Made by a program: the position numbers and the translations under genes. 64,000 bases of DNA. Origin: Squalus acanthias (taxonomy: Eukaryota). The notes below the pieces were generated by a model. That model worked only from the letters and a program-made list of their open reading frames with translations, ran no database searches and was not told where the DNA came from. Below, in pieces: positions 1 through 64,000 of the stretch. Within the stretch, counting starts at the first letter, position 1. Each line of letters starts with the position of its first letter. The stretch is taken from positions 45,820,001 to 45,884,000 of the forward strand of contig CM059432.1 of NCBI GenBank assembly GCA_030390025.1, in the 5' to 3' direction.

Positions 1-786
1 ATTGATATGGAATTCAACCATGTTATGGTCACTCATTCCAAGGGGATCCTTAACTAGGACATTATTAATTAATCCTGACTCATTACACAGGACCAGGTCC
101 AAGGTTGCTTGCCCCCTTGTAGGATCAGTTACATACTGCTCAAGAAATCCATCCCTAATACATTCAATAAACTCTTCCTCAAGGCTGCCCTGCCCAATTT
201 GATTTGTCCAGTTAATATGATAGTTAAAATCCCCCATAATTATAGCCGTTCCCTTATTACATGCCCCAACTATTTCCTGATTAATACTTCTTCCAGCAGA
301 GTTGCAACTATTAGGAGGCCTATATACTACTCCCACTAGTGTTTTTTTCCCCTTATTATTCCTTATCTCCACCCAAACTGTTTCATTATCCTGATCCTTT
401 GACCCAATATCATTTCTCTGTATTACAGTGATTCCTTCCTTTATTAACATAGGCACCCCACTTCCCCTTTCTTCCTGCCTGTCCTTCCTGATTGTTAAAT
501 ACCCTGGCATATTTAGTTCCCAGTCGTTGTCACCCTGCAGCCATGTTTCTGTAATGGCCACAAGATCATACCCATACGTAGTTATTTGTGCCGTTAACTC
601 GTCCATTTTGTTACGAATGCTACGTGCATTCAGATAAAGAACTTTCAAATATGTTTTGTGACACTTAGTTCCTGCTTTTTCCTTTTTTAACACTTTACCT
701 TTTACTCCATACCTTCTGTCCCTTCCTGACACGCTTTCCTCTGTCTCCCTGCTCAGGTGCCCAACCCCCTGCCACTTCAGTTTAAA
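1..786 (-). mobile_element. CR1 LINE fragment (ORF1 end and APE endonuclease part of ORF2), running off the window edge
   Basis: Minus strand translates LKVLYLNARSIRNKMDELTAQITTYGYDLVAITETWLQ ... VLVKDPLGMSDHNMVEF, which are APE endonuclease motifs of vertebrate CR1. Confidence 0.9.
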
Positions 787-976
787 CGCTGACAGACATC
801 ACGATCTGCCTACTCTGAATACTGCCGGCACACGCACGCCCTGCTCATGCTATCACCCACACCAAGATGGCGAACAGCGCGCGCTGCGCCAGACATGGGT
901 GAAAACGAGATGGTCGCCATTTTTTTCCTGAAACTGACCTTAACTGCCAGCGCTAAGGTGCTGAATTTCGCGGCCT
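787..976. mobile_element. PIF/Harbinger terminal fragment
   Basis: Similar to the Harbinger end at ~39930-40117 (gatctgcctactctg..caccaagatggcgaacagc) and ends in a TIR-like gaatttcgcggcc. Confidence 0.6.
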
Positions 977-2066
977 AGGTCTTTATCTGTTGTTTTCTCC
1001 TGTGTTTTCTGCTAGTTTCTGCAGTTTTTACAGATATACAACTGATAATCCTGCGAAAATTTGTTGAACCTTTGCCAAAATCTGAATGACTGCAGAGCTG
1101 GCCTCAAGGTACATGAGAAACGCCTTACGATGTTGCATAAAAATTACATAAGATCAAGAAGATGACAGGACACAAGGGAAACATAGATAAAGAAGATTGA
1201 AACTTTTTCATAATGAATTGGTCAGAGTTCCAATACGTTCAGCCATATCCAGATGAATAACTAAAAGCTGTTTGTTTAAAGGAATATCCATAACATCTCC
1301 ATCTATGGCTAGAACAGCATATTTGAGGGAACCTAGCATCTACTGATGCCACAACAATGCATTTAATCAGACGAGCCTGCCCTGACCTCCCTGAGCTGTT
1401 TGTTGGTTTGAATATATGTCAAAATTAAATGTTGGTGAAGGAAAAGTAAGAGATGATTGAATAGCAATTATGTATTTGCATTGAGAATGTTTTTGTTAAA
1501 TTAGGACATCCAGTAAAGACTAAAACCTCAGCTTTCAGTTATCAAGCCAATCATCATCTCAGCACATCTACATTTCCAAGCTCATTTCTGCAGCAGTGTT
1601 GCTCTGCAGCAAATTTAAAAGATTAACAGAGATGATGTGCCAGGAGATGAATTACGTTGATCAGAGCAGATTTGAACGAAGGTATCAGTGGCTTTTTTTT
1701 TAAGAAGAATGATTTTTAGAGACAAGATGCTTGTTTTCTGTGATGACCACTTGATTTATACAGAGCTACTGTAGTAGCAGTGGGATAACATTCCTTTTTA
1801 ACTTCATTTTGCTGATCAATATCAATTAAAATAACTTAAAGATTGATAGACTATTTTAGAATCAAATAAAAGCACATCAGCAAAAATAATGCAAATAAAT
1901 AGATTACTTGGCATTGAGACAACTTAGCAACTATAGCTGTCGCATTGGAATCAACCAAGAGAACTGTACAGACCCTGGACTTGGTTGATATTTGATCTCA
2001 GACTACATCAGAGGCCAATTTATGCACAGGAAGATCCCACAAAGAGTAATGAGATCATCCGTTTTA

Positions 2067-2338
2067 GGTATTGGTTGAGGGATAAATGCTGGCCAGGACA
2101 TTGGGATAACTCCCTTGCTCTTCTTCGAATAGTGCTGTGGAATCTTTTACGTCCACCTGAAAAGGCAGATGGGGCCTCGGTTTAACGTCTCATCCTAAAG
2201 ACGGCACCTCCAACATTGCAGCACTCCCTCAGTGCTGCACTGAAGTGCCAGCCTAGATTATGTGCTCAAGTCTCTGGAGTGGGACTTGAACCCACAACCG
2301 TTTGAATCAGAGGCGGGTGTGCTACCAATTCTGATACC
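2067..2338 (-). mobile_element. tRNA-derived SINE with Deu-like domain (SacSINE1/DeuSINE-like), partial
   Basis: Minus strand has TGGTAGCAC..GGGTTCAAGTCCC (A/B boxes) followed by GGTGCCGTCTTTAGGATGAGACGTTAAACCGAGG, the Deu-domain core as I recall it. Confidence 0.75.
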
Positions 2339-3904
2339 TTAAAGGAAGATTAAAGGGACCAGCTGGCACCTGCCTGGCTGACAAAAGGGCCCCAAATGCA
2401 GAGCAACAAAATAAATTTGAGGCCTTGCTGTGAAGAATTTTTATGGGGAGTACCAGAAAGCAGCTGAAGAGATGAAGAGAACCAATCAGCTGACTTCATA
2501 TTAATACCACCCGGCTCAGAGCAACGGGCACCTCCAGGCTGGCATTGTTTGAGAATGTGGAGCCAGAGTGGTAAACAGGGAAAATGTGATTGTGTGGCAA
2601 GTCCTGCCTTCCTGCCATCGTTTACATATGGCAAGGTGAGCAGACAGCTGCATAAGAAGTCTACCTCCTTGCGGGGTTAGAGGAAAATCTCCCAATCAGC
2701 TTTTGGGATGAGGATTTAGTAATAGGCCTCCCTGCGCCATTTAGGCAAATGTTCTTGATCAAGGATAGTAAAATTGGGTCAAGAACCTAAGTTGGGTAGG
2801 AGGTAATTATTCAATTTATTTCTTTTTAAAGAAGATATTTAATGAATTGGTACCATATGGAAATAATACCATTTGTCTTTAATTGCTTATGGGATAAGAT
2901 ATCCTTTGTAATTCCAAAAAGTACACTTCAGGATCTAGAAACATCATTCCACATAACAACGACCCTTCAATTGTATGTTGTACATATGGCATTCTCAAAC
3001 CACATACCTTTTTGATGCTTCCATGCTTAGCAAGTCCGTTGTGCAGAAGTGCCTTCCTGTTTCAAGTGGTAGATAAATATTTTAAATCCTTGCAATCCTA
3101 TTGGCTGACACAATCAGCACTAGTGCATTGTGTAAGTCTGCATTAATAGAAAAGTTTAGCTTCCATGGCTGAACAGCTAAGTCACTATCTATCCATCTAC
3201 TGGGTTTACTGATGGTCACAGTGAACATGGTGGCATGTATAATACTGCAATAAGTGACCTCAAGTTGATTAAATCATGAGATGTACCTAATATTTTAATT
3301 GGTTTTCTTTCCATTATTCCAGCATTAAACATTTCAGGAGATTTATTATAACTGTATTAGCATGTTTGAATAAAATTAAGTATCATGATTTACCAGGTGT
3401 CAATCATTTTTGTGGAAGAAATTTGATTGAAAAACTAATTCTGAACGAGTCAACACAAAAGAGCAGAATAAAAAGAGCAGCATTCTAAAATTAAACTTAA
3501 AATTCTTCTATCAACAGAAAAAAATTGGTGGAATAATATGTAAAAGACCCTCAGTTCGATCTTTAAGTATCACTTTAGCTCTCATTATAGCAGAAGACCT
3601 GTTGAATCATTCACTACATAGAGAACAACAGATGGCTGGGAGTGTGCTTCAATACTACAAACACTCATGGGATGACATAGCCCAAAACCCTAGAGTGTGC
3701 CGCTACCTTGAACATAGCCCCACCCAGCCATATATTATTTATACCATAGCTGATTATATTTCTAGAGCTTGCTTCATGCTACTTTGGCTGTTCAACCTCA
3801 AAGTTGTAGTATAGTGCCAGTTGAGAAAAAGGCACTTTACAGCCTTCCGAACTCAACATTGAGTTAATCAATTTCAGATCATAACCTCTGCCCCCATTTT
3901 TTCA

Positions 3905-4270
3905 GATGGCAGCTGATGATGATTCTGATATTCCCATTTACACCTCTTCTAGACTCATCTTTTGATTCTTTACTTGTCCCATTACCATCTCCTTTGCCTT
4001 GCACCATCATCCCTTTTGTCTTTTAATCTCTCCTGCCTTCTGCCCTATCCCAGACCTTCCCTTTTATTCTTTCCTCCCCTCCCCAACGTTCCCTGCCTCT
4101 GCACTTGCTTAAAATCTGTTATATCTCTAACTTTTTCCAGTTCTGACGAGAGGTCATCGACCTGAAATGTTAACTCTGTTTTTCTCTCCACAGATGCTGC
4201 CTGACCTGTTGAGTATTTCCAGCATTTTCTGTTTTTATTTCCAGCATCCGCAGTATTTTACATTTGTATT
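3905..4270 (+). mobile_element. Solo Penelope-like pLTR/3' tail with hammerhead motif at 4137-4178
   Basis: Similar to the Penelope terminus at 37765-37958 (ccagttCTGACGA..aggtc..gacctGAAAtgttaactctg..gatgctgcctg..tttccagcattttctg). Confidence 0.8.
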
Positions 4271-5828
4271 AGCCACTATATAAATGCAAGTTATTATAAT
4301 TTATTATTATTACATGTAGGGGTCAGCAACAAAAGTTGATTCCTGATCTCATCATCAGTTTTCCAATTATTTTAACAATGACCTTCATGTGCATTAGCAG
4401 CAAAAAAAAATCCCCTTGTTTAAAAAATATTGCAAAAGTATGTAGCAGTTTTTCAAGTGAGAGTGAAAGACTAAATTGTGCTTCAGATTTCCCCCAGTAA
4501 TGATCGTAGTGCCTGGGACCCCATTAATGAAAGAGTGTTCTTCCAAAACAAAAATCACTTCTTAGTTTTAAATAACACTAATATTTAAGTTATTTAAAAT
4601 ATTACAGGCAAGGCTTAAAAGGAACCATAACCATCGTAACAGTTTAGGGTTTCCTATAATTTATCATCTGTTGCACAAACAAAATTGGCAATACTTTAAA
4701 AAAAATTATGCAACTACAAATGGAGGTCTGTAGTAGACTTTTGCCCTAGTAGGGAATGTTGAAGTGACAGATTGTTGAAAGACTTATAAACGACTATTTG
4801 CCAGGAGCAATTTTCTTTTTTAATGTTCAACAAAGTGATGCTAACAGCAATGGTCAAAAACACAGTGAGTGGTCCAGTGTAGAGGTAAGAAGGAGAAATG
4901 CTGTTTCAAATAAATATTTCAAAAGCTGTTTCTTTCTGGTCTGAACTGTACTCAGTTATGGGACTGACATATTCATGATACAAAGAAAATATTAGCTAAG
5001 CAATTATTCAACACTGGCAAGGTCAGAATCCTCAGGTTGACATTTTATTGCTGCAAAAATGTCACTTGAATTGCCAGCATGTTCCATTTGTATGGCTCAC
5101 AGACACATAAATGGGACTCCATTGAACGATAAGTGACATCCTCGACAAACACTTCCCATCAACACCATTTCTTCTTGCAACATCATAAATACTTTGCTTT
5201 GGCAATTTTTCTGGCCCAGTTAGCAGAAACAATATCAGTTTAGATAGATAGTAAAAACAAATCACAAATTCTGATAACTTAAATAAAAAATGCTGGAAAT
5301 TCATAGTAGATTGGTCAGGATCTGAATGAGAGCTGAAAGCTGCCACTTGAAACCCAAATATATCTTTTTCTGACGTTGATCAGACTGTGGTGCATTTCCA
5401 GCATTTACTGTTTATATACAATAGGTTTATGAGCTTTATGAGCATCAGAGTTTATTTTAAGTTTTTTTTGTATCAACCCTTTACCATTGTTCAGTGAAAA
5501 CACAATACTGCACATTGCAATCAAAGTGAACTTGTTGGTAAATGGTTACTTACCGTAACTTTCCAAATAATTGGCAATACTGGCATAACGGACAGAAGCG
5601 GTAATGATAATGAAAATTATTTGATCTCCTATTTACTGTGGCTCATAGAGAAAAACAAAAACTAAATTGTCTTGTTCTTTTCCACTCTCAATTTTTCTGT
5701 CACTCTTTCTCTTTAACTCTTTTTCCTCTCTCTCTGTATGGCTGTCACACATTTCTCATTATGTTGCTCATCTCTGCTGTTTCTCCTCTCTCTTCCAGAT
5801 GTCTCCCAATTTCATTTGAATAGCTGTC

Positions 5829-7523
5829 AGAAATGCTAAGGAACCAAGGGTCTAGTGAGAAGGAGGAATTAAAGGAAATTAGTATTAGTAAAAAAATAGT
5901 GCTAGAGAAATTAATGGGACTGAAAGCTGATAATTCCCCAGGGCCTGATAATCTGCATCCCAGAGTACTGAAAGAGGTAGCCATGGAAATAGTGGATGCA
6001 TGGGTTGTCATCTTCCAAAATTCTATAGATTATGGAACAGTTCCTGCAGATTGGAGGGTGGCAAATGTAACCCCACTATTTAAAAAAGGAGGGAGAGAGA
6101 AAACAGGGAACTACAGACCAGTTAGCCTAACATCAGTAGTAGGGAAAATGCTAGAGTCTATTATAAAGGATGTGATAACAGGACACTTAGAAAATATCAA
6201 CGGGATTAGACAAAGTCAGCATGGATTTATGAAAGGGAGATCGTGTTTGACAAGCCTACTGGAGTTTTTTGAGGATGTAACTGGTAGAATAGATAAGGGA
6301 GAACCAGTGGATGTGGTGTATTTGGATTTTCACAAGGCCTTTGATAAAGCCCAACATAAGAGGTTAGTGTGCAAAATTAAAGCACATGGGATTGGGGGTA
6401 ATATACTGGCATGGATTGAAAATCGGTTAACAGACAGGAAACAGAGAGTAGGAATAAATGGGTCTTTTTCGGGGTGGCAGGCGATGATTAGTGGGGTACC
6501 ACAGGGATCAGTGCTTGGGCCCCAGCTATTCACAATATATATCAATGATTTGGATGAGGGAACCAAATGTAATATTTCCAAATTTGCTGATGACACAAAA
6601 CTAGGTGGGATTGTGAGTTGTGAGGAGGATTCAAAGAGGCTTCAAGGTGATTTAGACAAGTTGAGTGAGTGGGCAAATACATGGCAGATGCAGTATAATG
6701 TGGATAAATGTGAAGTTATCCACTTCGGTAGGAAAAACAGAAAGGCAGAGTATTATTTAAATGGTGATAGATTGGGAAATGTTGATGTACAAAGGGACCT
6801 GGGTGTCCTTGTACACCAGTCACTGAAAGCAAACATGCAGCTGCAGCAAGCAGTTAGGAAGGCAAATGCTATGTTGGCCTTCATTGCAAGAGGATTTGAG
6901 TGCAGGAGCAAGAATGTCTTACTACAGTTATACAGGGTCTTGGTGAGACCACACCTGGAGTACTGTGTGCAGTTTTGGTCTCCTTACCTAAGAAAGGATA
7001 TACTTGCCATAGAGGGAGTGCAGCGAAGGTTCACCAGAATGATTCCTGGGATGGCAGGACTGTTGTATGAGGAGAGATTGGGTCGACTAGGCCTGTATTC
7101 ACTAGAGTTTAGAAGAATGAGAGGGGATCTCATTGAAACGTATAAAATTCTGACAGGGCTAGACAGACTGGATGCAGGGAGGATGTTTCCCCTGGCTGGG
7201 GGATCTAGAACGAGGGGTCACAGTCTCAGGATATGGGGTAGGACATTTAGGACTGAGACGAGGAGAAATTTCTTCACTCAGAGGGTGGTGATCCTGTGGA
7301 ATTCTCTACCCCAGAAGGCTGTGGAGGCCAAGTCACTGAATATATTTAAGAAGGAGATAGATAGATTTCTGGACACAAAAGGCATCAAGGGGTATGGGGA
7401 GAGAGCGGGAATATGGTATTGAGATAGAGGATCAACCATGATCATGTTGAATGGCGGAGCAGGCTCGAAGGGCCGAATGGCCTACTCCTGCTCCTATTTT
7501 TCTATGTTTCTATGTTTCTATGT
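5829..7523 (+). mobile_element. 5'-truncated CR1 LINE with open RT frame (5833-7422) and 3' UTR
   Basis: RT motifs [30 protein letters not shown]; 3' UTR ggccgaatggcctactcctgctcct ending in (TTCTATGT)n. Confidence 0.95.
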
Positions 7524-8779
7524 CACACATGTTCCTTTGCTATGTACTCAATTTCTATCACTTACTCTTTTTAAAGCCCAGGTTATTAAAGCCAGCATCT
7601 ACCATGTGGGAGGTAGGTGCCAGGATCAGATGTGGACAGACTGTCTGGGAGGTGGTGAACACCCATGGATAGGGGAGAAACAAGGAGGCTGTGGACTCAG
7701 TGGGAGTGAATGGAGAAGAAGCTTGCACTAGAAAGAATTTGGGAAGTTTAGGGCATAGGAATACCTTTGGGGATGGGGTCTCAGACAGCTGAGGTCTGGG
7801 GTTGGTCACCAAGAACACAGTAGGGCAGCGGTCTGTGAGTACTTGGGGGCGGGAGAGTTGGGAGGATTCAGGAGATTTGGAGTTTCGGCCAGCACTTGGT
7901 GAACATAGGGTTTGGGAATATTCATAAGGTGGTGTCTGGGACCACAAGAGGGATCTGGGGTTCGAGAGCACTTGATGGGGACTGGGATTACTGGGGGTGC
8001 TGAGAGTATTTGCTTGGACTAAGATCTGTGAGTCTGGAATCTGGGAGCACTCTGGGTCTGAGATCTAAGATAACTTGGCAAGTAGAGGAGTCTGGGAGTT
8101 TTTGGGGGTTGGGTTCTGGAATCACTGGTGGGGAGCTGAGGTTTGGAGCTGAAAGCACTTCAGAGGACGAGAGCAACTGGAGCACCCTGAAAGTGATTGG
8201 TTGAAAATCAACAGGGAAATAGCAGGAGAAAGAAAGCAGCTGTTTTGGGAGAACAGAAAGTTGGCTGAGCTAGCAGGAGAGAAAGCAACTGTGGCAAAAG
8301 CCAATATAATGAGGAGAGTGATAATGCATGCACAGAAAATCACTCTCCCGGGTGGACGTCTAAAACAGGTCCCTTGCATATGTTACGTCAAAATTACCAT
8401 CAGTGCATGTTCGGTAAAAGGGTTGATTATTGAACAAACAAAAAACACAGAGCTAGCTTAAGTCACATGGCTACACACGTACCATTTTTGAATATAAAAG
8501 TTTAAAATTAATTTAATTGCACCTCATTATTTTGATGGATCAGATCCATTTACCTAAATTACAAACTCTCTTTGGCATTGTAGGATCATATTTGGCACAA
8601 GTTTCATTCTTCAATAATAACATTCTGTATGTCCTGAGTGACCTACTTCTCATTTTAATCTTCAGTTCATGGCAAATCATCTCAATGGCTTTTAAATCTA
8701 ATATATTAAGAAATTAAAGTGACACCTTGAATCTAGTATTATCCAGAAAACTTGCACAAGGTTTGTTATTCTCCCCCAT

Positions 8780-9180
8780 TTGCTCCCTTATTTCTCCCCC
8801 CTCACCTGAAGGCACTGACTCACGCTGGCATGAGGTTCCACAGGTACAGGTAGCTCCTTGGTATCTCACTCAATTATTCATGGGCCCAAACACTGACTGT
8901 TGGCAGGCTATTCAACAATTAGTACCATCACAACTGAGCCTGATCCTGTCTTCAGTAAAAAGTTGCACACGTACATCATCCAGCAGGGTTTGTCATTTAA
9001 CAATCAGCTCTGTGAATCCTGGCTAATATTATCATTCTTCTTGCAATTGTTCTGAGGCAAATTGAAATGCCTCTACTGCTGCCTTGCCCATGATCAGTTA
9101 ATTCAGCACAGACCAGGATCAAAACTGAAATTTCTTGGTAAGTATGGCTCGGTACCATATTGTTTTGTGTACTTAACCTC
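8780..9180 (-). mobile_element. Degraded tRNA-derived SINE-like repeat
   Basis: Minus strand has a decayed tRNA-like head (tggtaccgagcc..tttgatcctggtctgtgctg) followed by a SINE-length body; heavily diverged. Confidence 0.4.
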
Positions 9181-9274
9181 TAACAGATCAAGGAATTATT
9201 ATTCAGAACACAAAAATAAATAATGGTCTTTTACAATCTATTCAGAACAATCCACAGCCACTTTCAAACAATAG

Positions 9275-10025
9275 GGTGAGGAGGGAATGGGAGAAAGGGG
9301 AGGAAAGGAGAGGTCCACAAGAGGTGGTGGGGAGTACAAGTCAGAGAAAAAAGGAGGAAATGAGAGTGGAAGGGATGAGGGGAAGGAATGGGAAAGAGGG
9401 GGTCAGATGGGGAATAGAAGGGGAGGGTAGGACAGGAAAGGGGGAGAAAAGAGTTGGACGAGAGAAGGGTGAGTAAGAATGGAAGGGCAATATTAAAATA
9501 ATCCCATCCCTTACCAATTTCCATTTGAACTATATGTCCCATCCATATATCCTCCCCTCCCATCATCTTCTCTCTCCCTCCTTTTTCCCAGTCCTCCTTC
9601 CCTTTTTCTTCCTTCCTACCCTTCTCTCCCCTTTTGCCTCCTCATCCTACTTCTCCTTGTCCTCCCCTCTTTCTTTTCTTCCCATCCCCCTTCCTTGCCC
9701 ACCATTCTCCTCCCACTTACTTCCTTCTCCTCCTTCCTCCTCCTTGTCCTACCATTCCTCCCCTTCCTACTCCAACATCCTCTCCCTCTTTCCATCCCAC
9801 TTCCCCTTCCCCTATCATTCTTCCTCTCCATCTCCTCTTTCCTTTCCTTCTCCTCTCTCTGCTCCTCCTCTTTCTCCGCTTCTCCCCTTCTCCCCCCATC
9901 TCCCTATTCCTTCCCCTCCATTCTACTGTCACTTTTCCCCACCCCTTCCCTTGCTTCTTTCTCCCTTTACCCATCATTTTTCTCTTCTCCTCTTCCTCCA
10001 TCTCCTCCCCTTCTACCTCCTTCCA
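9275..10025. repeat. Low-complexity purine-rich tract (9275-9490) and pyrimidine-rich tract (9550-10025)
   Basis: Direct composition: GA-rich then CT-rich. Confidence 0.85.
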
Positions 10026-11108
10026 TGCAAGTTTTTTAATACAATATATGGTTAGATTGGTCCTGCATTTTGGCCTGTACATCCGATCCCATGGGACATC
10101 GGTGGGAAGTAGTCGAAATAACTGTTTTCAGTTGTTTATGTCATTTCTCCAGCGTTCCATTGATTTCTCGCCAAAGTTATGGCAGGAGATTAGGATAACC
10201 TCTGTGGAAATTCAGAACAATTGGGATAGAAATTGGTATGCATTGCGCCCATTGTTCAGGCCTCTTGGTTTGGGTGGGCTGGCTCCAGACGGAAAGCTAA
10301 CCCCTTATTTACAAACGTTCTACTTTATAGCCTTAAAGTTTTTTTTTGTTGTAGAAAATTAAAACTTTATTTAAGGATAGTGTGCATTTAAATAGCCAGC
10401 CACAATCACTTTTTCAGTCATTCGCCATTAAGTACAGGGACAAATGCAATAGCCTCAGCAGCGCATGTCATTGTCCCTGTCCTTGGGTGACTGAGTTAAC
10501 AAAGCATCAAGATGATGGCCTGGCAGAGGTACAAGCAGTATTCCTTTATATGCTGCTCATTTACAAATTATGTTTGCGTTTTGGACACAAAATCCAGTCG
10601 CATGAGTATAACAGTTTGACTCCGAACTGCATTCTCTGGTAACTGCATACTTCTTTAAAGGGCATTTTCCAAGCACCAGTGAGTTATTGTCTCATTTGTG
10701 TGTTATATCATTACAACTCAATTGATGCACAGCCTTCTGGCCTTCTTCCCTGCCTGTTGATGGAGATAGCTCATTTTCATGCAATGTTTAAATTGTAATG
10801 CGGTTATAGATTTAATTAGATTTAATTTGGTTTAAAGCTAATTTACAAAAAAAAAATTATAGTTGCGCCAGTACTAAACTGTTAGCTCCTCAGTCAGCTG
10901 TGTTACTACATTTATTGACATGGAAAAGAAGCAATAAATCTTAATATTCCTTTAGTAACAGTGCAGGATTTGGTGGCATGCTGCTATAGAGAGGACAAAG
11001 AACATATCAATGAAGTGCTGGAGGCACTAGCAACATTATCTGAATACTTGTGTGGTGTAATATTGGACCGAGCTCTGCATAATAAACTTACAATGAAATT
11101 GTGCTACT

Positions 11109-13829
11109 CATAGAATCATAGAATCATAGAATGGTTACAGCGCAGAAGGAGGCTATTCGGCCCATCGAGCCTATGCCGGCTCTCTGCAAGAGCACTTCAG
11201 CTAGTCCCACTCCCCCGCCCTTTCCCCATAACCCTGCAATTTTTTTTCCCCTCAGGTACTTAACCAATTCCCTTTTGAAAGCCACAATTGAATCTGCCTC
11301 CACCACCCTTTCAGGCAGTGAATTCCAGATCCTAACCATTCGCTGCATAAAAAAGTTTTTCCTCATATCGCCTTTGGTTCTTCTGCAAATCACCTTAAAT
11401 CTGTATTCTCTGGTTCTCGACCCTTCCGCCAATGGGAACAGTTTCTCTCTATCTACTCTGTCTCGCCCCCTCATGAGTCCATTAAATCTCCTCTCAAAGT
11501 TCTCTGCTCTAAGGAGAACAACCCCAACTCCTCTAGTCTACCATGTAACTAAAGTCCCTCATCCCTGGAACCATTCTTGTAAATCTTTTCTGCACCCTCT
11601 CTAAGGCCTTCACATCCTTCCTAAAGTGTGGTGCCCAGAATTAGACACAATACTACAGTTGAGGCCGAACCATTGTTTTGTAAAGGTTCATCATAACTTC
11701 CTTGCTTTTGTACTCTGTGCCTCTATTTATGAAGCCCAGGATTCCATATGTTTTTTTACCACTTTCTCAACCTGCCCTGCCACCTTCAATGATTTGTGCA
11801 CATATACCCCCAGGTCTCTCTGTTCATGCACCCCCTTTAGAATTGTACCCTTTAGTTTATATTGCCTCTCCTCATTCTTCCTACCAAAATGTATCACTTC
11901 ACACTTTTCTACATTAAGTTTCATCTGCCACATGTCCGCCCATTCCACCAGCCTGTCCATGTCATCTTGAAGTCTATCACTATCCTCCTGACTGTTCACT
12001 ATACTTCCAAGTTTTGTGTCATCTGCAAAGTTTGAAATTGTGCCCTGTACACCCAAGTCTAAGTCATTAATATATATCCAGAAAAGCAGTGATCCTAGTT
12101 CCAACCCCTGGGGAACACCACTGTATACCTTCCTCCAGTGTGAAAAAAAACCTTTCACTACTACTCTCTGTTTCCTGTCACTTAGCCAATTTTGTATCCA
12201 TGCTGCCACTGTCCCTTTTATTCTATGGCCTTCAACTTTGCTGGCAAGCCTATATTACATGGCTCTTTATCAAACACCTTTTGGAAGTCTATGTACACCA
12301 CGTCAACCGCATTGCCCTCATCAACCCTCTCTATTACCTCATCAAGAAACTCGATCAGGTTAGTTAAACATGATTTGCCTTTAACAAATCCGTGTTGGCT
12401 TTCCTTAATTAATCCATACTTGTCCAAGTGACTGTTAATTTTGTCCCGGATTATTGTTTCTAAAAGCTTCCCCACTACTGAGGTTAAACTGACTGGCCTG
12501 TAGTTGCTGAGTTTATCCTTACACCCTTTTTTTAAACAAGGGTGTAACATTTGCAATTCTCCAGTCCTCTTGCACCAGCCCCGTATCCAAGGAGGATTGG
12601 AAGATTATGGCCAGTACCTCCGCAATTTCCACCTTTACTTCCCTCAGCATCCTAGGATGCATCCCATCCGGTCCTGGTGACTTATCTACTTTAATTACAG
12701 CCAGCCTTTCTAGTACCTCTGCCTTATCAATTTTTATCCCATCCAGTGTCTCAACTACCTCCTCTTTCACTATGACTTTGGCAGCATCTTCTTCCTTGGT
12801 AAAGACAGATGCAAAGTACTCATTTAGTATCTCAGCCATGCCCTCTGCCTCTATGTGTAGGTCTCCATTTTGGTCCCTAATCAGTCCCACCCCTCCTCTT
12901 ACTGCCCGTTTACTACTTATATGCCTATAGAAGACTTCTGGATTCCCATTTATGTTAGCTGCCAATCTATTCTCATAATCTCTTTGCTCCTCTTATTTCC
13001 TTTTTCATGTTCCCTCTGAACTTTCTATATTCAGCCTGGTTCTTGCTTGTATTCTCAACCTGACATCTGTCATACGCGCCCTTTTTCAGCTTTATCTTTC
13101 TCTTTCTTTCGTCATCCAGGGAGCTCTGGCTTTGGTTTCCCTACCTTTCCCCCTCATGGAAATGTACCTTGACTGTACCTGAACCATCTCCTCTTTAAAG
13201 GCAGCCCATTGTTTGATTACAGTTTTGCCTGCCAATCTTTGATTCCAATTTACCTGGGCTAGATCCATCTCAACCCACTGAAATTAGCTTTCCTCTAATT
13301 AAGTATTTTTACTCTAGATTGCTCCCTATCCTTTTCCATAGCTAGTCTAAACCTTATGATGATGTGATCACTGTTCCCTAAATGTTCCCCTACTGACACT
13401 TGCTCTACTTGACCCACCTCATTCCCCAGAACCAGATCCAGCAATGTCTCCTTCCTCGTTGGGCCGGAAACATACTGATCAAGAAAGTTCTCCTGAACAC
13501 ACTTCAGAAATTCTTCCCCCTCTCTGCCCTTTACACTATTACTATCCTAGTCTATATTAGGATTGTTGAAGTCCCCCATTATCACTACTCTATAGTTCTT
13601 GCACCTCTCTGTAATTTCCCTGCAAATTTGCTCCTCTATATCCTTCCCACTAGTTGGTGGCCTATAGAATACACCAGTAGTGCAATTGCACCTCTATTGT
13701 TTCTCAACTCTAACCAAATAGATTAGTTCCTTGACTCCTCCAGGAAATCCTCTTTCTCCAGCATTGTAATATTCTCCTTAATCAATACTGACACCCCACC
13801 TGCTTTCTTTCCTTCCCTATCTATCCTGA
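11109..13829 (-). mobile_element. CR1 LINE, 5'-truncated and frameshifted (EN to RT to 3' UTR)
   Basis: Minus ORF pieces with NYRPVSLTS, SQHGFVKGKSC, NFADDTK; tail (CATAGAAT)x3 at 11109-11132. Confidence 0.92.
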
Positions 13830-14280
13830 CCGACCCCACCTCCATCCCGCCTCCGAGCAATTTTCCCCAATGCGTGGTTTCTGATGCCGTCTCCGTCCCA
13901 CCTCCAAGAGGCGGGATAGGCCTTTAAGGCCCTTAACAACCACTTAATTGCCTCTATAATCCCATTTTGAGAGGCCTTTCTGATTTTAACCCTTTTCCCA
14001 CGTGATGCACGCCTCCTCTGAAACATGACGGTGAAACCTGGCGGTAGCAGAATTGGATTGCTGACTATCAGCTGTAGCTCCACCATTAAAAAAGAGATTT
14101 GATCAATCATCATTTGCAGGTGGCAGAACTTTGTTGTCTCAGGTCTGGGGGAACTTTTAACAGGCATGGCCATTGCTGTGGAAGTTTGGAGCCTGACACC
14201 CATCTCCAGTGTGAATTCCTGGGAAACCCCTCTCCCCACCTTGAATGAGCGCTTCCTCAACTGAGGCATATACCAGAAGC

Positions 14281-15530
14281 ATGGCGAACATTTATTTCCT
14301 TTCCTCCTGGACATCAGATGAGGACGAACATCAGCCGCAGCAGCAGCAGAACCCTGAACACCAGCAGCACCAACTGCAGGAGCAACAGCAGCAGCTCCAA
14401 GCTGCTGCTCACCCACCTGAAGCTGCACAGGCCAGAGGGCGCAGCGCATGGAAGCACGTCGGCGCAGGAGATACCCCCAAAACAGGGTCTACAGACAGAG
14501 GATCAGCTACCTCAGCATAACTGAGCAGCAGTGCCAAAGGTGGCTCCGACTTTCACGAGAGATAGTGGGTGACATCTGCGCAATGCTGCAGCAAGAGCTG
14601 GAGCCCAGAGGAGCAGCTGGACACCCCTTACCAGTGCCCGTCAAAGTCACCACCGCACTCAACTTTTTTGCCTCAGGCTCATTCCAGGGATCAGCAGCAG
14701 ACATCAGCAGCATCTCCCAGGCGGCCGCACACACTTGTATCACGCAGGTAACCGATGCCCTCTTTGCCATCGTGCACAATCACATCCATTTCTCCAAGGA
14801 TCAAGCCAGTGTAAATGCGCGGGCGGTTGGGTTTGACAATCTGGCAGGCTTTCCAAGGGTGCAGGGCGTCGTTGACTGCACACATGTGGACCTTAAGGCA
14901 CCCCATCACAATCGAGGTATTTTTGTCAACCGCAAGGGCTTCCACTCCCTCAACGTACAGCTGGTGTGTGACCACAAGAAGGAAATTTTGCATGTTTGCG
15001 CCAAGTACCCTAGCAGTTACCATGACTCCTTCATCCTGCGCCAGTCTAGTGTGCCTCCACTCTTCAGTCTGCCAGACCAACATCACGGATGGCTACTTGG
15101 AGACAAGGGATATCCCCTGAAGACGTGGCTAATGACGCCGTTTAGGAGCCCATCCAACGAAGCTGAGGAGAGCTACAACTCGAGCCACATTTCCACCAGA
15201 TCCATAATCAAGCAAACCATCGGCTTGCTGAAGATGCACTTCAGATGCCTGGATAGATCAGGTGGAGCCCTGCAGTACTCAGCAGCCAGGGTCTCCAGAA
15301 TCGTCGTGGCTTGCTGTTCCCTTCACAACATGGCACAGCGTCGTGGCTTGCAGATTCCTGAGGACCAAGTGGCTCGTCACATATCCTCCTCAGATGAGGA
15401 GGAGGAGGATGAGGAGGAGGAGGGTGAAAACGCTCATCTTGCAGAGGCGCATCAACCAGCGGCAGCAGTACGCGAGAACATTGCTGCCCGGGATGCAAGG
15501 AACGCACTCATCTTGGCCAGATTTGCTTAG
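14281..15530 (+). pseudogene. Harbinger (HARBI1-like, DDE_Tnp_4) transposase, probably inactive
   Basis: [31 protein letters not shown]; the third catalytic position reads IIKQTIG, whereas the copy at ~38770 reads VIEQTIG; probable frameshift near 14445 between ATG 14281 and ORF 14448-15530. Confidence 0.88.
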
Positions 15531-15787
15531 CCTAGCCAATCAAGCACTTTTGCCTCGCAGCTTCTTACCAGAGCATCGACAATGGCCAAGAACCAGCGGA
15601 ATCCTAGCATTCTGACCACCATACTGACAATTGCAAGTCATCCTAAGTCCTCAATGTGGAAGTCCCATTAGCGATATGACACACGCCACAACTGCAACAG
15701 TTGCCATCAGAATTTTTATTTACAGTCACCAACTGATGGCTTTTCAACATTAAACATCACATTTCACCCAAGTGACTACCCTTGTGA

Positions 15788-17796
15788 CTATTTGTGCAGT
15801 ATCCTTCTCTTACACGTGCTCCTACGTGGTGGTTCCCCCTTGGCATCAGCAGATGTGGAGGCCCCTTGCTCACTTTCTTGCTGCTCCTGTCTCAACACCT
15901 TTGGCGGGCATCCTCTGGAGTTGCGAGCCTGTGAGGGCTCAGCAACAGTCTGCTGCTCCTGCGGTTGTGCAGGGGTTGAGATGCTGATCTCAGTTGGGTG
16001 GAGACTCTGGTGGGGCTCTGACCGAGGGCTTTGCAGTGGCATGGTCGTGTGAGCACTTGGAGAGGAGCCCCCACTTCCTTGTTCTCTGCCACCAACATTC
16101 CTCTCATGGGTCAGCCCCACCTCAGAACCAGCAAGTGGCTTGACAGCACCTTGCAGCACTTCAGGGGGGCCATGAGGACCCGGTTCTGTACTGGAAGTCC
16201 TACTCCTGAGGACTTGCATGAAGGTCTGGTTTGTATGCTCAATAGCTGACCATCGCTCCTCAAGAGATGTCATTCTATTCTGAACAATTACCATGTTTTC
16301 CATACCCTGGCGACTAAGCTCCTCCATGGACGTAGCCACCCTCTCTTCTACCGTAGCCATCCTCTCCTCTACGGTAGCCAGCCTCACCATGGAGGTAGCC
16401 ATCCCTTCCACGGAGGTTGCCATCCTTTCCGTGGTGATGCGTTCATGCGCCAAGGCCTCCACAAAGGCTCTGCTCATGTTCGCGATGGACTCCTCCATTC
16501 GCTCCACACTCGCAGCGACCCTGGAGACAAAACCTGCCAGAGACTCCTGCATCTGTTCCTGGAGTTCCAGCACCGCTGATCTTGTGGATGGACCCAGAGG
16601 CAGAGGGTCGACATGCAGCTGAGCCGAGCTGGGAGAGTCCTGCGCCCTCCGCCTAGGACTCTCCACTGCTGTCTCTGTCTCCACCATCTGCTGATGCTCA
16701 CTTGTGAGCTGTAATACACCAGGTGACAACACTACTCTATCTTGCGATGGTCCCACCGAGGTGTGAGTGTCTGCGCTGGTGCTGTGTTGGCTGAATTCTG
16801 CTGATGCTGCGCCCTCAGAGGTTGCAGCTTCCTCTGAGGAGTCTGGAGGCTCAGGCTGGTCCTCCTGGATAGTGGGGACGGATGCTTGCGATGGTCCTGT
16901 GGGGGAGTAAAGGAAAGAGTCAGAGATGTGAGGCCAAGGTTACATGCACAGTGCATATTGCAGATGGTCAGAAGTCCATCTGTTAGAGCTTCAGAATCAT
17001 TATCAGCGACTCATGCAATGTCAATGAGAGAGATGAAAAACTCTTCTGTCACCAGCTTGCTCTGATGCACCCGTCTGTCCGTCCCCCACTTGCGCATCGT
17101 CCTCGACTCCCACGATCTCCAGGGCCGCCTCCTCCCAAGGGGTGAGGTGGGCTACTGAGGGTGGCCCTCCTCCTGTCCTTGCTCTTTCCCTCTTATTGTG
17201 AGCTCTCTTTTCCTGCAATGAGGGAGACAAGTGGAGTTTGAGTGAGAATGAAGGAGTGAGTGTAGAGAATCCATAGCATAGATGCTCAGAAGGAGTCAAA
17301 GATGGAGTGAGGTGACAGGACCAAGGGCCCTCCCTGTGTGTTGTAAGTTGTTTTCATAGCATCACAGTGATAGGGAGTGTGAGGGCTGCATAGTCGAATA
17401 TTTAGGTGAATGTGAACATACAGAGAGAGGGATTGGGTAAGGGTGCAGGGATGTCAGTGTCAAGTGGGATGTGGAAGAAGAGGTTGCTAAAGCTGAGTGC
17501 TGGTGAGGAGAGGCAATGGGAATCAGATTGAGGGTGATGGGGAAAGTCATACTCACTTTTCCATTTTGCAGAAGGTCATGAAACCTCTTCCTGCACTGAA
17601 GCCAGGTTCTGCGGATCAGCGACAACGAGTTGACCTCCTGTGCCACCTGGACCCACACAGCCTTCGTCTGCTGGGGAGGCTTCTTCCTCCCTGAAGAAGG
17701 GAAGAGCACCTCCTTATTAACTCTTGCTCCCTCCACCAAAGCTTGCAGGGCGACGTCATCAAATCTGGGAGCAGACTTAGGTCTCCTGCTGCTCAT
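15788..17796 (-). CDS. Harbinger Myb/SANT-like DNA-binding protein, 3 exons (17796-17557, 17212-17053, 16896-15788), about 502 aa
   Basis: Exon 1 RFDDVALQALVEG..W..VAQEVN..RTWLQCRKRFHDL (Myb/SANT trihelix); GT-AG introns (gtgagt, ttgcag, gtgaca, ccacag) join in frame with ORF 15788-16756; 21-bp heptad repeat suggests a coiled coil; AATAAA on minus at ~15715. Confidence 0.85.
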
Positions 17797-18080
17797 TTTG
17801 CCTCCAGGTCCCTCTCACAGCAAAGGACAAAAGGTTGGCAGTCTGCAGAAGAAGCAAGTCTTCTTGCAGACCTTAAATGCAGCAGCAATGATGACGTCAT
17901 CGGAGGTGACTTTCAGACTGAAAAAACTAATTGGGCCATGGGTTCCCACACGCTGGAACTCAAGTGCCCAATTAGGGGAAAATCGAATAATTCTCCCACC
18001 TCGACTTGGAGTCGGGTGGCTAACATGAAAAGCGGATTACACGACCCCAGCCCGCCCTAATGACAAAATCCAGCCCATAG

Positions 18081-18307
18081 AGTCACACACCATCCTGACT
18101 TGGAAGTATATCGCCGTTCCTTCTTCGTTGCTGGGTCAAAATCCTGGAACTTCCTCCCTAACAACACTGTGGGAGTACCTTCACCACATGGACAGCAGCG
18201 GTTCAAGAAGGCGCCTCACCACCACCTTCTCAAGGGCAACTAGGGATGGTCAATAAATGCTGGCCTTGCCAGCGACGCCAACATCCCATGAACGAATTTT
18301 AAAAAAA
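18081..18307 (+). mobile_element. 3' end of LINE family B (CR1/L2 group)
   Basis: caccaccaccttctcaagggcaactagggatggtcaataaatgctggcc..A-rich tail; the same tail occurs at 43425-43560. Confidence 0.7.
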
Positions 18308-18850
18308 CGACCTCTGGCTGTTCACCCTCCCCCCTCAGAATGTTCTGCAGCCACTCAGTGACATCCTTGGCCCTGGCACCAGGCAGGCAACATACCATCT
18401 TGGACTCACGTCTGCGGCTGCAGAAACGCCTGTCTGTTCCCATAACTATCGAATCTCCTATCACTAATGCTTTCCCAATCTTCCTCCTCCCCCCCTGTAC
18501 AGCTGAGCCACCCGTGGTGCCATGGATTTGGCTCTGGCTGTACTCCCCAGAGGAACCATCGCCCTCATTGAATACTGAATACTGGTTGGAGAGCGAGATG
18601 CACTCAGGGGATTCCTGCACTACCTGCCTGGTCCTCCTTGTCTGTCTGACGGTCACCCATTCCCTCTCTGCCTGCATACTCTTACGCTGCGGGGTGACCA
18701 CCTCCTGAAACGTGCTATCCACGTAGCTGTCTGCCTCACGGATGCACCGCAGTGACGCCAGCTGCTGCTCAAGCTCTGAAATCTGGAGCTTGAGCTCCTC
18801 CTGCTGACGACACTTCCAGCACATGTGGTTCTCCAGGACATGGGGAGCGT
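18308..18850 (-). mobile_element. CR1 ORF1 fragment (zinc finger/coiled coil and SGNH esterase)
   Basis: HMCWKC..ELEQQL..VIGDSIVMGTDRRFC..VCCLPGA. Confidence 0.85.
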
Positions 18851-18852
18851 TC

Positions 18853-20931
18853 TTAATGTCAAGGGCAGTCACTCTCACCTCACCTCTGGAATTCAGCTCC
18901 TTTGTCCATGTTTGGACCCAGGCTGTAATGAGGTCTGGAGCCGAGTGATCCTGGCAGAACCCAAACTGAGCATCGGTGACCAGGTCATTGGTGAGTAAGT
19001 GCCGCTTGATAGCACTGTTTGACGACACCTTCCATCACTTTGCTGATGATTGAGAGTAGGCTGCTGGATAGTAATTGGCCGGGTTGGATTTGTCCTGCTT
19101 TTTGTGAACAGGACATACCTGGGCAGTTTTCCACATTGTCGGATAGATGCCAGTGTTGTAGCTGTACTGGAACAGCTTGGCTAGAGGTGCGGCTAGTTCT
19201 GGACCACAAGTCTTCAGCACAAGAGCCGGGATGTTGTTGGGACCCATAGCCTTTGCTGTATACAGTGCACTCAGCCATTTCTTGATATTTCGTGGAGTGA
19301 ATTGAATTGGCTGTAGACTGGCTTCTGTGATGGTGGGGATTTCAGGAGGAGGCCAAGATGGATCATCCACTCAGCACTTCTGGCTGAAGTTGGTTGCAAA
19401 CGCTTCAGCCTTGTCATTTGCACTCGTGTGCTGGGCTCCGCCATCATTGAGGATGGGGATATTCATGGAGCCTCCTCCTCCCGTTAGTTGTTTCATTGTC
19501 CACTACCATTCACAACGGGATGTGGCAGGACTGCAGAGCTTTGATCTAATCAGTTGGTTGTGGGATCACTTAGCTCTTTTGCTTCCACTGTTTAGCACAT
19601 ATGTAGTCCTATGTTGCAGCTTCCCCAGGTTGGCACCTAATTTTTAGGTACACCTGGTGCTGCTCCTGGCATGCTCTTCTACACTCCTTACTAAACCAGG
19701 GTTAGTCCCCTGGCTTGATGGTAATGGTAGAGTGAGGGATATGCCAGGCCATGAGGTTACAGATTGTGGTGGAATACAATTCTGCTGCTGCTGATGGCCC
19801 ACAGCGCCTCATGGATGCCCAGTTTTGAGCTGCTAGATCTGTTCTGAATCTATCCCATTTAGCACGGTGTTAGTGCCACACAACACGACGGAGGAGTGCC
19901 CTCAGTTTGAAGACAGGACTTCGTCTCCACAAGGACAGTGCAGTGGTCCCTGCTACCAATGCTGTCATGGACAGATGTATCTACGACAGGTATGTTGGTG
20001 AGGACGAGGCCAAATAGGTTTTTCCTTCGTGTTGGTTCTCTCACCACTGGCAGCTATGTCCTTCAGGACTCGGCCAGCTCGGTCAGTAGTGGTGCTACCA
20101 AGCCACTCTTGGTGATGGACATTGAAGTCCCCCACCCAGAGTACATTCTGTGCCCTTGCTACCCTCAGTGCTTCTTCCAAGTGGTGTTCCACATTGGAGG
20201 AGTACTGATTCATCAGCTGAGGGAGGACGGTAGGTGGTAATCAGCAGGAGGTTTTCTTGCCCATGCTTGATCTGAAGCCATGAGACTTCATGGGGTCCGG
20301 AGTCACTGTTGAGGACTTCCAGGACCACTCCCTCCCGACTGTATACCACTGTGCTGCCACCTCTGGTGGGTCTGTCCTGCCGGTGGGACAGGACATACCC
20401 AGGGATGGCGATGGAGGAGTTTGGGACATTGTCTGAAAGGTATGATTCTGTGAGTATGACTATGTCAGGCTGTTGCTTGACTAGCCTGTGGGACAGCTCT
20501 CCCAATTTTGGCACAGGTCCCTAGATGTTAGTGAGGAGGACTTTGCAGGGTTGACTGGGATGGGTGTGCCATTGTCGTTTCCGAAGCCAGTGCCTAGGTC
20601 GATGCCAGGTGGTCCATCCGGCTTTATTCTTTTTCGTAGCAGTTTGGTACAACTGAATGGCTTGCTAGGCCATTTCAGAGGGCAATGGGTCTGGATAAGG
20701 ACGGCAGATTTCCTTCCCTAAAGGACTTTAGTGAACCAAATAGGTTTTTATGACAATCTGGTAGTTTCATGGTCACTTTTACTGATACAAGCTTTCTATT
20801 CCAGATTTATTTAATTAACTGAATTTAAATTCCTCAGCTGCTGTGATGGGATTTGAACTCATGCCTCTGGATCATTAGTCCAGGTCGCTGGATTATTGTC
20901 TAGTAGCATAACCACTATGCTACCATACCCC
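18853..20931 (-). mobile_element. LINE family B, 5' portion: tRNA-like head, short UTR, EN and start of RT; degraded
   Basis: PDIVILTESYL, WVGDFNVH, FGFCQDHS, VTALDIK; head at 20931-20845 with A box TGGTAGCATAGTGG and B box GAGTTCAAATCC. Confidence 0.88.
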
Positions 20932-21055
20932 TGTCTCAAAGCCTTTTACATGACAGAAAGATGGACGCCAAGCAAGAAATGGAGGGATTTAAGTTAGGGA
21001 AGACCATAGGTACTGCCAGAGAAATTGTTTTTTAGGAACCAGTTTAAAGCCAAGC

Positions 21056-21231
21056 AGGTAAATATTTATGTTCATTGCATGGGCGATAATCCAGCAGAGC
21101 AGATTGCCTGCCCATATATAGAACCTGTCCGATTTACTTATCATTAAAATCAATGGGATGAAAGTTGGCCCCGTTCTATAATGGAAAGGCACCAGGTTAT
21201 CGTCCATGCAGTGAAGACGAAAATTTAACCC
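21056..21231. mobile_element. Palindromic MITE, about 175 bp
   Basis: Left arm ggtaaatatttatgttcattgcatgggcgataatcc pairs with right arm ggttatcgtccatgcagtgaagacgaaaatttaacc; inner tatagaac/gttctata. Confidence 0.75.
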
Positions 21232-21273
21232 AATGGAGCTCTTAAAGACCCATTGCTTGCCTCAAAGTGGAGT

Positions 21274-22984
21274 TGTAAGGGGTTGTGTCGTGCTTGTATC
21301 GCAGACGGTGCTGGTGCGAGGTTAGGCCTTCGTTGCCTAAAGCTATTGCTTGCTCTGGTCTCCGGCCAGCCTCGTTGCAATAAGCACCTGTGAGTGGTTC
21401 GACCCACTCGCCCTTATGGTTCTGACACTGGACTTAGGTGCGAGAGCAGTAATGCAGAGAAAAACTCAAATAGACCCGGTTGAATAGTACGAAATGGAAA
21501 TCTTTATTGCATAGCATCCAAAATCATGAAGTACATGTCATAGGCGCAAATTAACGATAGTACAAGTATACATACATTCATAAAGCTTGGTCTACGGTAA
21601 TGAAGAACGCACGGCACATCGTAAAAAGGGGAACACATTATTCTTTATCCTTAATAAAACCACCCTCCCTTATCAATACCTACACTACATCTAGATTTGT
21701 AGGATCGTGAAACATGCTCACCACTCGTGATACTTCGGAGAATTTAAAAGTGAGGCACTCGGCTCGTTTCGCTGCAGCGCCTGACTGTCACGTGTTTTGA
21801 GGGGTCTCTGTACCCCACTTGTTTATCTTCGCTGCTGCGACAAGCAGGCCGGGCTCCCCGTTGTCATGAAGAACTCGACAGACATCGGGCCCGGCTGTAG
21901 AACTCAAAGAAAAGTCTTCCTGTACCGACACCAGTTGTCGATAGAATTCGAAGAAGAGTCTTTGACCAGTTCGTGGAGTAACCTGTAAAGTTCAAGAAAT
22001 GGGTTGTATATATTCGGGCGCGGTCGGGGTTTACTGACCGCGGCGGCACGTGGATTCTTCTTCTTCTTCTTCTCGTCTCGTCTGGTCTCTTCAGGCCTTC
22101 GGGTCCGGACACCGTTTACCGACCCTTGGGATGGTGCACCCGGTCACTTGCCCTCGTTGAGGCGACTCATTCCGTTTGAGCTCCACCCAACATAGTCAAC
22201 AGAGTCCAGAGAAAACACAGAAGCTCCCCAGTCAAGCCAGTCCATAAAACGGCAAGCGAATAAGAGAATAAGAGCCCGGAGAAATAAGAGGCCGAATCAG
22301 GAGCAAAAGAGTTCAGCAGTCAGCAGCAAGACAAGAGACCGATGGACATTTTTTTACTATAGTTATAGTGCTGTGTCCCCTTATCTCCCGCCCAAATCTT
22401 AATGTTTGTCCTTTGTGAAATATTGGCGCTTAAAACTCCCAGCATGGGGCGATTCTTGTCTTTAATGGGTTTTGGTAGCACCTGAAACTGGCCAACTACC
22501 CGTTAATGTTTTCCCCTTTGTTGGCCCAGCCGGGATCGTATGAATCGTCTCCCTGACTGGTTTTGGGGGCCCCCGAATACTTGTTTAATCACCCGAGAAT
22601 GGCTCTCTCATTGTAGAGCCGTGGGGGTATTTGTGTATTGATGTGTTTAGATGGGCCTCCGATTGCCCAATACAATGGTCCTTACTTGTGCATGGAAAAC
22701 GATTCCAGCACTTATATCTTTGCTATTGTTTCAAATGCAAACAGGTTGCATCCTGTCTTTATCGGTGCTTATCGAGTATGATCCAGTCTTATATTGAAAT
22801 GTTTATTCGAACGCCATCTTGTCTGCCCACTGAAATTCTGGAAGCTTCTGCCACGATGCGCGGCGGCCATTTTACAGGCTTCAGTGTCCTTTATAATCAT
22901 GACAGCATTTTGTTTAAATAAACTGATCAAACGAATCTGCTTCTCTTTCGTTATTTTGAATCGCGATAATTGCGAAACTTTACA
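21274..22984 (-). mobile_element. Long solo LTR (1711 bp) with 4-bp TSD GAGT
   Basis: TGTAAG...TTTACA termini; GAGT at 21270-21273 and 22985-22988; AATAAA on minus at 21503-21508; first 11 bp TGTAAGGGGTT shared with the LTR at 51891. Confidence 0.78.
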
Positions 22985-23569
22985 GAGTGCTTTCCTTTGG
23001 TCGAAGCTTCAATATGTCAAGGGCAAATCGGGAGAACTTCCCCTTTTGAGGAAGAAGTATTGGATGTTTTAATGCAGGAGGTATAGCAAAGGAAAGGAAA
23101 CCTCCCTTTCTGTCAACACCCAGCAGTAGCCCGCTGCATGTGTGGGAGCTCACAGTGAGTGCGCAATGAGGATCAAACCCAGAAGATATAGAGGAACAGC
23201 TGGTCGAAGCAGTTGGCAGAATGCCCTTCATCACACCTTTCCTGTCCCAGAGACGTTTACATCAGAAAAACCACCCTTATAATTATAGTTGTAACTGAAG
23301 CATTATATCTTCCATGTTTGTCACTCATTTTCAATCCTGGGTGCTCAGTATGAAACTATCTGCTTTATGTTTTTAAGTCATTTGAGATGCTCTACCATTC
23401 TAGCAGTGTTACTGGCAGCAGTGGAATACAATAATAAAAGAATTTGTGATACCAATTACCTACTATGTGAACTCGCAAATAATCACTTGCTATATAATAA
23501 AATCCTTCAGTAATTCACTTCATGTTTTTGACTGGAATTTTCATATGTTTTTACAGAATTTAAGACATT

Positions 23570-24317
23570 AGGAGTAAAAATTTGTTCACGACCATTTTGG
23601 GTCGCTAACATCGCCTGGGCGCTAAATTTAGCGCTCGGCGAAAAATAGTGCCGGCGATCGCTAACTTCAGTTTTAGTGCCCCAAGAGGGAGGTGGAGTGC
23701 TAATTCAAGCACTCCACTTCCTTCTTAGAGCGCTAACCTTGAATATCAGGGTGGTGCGTTCTACAGCGCTACGCACTGGGCCACGAAACGCTGCCGCATG
23801 GAAGGGCTCTTCCCCTCATTAAAGGGGAGGGCCCAAGCCCACAACTCTGCGGGGCCCTACCTGGACCACCGGGGAGCGGAGTGCCGTGCCAGCAGCCTGG
23901 CACTCAAGAGGAGTGCCAGGCTGCCAGATTGCGGCACGGACCCCATTCAAAGACGCGACGAGCAACAGTAAGTCAGCCGATTTTTTTCCCCCGCCTGCCC
24001 CCTCCCCTTTAATTAGCGCCCCGCGAGCCTCCTTCTGTTTCGTTCCTGCCCCCTGAATCGGTCGCTGTCATCGCCCGGTGCAGATTCAGGGGGCAATGGC
24101 CAGTTTTGCAGGCGGGGCAAAAACGGGGCACTGCGCACGGTGATGATGTCGTCATCGCCTGCGCAGTGGTGCGGGGCGCTACTGGTTACTGCCACCGCTA
24201 AACTCCTGCTGAATTTAGCGGGAGTTGTTAGCAGCGCCCTGCCCGGGCGAAAAGTCATTTGCACCCCGTTAATGCCCCCTGCTAACGAGTGGCGCAAATG
24301 CATCGAATTTCTAGCCC
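23570..24317. mobile_element. GC-rich Harbinger-type MITE
   Basis: Right end gaatttctagccc; diverged left end ggagtaaaaatttg; CpG-rich body in AT-rich context. Confidence 0.6.
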
Positions 24318-25431
24318 TATGATATTCATATGCGTAAATGTAACATTTGATAACCTGTGAATTCTGTGGCATTTTATTCTTCAATTGCTTGGAAAAGCCA
24401 TAAAGTCGTTGAGAATCATAAACAAATTTGATTTCCCTTCTGAGAGAGAGAGCATTGATCTAAATCATTCTAATCGGCATGGGGCTGCCAGTGCTACACT
24501 TACTTTTCAAAGTGCAAAGATCCTTTTCAGCACTTTTTAGTTTCATTGCAACTAGTCTGTCAGTTTCTACACTTTAGCTGAATACATTATTTGTTTAAGA
24601 AGAGAGGAGTTGAAAAGGCATAACGTAAGTTAAAGTACACAATGAGAAAAGGTAATGTGGCCAAACTAGATTGTCCCTTACATATACAGTATAGAATTTG
24701 CCCCATGACAAATTCTACTATGCTTATTTCCTGAGGGGAAGCTCAGCAAAAATTCTTTCCGCCAAATGTAATTGAGAGAATCTACCAAATATCTATCTTA
24801 TCTTACAACCTGCAATTTACTTCTCGGAACAGATCAATTTGCATTTATAAATGTAGAAAAGACATTCTATAGAGCTGGGGAGGAAGGACAAAAATAATCA
24901 ATAAAGGGGATAAAGGACTGGACACCAAGCTATGGTGGAAGACTTAGGAGAGGTGATTGAAAACTGGATAGAAAAGCTCCTAAACACAGCTTCACAGTCA
25001 ATGGTCCCAGGAGTTCAGGGACCTTATTTTAAAAGAATGGATCAGCACACCACTAAATGCTTTTGTTATGATTCTGTTTCACATATTCACTAATACAGAG
25101 AAAAGCATTTTCTATCGAATCTCTAGTGTTGTTTGAGGCTTATTCATTTTGCTTTCTAATTCAATATTCACTCAGGGAAGTCAGGATGGTTTTAGAAGTA
25201 ATAGGTCATGCCTTACAACCCCAATGGAATTCTTTGAGGAGCTAACTAAACTTATAGACAAAGCTAATCCAGTAGATGTATTTACTTGGATTTTCAAAGG
25301 ATGTTTGACAAAGTTTCTCATGCAAGACTAGTAGGGAATATTAAAGCTCATGGAACAGAGGACAAATTGTCCCGATTGATTGAGAATTGGCTTAGCAACA
25401 GAACATCTGGTGCTGAATGCAAAGTATTCTG

Positions 25432-25848
25432 GCTCTGAAAATTCATGACCCTTCCAATGCACACCCATTGGAACTTCAGTGGGAGTCTGCTGGAGGGGCT
25501 GTATGTTATGCTGGAGCTGGACGTGGCAGGTGCCGGCCTAATGTGAAAGTTCCCAATTGGCATTGTGGAGGCAGAGCCTCCGCCCACTCCAAACAAGGCC
25601 CTCAGCGTAAGACGGTCAGACCCAGAGGGGGGGGGACTCCTTACCTTGGGATTCCCATTTTCCCAGCTTTCAGAGGGACCTGGCCTTGGGCCAGTGGAGG
25701 TATACCTGGTAATGCCATGCATGCCTACCTGCCAAATGGCAATCTAGGGATCATCTGGAGGTTTAGGCTAGGATCATGGCTTAGATCTGTGAAGAGGAAC
25801 CTTTAAAAAAAATGTTTTGCACGCCCCCACCTCAAGAAATTTCAGGGC
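25432..25848. mobile_element. Harbinger-type MITE next to a decayed CR1 RT fragment (~25170-25415)
   Basis: TIR pair gctctgaaaattc / gaaatttcagggc. Confidence 0.55.
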
Positions 25849-26818
25849 TTCTGTCTCGGAAAACAGGGATCTGTTCTGGGATCCCTGTTGTTCACAGTAT
25901 TTGCAAATGGAACTTGATGCCTGTAACAGTATTCTTACATTTTCTAATGAGTGAAAAGAGCGTTATGTGCCTGGATTCTGCGGTAAGAACAGTGAGTCTA
26001 TCAGTACTCATCATTATTAAGGAGTAAATTGGACAGCAACTTCTGGCATCTGCACATGCGCAGTTAATCGCAGAAATCAGGAAGTTGCTGTCCGATTTGC
26101 GCTGCTCCTTCACAAGCTTCGCTACACCAGTACATCTCCAAAAGACTTGGCATTCAAACAGATGAATGGCATGAATTTGTGATACTTACCCACTAGATAC
26201 CCACTAAACTCACCTGAAAAAGTTAGGGCTTGTCCATTCAAGTGTATGTGAATTTTTAATGGCCTGATAAGTCTTAATTACTGCAAAACAACTTCTCCGG
26301 CACTGAAAATTAACTTTTACAACTGTGGAGTCTCATTCCTTCAGATTTTAATTATTGTTGGAGATTTAAAAAAATTAAAAAATTAAAATATTATTTTTTA
26401 CTTTTTCTTTCTGTCTCTTAGCTCCCTCTCTTAATCCCATCTTGCTTTCCCTATCTTTATTTCACTTTCTGTACAAGATTTTACATTGATTTAAATATTT
26501 AACTTATACTCCCTGGTTCAGACTCTGTGGTCTAAACGTTCGATTAGGCCTGAAAATGGGCCTGCACCTGTTGAAACTAATGCAGACAGCACGCGGCCTT
26601 CATGCTGCCTGCTAATTACCATACTTGATGCGTGCAGCCCAGCACTGAGTGCGCTTCTGAGTGGCTGAGTGCTCAGCAGGGGGCCGAAGTTTGTGCAAGG
26701 CTAGCTCTATTTAAAGCAAGCCTTCACTTTTAAAGGCAGTCTGCACCTCTTAAAGGTGAGGTGCATTCTGCATTCAGCAGCAGCTGGAAGTGCTTGTCAA
26801 GGAAACTGTGACTGAGTA

Positions 26819-28243
26819 ATGGCTCAACAGGGCAAAGAAAGGGCACCAAGGTTCTCTGATGCAGTACTAGAGGCCTTAGTGCTTGGAGTAGAAAGGTGGA
26901 GACAGGTCCTCTACCTGCAGGGGGCCAGGGTGCCCTCTAGACACAGTCAGAAGGCAGTGGGAGCAGATAGCCGAAGCAGTCACTGCCAGTAGTTTTGCCC
27001 CGAGAACCTGGATTCAGTGCTGAAAGAAGTTCAATGACCTCACATGAGTGGTTAAGGTCAGTGAATGCATCTTCAAAAGCCGTTCTCCTACCAACTGCAC
27101 CACTAACCTCACACACCGACCAACAATCTCTATCAATCACGACTCATACTCATACCTCACATTCATAGCTTCACCTCACCCTCACACACTTACCGCTGCT
27201 GCAAGCCTCACACCCACATCTCACACATTGCACGCACTGCTAGCTATTCAACCATGACAGGCACATCACCCAAACACATTGCACCACACTCACTGACACA
27301 CACATCACCCAATCACATTACACCACACTCACTGACACACACATCACCCAATCACATTGCACCACACTCACTGACACACACATCACCCAATCACATTACA
27401 CCACACTCACTGACACACACATCACCCAATCACATTACACCACACTCACTGACACACACGTCACCCAATCACAGTGAACCACACTCACTGACACACACAT
27501 CACCCAATCACATTACACCACACTCACTGACACACACATCACCCAATCACAGTGAACCACACTCACTGACACACACATCACCCAATCACAGTGAACCACA
27601 CTCACTGACACACACATCACCCAATCACATTGCACCACACTCACTGACACACACATCACCCAATCACATTGCACCACACTCACTGACACACACATCACCC
27701 AATCACATTGCACCACACTCACTGACACACACATCACCCAATCACATTGCACCACACTCACTGACACACACATCACCCAATCACATTGCACCACACTCAC
27801 TGAGGCACATATCACTCAATCATATTACACCACACTCACTGACACACACATCACCCAATCACATTGCACCACACTCACTGACACACACATCACCCAATCA
27901 CATTGCACCACACTCACTGACACACACATCACCCAATCACATTGCACCACACTCACTGAGGCACATATCACTCAATCATATTACACCACACTCACTGACA
28001 CACACATCACCCAATCACATTGCACCACACTCACTGACGCACACATCACCCAATCACATTACACCACACTCACTGACACACTTCCCTTTCTCTTGCAGGG
28101 GAAGGTGGCTCACAACTGCAGGCAGCAGCAGATGGGGAAGCCTGCACATCCTGACCCAGCTGGAGGAAACCGTGTTTGATATTATTGGAGGAGCCGTCAC
28201 TGAGGCCATAGCGATCAGCGAGGCTGAACCATTGAAGATGATG
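26819..28243 (+). pseudogene. Harbinger Myb/SANT gene exons 1-2, degraded
   Basis: MAQQGKERAPRFSDAVLEALV..WEQIAEAV..RTWIQC*KKFNDL with stops and a frameshift; donor gtcagt at 27057, acceptor ttgcag at 28098. Confidence 0.8.
27261..28080 (+). repeat. 39-bp minisatellite, about 21 copies
   Basis: Unit cacatcacccaatcacattgcaccacactcactgacaca. Confidence 0.97.
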
Positions 28244-28288
28244 GTATGCTCATACCTAATACGATAGCAAAATACTGCGGATGCTGGA

Positions 28289-28806
28289 TGATGTAAGCTC
28301 CCAAAGTGCGGACCCAGTGATATACAAGGTCGACGCTACTGGCTTGTTGGAAGAAAGACTGACCAAGTAATTGAAGTCACAACGGTTTATTACAGGCCTG
28401 GGGAGAACCTCTCATGTCGCTTACATGAGTACAACTCCACCGAGCTAATGAAAACACACATATTTATATCCAATCAGGTTTAAAAGTTACACACAATGCT
28501 AGGTCTAAAAAAACACATTACTCGTTTTACAAATATTTCTGTCTTGCCTTTACAGAGATCCAATTAGGTTTAAAAGTTACTTGGTTAGCAAACATTTCTG
28601 TCTCGCCTTATGGGGATCTCGTTATCCGAGGGTGGCTGTAAAAGTTACATACAATGCTATCTGTAAATCTCGTTGAAGGAGGTAGACTCCGAAAGCTTGT
28701 AAGGTGTTGTGTGACTTGAAACAAATCTCGTTAAAGGCCTGGCTTTCTGCAAATGAGTCATGCCCGAATTGCCCTGGTTATATCCAATTTTTAATATCTT
28801 ACTTCA
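28289..28806 (-). repeat. ERV 3' LTR
   Basis: No difference from 34605-35122 found by eye; preceded on minus by the PPT. Confidence 0.97.
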
Positions 28807-28819
28807 ATTCCCCCCTTTT
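28807..28819 (-). promoter_or_regulatory. Polypurine tract
   Basis: AAAAGGGGGGAAT directly before the 3' LTR. Confidence 0.92.
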
Positions 28820-29249
28820 GACCTATTGGACAACTGTTCCAATACAGGTCAACATGTATTCCTATTGCCTGGTGTCTGCCTGAGCGTGCACTCTCTGGCC
28901 TTCTACCAGTCTAGGTTATACATGGGTATGACATAAACCAATTTATAAGCCGGTTTCACCCCACGCGGTATATGTGGACTTATTATTTTCTTGTCTTGGT
29001 TCTATGTTGCCATCCCCGGGGCCCAAGAGCCCTGCATCAATGGTTTGGGCTTCTGGTTCGAGCTTCTGGTTCGAGCTCGTCCTCCATTCCCTCGGTGGGT
29101 GCGTGACGTGTCCTTTCGAGACTGTCATCACTCACCAATCCTGTTTCTGCCACTCCCGTCTTACGGTTGGCCGGCCTGGTTATTAATTACCATGTCCAAT
29201 TCATCCCTTGTAATTTTAGGGCTATAGATCGGGTCTTACACCATCATGG

Positions 29250-29476
29250 CTTTACCTAATCTTTGAGCAGCAAGAATACACAGTATATTGTAATAACAAT
29301 CACGAGGAATATCATTATGCTTTGCACCACTGAGGCGCCCAACGTCCCCGACCATCCTGACCCCCAATCACCAAAATATCATTTCCGGTGTTATATAGGC
29401 CATATATAAGCAGATACTTGATTATCTTCCTTTTTGTCAGCCGTCCCTTCTTCCGTCGTTCTTCTAATTTGTCCTG
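29250..29476 (-). pseudogene. env: env remnant (splice acceptor and transmembrane anchor only)
   Basis: CTAAC..ttgtatttccaCAG acceptor at 29474; YFGDWGSGWSGTLGASVVQSIMIFLVIVITIYCVFLLL is a membrane-proximal and TM-like segment; only ~870 bp lie between pol and the PPT. Confidence 0.6.
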
Positions 29477-29684
29477 TGGAAATACAAGGCTGGTCGTCAC
29501 CAGCAGTTAGTTATTCCATTCTTACTACTTTGCCAGTCTCCCAGATCTATTGAAACATACAGACCACGAAGAATGTTACTATCATAATGCAACAGGATCA
29601 TATTAACGTGAATACAAGGATGTCCTGTCCCTTTGGACCCTATGCAAATAATCCTTGCTTTCCTTGTACAATATGATTTCTGGG

Positions 29685-32523
29685 TTATTCATCAGCTTCT
29701 TTGTATAATTTTAATTGTGTCCAGTGTTTCCATCTTCCCTTTCCAGTGCCGTGCAGGTCTATGCATGCACAAGTGTCGCTGGTCATTAATACCAAATAGG
29801 GTCCTTCCCACCGGGGCCGTAACCCAGGTTTTATTGGAATTATTCTAGACATTACCTGACTTCCCACCCCAGGTATGACTTTCTTTTGTTCCTCGGTATC
29901 CCTCTCCAGATCCTTGATTATCTGCTGGTCTCTAGCCTCCTGTCTCAGCCCGTGCAGTTCCGCACATAATTGCTTTATGAACCTTCTGATTCTGTCCTTT
30001 AAAGGTCCCACATCTTCCCCTCCGGTCACTACTCCTTCGGGAAGCGCCATTGCCCGTCCCGTCATTAATTCAAAAGGGGTCAGTCCGGTGGTGCTATTTG
30101 GTGTGGCCCTTAGTCTCATTAGGATTGTGGGTAACAGTTCCGCCCATCCCTGCCCCGTCTCCACAATGGCCTTTGTGAGAGATCGTTTTAAGGTCCGATT
30201 CATTCGTTCCACCATTCCTGAACTTTCGGGATGGTAAGGTATATGAAATTTCTGCTTTACGCCCAACAGGGCGCAAGCCTCTTTCATTACCTTTCCGGTA
30301 AAGTGTGTTCCATTATCTGAATCTATTTGTAATGGGACTCCCCACCGGGGTATTATTTCTTCTGCCAAGATCCGGGCCACTGTACTGGCGGTACAGTTTC
30401 GGGTGGCAAAAGCTTCCACCCACCTTGTGAATTGGTCAATTATTACCAGACAGTAGGTTTTTCCTTTGCTTTTGGTTAATGGTCCTGTAAAGTCTATTTG
30501 TAGTTTCTCCCAGGGTCCCTTGGGTCTTGGCTGTCTACCCCATTTTACCTTTACTGGTTTTCCGGTGTTACATTGCGCACAAATGTGGCAATCCTTACAA
30601 TACTTCCTTATACTGCTTGATAGTCCGGGCCACCACCAGCATTGGCCTATGTTATTTATCATTCGGCTGGCCCCTGTATGGGCTTGTCCGTGATACAACC
30701 TCATTAGTTCCTGTTGGATACACTCCGGTGCACAGACCCGTCCCTCCTTCCTCCAGACCTTATCTCTGGATAGCATTACTCCCTTCTTTTCCCAAATGTT
30801 CAGCTCAGGTTCTGGTATGCCTTGATGTAACTTAACAATATTATACTCAAGGGGTATTAATGGGACTGGGGCTCCCCCTATCGGTGTTACATTGCCACAG
30901 GGCGCCTCCGTCATAACCTTGGCGGCCAGGTCTGCCGCTCTGTTACCTTGTTCTTGTGGAGTTTTTCCTTTGGTGTGCGCTTTAACCTTTATTACTGCTA
31001 ACTCCGTTGGTCCGCGCGCGGCATTCACCAAGGACTTTACTACGTCCAGGTGTTGGATGGGGGCTCCCCCAGAGGTGATGTACCCCCTCCTACTCCATGC
31101 GGCCATATAATCATGTACTATTCCGAAGGCGTAGCGGCTGTCGGTATATACATTAACCCTTTTTCCCATAGCCAGTTTCAGGGCTTCCGTTAAGGCTGTT
31201 AGTTCTGCGACCTGGGCAGATTTATCCCCTGGGAGAGTTCCGGCTAAAGTTAAAGAGACCGAGTACCTGTCGTACTCCTCTCACGTTTATGGGCCTTGGC
31301 ATTTGGCTGATTGCCTCCTTCCTTTCCTCTGGCATAGCCCTTTTTCCCATACTGACCCTATACCCGAGGTATGTGACTTCCAATTTTCCTACCTGGGCTT
31401 TGGCTGGGTTTGCTTTAAAACCCGCCTCCCGTAGGGTTGAAAAGACCTTTACCAGGGCCCCCTATGTCCCACTTTCGTTTCTGACGCTATTAGGAGGTCA
31501 TCCACGTATTGTAAGAGGGTACTATTTTCACCCTCTAAGTCTAGGTCTTCAAGAGCTCTGGCCATATGGCGGTGAAAAATGGCTGGACTGTTATGGAATC
31601 CTTGTGGGACCCGTGTCCATGTATACTGTTTGCCGCCTATTGTAAAGGCGAACTTTTCCTGTGATTCCTCATGCAGGGGAATGGACCAGAACCCGTTTGC
31701 GATGTCTAACACGGTGAATATTTTGTGTTCTGGTTTTAAACCGTTAAAGATAGTAGCTGGGCTTGCTACAATTGGATATTCCTTTGGGGTCACTTTATTT
31801 AAGGCTGTGTAATCGATTGTAAGTCGATATGACGCATCAGGTTTCTTTACGGGCCATACTGGAGAGTTAGTGCCGGACACTGTTTCTCGCAGAATTCCCT
31901 GTTTCACGAGTTCCAATACTATACTCCGTACGGCTGTCTGGGCCTCCACTTTTAGGGGATATTGTTTATGGGGTCGGTGGGTTGGCCCGGGGACTCTGAC
32001 TGGGTTCATCTTAACCAGTCCGCAGTCCTGCTTGTGTTTGGCCCATAGTTCGGGGAATCGGTGGCAAATTGCCCCCCACCCTCCCTTTTCGTCCCATTTG
32101 GGGTCTATTATTTGGATAGCGCTGATGGCACATGCTGTCTTGGATCCCTTTGAGTTATGTCTCCCTTCCTTGTGGTTATCGGGCCATAGCAACTTATCCT
32201 GTTTGGGGTCTATTAAAACTCCCACTTCCCTTAGTATGTCTATACCCAGGATGGTTCCCTCAGTATTCTCACAGATCCAGAAACATGTAGGTATAATGAT
32301 TTTTCCCAATTCTAGTAATACTGTCTCACTTTTCCATGCTTTAATTTTTACTCCCCCTATCCCAGATATAAAAATATTTTCCTTGGTTCGCGGCAAGGGT
32401 ACGTTTGTTAGAGATATTGCTGCCCCGGTGTCTATGAGCATTCTGCACTGTCGGCCCCCTACCAGTGCCTCAATAAACATTCTAGGGTCTCCCTTTACCG
32501 GGTCTCCGAGGGCCGCTACCTTT
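29685..32523 (-). pseudogene. pol: Pro-Pol (protease, RT, RNase H, integrase) with a frameshift and an internal deletion
   Basis: LIDTGA; WTRVPQGFHNSP; YVDD; frameshift in a G run at 31458-31462; thumb LGLFNFSR joined to RNase H SAQVAEL at ~31245; YTDSRY; integrase HHCC, QIDFTG, SDNGTHF, GMVERMN, WEGPY. Confidence 0.93.
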
Positions 32524-34048
32524 CAGGCGTTGCCTTTTTTTTTATCTGTTTGACCAGTTTTTCCATTTTCCTTGTCAGCTCCACTATGTCTTCCTCGTCG
32601 GAGGTGTCTGAGGAATCATCTCTCTTATACTTCCTACTCTTTCTCCTCTTCCTTTCTTCTCTTTCTCTGTCATCCTCCCAGTCTTGCATTCCCTTCCTGA
32701 TCAGTTTCGCCATGCTTTCCTCGTTATTCTCTGACCTTCCAATACTTGACCCCGGTTTTCCTCCCTGTCTAGGTCCCTGACCTTCCCTTCCTCCTCCTTT
32801 ATTCCAACATTGTTGTTTCCTATGCCCTGGTTTTCCACAATTATGACAGGAAGCCTTTTGCTGAGATGTCTGATTATCCCCTTTGTTCTGTTGCCTCGGG
32901 CAGTCCCTTTTCATGTGGCCCTCCTGTCCGCAACCGAAGCATGCCGCCACACTTAATGCATCCTCATTGTCGCTATCCGTCCTTAGGGCAGCTATTTTAG
33001 GTTTGGCTTGTTCTTGGACCTGAATTAAGTCCTCCCAATTATGGTGGACCACTAGCCCCATTTTTATTGCATTCTGGTGCATTGGACTTAGTCCCTGTTT
33101 AAATGTTTGCAGAAAACAAGCGTTGTTTTTGTTTAAGGGGCCTGGGATCCCACAGTTACCCTCAAAGGCGGACCACTTTCGTTTTCCATAATCGATAGCG
33201 CTTTCTCCCTTTTTTTGTGTGATTCCGCTTATAGCTGCCCAATTTACGGGGGCCTGTCCCATTGCTGCTTCCACAGCGGCCTTGAATTGGTCGAACTCAG
33301 TGTTTAATTGTTGGATTGTCTGTCCTGTATTTGTGGCCCACTGGCCATTTCCGTGGTTGCCCTGCACTAATCTCCACTGTTCCTCGGGACATTTAGCTCG
33401 TACCAATTGATCGATATCTATACTATGTAGGGCATGGTTTATGCGTACTTCGCGCAGTTTGTGCCAGAATGTCTGATTATTCTGGCGGTGTTTTAAGGCT
33501 GGTAATTCATTGAGGAGAATCACCCGATCCTGCAGGCTTAACGGTGTGTAGGTCAACGTTGTGGTGGCCGGCCTGCCCGGTACTGCCGGGACGGCCGGAT
33601 TCCCCCCTGCCGCCGGAATTTCCGGAACCGCGGGGATTGCTGGCCTATATTGCAGTGTCACTGGTGCCATCGGAACAGGCTCCGGGGCTGCCGACTGGTG
33701 TCCTGTATATGGGGGAGGACAGCCAGTCGGCCCCCCCTGGGGCAGCTCCGGGTATAACCTTTCCTGGGAGTTACCCGGTTTTGGGTTGGCTGCAGCTGCT
33801 GGATATGTTTTAAGGGCTCCGCGCTGGAGCATACGTTCCCGATCGTATCGTGCCGCTACGATAATGCACGCTTTCTCCAATTTATTTTTGGTTTGTTTCC
33901 TCCACCAGTCCCTTTGTGTGTCTGGTTTATCGTCCTGGTTCCACCCTGCCTTTCTCATTTTCTCAATTAATTTTTTATTCTTGTCGTAAACATATCGTGT
34001 TACAGACTCTGGGTCTCCCCAGGGTTCCTTATCCTCTTTGCTAGCCAT
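32516..34048 (-). CDS. gag: Gag polyprotein, 510 aa
   Basis: Late-domain motifs LYPEL and PPPY; MHR-like ITQKKGESAIDY; two CCHC knuckles CFGCGQEGHMKRDC and CHNCGKPGHRKQQC. Confidence 0.92.
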   Translation of the reverse strand: MASKEDKEPWGDPESVTRYVYDKNKKLIEKMRKAGWNQDDKPDTQRDWWRKQTKNKLEKACIIVAARYDRERMLQRGALKTYPAAAANPKPGNSQERLYPELPQGGPTGCPPPYTGHQSAAPEPVPMAPVTLQYRPAIPAVPEIPAAGGNPAVPAVPGRPATTTLTYTPLSLQDRVILLNELPALKHRQNNQTFWHKLREVRINHALHSIDIDQLVRAKCPEEQWRLVQGNHGNGQWATNTGQTIQQLNTEFDQFKAAVEAAMGQAPVNWAAISGITQKKGESAIDYGKRKWSAFEGNCGIPGPLNKNNACFLQTFKQGLSPMHQNAIKMGLVVHHNWEDLIQVQEQAKPKIAALRTDSDNEDALSVAACFGCGQEGHMKRDCPRQQNKGDNQTSQQKASCHNCGKPGHRKQQCWNKGGGREGQGPRQGGKPGSSIGRSENNEESMAKLIRKGMQDWEDDREREERKRRKSRKYKRDDSSDTSDEEDIVELTRKMEKLVKQIKKKATPER

Positions 34049-34584
34049 AGTTTATTTATTTATTTATTTATTTCTTTTTCGGCCAGAAGGACTTGTCCTT
34101 CACCCAGTGTTAAAACAACCTGTTTAACTACTTCTTAAGAGCCGCACCTCGTGGGCCTACCGGGTTTCTAAACCCTTGTTTGTTTATTTTAAAAACTCCC
34201 CGTTTTAACTACTACCTAAGTTTACTTTTCGGCCAGAAGGACTCGCCCTCCACCGTGTTAAAACTCCCCGTTTTAACTCCTACTTAAGTTTACTTTTCGG
34301 CCAGAAGGACTCGTCCTCCACCGTGTTAAAACTCCCCGTTTTAACTACTACTTAGGAGCCGCACCTCGTGGGCCTATCAGGTTTCTAAACCCTTGTTTTC
34401 CGGTACCGCAGTCCGGCAGTGTTAACCGCCTTCAATTAAAGGTGTCTTTCTTTTTATAGTTCTTTTGTACGTCAATCTTACTTAACGTCTCGCCAGCGAT
34501 TAACCTCTAATTTTACAGGTGGTAATTTAAACGTACTCACCCGTCTTAGGTTATCGCTGTCCGAGAGTTTTGTTCAGATCGCGC

Positions 34585-34602
34585 ATCCCACCCTCGTCGC
34601 CA
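34585..34602 (-). promoter_or_regulatory. Primer-binding site for tRNA-Ser(GCU)
   Basis: TGGCGACGAGGGTGGGAT, 2 nt after the 5' LTR, complementary to the vertebrate tRNA-Ser(GCU) 3' end ATCCCACCCTCGTCGCCA. Confidence 0.9.
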
Positions 34603-34604
34603 AT

Positions 34605-35122
34605 TGATGTAAGCTCCCAAAGTGCGGACCCAGTGATATACAAGGTCGACGCTACTGGCTTGTTGGAAGAAAGACTGACCAAGTAATTGAAGTCACAACG
34701 GTTTATTACAGGCCTGGGGAGAACCTCTCATGTCGCTTACATGAGTACAACTCCACCGAGCTAATGAAAACACACATATTTATATCCAATCAGGTTTAAA
34801 AGTTACACACAATGCTAGGTCTAAAAAAACACATTACTCGTTTTACAAATATTTCTGTCTTGCCTTTACAGAGATCCAATTAGGTTTAAAAGTTACTTGG
34901 TTAGCAAACATTTCTGTCTCGCCTTATGGGGATCTCGTTATCCGAGGGTGGCTGTAAAAGTTACATACAATGCTATCTGTAAATCTCGTTGAAGGAGGTA
35001 GACTCCGAAAGCTTGTAAGGTGTTGTGTGACTTGAAACAAATCTCGTTAAAGGCCTGGCTTTCTGCAAATGAGTCATGCCCGAATTGCCCTGGTTATATC
35101 CAATTTTTAATATCTTACTTCA
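34605..35122 (-). repeat. ERV 5' LTR
   Basis: TGAAGTAAG...CTTACATCA; TATAAAT at ~34778-34784; AATAAA at ~34702-34707; U3 repeats of tccaat(c/t)aggtttaaaagttac. Confidence 0.97.
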
Positions 35123-35195
35123 CTGGAAATCCGAAATAACAACAGAAAACGTTGGAAAAACTCAGCAGGCCAGGCAGCATCCGTGGAGAGAGAAA

Positions 35196-35236
35196 CAGAG
35201 TTAACGTTTCAGGTCGAAGACCTTTCGTCAGAACTG
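35196..35236 (-). ncRNA. Minimal type I hammerhead ribozyme motif, intact core
   Basis: cAGTT CTGACGA a AGGTC ttc GACCT GAAAC GTT AACT: conserved core, stem II, palindromic AACGTT stem III, stem I AGTT/AACT. Confidence 0.75.
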
Positions 35237-35500
35237 AAAAAGGGCAGGAAATGAAATAGATTTAAAGCAAGGATAAAGCTGGGAAAAGGGGGAGGGAATG
35301 AAAGAACAAAAGGAGAGATTAAGAGACATTGAGAGACATTAAGAGATGATCAAGGCAAGAGGAGGTGTTAATGTGACAGGTGGAGGCTAAAAGAAGTGTG
35401 AAATGCACTGGCAGAATGAAGGACAGCTGCCAGCTTCTGGGAGGGGAAAAAAAAGGTAGGCCAAACAAAAGGGTGGATGAAAAAATAAAATATAAATTGT

Positions 35501-36813
35501 TCCACCAGGATGGCCTGAGGGCGCTCCGCTTCTTCCTTGAACAGAGGCCCAACCAGTCCCCATCCACCACCACCCTCCTCCGCCTGGCTGAACTTGTTCT
35601 CACATTGAACAAGCTCTCATTTGACTCCACCCATTTCCTCCAAATCAAAGGTGTTGCTATGGGTACCCACATGGGTCTTAGCTATGCCTGCCTTATCGTG
35701 GGATATGTGGAACACTCTTTGTTCCAGTCCTACTCGGGTCCCCTCCCTCACCTCTTTTTCCAGTCCATTGATGACTGTATCGGTGCCGTCTCCTGCTCTC
35801 GCCCTGAACTAGAACATTTCCACCCTTCCCTCACCTTCACATGGTCCATCTCCGACTCTTCCCTTCCCTTCCTCGACTTCTCCGTCTCCATCTCTGGGGA
35901 TAGGTTATTGACTAACATTCACTACAAGCCCACTGACTCTCACAGCTACCTGGACTACACTTCCTCCCACCCTGCCTCCTGTAAGGACTCTATTCCATTC
36001 TCCCAGTTTCTCCGTCTCCGCCGCATCTGCTCTGACGATGCCACCTTCCATACCAGTGCTTCCGACATGTCTTCCTTTTTCCTCAACCGAGGATTCCCCT
36101 CTACTGTGGTCGACACGGCCCTCGACCATGTCCGTTCTATCTCCCGCACTTCTGCCCTCACCCCTGCCCCTCCCTCCCGGAACCAAGATAGAGTTCCCCT
36201 TGTCCTCACCTTTCACCCCACCAGCCTCCACATTCAACGGATCATCCTCCGCCATTTCCGCCACCTCCAGCGTGATCCCACCACCAAACGCATCTTCCCC
36301 TCACCTCCCCTTTCAGCATTCCGAAGGGACCGCTCCCTCCGCGACACCCTAGTCCACTCCTCTACCACCCCCAGCACCCCTTCCCCTTCGCCCTGCACCT
36401 TCCCGTGCAAGCGCAGGAGATGCAACACATGCCCTTATACCTCCCCTCTTCCCATTGTCCAGGGCCCCAAACACCCCTTCCAGGTGAAACAGCGATTTAC
36501 TTGTACTTCCTGCAATTTAGTATACTGTATTCGCTGCTCACGATGTGGTCTCCTCTACATTGGGGAGACCAAACGCAGATTGGGTGACCGCTTTGCGGAA
36601 CACCTCCGTTCAGTCCGTAAGGGGGACCCCGAGCTCCAGGTGGCCTGTCACTTTAATTCTCCGCTCCACTCCCACTCTGACCTCACCGTCCTCGGCCTAT
36701 TACATTGTTCCACGGAAGCTCAGCGTAAGCTCGAGGAACAGCACCTCATCTTTCGTTTAGGCACCCTACAGCCCTCTGGACTCAATATCGAGTTTAACAA
36801 TTTTAGATCATAA
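35501..36813 (+). pseudogene. Penelope-like RT (C-terminal part) and GIY-YIG endonuclease
   Basis: QIKGVAMGT, SIDD, HYKPTD, Cys linker FPCKRRRCNTC, VYCIRCSRCGLLYIGETKRRL..RFAEH, GLN. Confidence 0.92.
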
Positions 36814-36999
36814 CCTCAGCCCCTATCACATTTATATTTTATTTTTTCATCCACCCTTTTGTTTGGCCCCCCCTTTTTTTTCCCTCCCAGAAGCTGGCAG
36901 CTGTCCTTCATTCTGCCAGTGCATTTCACACTGCTTTTAGCCTCCACCTGTCACATTAACACCTCCTCTTGCCTTGATCATCTCTTAATGTCTCTCAAT

Positions 37000-37761
37000 G
37001 GCCCAAAAATTCGGCCGAATACGGGAGAGTACGAACTGTGCACTCTCGCGTATTCAGTCCCGAAGTGCCGGTTTCCTGCATGGATTGCGCATGCGCGGGA
37101 AACCGGCACTTCGGTTATGGCGAAGGGGGCGGTTCCTAAGTGAACCGCGTGCGCACTACAGGCTGTGCGCACGCAGCGCACTTAGGTTTTTTTCAGGTTT
37201 CAACGCCAAGGTAAGTATGGAAGATTTTACACATGAAGAAAGGAGGCGTAAGACCCCCTTTTAACAAGGTAAGTAGTTAATTAAGTATTATTTTAAATTT
37301 TTTTCAACAGGTTTATCTTTTTTAGAGACTTTAAAGAAAGGTAAGTTTATTTTTATAACTTTTAAAAAGAATTTAAAGTTTTTCAAAAATTTAAATTTTT
37401 GTTTAAAGTGGTTAATTTATTTAACTATAGTTATTTTATAAATGTGATGGTTTTTTTTAAATTTATTTGAGGTTTAGCTGTTCTTTTGGGGGCAATTTGT
37501 ATTCATACTTTTGACAGTTCTCCTGTCAAAGCTATGAATGAAAGATGCTGTGCTGCCATTAGCTCTCCATGCCCCACGTGATCCCAGAGGTCGCATCGAA
37601 CTAACTGCGCCTCTGGGACACGCACACACTGCGCACCGGCACTAGGGAGAGGCCCAGGAGCTGAAGTTCTTGTGGGCCCGAAACACAACGGCCGGCGCGG
37701 AGTGTGATATCGCGGGGGATCCTTACCCCCGCGGCAAGACTCGGAGTCAAATTTCTGGGCC
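37000..37761. mobile_element. Harbinger-type MITE, 762 bp, 3-bp TSD AAT
   Basis: TIR GGCCCAAAAATT / AATTTCTGGGCC; the empty site is visible in the inverted pLTR copy at ~35320-35345. Confidence 0.92.
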
Positions 37762-37855
37762 AATGTCTCTTAATCTCTCCTTTTGTTCTTTCATCCCCTC
37801 CCCCTTTTCCCAGCTTTATCCTTGCTTTAAATCTATTTCATTTCCTGCCTTTTTC

Positions 37856-37896
37856 CAGTTCTGACGAAAGGTCTTCGACCTGAAATGTTAACTCTG
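37856..37896 (+). ncRNA. Minimal hammerhead ribozyme motif, second copy with C>T in stem III
   Basis: cagtt CTGACGA aaggtcttcgacct GAAAtgttaact. Confidence 0.65.
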
Positions 37897-38399
37897 TTTC
37901 TCTCTCCACGGATGCTGCCTGGCCTGCTGAGTTTTTCCAGCATTTTCTGTTGTTATTTTGCTCATACCTAATCCTTCTTCTCAAATTTCACTTCCCCCTC
38001 ATCCCACAATCCCTTCTGATTTACAAGCTTGCTTCCCCCCCCCCCCCCCCCCCCACCTCACCACAACCCTACCCTTGTGCCATTCTCCTTTCAGATACGC
38101 AAGAACTCCAACCTGGCCAGAGTACAGGAAAGGCAAGAGGAGAGTGATTGAGAAGAGACACCATCACTCGATCTCACACTCGCAGGCACCAGCTCAGAAA
38201 CTGGCACTGCGCATACTTTAGAGTGTAATATAGAGGCGGGATCTGCACGTGGTGAGTCACCAGGCATGAGTGGCCTGCAGCCAGGGCAGGGGGAAAGGGT
38301 AGTGGTGGTTTTCATTTCAGCATTGTGGCCAAGGGGATGCTGTGATGTTCCATGACAGAGGGATAGTAAGGTGGGGGAGTGTTGAGCAATGGGGATCTG

Positions 38400-38481
38400 G
38401 GGTTTCATTCAGGGGTACCAGAGTCTGATGAGGCGCTCACGGACAGCCCGCCCAAATGTGGCTGTGCAAGCTGCCTCCTCC

Positions 38482-38518
<37 letters not shown>

Positions 38519-39622
38519 CTTCTCTTCCACCTCCTCCTCTTCTTCCTCCTCCTCCTTCTCTTCCACCTCCGCTTCCTCCTCCTCCTCCTCCTCCTGAGGT
38601 GGTTGCGGAACCCGTGGTGGCAAGGGCTGCGCCTTCATGATAGCCAAGATGTGGAGGATGCAGCAGACCACCATGAATTGGGACACCAGCACAAGCGAGT
38701 ACTGGAGAGCTCCTTCCAAGTGGTCAAGGCAGTGGAAACGTTGCTTCAGCACCCCGATGGTCTGCTCGATGACGTTCCTTGTGGCAGCATGGCTCTCATT
38801 ATATGAGTGCAGGCTACAAGTGGTGGGGTTGCAGAGGGGAGTCATCAGCCAGGTGTAGTGCAGATAGCCCTTGTTGCCGAGCAGCCACCCTCGTGTTCAA
38901 CGTGGTGACTGGAAGATTGCTAGCACACTGGACTGGCGCAGGATGAAGGCATCATGACTGCTGCCGGGATACCGGGCATTCAACAGCATGACGTTCTGGG
39001 CGTGATCACATACCAACTGCACATTAAGTGAGTGGAATCCTCTGCAGTTACGGAACATCTCACCATTGAGATGTAGCACCCACAAAGCCATGTGTGTGCA
39101 GTCGATGGCACCCTGCACCATGGGGATGTCTGCTATCCTGGCAAAGCCACGTGCGCACTACTCCTGCTTTTTTCGGTTCAGAGAGAAGACATTGAAGTCC
39201 CTTCTCCTGGAGTAGAGAGCCTCTGTGACCTCCCGGATGCAGCGATGGATGGTGAACTGGGAGATGTTTGCTATGTTGCCTGCTCCAGACTGGAAAAATC
39301 CGGTGGTGAAAAAATTGAGGGCCACGGTGACCTTGACTGCCACTGGCAGTGCTGTTGTTAACCTGCTCTGAGGCTGCAGGTCTGGTTGCAGGAGGTGGCA
39401 GAGTTCTGTGACCACTTCCTTGGTGAAGTGAAGCCTCCTAATACACTGCTCCTGGCTTAGGTGCAGGGGGGAGAAGTGCTCCCTGAAGTCCTTAGGTGGG
39501 TAAAGCCTTCTGCTGAGAGCCCTCCTCCCCCTGCTCCTACTCCCTCTGCGAGCAGCTTGTCTTCTTTGCTGCCTCTGCTCCATCTCCCTGTCATGCTGCA
39601 GCGACAACTAGCGCCCCCCATG
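38400..39622 (-). pseudogene. Harbinger transposase pseudogene
   Basis: [49 protein letters not shown], poly-E tail; split across frames. Confidence 0.9.
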
Positions 39623-41246
39623 ACTGGGAGCAAGTGGTGTAGTCAGATGCCTTCCAGTAGCAGCCAACGCCTTCGCAATGTTCAGCAGCACTCCCTTCAG
39701 ACTTTAAAAACTTTTGAAATCTCTTACAGCAACCCAGTACTCCTACAAACTCTGCAAGAGCCAGTACAAAAGTAATAAGCAACTTACATGCAAGTTGGAT
39801 GTATCCCTTTAATTAGCACTAGTTGGTGAGGGGGCGGGGGGCGGGGGTGCCCTCGATCAGCTGAACATATGGTGTTGAATGGAGTGGTGACATCGAAAAT
39901 GGCAGGTCCTGCATCAAATCAGTGTTACACGCTAAATGACGTCATGATCTGCCTACTCTGTATACTGCCGGCGCATGCACGTACCGCCTGCGCTATCGCC
40001 CTCACCAAGATGGCGAACAGCACAGGCCATGCCGGAAGTGGGCGGAAGCGAGGCGGACGCCATTTTTATAAAACACCTCTAAAACTACCAGCGCTATCGG
40101 GTTTAATTTCCCAGCCTGCATGCCTCAGTAAGGAATTTTCAATCTGATTGGTTGAAGAGACATGCTGTTGCTTGCTCTGTTCACACAGGTCCCAGATCCC
40201 CTGTAAAGGGTGATGCGCTGTTTTCACTGTCTGCTCACTGCAAATCGCAGTGTAAAAGCCCATAGAAATTCTGTGTGCAAGTGTAAGCGTAATGAACAGC
40301 GAGTGCCTTTCATTCACCGCTGACTTCAAAATCCGGGCCATTATCTTCAGAAAGACTTGGACCAATTATTGTAGATGGGCTGTGACATGGTCGATGGATT
40401 TTAATGTGAATTAATATCGGGTTATGCATATAACAGCAATCTTGTTTAACTGCAAAATTGTACCATTTCGTGTGATTAAAGGGTGCAGCTTCTATTTAAA
40501 GGGACTATATGATTGGTTGCAATGCACAACTGAAGTCATGGCTAGACCAGGAGCACGACTGCTTTATTTTCTGATGCTTCTTTGTAAGTCCTCTTGCTGG
40601 AAGTGCCGCAAAGGGGTATTGCTCTCTTTGACATGCCTGGGTACCATCCTAAGAAAGTAGGACAGTGGGATTAGGAGAGCATTCATATAAGGCGATAATG
40701 ACAAAGTGAAATCATGCGTCATACTTTCAATTATTGTTACCTCAGTAATGCTGGATGATAAGAATACCAGAACAGAACAGGCATCCAGCATCACTGAGAG
40801 GTGCTGCTATGGTAATGTTTAAATGGTCAAATCAGGGTCAGCAATCAATCGATGCAAGATGAATCAACAGGTCTAAATCATTAGGATTTCCTGAATTTTA
40901 ATGGAAGCTGCAAATTTTTTGTCTTCTTCAAGGTTGCTTGACACTTTTTACTGGATTCTGACCAACTTTAAAAATCCATTACATTTTAGGTTATAATAAG
41001 ATGATTTTTAAAAATAATTGCCTGCTGAGAAGGAAAGTAATAGTTTTGAGCCAAGAAATGATTGAATGAAGACTAAGTAATAACTATGGAAGAAGTGTCC
41101 GTCTTTGTGATTAAGGTAATTCCCTCTTTCTCCCCTCATTTGGTCTTCCCATGTCATGCACTGTCCCCATCTCTGGATGAATTACTCCCTGACCTCAACC
41201 AACATCACTTTAAAATTGAGTGCTAGAAAGTTGAAAGAGCAACTTC

Positions 41247-43310
41247 ATAAGAACATAAGAACATAAAAAGTAAGAGCAGGAGTAGGCCATACGGCCCCTC
41301 GAGCCTGCTCCACCATTCAATAAGATCATGGCTGATCATCCACCTTAACTCCACTTTCCCGCCCGATCTCCATATCCCTTGATTCCCCTAGAGTCCAAAA
41401 ATCTATCTATCCCAGCCTTGAACATACTCAACGACTTAGCATCCACAGCCCTCTGGGGCAGAGAATTCCAAAGATTCACAACCCTCTGAGTGAAGAAATG
41501 CCTCCTCATCTCAGTCTTAAATGGCCTACCCCTTATCCTGAGACTATGCCCCCCTAGTTCCAGACACTCCAGCCAGGGGAAACAACCTCTCGGCATCTAC
41601 CCTGTTAATCCCCTTCAGAATCTTGTATGTTTCAATGAGATCACCTCTCATTTTTCTAAACTCCAGAGAGTATAGGCTCATTCTACACAATCTCTCATCA
41701 AAGGACAGCCCTCTCATCCCAGGAATCAGTCTAGTGAACCTTTGTTGCACCGCCTCCAAGGCAAGTATATCCTTCCTTAGATAAGGAGTCCAAAACTGTG
41801 CACAGTACTCCAGGTGTGGTCTCACCAAAGCCCTGTACAATTGTAGCAAAATTTCCTTACTCTGAAACGCCAACCCCCTTGCAATAAAGGCCAACATGCC
41901 ATTTGCCTTCCTTATTGCTTGCTGTACCTGCACGTTAGCTTTCTGTGTTTCTTGCACAAGGACACCAAAATCTCTCTGAACACCAACATTTGAAAGTTTC
42001 TCACCATTTAAAAAATATTCTGTTTTTCTATTCTTCCTACCAAAGTGAATAACCTCACATTTCCCTACATTATACTCCATCTGCCACCTTACTGCCCATT
42101 CACTTAGTCTATCTATATCCCTTTGCAGACTCTTTATGTTCTTCTCACAGCTTACTGTCCCACCTAGCTTTGTATCATCAGCAAACTTGAATACATTACA
42201 CTCGGTCCCTTCATCTAGGTCATTAATATAAATTGTAAATAACTGAGGCCCCAACACTGATCCTTGCGGCACCCCACTAGTTACAGCCTGCCAACCTGAA
42301 AAAGATCCGTTTATCCCTACTCTCTGTTTTCTGTCCGTTAACCAATCCTCTATCCATGCTACTATATTACCCCCAAACCCGTGAGCCCTAATCTTATGTA
42401 ATAACCTTTTAGGTGGCACTTTATCGAATGCCTTTTGGAAATCCAAATATACTACATCCACTGGTTCCCCTTTATCTACCCTGCTAGTTACATCCTCAAA
42501 AAACTCTAATAAATGTGTCAAACATGATTTCCCTTTCATAAAACCATGTTGACTCTGCCTAATCATGTTGTGATTTTTTAAGTGCCCTGATATCACTTCC
42601 TTAGCATTTTCCAGCATTCCAGCATTTTCCTGACGACTGATGTCAGGCTAACTGGCCTGTAGTTCCCTGTTTTTTCTCTCCCTCCTTTCTTGAATAGCAG
42701 TGTAACATTTGTGACCTTCCAATCCGCTGGGACCATTCTAGAATCTAGGGAATTTTGGAAGATCAAAACCAATGCATCCACTATCTCTTCAGCCACCTCT
42801 TTTAGAACCCTAGGATGTAGGCCGTCAGGTCCAGGGGATTTGTCGGCTTTTAGTCCCATTAGTTTCTCTAGTATTATTTTTCTACTTAAATTAATTATGT
42901 TAAGTTCCTCACCCTCATTAGACCCTTGGTTCCCCACCATTTTTGGTATGCTTTTTGTGTCTTCTACTGTGAAGACAGATACAAAATATTTGTTTAATGT
43001 TTCTGCCATTTCCTTATTCCCCATAATAATTTCTCCCGTCTCAGCCTCTAAGGGACCAACGTTTACATTTGCTACTCTCTTCCTTTTTACATACTTGTAG
43101 AAGCTCTTACAATCTGCTTTAATATTTCTTGCTAGTTTTCTCTCATATTCTATTTTTTCCCTTTTTATCAATTTTTTGGTCAACCTTTGCTGGTTTCTGA
43201 AACTCTCCCAATCCTCAGGCTTACTATTATTCTTTGCAACATTATAAGCTTCTTCTTTCAATCTAATGCTATCCTTAACTTCTTTAGTTAGCCATGGTTG
43301 GATGACTTTC
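41247..43310 (-). mobile_element. 5'-truncated CR1 LINE
   Basis: RT ORFs 42593-43261 and 41544-42617; (CATAAGAA)n tail. Confidence 0.93.
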
Positions 43311-43784
43311 GCTCACAGTTTGAGAAATGCCATGTCCTTTTAAGCAATTTGCTGAGGCTAAGATTGAGTATGCGGTAAGTAGACAAACATGACCTCCCAC
43401 CTTATCATTCCAAGATTCTGTGAATTGGTGGGATCACCTTCACCACATGCACACAGTGGTAAAAGAAGGCGGCTCACCACCACCTTCTCAAGGGCAATTA
43501 GGGAAGGGCAATAAATGCCGGCCTTTCCAGCGATGCCCACATCCTGAGAATTTTTTAAAATTTGATACTCCATTCTACTATGCCATTATACAGCTGATAT
43601 TCTATATTATTATGGGTTTCGGCACATGACTAGTATAATTACTGTTTAAAGGTCCAGATTGCCAACGTATGAAGTCAACTTAAACCACTGAAGTGCGTTG
43701 CAGCTACAAACAAAACATTTTTGCAAAAAGCAAGAACTGAACAGGAACTTGCAATTTTGTGGATTTGCTTGTATTTATATGTTA

Positions 43785-44132
43785 TGGTGCAGTACTGGGG
43801 AAGTGCTGCATTGTCAGAGGTGTCAACTTTGGGATTAGACATTAAATCAAGGCTGCCTCTCCCTGTTCAGATGGCCATAATAGATTCCAGAGCAGGAAGT
43901 TCTTCTGGCGACGTGGTCAAAAATTCTCCCTCAAGCAAATCACCAAAGATAGATTAACTGGTCAGTAATTTCTTTGCTGTTTGTGGAATGTTACTGTAGG
44001 GGAATTTACTGCTGCATTTGCCTACAAAACAAGTGACAGCACTTCGAAAGTAAGTAATTGGCGGTGAAGTGCTTTCAGAGGTCTTGAGGACATGAAAGGA
44101 GCTACATAAATGCAAAATTCTTTCTTTTTTTC
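43785..44132 (+). mobile_element. Deu-domain SINE, degraded
   Basis: Similar to the reverse complement of 2067-2338 (gtgctgcattgtcagaggtg..attaaatcaaggc); tail ..ataaatgcaa..tctttctttt. Confidence 0.6.
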
Positions 44133-44159
44133 ACATATACATAATTTCTGGCAAACAGG

Positions 44160-46149
44160 AAGAAAGAGTTTTTATAGTTATATAAAAAGAAAAAGGGTGG
44201 CTAAAGTAAATGTTGGTCCCTTAGAGGATGAGACCGGGAAATTAATGGTGGGAAATATGGAGATGGCAAAAACACTGAATGAATATTTTGTATCAGTCTT
44301 TACAGTAGAGGACACTAAGAATATCCCAACACTGGACAAACAGGGGGCTATAGGGGGAGAGGAGCTAAACACGATCAAAATCACTAAGGAAGTGGTACTC
44401 GGTAAAATAATGGGACTCAAGGCGGATAAATCACCTGGACCTGATGGCTTACATCCTAGAGTCTTGAAGGAAGTGGCGGTAGGGATTGTAGATGCATTGG
44501 TAATAATTTTTCAAAACTCCCTGGATTCCGCTAAGGTCCCGGCAGACTGGAAAACTGCTAATGTAACACCCTTATTTAAAAAGGGCAGTAGACAGAAGGC
44601 TGGTAACTATAGACCGGTTAGCCTAACATCTGTGGTAGGTAAAATTTTGGAGTCCATTATTAAGGAAACAGTAACAGGACATTTGGATAATCATAATTTA
44701 ATAGGACAAAGTCAGCATGGTTTTACGAAGGGGAAGTCATGTTTGACAAATTTGCTGGAGTTCTTTGAGGAAGTAACATATAGAGTGGATAAAGGGGAAC
44801 CAGTGGACGTAGTGTATTTAGACTTCCAAAAGGCATTTGACAAGGTGCCACACAAAAGATTATTGCTTAAGGTAAAAAATCACGGGATTGGGGGTAATAT
44901 TCTGGCATGGATAGAGGATTGGCTATCTAACAGAAAGCAAAGAGTTGGGATAAATGGTTCATTCTCAGACTGGCAATCAGTAACTAGTGGTGTTCCACAG
45001 GGGTCAGTGCTGGGTCCCCAACTCTTCACAATCTATATTAACGATTTGGAGGAAGGGACCAAGTGTAACATATCAAAATTTGCAGATGATACAAAGATGG
45101 GAGGGAAAGTAGTGAGTGAGGAGGACATAAAAAACCTGCAAGGGGACATAGACAGGCTAAGTAAGTGGGCAGAGATTTGGCAGATGGAATACAACACTGG
45201 AAAGTGTGAGGTGATGCACTTTGGCAGGAAAAATCCTAGAGCAATTTATTATCTTAATGGCAAGAAACTGGAGAGTACTGAAGTGCAAAGGGATCTGGGG
45301 GTCCTGGTGCACGAAACTCAAAAGGTTAGTATGCAGGTGCAGCAAGTGATTAAGAAGGCAAATGGAATGTTGGCTTTCATTGCTAGGGGGATAGAATATA
45401 AAAATAGGGAGGTATTGCTTCAGTTGTACAAGGTATTGGTGAGACCGCACCTGGAATACTGCATACAGTTTTGGTGTCCTTACTTAAGGAAAGACATCCT
45501 TGCTCTCGAGGCAGTGCAAAAAAGGTTCACTCGGTTAATCCCGGGGATGAGGGGGTGGTCATATGAGGAGAGGTTGGGTAGATTGGGACTCTACTCATTG
45601 GAGTTCAGAAGAATGAGAGGCGATCTTATTGAAACATATAAGATTGTGAAGGGGTTGGATCGGGTGGATGCGGGGAGGATGTTCCCGATGACGGGTGAGA
45701 CGAGAACTAGGGGACATAGTCTTAGAATAAGGGGCTGCTCTTTCAAAACTGAGATGAGGAGGAACTACTTCACTCAGAGGGTGGTAGGTCCATGGAATAT
45801 GCTGCCACAAAAAGCTGTAGAAGCTACAACATTAATTAAATTTAAAACAGAAATAGACAGTTTCCTAGAAGTAAAGGGCATTAAGGGTTACGGGGAGCGG
45901 GCAGGAATTTGGACATGAGTCTAGGTTCGGATCGGTCATGGCCCTGTGGGTAGTGGAGCGGGCCCAGGGACTGTGTAGCCTGATTCTGCTCCTATTTCGT
46001 GTGTGCAATTCTGTTAGATGCAGGAGATGGTTCTGTGATAGATAGTAGATTGGCGGTTAGGATCAGATCAGCCATGATCTTATTGAATGGCGGAGCAGGC
46101 TCGAGGGGCCGATTGGCCTACTCCTGCTCCTATTTCTTATGTTCTTATG
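44160..46149 (+). mobile_element. 5'-truncated CR1 LINE with uninterrupted RT frame to 45918, plus a short extra CR1 3' UTR (~46045-46149)
   Basis: Complete RT motif set with no stops; CR1 3' UTR motifs. Confidence 0.93.
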
Positions 46150-47089
46150 CCAATTACTCCGCCTAGTTGATTTACGCACAAGGCAGAAATAACCCCCCCG
46201 ATCGCAAAGACTCTTTACCTTATTGTTTTCAAGTTTGTTTAATAATGGAATCACTGAATAATAATTATGTATTCTAGCAGAGATTATTCGGGATTCAGCC
46301 CAATGCCTAAATTGAATCCAAGAGGATCAGTTCAGATAGTTTGGATCAAAGCTGAGTTTGAATCTGAGAAACTTGGCTTGGATTCCGATTTTGACAAAGC
46401 AGCTGACTTTTTAAGGAGGAAATCCATTATTCCTGCTCGAAACCATTACCAAATTATATTGAAATTATCATCATCTAAGTAAAATCTGAGTGGAATACCT
46501 CATTTGTCAGGCTGTGAGAAAACAAACAGGCACTTAGCTTTATTTTAGTTTCTCAGGATTTGACAAAAAACAATCTTATGTTGTCATTGTAACCTTGCCA
46601 CCAATCAAAATGAGTAAAGGACCAAAAACTAGCATCTGTAACAAGAATACTGCTATGATCTAATGTCCTATGTAACAGATAGGCTTCAACCATAAGGAAA
46701 AAGCAACTGGCAGCAACTCTAAAAATTTTAAAATATTCAAGTTCAACATCTTTGCGATATACAGAGAAACAGCCTTCCTCATATGATACTTTGAGGGACA
46801 CTTGAAGAAACTGAGCTAAACTGGATTCAGAAACCACCATAGCAACTTCCACCGTTCATAAAATGGTAAACAATCCAAATCCATAACAACTGCTTCACCA
46901 CTGCTACAGTCTCTACTATGGATCTAAAGCTACTGCTTTAGTTTCCTGGCAGGTGCTAAAGCTTCTGGCATGGATATGGCTGCTGTTTCGGCAACAATGA
47001 CTTCTTTCTATCTTGCTACTAGTGCTGTTGTAAGAGATGCTCCTAAAGATGTCTTTCTACAGTAGATACAAAGTGGGGGGGGGGGGGGG

Positions 47090-47527
47090 AGGGCATTTTA
47101 GCCCCAAGAACGAGTGGGTTGCGGGTGGGTGGGAAGGTGAAAATGTAAAAAATCTCAAACCTGACCCCAACCCGCCTCCAAACCGTCCACTTTCTGCTTT
47201 AATTGAGGCGGTTCGGGGGCGGGCGACCAACACGCTCTCAGGAGGCAGTTCGACCACTAAAATCTTTTCAGCAGGATGCGAGCCTCCATTTTAACAGCAT
47301 TTTTACTTTTAAGACATGGAGGCCGTAATTCCTGGGACTCAGATGTCTGATCCCCTGACATACGCTCCCCAGCCATCGTGTCAATCTGACTGGCTGTAAG
47401 TCGGGAAAACTGCTGAAGCAATTTAAAAGATATCCTGTGTATAATTTCTGAAGGACGTACTTTTGGGTTTCCTGCCCGGAAATACCCCACCCCGCTCTTT
47501 TCATGGCTTGAGTAAATATCGGGGCCA
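47090..47527. mobile_element. Harbinger-type MITE or terminal fragment
   Basis: cccgcctcc/gaggcgg subterminal motifs as at 57275-57440; end aaatatcggggcc. Confidence 0.5.
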
Positions 47528-47594
47528 AAGAAATAAAGAATGAGAAACAAACAGTTTTTTTACAGGAACGGTGAGATGAAGCTCGAAGTTAATT

Positions 47595-49123
47595 TTCAGG
47601 TTGGCAGGCTGTAACCAGGCTGCCGCAAGGATCAGTGCTTGGGCCTCAACTATTTACAATCTATATTAATGACTTAGATGAAACGACCAAGTGTAATGTA
47701 TCCAAGTTTGCTGACAATATAAAGCCAGGAGGGAAAGTAAGCTGTGAGAAGGACCCAAAGAGTCTGCAAAGAGATATAGACAGGTTAAGTGAGTGGGCAA
47801 TAAGGTGGCAGATGGAGTATAATGTGGGGAAATGTGAGGTTATTCACTTTGGTAGGAAAAATAGAAAAACAGAATATTTCGTGAAACTATTAAATGTTGG
47901 TGATCAGAGAGATTTAGGAGTCCTCGTACAGGAAACGCAGAATTTTAGCATGCTGGTATGTTGGCCTTTATTGTAATGTGGCTGGAGTATAAGAGTAAGG
48001 AAGTCTTGCTACAATTGTACAGGGCTTTGGTGAGACCACACCTGGAGTACTGTGCACAGTTTTGGTCTCCTTATCTATAGAAGGATATACTTGCCTTAGA
48101 GGCGCTGCAACAAAGGTTCACTAGATTGATTCCTGGGATGAGAGGATTGTCCTATGAGGACAGATTGAGTAGAATGGGCCTATACGTTCTGGAGTTTAGA
48201 AGAATAAGAGGTGATCTCATTGAAACATATGAGATTCTGAGGGGAATTGAGAGGATAGATGCTGAGAGATTGTTTCCCCTGGCTGGAGAGTCTAAAGCGA
48301 GGGGGCATAGTCTCAGGATAAGGGTTCGGCCTTTTAAGACTGAGATGAGGAAGAATTTCTTCACTCAGAGGCTTGTGAATCTTTGGAATTCTCTGCCCCA
48401 AAGGGCTGTGGATGCTCAGTCGTTGAGTAAATTCAAGGATGAAATAGATAGATTTTTGGGCTCTAGGGAAATCAAGGGATATTGGGATCTGACACGAAAG
48501 TGGAGTTGAGGTCAAAGTTCAACCATAATCTTATTGAATGGCGGAGCAGGTTCGAGGAGCCATATGGCCTACTCCTGCTCCTAATTTCTATGTTCTTATG
48601 TTCTTGCACTGGCCTCTGCCCCACCTTGAATCTGGGGCTGGCCGGAACTTAATGCTGCCCCATAGCTGCAACCTTGACCTTGTCCCAAGTCTTGTGGATG
48701 GGTGCTCGCACCATTTTCAGCTCAAGTGAGAGCACACCTCAGTACTGCGGGGGCGGTGAGGGGGTGGATTTTCACTGCAGTGGGCTCACTTCCACCGGGA
48801 TTAGATCCCTGTCCTGCAGATACCCTTGCTTCATGCAGGCATACATCACATTGAAGGCAACTGAGGTGGAACTTCTTTACTTTCTTTACTCAGCGATGGT
48901 GAGAATGTGGAACTTGCTGCCACAGGTAGTGGTTGAGGCAAATAGCATAGAGTCATTTAAGGGGAAGCTATATAAGTACATGAGGGAGAAAGGAATAGAA
49001 GGCTTTACTAATATGGTTAGATGAAGTAAGGTGGGAGGAGGCGCGTGCGGAGCATAAACACCAGAACAGACCAGCTGGGCCGAATGGCCTGTTTCTGGGC
49101 TGTAAATACTATGTAATTCTATG
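47595..49123 (+). mobile_element. CR1 3' fragments (47595-48604 and 48885-49123)
   Basis: GPQLFTIYIND, KFADN, RGHSLRI; two CR1 3' UTR tails. Confidence 0.88.
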
Positions 49124-49702
49124 AATGGGTGAGAATTTTGACAAGCCTTGTCATCCTGCCACTCCTGCTTCTTTCAGTGACATCCAGTTCTGGCAGAATA
49201 TAAAAACGCAAAAAGAAATGGGTGGAGACCCAGCAGAACTCGGTTCTGCCCCAAACTGCTCTCCCTCTGCCCACCTAGATTGTTTAATTCCACAATGGAG
49301 GAACTTTGAGGCTATACATTTGTCCCTAGGAGATCAACTAGTGTATTTTTAAAGATGCGGTTTGAACAAATTTGCAACAGTGAGTTTGTGCATTCGTTTG
49401 AATAAATTTTAAAATGTGAATTTAATTTAAGCAAATTCGTAATTAAAAGGCGTAATCAACAGCAGCAGTGCTGCAGTATTCATCACTGCTGATTTGCATT
49501 TCAAATTATTTATATGTGCAATCGGCTGTTTTATCATGAGAAACCATAGTAATTATCTTATCTAGAGCAATTACAAGCAATTATCCTTAACAGTCTTATG
49601 TAGTCATGAATTTTTGAATCCAAGATGATCCAACTCATGAATTTCTGGAATAGTTTCAGTCCTTTTCTGTTGTCAAGATGGAATAATGATGTATATACAC
49701 TA

Positions 49703-51408
49703 AAGCCGGAATTTTGCCAGCGCTCCACAGACGGGATGGGTGGCGGATCAGCTGTTAAATTTAAAATGATTGACAGTGGGTTGGGAACCCACTGTCAAAA
49801 TGTGCACACTGGACTTTCCCGATGTCGGGTCTGCCATCACTGAGCAGACCTGACAGGCAGTGGCGGGGGAGGCAATTAAAATCAATTAAAATCAATTAGT
49901 GGCTTGTTTACAGCCACTTATCAATGGTTTTGTCCCAGCTTTTTGGAGTTGACAGGTCGCCCACCGGTTTCCCACTGTGCCTAGATCTCGTCTGTGAAGC
50001 TGAGGCAGGAGGTCAGTGAATCAGCTGATAAGTTGACAGCTTCAAATGTCAAGTCAAAGCTCCCAGCTGATTGAGATATGGTCCCTTAACCACTAGCTTA
50101 TCTAAACTACATTTTCACTACAGATTCAGGATGCTGCAAGTCTTTACACAAGTCTCCATCCAATCTGACATCATTACCTCTGCCACCATTGACAGAGCGC
50201 TTCTGTCATCTCTACTTCACCTGCCATCTATTACATCAGCATCAGTGGCCTTGAAACTCTCTCACCTTGGTCATCAGAATCCCACCACAATCAGCCCCAA
50301 CACCAGCATCGCCAGACACACCAGCGGCACCAACAACAACACCAACCTTCTCCCCAATCACCTGATGCTGTGCAGGACAGAGGGCATCAGCACCTGACCA
50401 CATTTACTTCACTTGATGCTGAACACCCTGGCTGCCAAATGATGCGCCAGGTTGGCACCACCCCACACCAACACCATAAAGCATCCCTACAAAGCCAAAG
50501 CCATTCCTTTCACACTCATCAGCATTGCGGGAGGTACCGTTATGTCTCACCGTTCATTGCAACTCACTAGGCCACTTCCAAAGGTGCACACAAATCTGTC
50601 CAAGAACACAGTGATGAAAATAAAGATTTCAATGTTTGACACCACATTAACAGAAACTTTACATGAACATTGGCTAACGCACCCAAGTGCCTACCCTTGT
50701 GTGTTGTTAGTTAGTATGATTGCGCTAGGATGAGGGTGAGTGTGAGGGGTGGCTAGTGAGATGGGGATGTGATAATGTAGATAGAGAAGTATGGGCAGAG
50801 GTGCAAGGTAAGTTGGTGTGAATAAGGATGTGCAGGGGTAGGGTAGGGAAGGCAGAGTGATGGGGATGTGATGAGAGGCACAGCAGGTTGAGGCTTTGCA
50901 GTAACGTTTTGTGATCTACTGAGATCATTGAAAGGTTTGCGCCACTGCACCCAGGTCCTCCTGACAACATCACTACTTGTGCCCTCCTGTGCAATGTGCA
51001 ACCAGGCTCCGTTGGCGTCCTGGGGAGGTCTCTTCCACTCATGGGAAACGAAGAGGATCTCCCTGTGTGCTGTAACTCCCTCCATAAGCATATGGAGGGA
51101 GTCATGGGAGGACCTGGGTGCAGCCGTGCACCTCTGTGCAGTGATTGTCAGTGTCTGCAGCACCGCAATGCTGTAGAACACTGACAGCACAACTGTCAAA
51201 ATAAATTTGGGCGTGGTCGCCTTAAGGAAACCGGCTGATGACACGTCATAAATGACATCATCAGACCTGCTTCCTTCAATTGGCCAGGAAACTCGCTGGG
51301 CGGGCTTAACAAGCCCTATCATCGGAAAGTCATTTCGGAGGCCGGGATGGAGCCAGCTGTGGGGCCGAGACCCGCCACGGACCCGCCGAGGTAGGAGAAA
51401 TCGTGGCC
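49703..51408. mobile_element. Internally deleted Harbinger with Myb exon 1 remnant (minus, ~50900-51150)
   Basis: APRSSHDSLHMLMEGV..WLHIAQE..RRTWVQWRKPFNDL; ends gccggaatttt / aaatcgtggcc. Confidence 0.7.
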
Positions 51409-51890
51409 GAAGAGAGCACAGAGCAGCAGCAGAATCGGCAGAGCATGGAGAACAATGAACACCGAGGGGATTTGAGAAATTGATGTCACATTTGTGAAAG
51501 TAACATCACAGTAAACACGGAGGAGGAGCTCTGAGTGTCCCGGAATAAAAGGTTAAGTAGATTAAGAATTGGTTAAAAATAATCAGGTTAATTAATTACT
51601 AATTCCAAATCACATTATATCTATTTACTAATAGTTAAATAATAAATATATAAATAAATAATCAGAGTAATTAATTAGATCTAAGGGGATAAAATAAACT
51701 AAGTAGGGGATACTAACACTAAAGGGATCCAAAATTGTGTTAAATAATAATCTGGTATAATAAATATTAAATAAAGAAATATTCCTGCTTCATGTCGGAA
51801 CTCCAGGACACTTCAGCCTCCAACTGCTCAAGCTCAAGCTCATTTCTGAGCTTGTGATGCAGCTGGAATCACTGCAGGGCATACGGGAGG

Positions 51891-52818
51891 TGTAAGGGGT
51901 TTTCTCCGATACTGGTCCCCCATTTCACACAGTTCTTGGATGTCAGCATTTATAAGAACAAAATACACATGGCACAGAGTTTTGGCTCAACCTTTGATTT
52001 GTTTGTTTATTGAACACACACACACAATTACTTCCCCAGTATAAATCTCTACGATTTATATTAGACTAACAACCCCAAAATACCAACCCCTACGCAAGGG
52101 TCATTTGCATCGACACAATATGACAGAGTTAAACCCGTCCGCGATTTGACTGTTACATATAAAGTTACCCAGACTCAATCACAAAACCCTTATTGTGATC
52201 TGACTGAAACTTACAAACTTGCTCAGACTCAATCACAAAAGCCTCCTCTATGATTTGACTGAAACATACAATCACCACTCCCGATCGGCTGTCTCTTGGT
52301 GTTGATTGTAGGCCTGAATCTTTCTGTTCGCTGTTCTGCTGTCATCTTCCCACACCACTGTCTTCGAAGTGATCTTACTTTAAACCAAAACCAACATGCA
52401 GTATCTTGACACACATTTCCTGGCCCCCTCCTGAGCATACGATGGCCGTTTCAAATGTGTGAATTAGATACCTTTCTGACAATGCAACCTTCCCAAAGTG
52501 ACTGCATATGCAAAGTTGTTGGTTTCTGTTAGCATTCGTATTCAAAAAGTTCAAGGCCCGGCCCATTGTCTAGGCCTGCACTGATATTGTTTATTCGGGG
52601 GCCATGGTCTAAGGTGAACAATGTAACCTCTTAAGGTACATGAATATGCGAATGTTCTTGTTCAGAGTTTAGATTGTCTGTGATCCAGTCGTAGTTTCGG
52701 CTGCAATGTTTGAATTAACCCTTTATTGCCGAGCCCTTTTTGTGGGCTCTGCAGTTCTGGGTTTTTATATTTCATAGTCCAATATTTTTACCGTTCGGGG
52801 GCAGGAATCGATCCTACA
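51891..52818 (-). mobile_element. Solo LTR, 928 bp, 4-bp TSD GAGG
   Basis: TGTAAGG...CCTACA; GAGG at 51887-51890 and 52819-52822; interrupts CR1 ORF1 (GIRE|AENFLDRTFQEVV); AATAAA on minus at 52006-52011; internal cagactcaatcacaaaa repeats. Confidence 0.88.
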
Positions 52819-53470
52819 GAGGCTGAAAATTTCCTGGATCGTACATTCCAGGAGGTGGTCACCCCACAGCCACAGAAAGCTCAGGACAGTAAGTGGGTGG
52901 CCATCCAGCAGTAGGAAGAGGTAGGCAGTGCAGGAATCCTCTGGGCGTGCGTCGCTCACTAACCGTTTTTCAGTATTGAATACTGGTGAGGGTGACAACA
53001 CCTCGAAGGAGTGCGGTCTAGAGCATGGCACCATGGGACAAAGGACTGCACAGAGGGGTGCAGCAAAGTGTAGGAATGCAGTGGTTATAGGGGATTCAAT
53101 AGTCAGGGGAGCAGACAGGCGTTTCTGCAATCAACAATGTGAGTCCTGCATGTTGGTGCCAGGTAAAATGACATCACTGAGAGGGTGCTGAACACTTTGA
53201 AGGGGAAAGGGGAACAACCAGAAGTCATGGTCCATGTAGGGACCAATGACATAGGAAGGAAATGGGTTGAAGTCCTGCAGTCAGAGTTTCAAGAACTAGG
53301 GAGGAAGTTAAAAAGCAAGACCTCAAAGGTAGTAATCTATGGATTACTCCCAGTGCCATGTGCTAGTGAGTACAGGAATAGTAGGATAAAACAGGTTAAC
53401 GCATAGCTGGAGAAATGGTGCTGGAGGGTGGGCTTCAGATTTCTGGGGCACCCATGTTCTGGGTTGCACC

Positions 53471-53614
53471 CATGTTCCCTCGAAAAAAAATTTCATGCAT
53501 GGTCCCTTTAAATTCACGTGGCTGAGCATGCACAGTATCTCTTCCAGCAGCAGGAGCTGGTGAGCGGCCTGCGTGGGACCTTGCAATTGGCCGCACACCT
53601 TAGGGGGAACATTG
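53471..53614. mobile_element. hAT MITE, 144 bp, 8-bp TSD GTTGCACC
   Basis: TIR catgttccct / ggggaacattg; TSD at 53463-53470 and 53615-53622. Confidence 0.8.
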
Positions 53615-54129
53615 GTTGCACCTCAACAGAGCTGAGACCAATGTCCTCACGGGAAGGTTGACTAGTGCTGTGGGGGAATAGTTAAAACTAATTTGGCAGG
53701 AGGATGGGCATCAGGATGAAACATTTGAGAAGAAAAGTAAGGTGCACAGAGAATTGGGAGAGACAAATAGCATTAGAGTAAAAAATAGTTCTGAAATAGA
53801 AGGAATCAGACATGGAGAGTATGTGCATAAATGTAGGTAGCGTGGCAAATAAGGTTGGTCAGCTTCAGGCACAAGTCACCGCATGGAACTATGATATAGT
53901 GGCAATAACACCAGGCTCAAAGAAGGGGAGGATTGGGAACTTAACATTCTTGGCTACACAGTATTCAGGAAAGATAGGGAAGGAAAAAAAAGGAGGGGGT
54001 GGCAGTATTGTAAACTATTATAGCACTTGGAAATGGATGATGTAATTGAGGGATCAAAGTCAGAATCTATTTGGTTAGAATTAAAGAACAATAGAGGAGC
54101 TATTATGCTACTGGGTGTATACTATAGGC

Positions 54130-55390
54130 CAGTGGCTCCCAAACTGAGGTCTGCGGACCCCTGGGGGTCAGTGGAGACTTTCCAGGGAGTCCGCGAAAAA
54201 GCCCAATTGGTGATGGAGAGCGAGCCGATGTCAAGGGGCCGGGCACTGCTGACCATGGCGATGAATGGTTACCATGGCGGCGGCTGCAGCGGCTTTGTGC
54301 TGAAGGAAGAAGAGGACAAGTGCAGAAGACGGCTGGGAGTCCCACAGCCATGCCATTGATTGATCGCCAAGAAAAGCTAGACATCAATATTGACAAATGG
54401 CTGCTGATCCAAAGTGATGTATAACCCAACAAACGTGCAGCTTGTTGCCATGTATTTGAGAAGGAGTAGATTGAATGTGCGTGTGGAACTGGGACAACCA
54501 GAGCCAAGAAGGAGTGTAAACTGGAGCTGAATGATTTCTATGAATGTATGCACCGGCAGAAATTGCAAAAGAGGCTGTATGAAATCAGAGTACAAAAGAA
54601 AAAGATAATAAAGGAAGGCAAGTACACTCCTCAGACCACACCATGCTGGCTATGAGGAGTCACATCCACAGGTGCTGCCCTCCGCTTCATCACACTGGCA
54701 GGAGCAAACATCAGAGGATCCTCCCAACAGTTCCAACTAAAGACTAGAACATTACAGTTGGTCTGTGCTTAAGATTATCGTGGAACACTACATGCCATGT
54801 GTATCCAGTTTAGCTGGGCAATTTACCATCAAAGAGAATTTAATCTAATTACTTATGAAAAAAAAGAGAAGGAGGGAGGGAATAAGACTGTGGGCCAGCA
54901 GGGGCTGCAATGCCGCCACCAGCAACAGGAGTAGGAGGCGGAAAAATGCAGGGGCAGCTGTTCGGAGAGGAACCGACCGTCTGTAAACAAAGATCCCATC
55001 CCGACTACCAGCCGGCTGCAGCAGCGCCAGAATATGGCCAAAAGGAACAGGCCCCGTAAGTCGGACATACATTCGATCTGTCTATCCAGGGTCAGGGGCT
55101 GGCCAAGGAGCAAATCTGTCATAATAATCCGGACAGTACTGGAATACACTGATTAACCAATGCATTTGTAATTTAAAAAAATCAATGCTTTAAAATGACT
55201 ATCATTTTATAGATACATGCTTGAGGGATTCCTGTTTTGTAAATGTCACCATAGCTATATTGAAATTCATTGTCAGAAGATCCTGGTAGAGTACCAATAC
55301 AAGGGGGCAATAATAATTTAGATTGGGGGTCCGTGATTACTAATCCATTTGAAAAAGGGTTCTTCAACCAAAAACGTTTGAGAACCACTG
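54130..55390. mobile_element. Non-autonomous hAT (Charlie-like) element, 1261 bp
   Basis: TIR CAGTGGCTCCCAAAC / GTTTGAGAACCACTG; 8-bp TSD CTATAGGC / CTATAAGC; CR1 EN (GVYYRP) resumes after it. Confidence 0.9.
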
Positions 55391-57274
55391 CTATAAGCCA
55401 CCAAAGATTGGAAAGGAGATAGAGGAGCAAATTTGCAGGCAAATTACAGAAAGATGCAAGATCTATAGAGTAGTGATAATGGGGGACTTAAATTATCCTA
55501 ATGTAGACTGGGATAGTAACAGTGTAAAGGGCAAAGAGAGGGAGGAATTCTTGAAATGTGTACAAGAGTACTTTCTTGATCAGTGTGTTTCCAGCCTGAT
55601 GAGGAAGGAGCAGTACTGGATCTAGTTCTGGGGAATGATTGGGGCAAGTGGAGCATATTTCAGTGGGGGAGCATTTGGGGAACAGTGATCATAATATCAT
55701 CAGGTTTAGATTAGTTACGGAAAAGGGCAAGAAACAATCAAATGTAAAAATACTTAATGGGAGGAGGGCTAACTTCAGCGAATTATAAAAGGATCTGGCC
55801 CAGGTAGATTGGAATCAAAAATTGGTCGGCAAAACAATAATTGAACAATGGGAGTCCTTCAAAGAGGCGATAGTTCGGGTACAGAGTAGACACATTCCCA
55901 TGACAGGTAAAGGAAGGGCATCCAAAGCTAGGGCTCCCTGGTTGACTAAAGATATAGGGATTAAAATGAAACAGAATAAGGAGGCTTATGGCAAATGTCA
56001 GGCTGATAATATAGTAGAGAACCAAGCTGAATATAGAATGTACAGAGGAGATCTAAAACAGGGAATAAGAGGGGAAAAGAGAGAACATGAGAATAGATTA
56101 GCTGCTAACTTAAAAGGGAACCCAAAAGTATTTTATAAACATATAAATAGTAAAAGAGTAGTTAAAGGAAGGATGGGGTCTATTTGGGACCAAAAAGGAA
56201 ATCTTCTTGTGAAGGCAGAGGCATGGCTGAGGTACTAAGTGAGTACTTTACATTTGTCTTTCACTAGAGAAGAGGATGCTGCCAATGTAGCAGGAAAGGG
56301 GGAGGTAGTAGTGATATAGTAGGGATAAAATTAGATAAAGAGGAGGTGCTTAAAGATTGGCAGTACTCAAAGTAGAAAAGTCGCCCGCTCCGGATGGGAT
56401 CGATCTTAGGTTACGGTTTAAAAAAGGGGAGAGAGATAAACCCAGCAATTACAGGCCAGTCAGCCTACCGTAGGTGGGTGGGGAGGTGTGGGAGGGTGCG
56501 GGGGTGGGGGAGGGGGCGGTGGAGGGGACTTTTACAAACAATAATGTGGAACAAAATTAATTGGCATTTGAAAAAGTATGGGCTAATAAATGAAAGTCAG
56601 CATGGATTTGTTAAAGGCAAATCGCATTTGAACAACTTGATTGAGTTGTTTGATGAAGTAACGGAAAGGGTTGATGAGGGTAGTGCAGTTCATGTTGTGC
56701 AAATGGATTTTCAAAAGGCGTTTGATAAAGTACCACATAATAGACTTGTTAGCAAAATTGAAGCCAATGGGATTAAAGGGACAGTGGCTCTGTGTTTACG
56801 TAATTGGCTAAGGAACAGAAAGCAGAGAGTAATGGTGAGCGGTGGTTTTTAAGGCTGAAGGGAAGAGTACAGTGGTGTTCCCCAGGGATCGGTACTGAGA
56901 CCACTGCTCATTTTGATATATATTAATGGCATAAACTTTGGTATACAGGGCATAATTTCAAAGTTTGCAGATGACACGAAACTCAGAAATGTAGGAAACG
57001 GTGAGGAGGAGAGTAACAGACTTCAAGAGGACATAGCCTGGTGAAATGGGTAGACACATGGCAGATGAACTTTAACCCAGAGAAGAGTGAAGTGATACAT
57101 TTTGGTAGGAAAAATGAGGAGAGGCAATATAAACTAAATGTTACAATTTCAAAGGAGGTGTAGGAACAAATAGACCTAGGGGTGTAGATATACAAATGTT
57201 TGAAGGTGGCGGGACAAGTTGAGAAAGCTGTTAAAAAAGCATATGGGATCCTTGGCTTTATTAATAGAGGCATA

Positions 57275-57949
57275 GGGCTGGATTTTCATTGACCCGTGGA
57301 GGTGGGTTTGGAGGCGTGTGGGGGGTTAAAATTGCGAAAACATTGGCGGGCGGGCACAAGCCCGCCTCCATCCCGCCTCCACGCAATTTTCATTAAATCG
57401 TGTCTGCTGGTCCCAACTCTGTCCCGCCTCTAAGAGGCGGGATAGGCTGTTAAGGCCCTTAACAAGCACTAAATTGCCTCTATAATGCCATTTTGAAAGG
57501 CCTTTGTGATTTTAACCCTTTTTCTACGTGAAGCACGCCTGTTCTGAACCACGAATGTGAAACCTGGTGGGAGCACATCTGGCTGGCTGGCTGGCCAGCT
57601 GGCCGGCCGGCCTGGGAGTGGTGGTGAATGGGAGACATATCTGGGAGTGGTGGTGCAAAAATATCTGGGAGCAGACTTAGGGCTGCTGCTGCTCATTTTG
57701 CATCCAGGTCCTCTCACAGTAAAGGCCAGGCAGTCTTTGCAGACCTTCAATGCAGCAGCAATGATGACATCATCAGAGGCGACTTTCAGACTAAAAACAC
57801 TAATTGGTTCATGGGTTCCCACATGCTGGAACTCAATTGCCCAATTAGGTGAAAATCGCATCAATCTCCCACATCCAATTGCAGTCGGGTGGATAACACG
57901 AAAAGTGGATGACACGACCCCAACCCGCCCCAGTATCAAAATCCAGCCC
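57275..57949. mobile_element. Non-autonomous deletion derivative of the 13830-18076 Harbinger family
   Basis: Perfect TIR GGGCTGGATTTT / AAAATCCAGCCC; TSD ATA/ACA; both halves similar to the ends of the long copy, including the Myb start MSSSSPKSAPR. Confidence 0.92.
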
Positions 57950-58479
57950 ACAGAGTACAAAAGCAAGGAAGCTATGCTAACTCTTTATAAAACACTGGTT
58001 AGGCCTCAGCTGGAGTACTTGCTCAGGATTACAGCATTCCTGCTCCCACCTCTGACACTCCATCAATGTCCTTGCTGTTGCCTGACAGCCAGCCAGGCCA
58101 GACTGTTGCAGCCCAGGCTGAGATGGTGCAGTCTGAAGCCGGGCCTTCTAGGCCCAGAGCTGCTTAAGGTTGCCCACCAAGGCCGTCTGCAGTCTCCGCA
58201 ATATAAGGTTAGCAGCCTTCCACCACCCATGCTGCATCCACTGAGGAAGCACCGCATAGGAGCACTAGCATAGGCAAAGGCACATGAAAAGCAGGCACTA
58301 AGGGAACATACAAGGGTGATTAATTTAATTTTGTATGCATTATGTAATGAGAGAACTTATAAAATTGGATTGGAATGTGCATTTTCTGGTGGTTTTTACT
58401 TTTGTGTTGTCGGAAAGATGACAATGTGATGGTCAGTGATAGAGGAACGGTAAGGAGTGTGGGATTGTTGATCATGAAT

Positions 58480-59298
58480 TATTTAATCATGTAGAGCCCG
58501 GGCAGAAAGGGGCTGTCTGCATTGTAGCCTCCCTTCCACATCCTATTCCTCCACTTTCAGTTGCACTTCCTCCTCCTCTACTTCCTCCACTTCCTCCTCC
58601 TCCTCCTCCTCATGCTCCTCCTCTTCCGCATGCTCCTGCTCCTCAGCTTCTCGCCCGATCGGTGGTGGCAAGGGCTGTTCCCTCATAACGACAAGGTTGT
58701 GCAGCATGCAGCAGACCACCACAAATCTTGATACCCACTCAGCTGAGTACTGCAGGGCTCCTCCGAACAGTCCAAGCAACGGAAGCATTGCTTGAGGACC
58801 CTGATGGTGCGCTCTGTAATCTTCCTTGTGGCAGCATGGCTCTTATTGCAGGCCTGCTGTGCACGTGTGCGCGGGTTCTGGACCGGAGTCATGAGCTATG
58901 CCTTGAGTGATAACCCTTGTTGCCCAGTAGCCAGCCTTTGACTAGCCATAGTGGGTCAAATACAGGTGGCACAGAGGACTGCCGCAGAATGAAGGAATCG
59001 TGACTGCTGCCCGGATAGCGGGCATTCAACTGCATAATGCGCTGTAAAGGCACATGCAAGGCAATGTGTGTGCAGTCAATGGCACCGTGAACCATGGAGA
59101 AACCTGCAATCCATGAAAACCTTGTGCTCGCTCCGCCTGCTTGTCTTTGAAAATTGGAAATGAAATGAAGCTGTCTATCTGTGTATAGAGAACCTCAGTG
59201 ATGTCCCTTATGCTGCAGTGTACTGCAAACTGCGAGATGTTGCTTATATCTCCAGAAGCAGCCCGGAAAGAGCCAGATGCATTAAAGTTAAGAGCCAT
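58480..59298 (-). pseudogene. Harbinger transposase fragment
   Basis: ALNFNASGSF, GAIDCTH, RYPGSSHDSFIL, WLLGNKGY. Confidence 0.85.
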
Positions 59299-59300
59299 AT

Positions 59301-60200
59301 GGGCCTAGAAATTGGATAAAGCCCAAAATCGGGCACGGGGATCGCGATGCACTATCAACGCACGCCCATTTGCAGGACTGTAGGCAACACGCAAACTTCG
59401 TGCTGTCTGCTAATTTACATGATTGTAGCATTCAGCCCAGCACTAATTGCGCCGCTGAGTGGCTGAACGCTCAGCAAAGGGCCGAAGTTCGTGCAAGGCT
59501 AGCTCCATGTAAAGCTAGGCTCCACTTCTTAAAGGCAGTCTGCACCTCTTAAAGGGGAGGTTCATTCTGCCTGCAACTGCTGCTGGAACTCGTTGTGAAG
59601 GCAAGGTTCAGAACGAAGACTACTGAAATATGATTAAACAGGCCAGAGAAAGAGCTCTAAGGTTCTCAGATGGAGCACTGGAGGCCTTGGTTCAGGAGGT
59701 CAACCCCAGGAGAGAGATCCTCTTTCCACAGGGGGCCAGGAGGCCCTCCAGCCAACAGACCAGACTGCAGTAGGAGCAGATAGCCACTATGGTAAATGCC
59801 AGCAGTTTAACCCCAAGGACCTTAACTCAGTGCAGGAAGAAGTTTAATGACCTCACACGAGTGGTCAAGGTCAGTGAATTCATCTTCAAATGCCATATCA
59901 TCCATCTGCACCACTAGCCTCACACAATGCAACACGCCCCCATCACTCACCTACCAACAATCTCTACCAAACACGACTCACACCTCACATTCATAGATTC
60001 ACCTCACTCGGACACACTTACCACCGCTGCAAGCCTCACACCCACATCTCACAACTTGCACTCACTGCCAGCTATTCAACCATGACAGCCACAACACCCA
60101 AACACATTACACCACACTCACTGACACACTCTTGCAGGAAAAGGTGGTGTATAACCGACGCCAGCAGATCTTAACTGGTGGGGGACAGGCTCGCCTTCAT
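59301..60200 (+). mobile_element. Harbinger left end with Myb exon 1, intron and start of exon 2
   Basis: TIR gggcctagaaatt; RFSDGALEALVQEV..QCRKKFNDL; parallels 26528-28150. Confidence 0.8.
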
Positions 60201-60204
60201 GACG

Positions 60205-60910
60205 TGACTCCAGGATGTTATGTTGCCTCCCTGGTGCCAGGGTCAAGGATGTCACCGAACAGCTGCAAGACATTCTGAGGGGGGAGGGTGAACAGCCAGA
60301 GGTCGTGGTCCATATCGGTACCAATGACATACGTTGAAAGAGGGATGAGGTCCTGCAGGCTGATTTTAGGGAGCTAGGAAAGAGATTAATAAGCAGGACC
60401 TCAAAGGTTGTAATCTCTGGATTACTATTGGTGCCATGCACTAGTGAGTACAGATATAAAAGGATAGAGCAGATGAATGCATGGCTGGAGAGATGGTGCA
60501 GGAGGGAGGGTTTTAGATTCCTGAGGAATTGGGTCTGGTTCTGGGGAGATGGGACCTGTACAAGCTGGACGGGTTGCACCTCAATAGGGCCGGGACCAAT
60601 ATCCTCGTGGCAGGGTTTGCTAATCATGTTGGGGAGGGTTTAAAATGGTTGACAGGGGGATGGGAACCTGAGCGTGGATTCAGAGTGGAGAGAAGCAAAG
60701 CTGGAAATGGAAGGCAGAAAATTAGTAAGTGAGTTTGGAAGGCAGAGGAAACAAAGGCTAGAAAATAGACAACAAAGGGGTTTGGCAGTGCTTAATGGTA
60801 TATATTTCAATGCAAGAAGTCTAATGAATAAGGCAGATGAGCTGAGGGTACAGATAGACACGTGGAAGTGTGATATCATAGCTATTACTTAACCATGGCT
60901 AAAAGAAGGG
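60205..60910 (+). mobile_element. CR1 ORF1/ORF2 junction fragment
   Basis: CCLPGA, VHIGTND, DGLHLN, YFNARSL. Confidence 0.85.
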
Positions 60911-60914
60911 CTGA

Positions 60915-63180
60915 AAAATAAATCTGGAATAAAAAGCTAGCATCAGTAATGGTGACCATGAAACTACCAGATTGTCGTAAAAACCCATCTGGTTCACTAA
61001 TGTCCTTTAGGGAAGGAACTGTGCCATCCAAGTCTGGCCTATATGTGACTCCAGACCCACAGCAATGTGATTGACTCTTAACTGCCCTCTGAAAGAGCAT
61101 AGCAAGCCAAGCAGTTGTACCAAATAACTACGGAAAACAATAATAAGTATAAAACCGGACAGACTACCCAGCATCGAACTAGGCACCGGCTTTGGACATG
61201 ACGAAGGCACACCCTGCCCAGCCAACCCTGCAAAGTCCTCCTCACTAACATCTGACTAAAATTGGGAGAGCTGTCGCACAGACTAGTCAAGCAACATCCT
61301 GACATAGTCATACTCACAGAATCATACATTTCAGCCAAAGGTCCCACCGGCAGGACAGACCCACCAGAGGTGACGGTTCAGTGGCATACAGTTGGGAGGG
61401 CGCGGCCCTGGGAGCCCTCAACATTGACTCTGGACTCCATGAAGTCTCATGGCTTCAGGTCAAGCATGGGCAAGGAAACCTCCTGCTGATTGCTACCTAC
61501 CACCTTATCTCAGCTGATGAATCAGTACTCCTCCATGTTGAACACCACTTGGAAGAAGCACTGAGAGTAGCAAGGTCACAGAATGTACTCTGGGTGGGGG
61601 ACTTCAATGTCCATCACCAAGAGTGGCTCGGTAGCACCACTACTGACCGAGCTGTCTGAGTCCTGAAGGACATAATTGCCAGACTGGGCCTGCAGCAGGT
61701 GGTGAGAGAACCAACATGAGGGAAAAACCTACTTGACCTTGTCCTCACCAATCTACCTGTCACAGATGCATCTGTCCATAACAGTATTGGTAGCAGGGAC
61801 CACCGCACAGTCCTTGTGGAGACAAAGACCCGTCTTCACACTGAGGACACCCTCCATTGTTTTGTGTGACACTACCACCGTGCTAAATGGGATAGATTCA
61901 GAACAGACCTAGCAGCTCAAAACTGGGCATCCATGAGGTGCTGTGGCCATCAGCAGCAGCAGAATTGTATTCCACCACAATCTGTAACCTCATGGCCCGG
62001 CATATCCCTCACTCTACCATTACTGCCAAGCCAGGGGACCAACCCTGGTTCAATAAGGAGTGTAGAAGAGCATGCCAGGAGCAGCACCAGGTGTACCTAT
62101 AAGTGAGGTGTCAACCTGGGGATGCTGCAACAAAGTACTACATGCATGCTAAAAAGCGGAAACAGCATGCTATAGACAGAGCTAAGCGAGTCGACAACCA
62201 ACGGCTCAGATCAAAGTTCTGCAATCCTGCCACATCCAGTCATGAATGGTGGTGGACCATTAAACAACTAACAGAAGGAGGAAGCTCCATGAACATCCCC
62301 ATCCTCAATGATGGTGGAGCCCAGCACGTGAGTGCAAAAGACAAGGCTGAAGCGTTTGCAACCATCTTCAGCCAGAAATGCCGAGTGGATGTTCCATCTT
62401 GGCCTCCTCCTGAGGTCCCCACCATCACAGAAGCCAGTCTTCATCCAATTTGATTCACTCCACGTGATATCACGAAACGGCTGAGCACACTGGATAGAGC
62501 AAAGGCTGTGAGCCCTGACAACATCCCGGCTGTCATGCTGAAAAATTGTGCTCCAGAACTAGCCGCGCCTCTAGCCAAGCTGTTCCAGTACAGCTACAAC
62601 ACTTGCATCTACCCGACAATGTGGAAAACTGCCCAGGTATGTCCTGTCCACAAAAAGCAGGACAAATCCAATCTGGCCAATTACCGCCCCATCAGTCTAC
62701 TTTCAATCATCAGCAAAGTGATGGAAGGTGTCATCGACAGTGCTATCAAGTGGCACTTACTCACCAATAACCTGCTCACCGATGCTCAGTTTGGGTTCCG
62801 CCAGGACCACTCAGCTCCAAAACTCATTACAGCTTTGGTCCAAACATGGACAAAAGATATGAATTCCAGAAGTGAAGTGAGAGTGACTGCCCTTGACATC
62901 AAGGCAGCATTTGACCGAGTGTGGCATCAAGGAGCCCTAGTAAAATTGAAGTCAATGGAAATCAGGGCAAAAACTCTCCACTGGAGTCATACCTAGCACA
63001 AAGGAAGTGGTTGTTGGAGGCCAATCATCACAGTCCCATGACATCGCTGCAGGAGTTCCTCAGGTCAGTGTCCTAGGCCCAACCATCTTCAGCTGCTTCA
63101 TTAATGACCTTCCCTCCATCAAAAGGTCAGAAGTGGGGATGTTCGCTGATAATTGCACAGTGTTCAGTTCCATTCGCAAT
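60915..63180 (+). mobile_element. LINE family B copy (SINE-like 5' region, EN, RT up to FADN)
   Basis: Collinear with the reverse complement of 18853-20812; NYRPISLLS, ALDIKAAFDRVWH, GVPQ. Confidence 0.9.
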
Positions 63181-63524
63181 AATAAATACTGTGAATAGTT
63201 GAGGCTCCAACACAAATCCTTGCGGGACACCACTAGTCACATCCTACCAGTTTGAGTACCCACCCATTATCCCTACTGCCTTTCTTCTGCCGTTCAGCCA
63301 ATTTCCTAACCAGGTCAATAATTTGCCCTCAATTCCGTGGTCTTCTACCTTAGTTAACAATTTTTTATGTGGGACTTTATCAAATGCCTTCTGGAAGTCC
63401 ATATAAATAATGTCCATAGACATTCCCCTGTTTACTACTTTAGTCACCTCCTCAAAAAGTTCAATCAGGTTTGTCAGGCATGATCTATCTTTCATAAATC
63501 CATGCTAGCTGTCTCTGATCAACT
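63181..63524 (-). mobile_element. CR1 RT fragment
   Basis: SCLTNLIELFEEVT, DFQKAFDKVPH. Confidence 0.8.
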
Positions 63525-64000
63525 GCTGCTGAACGCTGTTCAACTCTGCGAGGTTAATACAGGCCGTTAGTTCTAGCGATGATGACGAAAATGGCAGCAC
63601 TGACGTCAAATCAGCATTGCACGCTGATTGACATCATGATCTCCCTACTTACCATACTTCCAGCGCACGCTCCTAACAGCCGCCCTACCACCCTCACCAA
63701 GATTCTATCCGACACGACCCACACCACATCGGCACCCGTAGCGCCCAAACAACGGGCACTATGCAACCGAATGGTCACCTTGTCAGGCACAGGCTTGTCC
63801 GTGCCCTACTTTGAAGTTGTGGCTGTAGGAGTCGGCAGATTTCAGTCACAACCTCTGTTGTGAAGCGAAGACGTCTCATGTATTGGTCCTCCCTGATGTT
63901 GAGGTAAAAGAATTGCTCCCTAAAGACCCTCTGCGGATATGACCTCCTGCTGAGAGCCCTTCTCCTCCTCCTCCTCTCCCCTCTTCTCGCAGGTTGTCCT
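63525..64000. mobile_element. Harbinger terminal and transposase 5' fragments
   Basis: Similar to 39860-40010 and to ~39370-39560. Confidence 0.6.

Follow-up and report, generated by a model that had tools for sequence, protein, structure and literature searches.

The window, a 64 kb stretch of repeat-rich animal DNA from the spiny dogfish Squalus acanthias, holds two incomplete copies of one retroelement and two separate pieces of its 3' end (Table 1). Copy A lies on the minus strand; its first base is 20930, its opening letters are GGGTATGG, and it carries an A box (TAGCATAGTGG, 20922-20912) and a B box (GTTCAAATC, 20858-20850). The endonuclease (EN) motif KVLLTNI starts at 20544, 386 nt from the first base. 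Both the boxes at the start of a minus-strand element and an endonuclease about 400 bp from that start had been claimed in the first-pass annotation, and both could be located and measured here. Copy A is interrupted at 18852 by a fragment of a CR1 ORF1 (18851-18308), and no other place in the 64 kb window yielded the 3' half that it lacks.

Table 1. Features of the tRNA-headed element in the window.
Feature	Position	Strand	Basis or content
tRNA-derived head of copy A	20850..20930	-	Box positions, Rfam and elasmobranch consensus starts
Decayed first hairpin of copy A head	20903-20888	-	
Second hairpin of copy A head	20883-20867	-	
Conserved middle block of the 5' UTR, copy A	20653..20849	-	Alignment of copies; near-invariant by eye in 7 consensus rows
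Open N-terminal arm, basic (rich in Arg, Lys and His), sharing the endonuclease frame	20545..20652	-	Runs from the TTG at 20652 and lacks an ATG in frame
Copy A's decayed single ORF, spanning the APE endonuclease and half (the first) of the reverse transcriptase	18852..20544	-	Stops and frameshifts
Family 3' end	18081..18307	+	ORF C-terminus, AATAAA at 18252, TTTT at 18297-18300, A run
Short family 3' fragment	43428..43560	+	AATAAA at 43510, T6 run before A's
Copy B	60916..63180	+	5'-truncated within the UTR, then junction, endonuclease and reverse transcriptase

A second copy with the same junction and without the tRNA part had been claimed at 60915-61330, and we confirmed it as copy B. The two copies are 89.2% identical over 1911 aligned columns. 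The junction between the middle block and the EN is identical in both, copy B has no tRNA part, and the flanks are different. Within the middle block, about 33 nt near 20684-20696 are kept in copy B and missing from copy A; the end of the block forms a small hairpin with a 7-nt loop, directly before a conserved TTG. Copy B is preceded by one CR1 fragment and cut by another in reverse orientation. The piece at 18081-18307 matches the C-terminus of a homologous protein (P0010; E 2e-6) and was assigned to the family; it is oriented opposite to copy A and may or may not be that copy's own tail. Each window copy thus misses one or both ends, and only copy A retains the tRNA part.

Its domains, its relatives and the published consensus sequences identify the element as a decayed Zenon, a CR1-group LINE of elasmobranchs. 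Pfam models for Exo_endo_phos (weak) and RVT_1 (E 7e-16) matched the copies, and tblastn alignments were collinear with full-length homologs. RTE/RTEX, the first family guess, was dropped given the list of homologs and the Zenon consensus rows. The nearest named reverse transcriptase (RT) homologs among the matches listed are from manta ray and sevengill shark (69-78% identity). The protein's relatives, taken from the best 120 of 668 matches, have one ORF of about 950 aa that encodes APE and RT; their contigs frequently measure 3-4 kb, and their sources include lancelet, brittle star and butterfly. In a quick tree containing no named Zenon reference, butterfly, lancelet and brittle-star proteins shared a group of 115 rows with copy B (SH-aLRT 91, not starred), and the two CR1 elements of the window fell outside it. 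At the DNA level, the match to published elasmobranch Zenon consensus sequences was made by eye over the first 400 nt, where copy A was closest to SquAca_Zenon-1.

The published elements (CarCar, HypSab, RhiTyp, ScyCan and SquAca_Zenon; PMC13343379) have, by eye, the same 5' sequence as the window element, together with a single ORF for an APE endonuclease and RT, no ORF1 and an A tail, and we found no structural difference between them and it. According to the accessible parts of that article (Stuart et al. 2026), Zenon elements of elasmobranchs, hagfish and coelacanth invariably lack ORF1 and carry a poly(A) tail, those of elasmobranchs are absent from all repeat repositories, and copies with an intact ORF number 3 of 612 in the ray and 1 of 1419 in the whale shark. 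The earlier description of the element as ORF1-less therefore holds (386 nt separate the start from the EN, and the depth of public contigs is single-copy upstream, at 20951), yet it was overstated as a peculiarity, since the lack of ORF1 is the norm in Zenon. The poly(A) tail is likewise present in public contigs, where loose ends in an A run behind 18297 occurred in 1586, 1578 and 1241 contigs of three DNA runs.

A whale shark preprint (10.1101/443036) merely names CR1-Zenon. The words tRNA, Pol III, polymerase and promoter do not occur in the accessible text of PMC13343379 or of its own preprint, and the article makes no remark on a tRNA head, promoter, polymerase, start codon or short derivatives. 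In the open literature, from which subscription journals are largely missing, we found no paper on a tRNA-headed shark LINE or on an autonomous LINE made by Pol III. What is new here is an unremarked, unusual anatomy of a known published family. DNA pattern scans for further shark copies gave none in viral contigs and none in prokaryote genomes; none of 28 candidates from a protein scan of viral contigs was confirmed, and no shark locus was among the best 80 of 509 loci from a metagenome scan.

Other repeats surround these copies. Both Zenon copies and the inverted tail adjoin fragments of one esterase-type CR1 family (18308-18851, 60214-60915); with two to three such cases, a preference cannot be separated from abundance. 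The Zenon tail at 18081 adjoins the end of a transposon at about 13800-18080, presumably Harbinger-like, with a 369-aa transposase-like frame and a Myb-like frame, and related ends lie at 57361-57956. An LTR retroelement or endogenous retrovirus-like insertion at 28289-34904 has terminal repeats that are 100% identical over the 300 nt compared, and its minus strand carries long open frames resembling gag, protease-RT and RNase H-integrase (labelled from motifs); this insertion looks recent. At 35134-37958 there is a 478-aa frame with an RT and a GIY-YIG-like end, together with inverted arms that are 97% complementary, which we take to be a Penelope-like element. Some 21 tandem repeats of a 39-nt unit (27138-28217) lie within another repeat. 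Just upstream of copy A, an imperfect, MITE-like palindrome (21059-21227) folds with z -3.7, and none of 200 shuffles folded as well.

The tRNA-like character of the head was scored in several ways. A loose A+B pattern had its sole match in the 64 kb window at the copy A head; because 0.83 matches are expected per shuffle (mean of 200 shuffles), this match is by itself not above chance. A stricter pattern, fitted post hoc to tRNA-like boxes with the site already known, gave 0 matches in 500 shuffles. The Rfam tRNA model scored 20.7 bits (E 0.17) on the head, so below the gathering score of 29, with a match that spans model positions 7-64 only and lacks the acceptor stem, and ARAGORN called no tRNA there.

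We compared the element with the 10 Zenon consensus rows in Supplementary Table 2 of PMC13343379, over the first 400 nt of each. The tRNA-like head is the start of all seven elasmobranch rows, which are 2.9-3.3 kb long and cover five species of sharks and ray (white shark, whale shark, catshark, three rows for spiny dogfish and one for a stingray). Over the same length, none of the three hagfish and coelacanth rows starts with it. The middle block is shared by the seven rows and is, by eye, near-invariant and more conserved than the head. Within the visible table text, exact B-box motifs matched six of the seven elasmobranch rows and nothing else, and exact motif matches overall covered six to seven of the seven; the B box of the ray consensus is damaged. 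Among 80 metagenome LINE loci, none resembled the head. One of them had a strict A+B match, a tRNA-like pair (L007:6405-6459) that sits about 570 nt downstream of the LINE ORF. A relaxed ARAGORN hit upstream of the Zenon-like locus L054 was rejected, as neither Rfam nor the box scan supported it.

These comparisons indicate that the junction between head and EN is a family feature and that the head is its fixed 5' end, as the first-pass annotation had claimed for the junction: two copies 11% apart and the consensus rows of five species agree on it. The published full-length elasmobranch consensus sequences begin at the tRNA head, with no ORF1 and no longer UTR upstream, and a junction found in five species is not limited to a few copies of one duplication. 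An abundant free SINE could instead have been joined to LINE bodies by local insertion, recombination or consensus artefact. The tRNA part is present in one window copy only, neither window copy is complete enough to reveal target-site duplications, and among the contigs listed none spans the LINE from head to tail, all of which would fit such a fusion. It leaves the agreement between the copies and the consensus rows unaccounted for, and it is also opposed by the depth of public contigs.

For depth, contigs of three DNA runs (from three organisms) and of one run guessed to be RNA were mapped to 18000-21200 at 80% likeness. Summed contig depth is not a copy number, and we used it only for the end of the repeat at the head and for the lack of a large head excess; in run X1 it reached 0.9-1.1 million across the head (20675-20888) and 1.1-1.5 million across the EN, with 0.35 million at the variable linker bin, about 6 million at the tail and 14.8 at 20951. 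The profiles of the other two DNA runs had the same shape. In all three, EN and head both had the depth of a repeat, position 20951 had that of a single copy, and the head was not in excess of the EN. We consider a chance fusion highly improbable, and it is already largely refuted. In the run guessed to be RNA, summed depth was 20-23 thousand at the head against 3-7 thousand at the EN; contig depth does not measure expression, and these values were not used. A contig of a second organism spans 20816-21200 with 19 differences, and insertion A is therefore older than the split between the two.

Short forms that combine head and tail are present in the same contigs. Five head-tail joints, among 15 joints listed (with 3547 further), connect 20629, 20642 or 20648 to 18165, 18208, 18215 or 18233 on opposite strands. 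They were seen in 1-8 contigs per run in each of the three DNA runs, and none was listed for the run guessed to be RNA. The joint table gives no reading direction, for which head-then-tail is the natural reading. The breakpoint at 20648 is the border between UTR and ORF, and that at 18233 is near the stop codon. That one head is joined at several breakpoints suggests repeated loss of internal LINE sequence, which would leave products of about 380-450 nt, and short SINE-like forms therefore probably arise by internal deletion. This supports the earlier suggestion that the element is the parent of such SINEs, and the short forms do consist of the 5' head and a tail of the type at 18081-18307. 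Copies A and B run into the EN-RT ORF and are not short and non-coding, as SINE2 elements are; the short head+tail forms may qualify as SINE2.

The position of the boxes raises the question of which polymerase makes the RNA. We lean slightly towards RNA polymerase III (Pol III), which would make full-length Zenon RNA from the A and B boxes of the head. Counted in favor were the intact pair of boxes at the 5' end, the consensus starts, a scarcity of TTTT and the lack of an in-frame AUG; counted against were the AATAAA of the tail, which fits Pol II equally, the damaged B box of the ray and the tails without T run in most contigs.

On the coding strand, TTTT occurs 0 times in 2080 nt of copy A and once in 2265 nt of copy B. 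Six CR1 pieces of the window have 2.5-5.5 per kb, and TTTT is present in all 80 metagenome LINE ORFs at 1.54 per kb at least, with the qualification that only 9 of these 80 outgroup loci best match Zenon-like references. The dinucleotide TT is at 0.66 (A) and 0.76 (B) of expectation (P below 0.001); corrected for CpG decay, the ratios are 0.78 and 0.91, and the lowest outgroup value is 0.84. Dinucleotide shuffles account for the TTTT deficit (P 0.38 and 0.45). Scaled to T content, the deficit has P 0.026 in A and 0.087 in B, two copies that are not independent, and CCCC is as depleted as TTTT. Phe content is 0-3.2% vs 3.1-3.7% in aligned homologs, a comparison from few residues of decayed copies that was not used. 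The T-run signal for Pol III is thus modest.

Copies A and B lack an in-frame ATG, both ahead of the EN domain and inside it. The EN frame opens after a TAG and keeps the TTG in frame in both copies, 108 nt (A) and 117 nt (B) before KVLL. A Met ahead of the first EN motif is present in each of the four non-shark Zenon-like loci that extend to this motif. By eye, three of the seven consensus rows keep the TTG in frame, the three dogfish (Squalus) rows have a TAA after it, and in the whale shark row it falls in another frame. Six of the seven rows contain an ATG; it lies outside the EN frame in the ray row and is missing from both window copies. The 5' UTR had no match to a ribozyme or IRES in Rfam, and its folds did not surpass those of shuffles; among five short pieces a single one, 20640-20690, gave a marginal result (9 of 200).

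The folds of the head itself allow another reading, in which the RNA comes from host read-through and its 5' end is set by the tRNA-like head, acting as a signal for processing or stabilisation, much as ribozymes set it in R2, RTE and Ingi LINEs. Self-cleaving 5' ends have been reported in six LINE clades (PMC5786205). Both head hairpins are kept in the consensus rows while stem letters vary between species: in the second, the letters differ in the white shark, whale shark and catshark rows with pairing retained (by eye), and selection may be acting on its structure. In the shark consensus, the loop of the first hairpin is of anticodon type and reads AGT (Thr). Cleavage by RNase P would need an acceptor stem, which the head lacks, and there is the missing ribozyme match as well, so that we regard this reading as improbable. 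By eye, the second hairpin also resembles a duplicated anticodon arm in dogfish-type copies.

The tail is read differently under the two polymerases. In both window tails the AATAAA is followed by a T run that abuts the A's, a layout described for polyadenylated SINE RNAs made by Pol III (PMC12101331). Most contigs pass from 18297 directly into A's, with no T run. If Pol II makes the RNA, the AATAAA would be an ordinary polyadenylation signal, the promoter would lie in the middle block, and the head would have been captured once, as a passenger or a TFIIIC helper. LINEs are generally regarded as Pol II transcripts (PMC10886601, PMC5786205), and the greater conservation of the middle block, the AATAAA in both tails and the weak T-run statistics are in keeping with this. 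Pol III processivity is also said to restrict such elements to short lengths (PMC10886601). A Pol II origin does not explain why seven of seven rows start at the first base of the tRNA with an A box kept in sharks and ray, or why AUG and TTTT are absent, and we think it rather unlikely, though a serious alternative to the Pol III transcription that we favor.

The anatomy has partial counterparts in known systems. In the accessible part of PMC10886601, non-LTR elements are assigned to Pol II and SINEs to Pol III; the TRIMp3 elements described there (Cassandra, Helenus and Ajax) are, like Zenon, non-SINE retroelements with a Pol III promoter derived from a small RNA, but they are of LTR type, non-coding and at most about 1.3 kb long. 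RTE-1_DAn and related elements (Drosophila RTE) are likewise autonomous LINEs with a tRNA-like sequence, in another clade (PMC5786205). The short Zenon forms resemble bipartite SINEs (Bov-tA/BovB, SINE2-1_ACar, CoeSINE4), in which a tRNA head is joined to the 5' and 3' parts of a LINE (PMC5786205, PMC4494074). In those, however, a headless parent LINE is first deleted internally and then receives the head, whereas the coding parent in Zenon has the head; the accessible parts of the two articles name bipartite derivatives only for RTE, Ingi, Vingi and R2. CR1-Zenon partners bivalve SINEs via the tail only (PMC11481361), and other shark SINEs have L2 tails (PMC5499810), as does the Deu-SINE SacSINE1, in which a Deu domain goes with an L2-derived tail, whereas the tail in the window encodes the C-terminus of the Zenon ORF. 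The head and middle block did not match an old SINE-like copy of the window (about 43770-44120), presumably of the Deu-SINE/SacSINE1 type.

The middle block had been likened to the Meta domain of MetaSINEs, and this did not stand. In BivaMeta-SINE1 and BivaMD-SINE1 the Meta domain directly follows the tRNA part (PMC4824008), and we saw no likeness to either by eye. One Meta motif occurred in the window at chance level and none in 20500-20931; conversely, none of six middle-block motifs was found in the PDF supplement of PMC4824008, as far as it was accessible, and none of five in bivalve SINE supplements. MetaSINEs share with Zenon a tRNA head, theirs being nearest to tRNA-Thr and that of the shark consensus having the Thr-type loop, and differ in the 66-bp Meta domain after it, which is lacking in the coding, 3.3 kb Zenon (PMC4824008).

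We propose the following sequence of events. A Zenon LINE that was autonomous, about 3.3 kb long and equipped with a single ORF would have gained a tRNA-derived head, probably in the ancestor of sharks and rays, and would have retained it as the fixed 5' end seen in the consensus rows. The A and B boxes would then act as an internal promoter from which Pol III makes the full-length RNA, and a coding strand that avoids T runs would prevent an early Pol III stop. This uncapped RNA might be translated without an AUG, perhaps helped by the conserved middle block. The AATAAA near the 3' end would supply the A tail, and the EN-RT protein would copy the RNA by target-primed reverse transcription, which is established for LINEs. 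Because the promoter would sit in the head, internal deletions that keep head and tail, as at the several joints in the contigs, could yield ready-made SINE-like elements. More tentatively, Zenon may be the first autonomous protein-coding Pol III retrotransposon, having swapped its promoter in stem elasmobranchs, purged terminators, dropped its AUG for a cap-independent start and made SINEs by deletion alone.

The family is abundant and its consensus sequences are public. A working split holds that LINEs are coding and made by Pol II and that SINEs are non-coding and made by Pol III. If the Pol III reading is true, this split would fail for a LINE family whose tRNA promoter has persisted in both sharks and rays, and a natural Pol III RNA of 3.3 kb could be translated. 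A single deletion would then be a direct route from LINE to SINE, which would bear on the origin of SINE bodies.

What the first reader, a model, noticed from the sequence alone, without database searches (positions are those of the whole stretch)
28289..35122. Very recent, divergent endogenous retrovirus with matching LTRs, tRNA-Ser PBS and 5-bp TSD
Seen: two 518-bp LTRs with no difference found by eye, a perfect CTGGA TSD, a perfect 18-nt PBS and an intact gag. Known: gamma/epsilon-like ERVs usually make 4-bp TSDs, while 5-bp TSDs occur in class III (ERV-L/ERV-S-like) elements. The RT motif WTRVPQGFHNSP..YVDD resembles spuma-related RTs, but foamy Gag lacks the two CCHC knuckles seen here. 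Inference: this is a deep-branching (class III, snakehead-like or loki-like) fish retrovirus lineage that integrated very recently, so a replicating relative may still exist.
Basis: partly seen in the sequence, partly recalled or inferred. Interest (0 to 1): 0.8.

Follow-up and report, generated by a model that had tools for sequence, protein, structure and literature searches.

The report
Young, broken snakehead-clade fish provirus
A real retrovirus insertion with identical end repeats, likely in a shark or ray, has a broken polymerase gene and no envelope reading frame; it likely belongs to the known snakehead-retrovirus group and is likely a dead copy of a young multi-copy family rather than an infectious virus.

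Summary
The anatomy is real. The two 518-bp LTRs have 0 mismatches. The 5-bp TSD is true: a paralogue of the target carries the pentamer once. The PBS matches tRNA-Ser(GCT) 18/18, and gag is open with two CCHC knuckles.

Contigs of 4 of 4 laid runs match it almost letter for letter but differ at those pol breaks. One contig spans the same short env region. So it is likely one damaged copy of a young, multi-copy, mostly env-less family.

RT is closest to published turtle and whale-shark ERVs listed in clade Huo (snakehead-related; 72 and 70 of 86 columns by hand count), then SnRV (59), and far from loki, MLV, foamy and MuERV-L (47-41). A snakehead-clade shark ERV with a Ser-type PBS is already in print.

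'Very recent' is only bounded: at slow shark rates identical LTRs allow up to about 13 My. Verdict: new family of a known kind.

The parts
34605..35122 (-). 5' LTR, 518 bp, TG...CA; TATA-like box 34779-34784, AATAAA 34702-34707
28289..28806 (-). 3' LTR, identical to the 5' LTR; AATAAA 28386-28391
28284..28288 (.). target-site duplication CTGGA, left copy
35123..35127 (.). target-site duplication CTGGA, right copy
34585..34602 (-). primer-binding site, 18/18 complementary to tRNA-Ser(GCT), 2 nt from the LTR end
   Evidence: tRNA table in PMC10359600
34535..34541 (-). splice-donor-like site in the leader (predicted; would have served an env mRNA)
   Evidence: function inferred
34076..34398 (-). 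leader with internal duplications (68-bp tandem pair and a 105-bp repeat, 83-96% alike)
32516..34048 (-). gag, open, 510 aa: no Gly2, PPPY at residue 111, predicted orthoretroviral capsid fold, MHR-like motif, two CCHC knuckles (from 32941 and 32848)
31449..32522 (-). pro and RT fingers/palm (DTG at 32432, YVDD at 31508); not in frame with gag; ends at a frame break near 31460
31225..31461 (-). rest of RT (thumb start) in another frame, cut off by the deletion near 31240
31236..31245 (.). junction of an internal deletion of about 0.7 kb (tether and first part of RNase H missing); contigs leave from both ends of this 10-nt stretch
29685..31280 (-). truncated RNase H (first catalytic motif absent) and complete integrase (HHCC, DD35E, GPY motif)
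28820..29684 (-). about 0.87 kb where env should lie: no ORF over 64 codons; one strongly hydrophobic 40-codon piece (29256-29378), likely the membrane-spanning remnant of env
   Evidence: homology searches blank, so the identity is inferred
28809..28819 (-). polypurine tract, 2 nt before the 3' LTR
28261..37958 (.). host element that the provirus interrupts: Penelope-like retroelement with a GIY-YIG ORF (35377-36813), 97% identical inverted arms and its own 14-bp duplication (28247-28260, 37959-37972)

Best explanation
This is a provirus with identical LTRs, a broken pol and no env reading frame, likely a dead copy of a young, multi-copy, mostly env-less ERV family of the snakehead-related clade (clade Huo) in a host that is likely a cartilaginous fish. 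It likely arose the usual retroviral way. An LTR-to-LTR transcript was primed by host tRNA-Ser(GCT) at the PBS and by the polypurine tract. The linear DNA was trimmed by two bases at each end and joined by integrase with a 5-bp stagger into the end of a Penelope-like element. Shown: the cis signals, the duplication and the breaks. Inferred: the family spreads inside cells (retrotransposition) because its prevailing form lacks env; Pol is made by reading through a single gag stop; and the 0.7-kb pol loss came from an RT template switch or later recombination at a short repeat, so that this copy was made with enzymes from another transcript or broke after insertion.
For: Anatomy. Breaks: (255 codons between two pol landmarks in 4 close relatives, 43 nt here). 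Family: 19 of 20 listed runs from 8 studies hold at least half of the sampled words. In the 4 runs laid, long contigs differ by 0-3 letters per 1-2.7 kb; all four differ from the window by an indel at both frame breaks and run on into other letters at the deletion; minority haplotypes (29 differences in 327 nt) show further copies. One X1 contig spans 28509-31245 with no large insertion, so the env region is equally short there. Clade: the RT tree puts it with unnamed, Mustelus-cluster and Heterodontus rows (8 rows, 97/91), apart from the 48 gamma/epsilon-like rows. Hand counts over 86 RT columns: Ch_pi_ERV20 72, a Rhincodon row 70, Grar.ERVi.4 65, SnRV 59, a loki row 47, MLV 47, SFVcni 44, MuERV-L 41 (rows read). 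The labels Ch_pi_ERV20 and Rh_ty_ERV4 stand in the Clade Huo block of Xu et al. S2 Fig. Readthrough layout is seen in relative L001 and reported for SnRV. Env loss and spread: PMC4643047 passages.
Against: No tree with named SnRV, loki, foamy or ERV-L rows could be built; the hand counts use blocks I chose, and the clade label is read from the order of labels in a PDF figure. Gag has two knuckles where SnRV has one, and its best fold match is an epsilonretrovirus Gag (18% identity). Host is inferred from relatives, and turtle ERVs are about as close in RT. Copy number is not measured: contig depth is no copy number. 240 loose ends, 60 variant rows and 7280 pieces were not shown, so env-bearing copies are not excluded. 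One frame break sits in a 9-nt homopolymer and may be an assembly error. The env remnant has no homology support.
Confidence: 0.75

Rival explanations
1. The family is the trace of an ongoing or recent germ-line invasion by an infectious, env-bearing snakehead-clade retrovirus, and the env-less form is only its most copied defective derivative.
For: Identical LTRs, near-identical copies across samples, CpG ratio 0.66 against 0.37 in the rest of the window. A splice-donor-like site and a likely TM remnant point to an env-bearing ancestor. A diverged variant appears in the env region in run X13. Related RT rows from cyprinids are documented invading ERVs with intact genes. A run with another organism code is 99.9% alike.
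Against: No contig shown leaves the env region for a long insert, and one spans it unchanged. A survey found invading ERVs in 0 of 13 cartilaginous fishes. Slow shark mutation rates make old elements look young.
Confidence: 0.15
2. The breaks in pol, and possibly the LTR identity, are assembly or polishing artefacts; the real locus equals the prevailing family form.
For: All four laid runs differ from the window at both frame breaks at full depth, one break is in a homopolymer, and no listed contig bridges the deletion junction.
Against: A 0.7-kb loss bounded by a 10-nt stretch from which contigs leave on both sides, and a 24-nt in-frame loss in gag, are typical of RT template switching (established knowledge). 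Contigs drop rare variants, so a one-locus change would not show. The LTR sequence is matched with 0 substitutions by contigs of all four runs.
Confidence: 0.15
3. It is an old, fixed insertion (millions of years) that only looks fresh because the host mutates slowly; the family is long silent.
For: The 95% bound from 0/518 is 13 My at 2.2e-10 per year, or about 4 million generations at 7e-10 per generation. Near-identical sequence under several organism codes would fit shared descent.
Against: Three long X1 contigs over about 5.6 kb show one substitution each, which points to about 1-2 My at most at that rate (my arithmetic). The interrupted Penelope element is itself young (97% arms, perfect 14-bp duplication).
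Confidence: 0.2
4. It is a lokiretrovirus, a foamy-like ERV or an ERV-L/ERV-S-type class III element.
For: Integrase's best solved match is foamy integrase (136 bits). A 5-bp TSD and a Ser PBS are reported for XtERV-S, the TSD also for ERV-L. The RLTIDY motif is shared with loki rows.
Against: RT columns 47, 44 and 41 of 86 against 59-72 for Huo rows. YVDD rather than YIDD; two CCHC; no dUTPase found. The Gag model matches MLV, HTLV and WEHV2 capsids, with human spumavirus Gag at rank 38.
Confidence: 0.04

Closest known systems
Clade Huo ERVs of Xu et al. 2018 (PMC6001957): Ch_pi_ERV20 and related turtle rows, a Rhincodon typus row (probably Rh_ty_ERV4), An_ja_ERV1
   Same: Highest RT identity among published rows seen (72 and 70 of 86 columns); the turtle rows carry the exact WTRVPQGFHNSP motif; labels lie in the Clade Huo block.
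   Different: Those are partial or degraded rows; LTRs, TSD, PBS, Gag and env status were not seen for them. Only about 70-80% alike in the most conserved blocks, so this is a separate family.
Snakehead retrovirus (SnRV)
   Same: RT 59 of 86 columns, YVDD; non-myristylated Gag; gag-pol by stop-codon readthrough in SnRV and likely here.
   Different: SnRV is an 11.2-kb complex, infectious virus with env and accessory ORFs, one zinc finger and an amber stop. This is 6.8 kb, defective, with two knuckles.
CmiERV lineage I of the elephant shark (Han 2015, PMC4422223)
   Same: Snakehead-clade ERV in a cartilaginous fish. Its scaffold-2 copy shows a PBS matching tRNA-Ser(AGA/TGA) just after the LTR (one search read).
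   Different: LTRs 3.3% diverged, dated about 75 My; different Ser isoacceptor; defined as env-bearing. Sequence identity to it was not measured.
Unnamed database relatives: Mustelus asterias cluster (P0003/P0233/P0235), Heterodontus francisci P0009, P0002/P0230
   Same: RT core 71-72% (59% for P0009); Gag 36% to P0009 with two knuckles.
   Different: Annotated only as uncharacterized proteins; they keep the tether and full RNase H.
XtERV-S (PMC8278194) and ERV-L
   Same: 5-bp TSD; Ser PBS, identical LTRs and TGA-bounded pol in XtERV-S.
   Different: YIDD, no CCHC, dUTPase, TGT...ACA ends and Ser(AGA/TGA) there; YVDD, two CCHC, TGA...TCA ends and Ser(GCT) here.

Membership tests
Retroviridae (ERV, not Ty3/gypsy) | LTR-gag-pro-RT-RH-IN order with a second, retroviral RNase H behind a tether; orthoretroviral capsid | tested here: met
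   PF00075 with best solved match MLV RNase H; tether and RNase H both in relative P0230; capsid fold. The tether is deleted in this copy.
Clade Huo / SnRV-like ERVs | RT closer to SnRV and Huo ERVs than to gamma, epsilon, spuma, ERV-L or loki | tested here: met
   Hand counts 72, 70, 65, 59 versus 47, 47, 44, 41 of 86; label block; tree separates it from gamma/epsilon-like rows
Clade Huo / SnRV-like ERVs | Supported placement in a tree that holds named SnRV, ERV-L, foamy and loki references | not testable with these tools
   No named reference protein came back or 42
SnRV proper | One NC zinc finger | tested here: not met
   Two CCHC against one
SnRV proper | Complex 11-kb genome with env and accessory ORFs | tested here: not met
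   6.8 kb, no ORF over 64 codons after pol
SnRV proper | gag-pol expressed by stop-codon readthrough | tested here: inconclusive
   Junction is out of frame in this copy; a single TGA bounds the pro frame; relative L001 has an in-frame single stop
ERV-L / ERV-S / XtERV-S (class III) | YIDD catalytic motif, no Cys-His box, dUTPase | tested here: not met
   YVDD, two CCHC, no dUTPase Pfam hit
ERV-L / ERV-S / XtERV-S (class III) | 5-bp TSD | tested here: met
   shared but not diagnostic
Spumaretrovirinae / foamy-like ERVs | Gag without zinc knuckles or MHR; foamy-type RT | tested here: not met
   RT 44 of 86 to SFVcni
Lokiretrovirus | RT grouping with loki rows | tested here: not met
   47 of 86 columns to one loki row; both loki rows shown read PFG where this reads PQG. 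Only 2 of 62 motif places were viewed.
Lokiretrovirus | Env like paramyxovirus fusion protein | not testable with these tools
   env is absent but for a short remnant
Gamma / epsilon (class I) | RT within class I | tested here: not met
   Separated from 48 class-I-like rows at 99/98 (those rows are labelled by Pfam, host and motif, not by virus name); MLV 47 of 86
Invading ERV (ERVi, PMC10435555) | Identical LTRs | tested here: met
Invading ERV (ERVi, PMC10435555) | [quoted passage not shown] | tested here: not met
Invading ERV (ERVi, PMC10435555) | Insertional polymorphism | not testable with these tools
   Both flanks are multi-copy repeats and only contigs were available; no host genome held

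The most novel reading that the evidence does not exclude
A snakehead-clade retrovirus has shed its envelope and is still moving as a retrotransposon in cartilaginous fishes, a group where a 13-genome survey found no invading ERV; near-identical copies under more than one organism code would then mark recent spread between species, with an env-bearing parent still in circulation.
Probability: 0.15. Interest if true: 0.62.

Novelty: new member of a known kind. Interest (0 to 1): 0.32.

Why it matters
Shark-lineage ERVs described so far are old (54-75 My for the dated CmiERVs), and none counted as invading in 13 genomes. A young multi-copy family fixes the 5-bp integration footprint, the Ser(GCT) primer and a two-knuckle Gag for a poorly described branch of clade Huo. 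It would also be a handy test of env loss leading to spread in a slow-mutating host, and a source of insertion markers. The single broken copy itself is ordinary.

Tried and rejected
Host genome search: none held, so no copy census. Word-indexed search with Gag found nothing; the exhaustive search did find Gag relatives. Viral contig scans gave 0 confirmed relatives among 17 and 27 pattern hits. The metagenome scan confirmed 2 of 206, both 45% relatives without a usable PBS. The PBS pattern in viral contigs gave 37 loci with 0 tRNA genes; tRNA identity came from a paper table instead. Rfam found nothing in 26000-38500. Env remnant: no Pfam, homologue or Atlas hit; the pieces are 40-63 aa, so the blank says little. 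The pro-RT structure model was unusable (pLDDT 33) and was not searched. No RNA holder listed. The joint 34604 to 28289 is only the 5' LTR mapping onto the 3' LTR, not a circle. Loose ends at 28288 in runs X1 and X10 are paralogous Penelope ends, not proof of an empty allele here. Earlier findings of this scan: nothing. The RLTIDY motif was dropped as a clade marker because loki and some other rows share it.
Full report
OBSERVATION. The element lies on the minus strand from 35122 to 28289 (6,834 bp). Its LTRs (34605-35122, 28289-28806) are 518 bp with 0 mismatches, start TG and end CA, and the identity does not extend one base beyond them. Of duplication lengths 1-11 only 5 fits. The target is the end of a repeat with a paralogue in the window; that paralogue reads through the site with the pentamer once, so the 5-bp TSD is a real integration footprint. 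The PBS (34585-34602) equals the last 18 nt of tRNA-Ser-GCT-1-1 in the table of PMC10359600. It and the polypurine tract each stand two bases from an LTR, as expected for integrase end trimming (established knowledge). gag is open for 510 codons with two CCHC knuckles.

This copy cannot replicate alone. gag and pro are in different frames. RT breaks frame shortly after YVDD, near 31460, and continues in another frame. Near 31240 that piece runs into RNase H: two landmarks 255 codons apart in four close relatives are 43 nt apart here, and the first catalytic motif of RNase H is gone. About 0.7 kb is missing. Integrase is complete. Between pol and the 3' LTR there are about 870 nt with no ORF over 64 codons. 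One 40-codon piece is strongly hydrophobic (window mean 3.0) and looks like the membrane anchor of Env, but Pfam, the protein search and the Atlas gave nothing for these short pieces. With a splice-donor-like site in the leader, I infer an env-bearing ancestor.

THE FAMILY. No host genome is held. Of 20 listed runs from 8 studies, 19 hold at least half of the sampled words; five organism codes appear and none is on record as RNA. I laid 4 of the 20 on 28060-34604. Long contigs differ from the window by 0-3 letters per 1-2.7 kb. All four runs differ from it by a small indel at each of the two frame breaks, at full depth. Contigs of X1, X5 and X10 stop matching at 31245 and run on for 500-900 other letters, and X13 has a loose end there. 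Three runs also show 24 more bases in gag. So these breaks are private to this copy, or partly assembly errors; one sits in a 9-nt homopolymer. In contrast, one X1 contig spans 28509-31245 with no large insertion, and X5 and X10 pieces match parts of that region, so the short env region appears to be the prevailing form. Minority haplotypes (29 differences in 327 nt) show more than one subfamily. Limits: depth is no copy number; 60 variant rows, 240 loose ends and 7,280 pieces were not shown; whether the prevailing form codes an unbroken Pol is left open.

AGE. 0 of 518 bounds LTR divergence at 0.58% (95%). That is 13 My at the 2.2e-10 per year that Han assumed for sharks, 1.3 My at the mammalian rate, or about 4 million generations at the 7e-10 per generation measured in the epaulette shark. 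Identical LTRs alone therefore do not show 'very recent'. Three X1 contigs over about 5.6 kb carry one substitution each, CpG is little depleted (0.66 against 0.37), and the interrupted Penelope-like element is itself young. Young is likely; currently active is not shown. Polymorphism could not be tested because both flanks are repeats.

RELATIONSHIPS. The nearest database proteins are unnamed or uncharacterized: P0002/P0230 and a Mustelus asterias cluster (RT core 71-72%) and Heterodontus francisci P0009 (Gag 36%). Weaker Gag relatives come from a sea turtle, an eel and other teleosts. The host is therefore likely a cartilaginous fish; this is inferred. A 78-row RT tree (77 matches from 76 stored proteins; matches covering fewer than about 125 residues were dropped; midpoint drawing, no named viruses) holds the window in a supported 8-row group with these relatives, apart from 48 gamma/epsilon-like rows. 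For named viruses I counted identities by hand over 86 columns (pro-RT residues 218-245, 269-294, 299-318, 336-347): Ch_pi_ERV20 72, the last Rhincodon row of Xu et al. 70, Grar.ERVi.4 65, SnRV 59, one loki row 47, MLV 47, SFVcni 44, MuERV-L 41 (rows). The Rhincodon row's name was not printed; Rh_ty_ERV4 is my inference. In the S2 figure text of PMC6001957 the labels Ch_pi_ERV20, Rh_ty_ERV4 and An_ja_ERV1 lie in the Clade Huo block with SnRV, and the paper defines Huo as snakehead-related and as including class III ERVs. The Gag model (pLDDT 77) matches orthoretroviral capsids (MLV, HTLV, BLV; WEHV2 Gag first among viral models), with foamy Gag at rank 38. Against a simple reading: integrase's best solved match is foamy, and SnRV has one knuckle, an amber stop and accessory genes.

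MECHANISM. Shown: cis signals, footprint, breaks. Inferred: a transcript from the 5' LTR was reverse-transcribed from tRNA-Ser(GCT) and integrated with a 5-bp stagger. Pol in the family is likely made by readthrough, since one TGA bounds the pro frame here, relative L001 has gag and pol in one frame split by one stop, and SnRV and XtERV-S are reported to do so. With env lost, spread would be intracellular, the route linked to high copy number in PMC4643047. The pol deletion, bounded by a 10-nt stretch from which contigs leave on both sides, fits a template switch or later recombination.

NOVELTY. Snakehead-clade ERVs in cartilaginous fish are in print, and the elephant-shark copy's printed sequence shows a Ser(AGA/TGA) PBS. 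The lineage is thus known. I found no description of this family in the searches; most subscription papers and repeat libraries such as Repbase or Dfam were not searchable, so it may be catalogued there. The invading-ERV survey lists 0 of 13 cartilaginous fishes, and this copy fails its intact-gene test. Verdict: new member of a known kind, interest 0.32.

PAPERS SEEN. PMC8278194: passages and Results part 1 of 3. PMC4422223: text part 1 of 2 and supplement passages. PMC10435555: passages, section 6 and supplement passages. PMC6001957: passages, S2 figure text and passages of files including file 7. PMC7947760: passages and passages of a supplement that was cut when stored. PMC12193657, PMC13517186, PMC1224870, PMC2717909, PMC4977317, PMC10587355, PMC4643047: passages. 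PMC10359600, PMC9072684: one passage each. Other papers: search listings only. The figures themselves and unseen parts of these supplements may bear on the clade call. The names Penelope and Harbinger for the flanking repeats rest on Pfam hits plus recalled knowledge.

Noticed in passing
window 28247-37972: Three-tier nest: the provirus sits in the end of a Penelope-like element (GIY-YIG ORF, inverted arms 97% alike) that has its own perfect 14-bp duplication and interrupts a very high-copy repeat, likely Harbinger-related.
   Followed up: partly
runs X10 (organism B) versus X1, X5, X13 (organism A): A run under another organism code matches the element with 0-1 differences in pieces of up to 1.3 kb; codes C, D, E hold 0.79, 0.52 and 0.39 of the words. 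Could be congeners, loose labels or transfer.
   Followed up: no
window 33619-33986 and 29600-29696: Minority contigs about 9-10% diverged in gag (runs X5, X13, X10) and in the env region (X13): at least one older subfamily.
   Followed up: no
window 28301: Three runs (X5, X13, X10) share the same loose end 12 nt inside the LTR end: a variant LTR terminus or another insertion.
   Followed up: no
window 32516-32720: After the second knuckle Gag has a long charged, predicted helical tail (residues 442-505).
   Followed up: no
L001:1112-6460: A 45% relative with open gag and pol in one frame split by a single TAG, one knuckle and an unusual YCDD catalytic motif; its cluster has 30 members.
   Followed up: partly
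window 14421-15527: Open 369-aa DDE_Tnp_4 (Harbinger-type) transposase ORF; a 67% alike inverted piece lies at 38838-39149.
   Followed up: partly
window 27138-28050: 39-bp tandem array of about 21 units just left of the insertion, with a shorter relative near 59976-60129.
   Followed up: no
window 5824-7419, 41547-42647, 44110-45915: Several LINE-type RT ORF remnants 70-85% alike; the window is almost all repeats.
   Followed up: no
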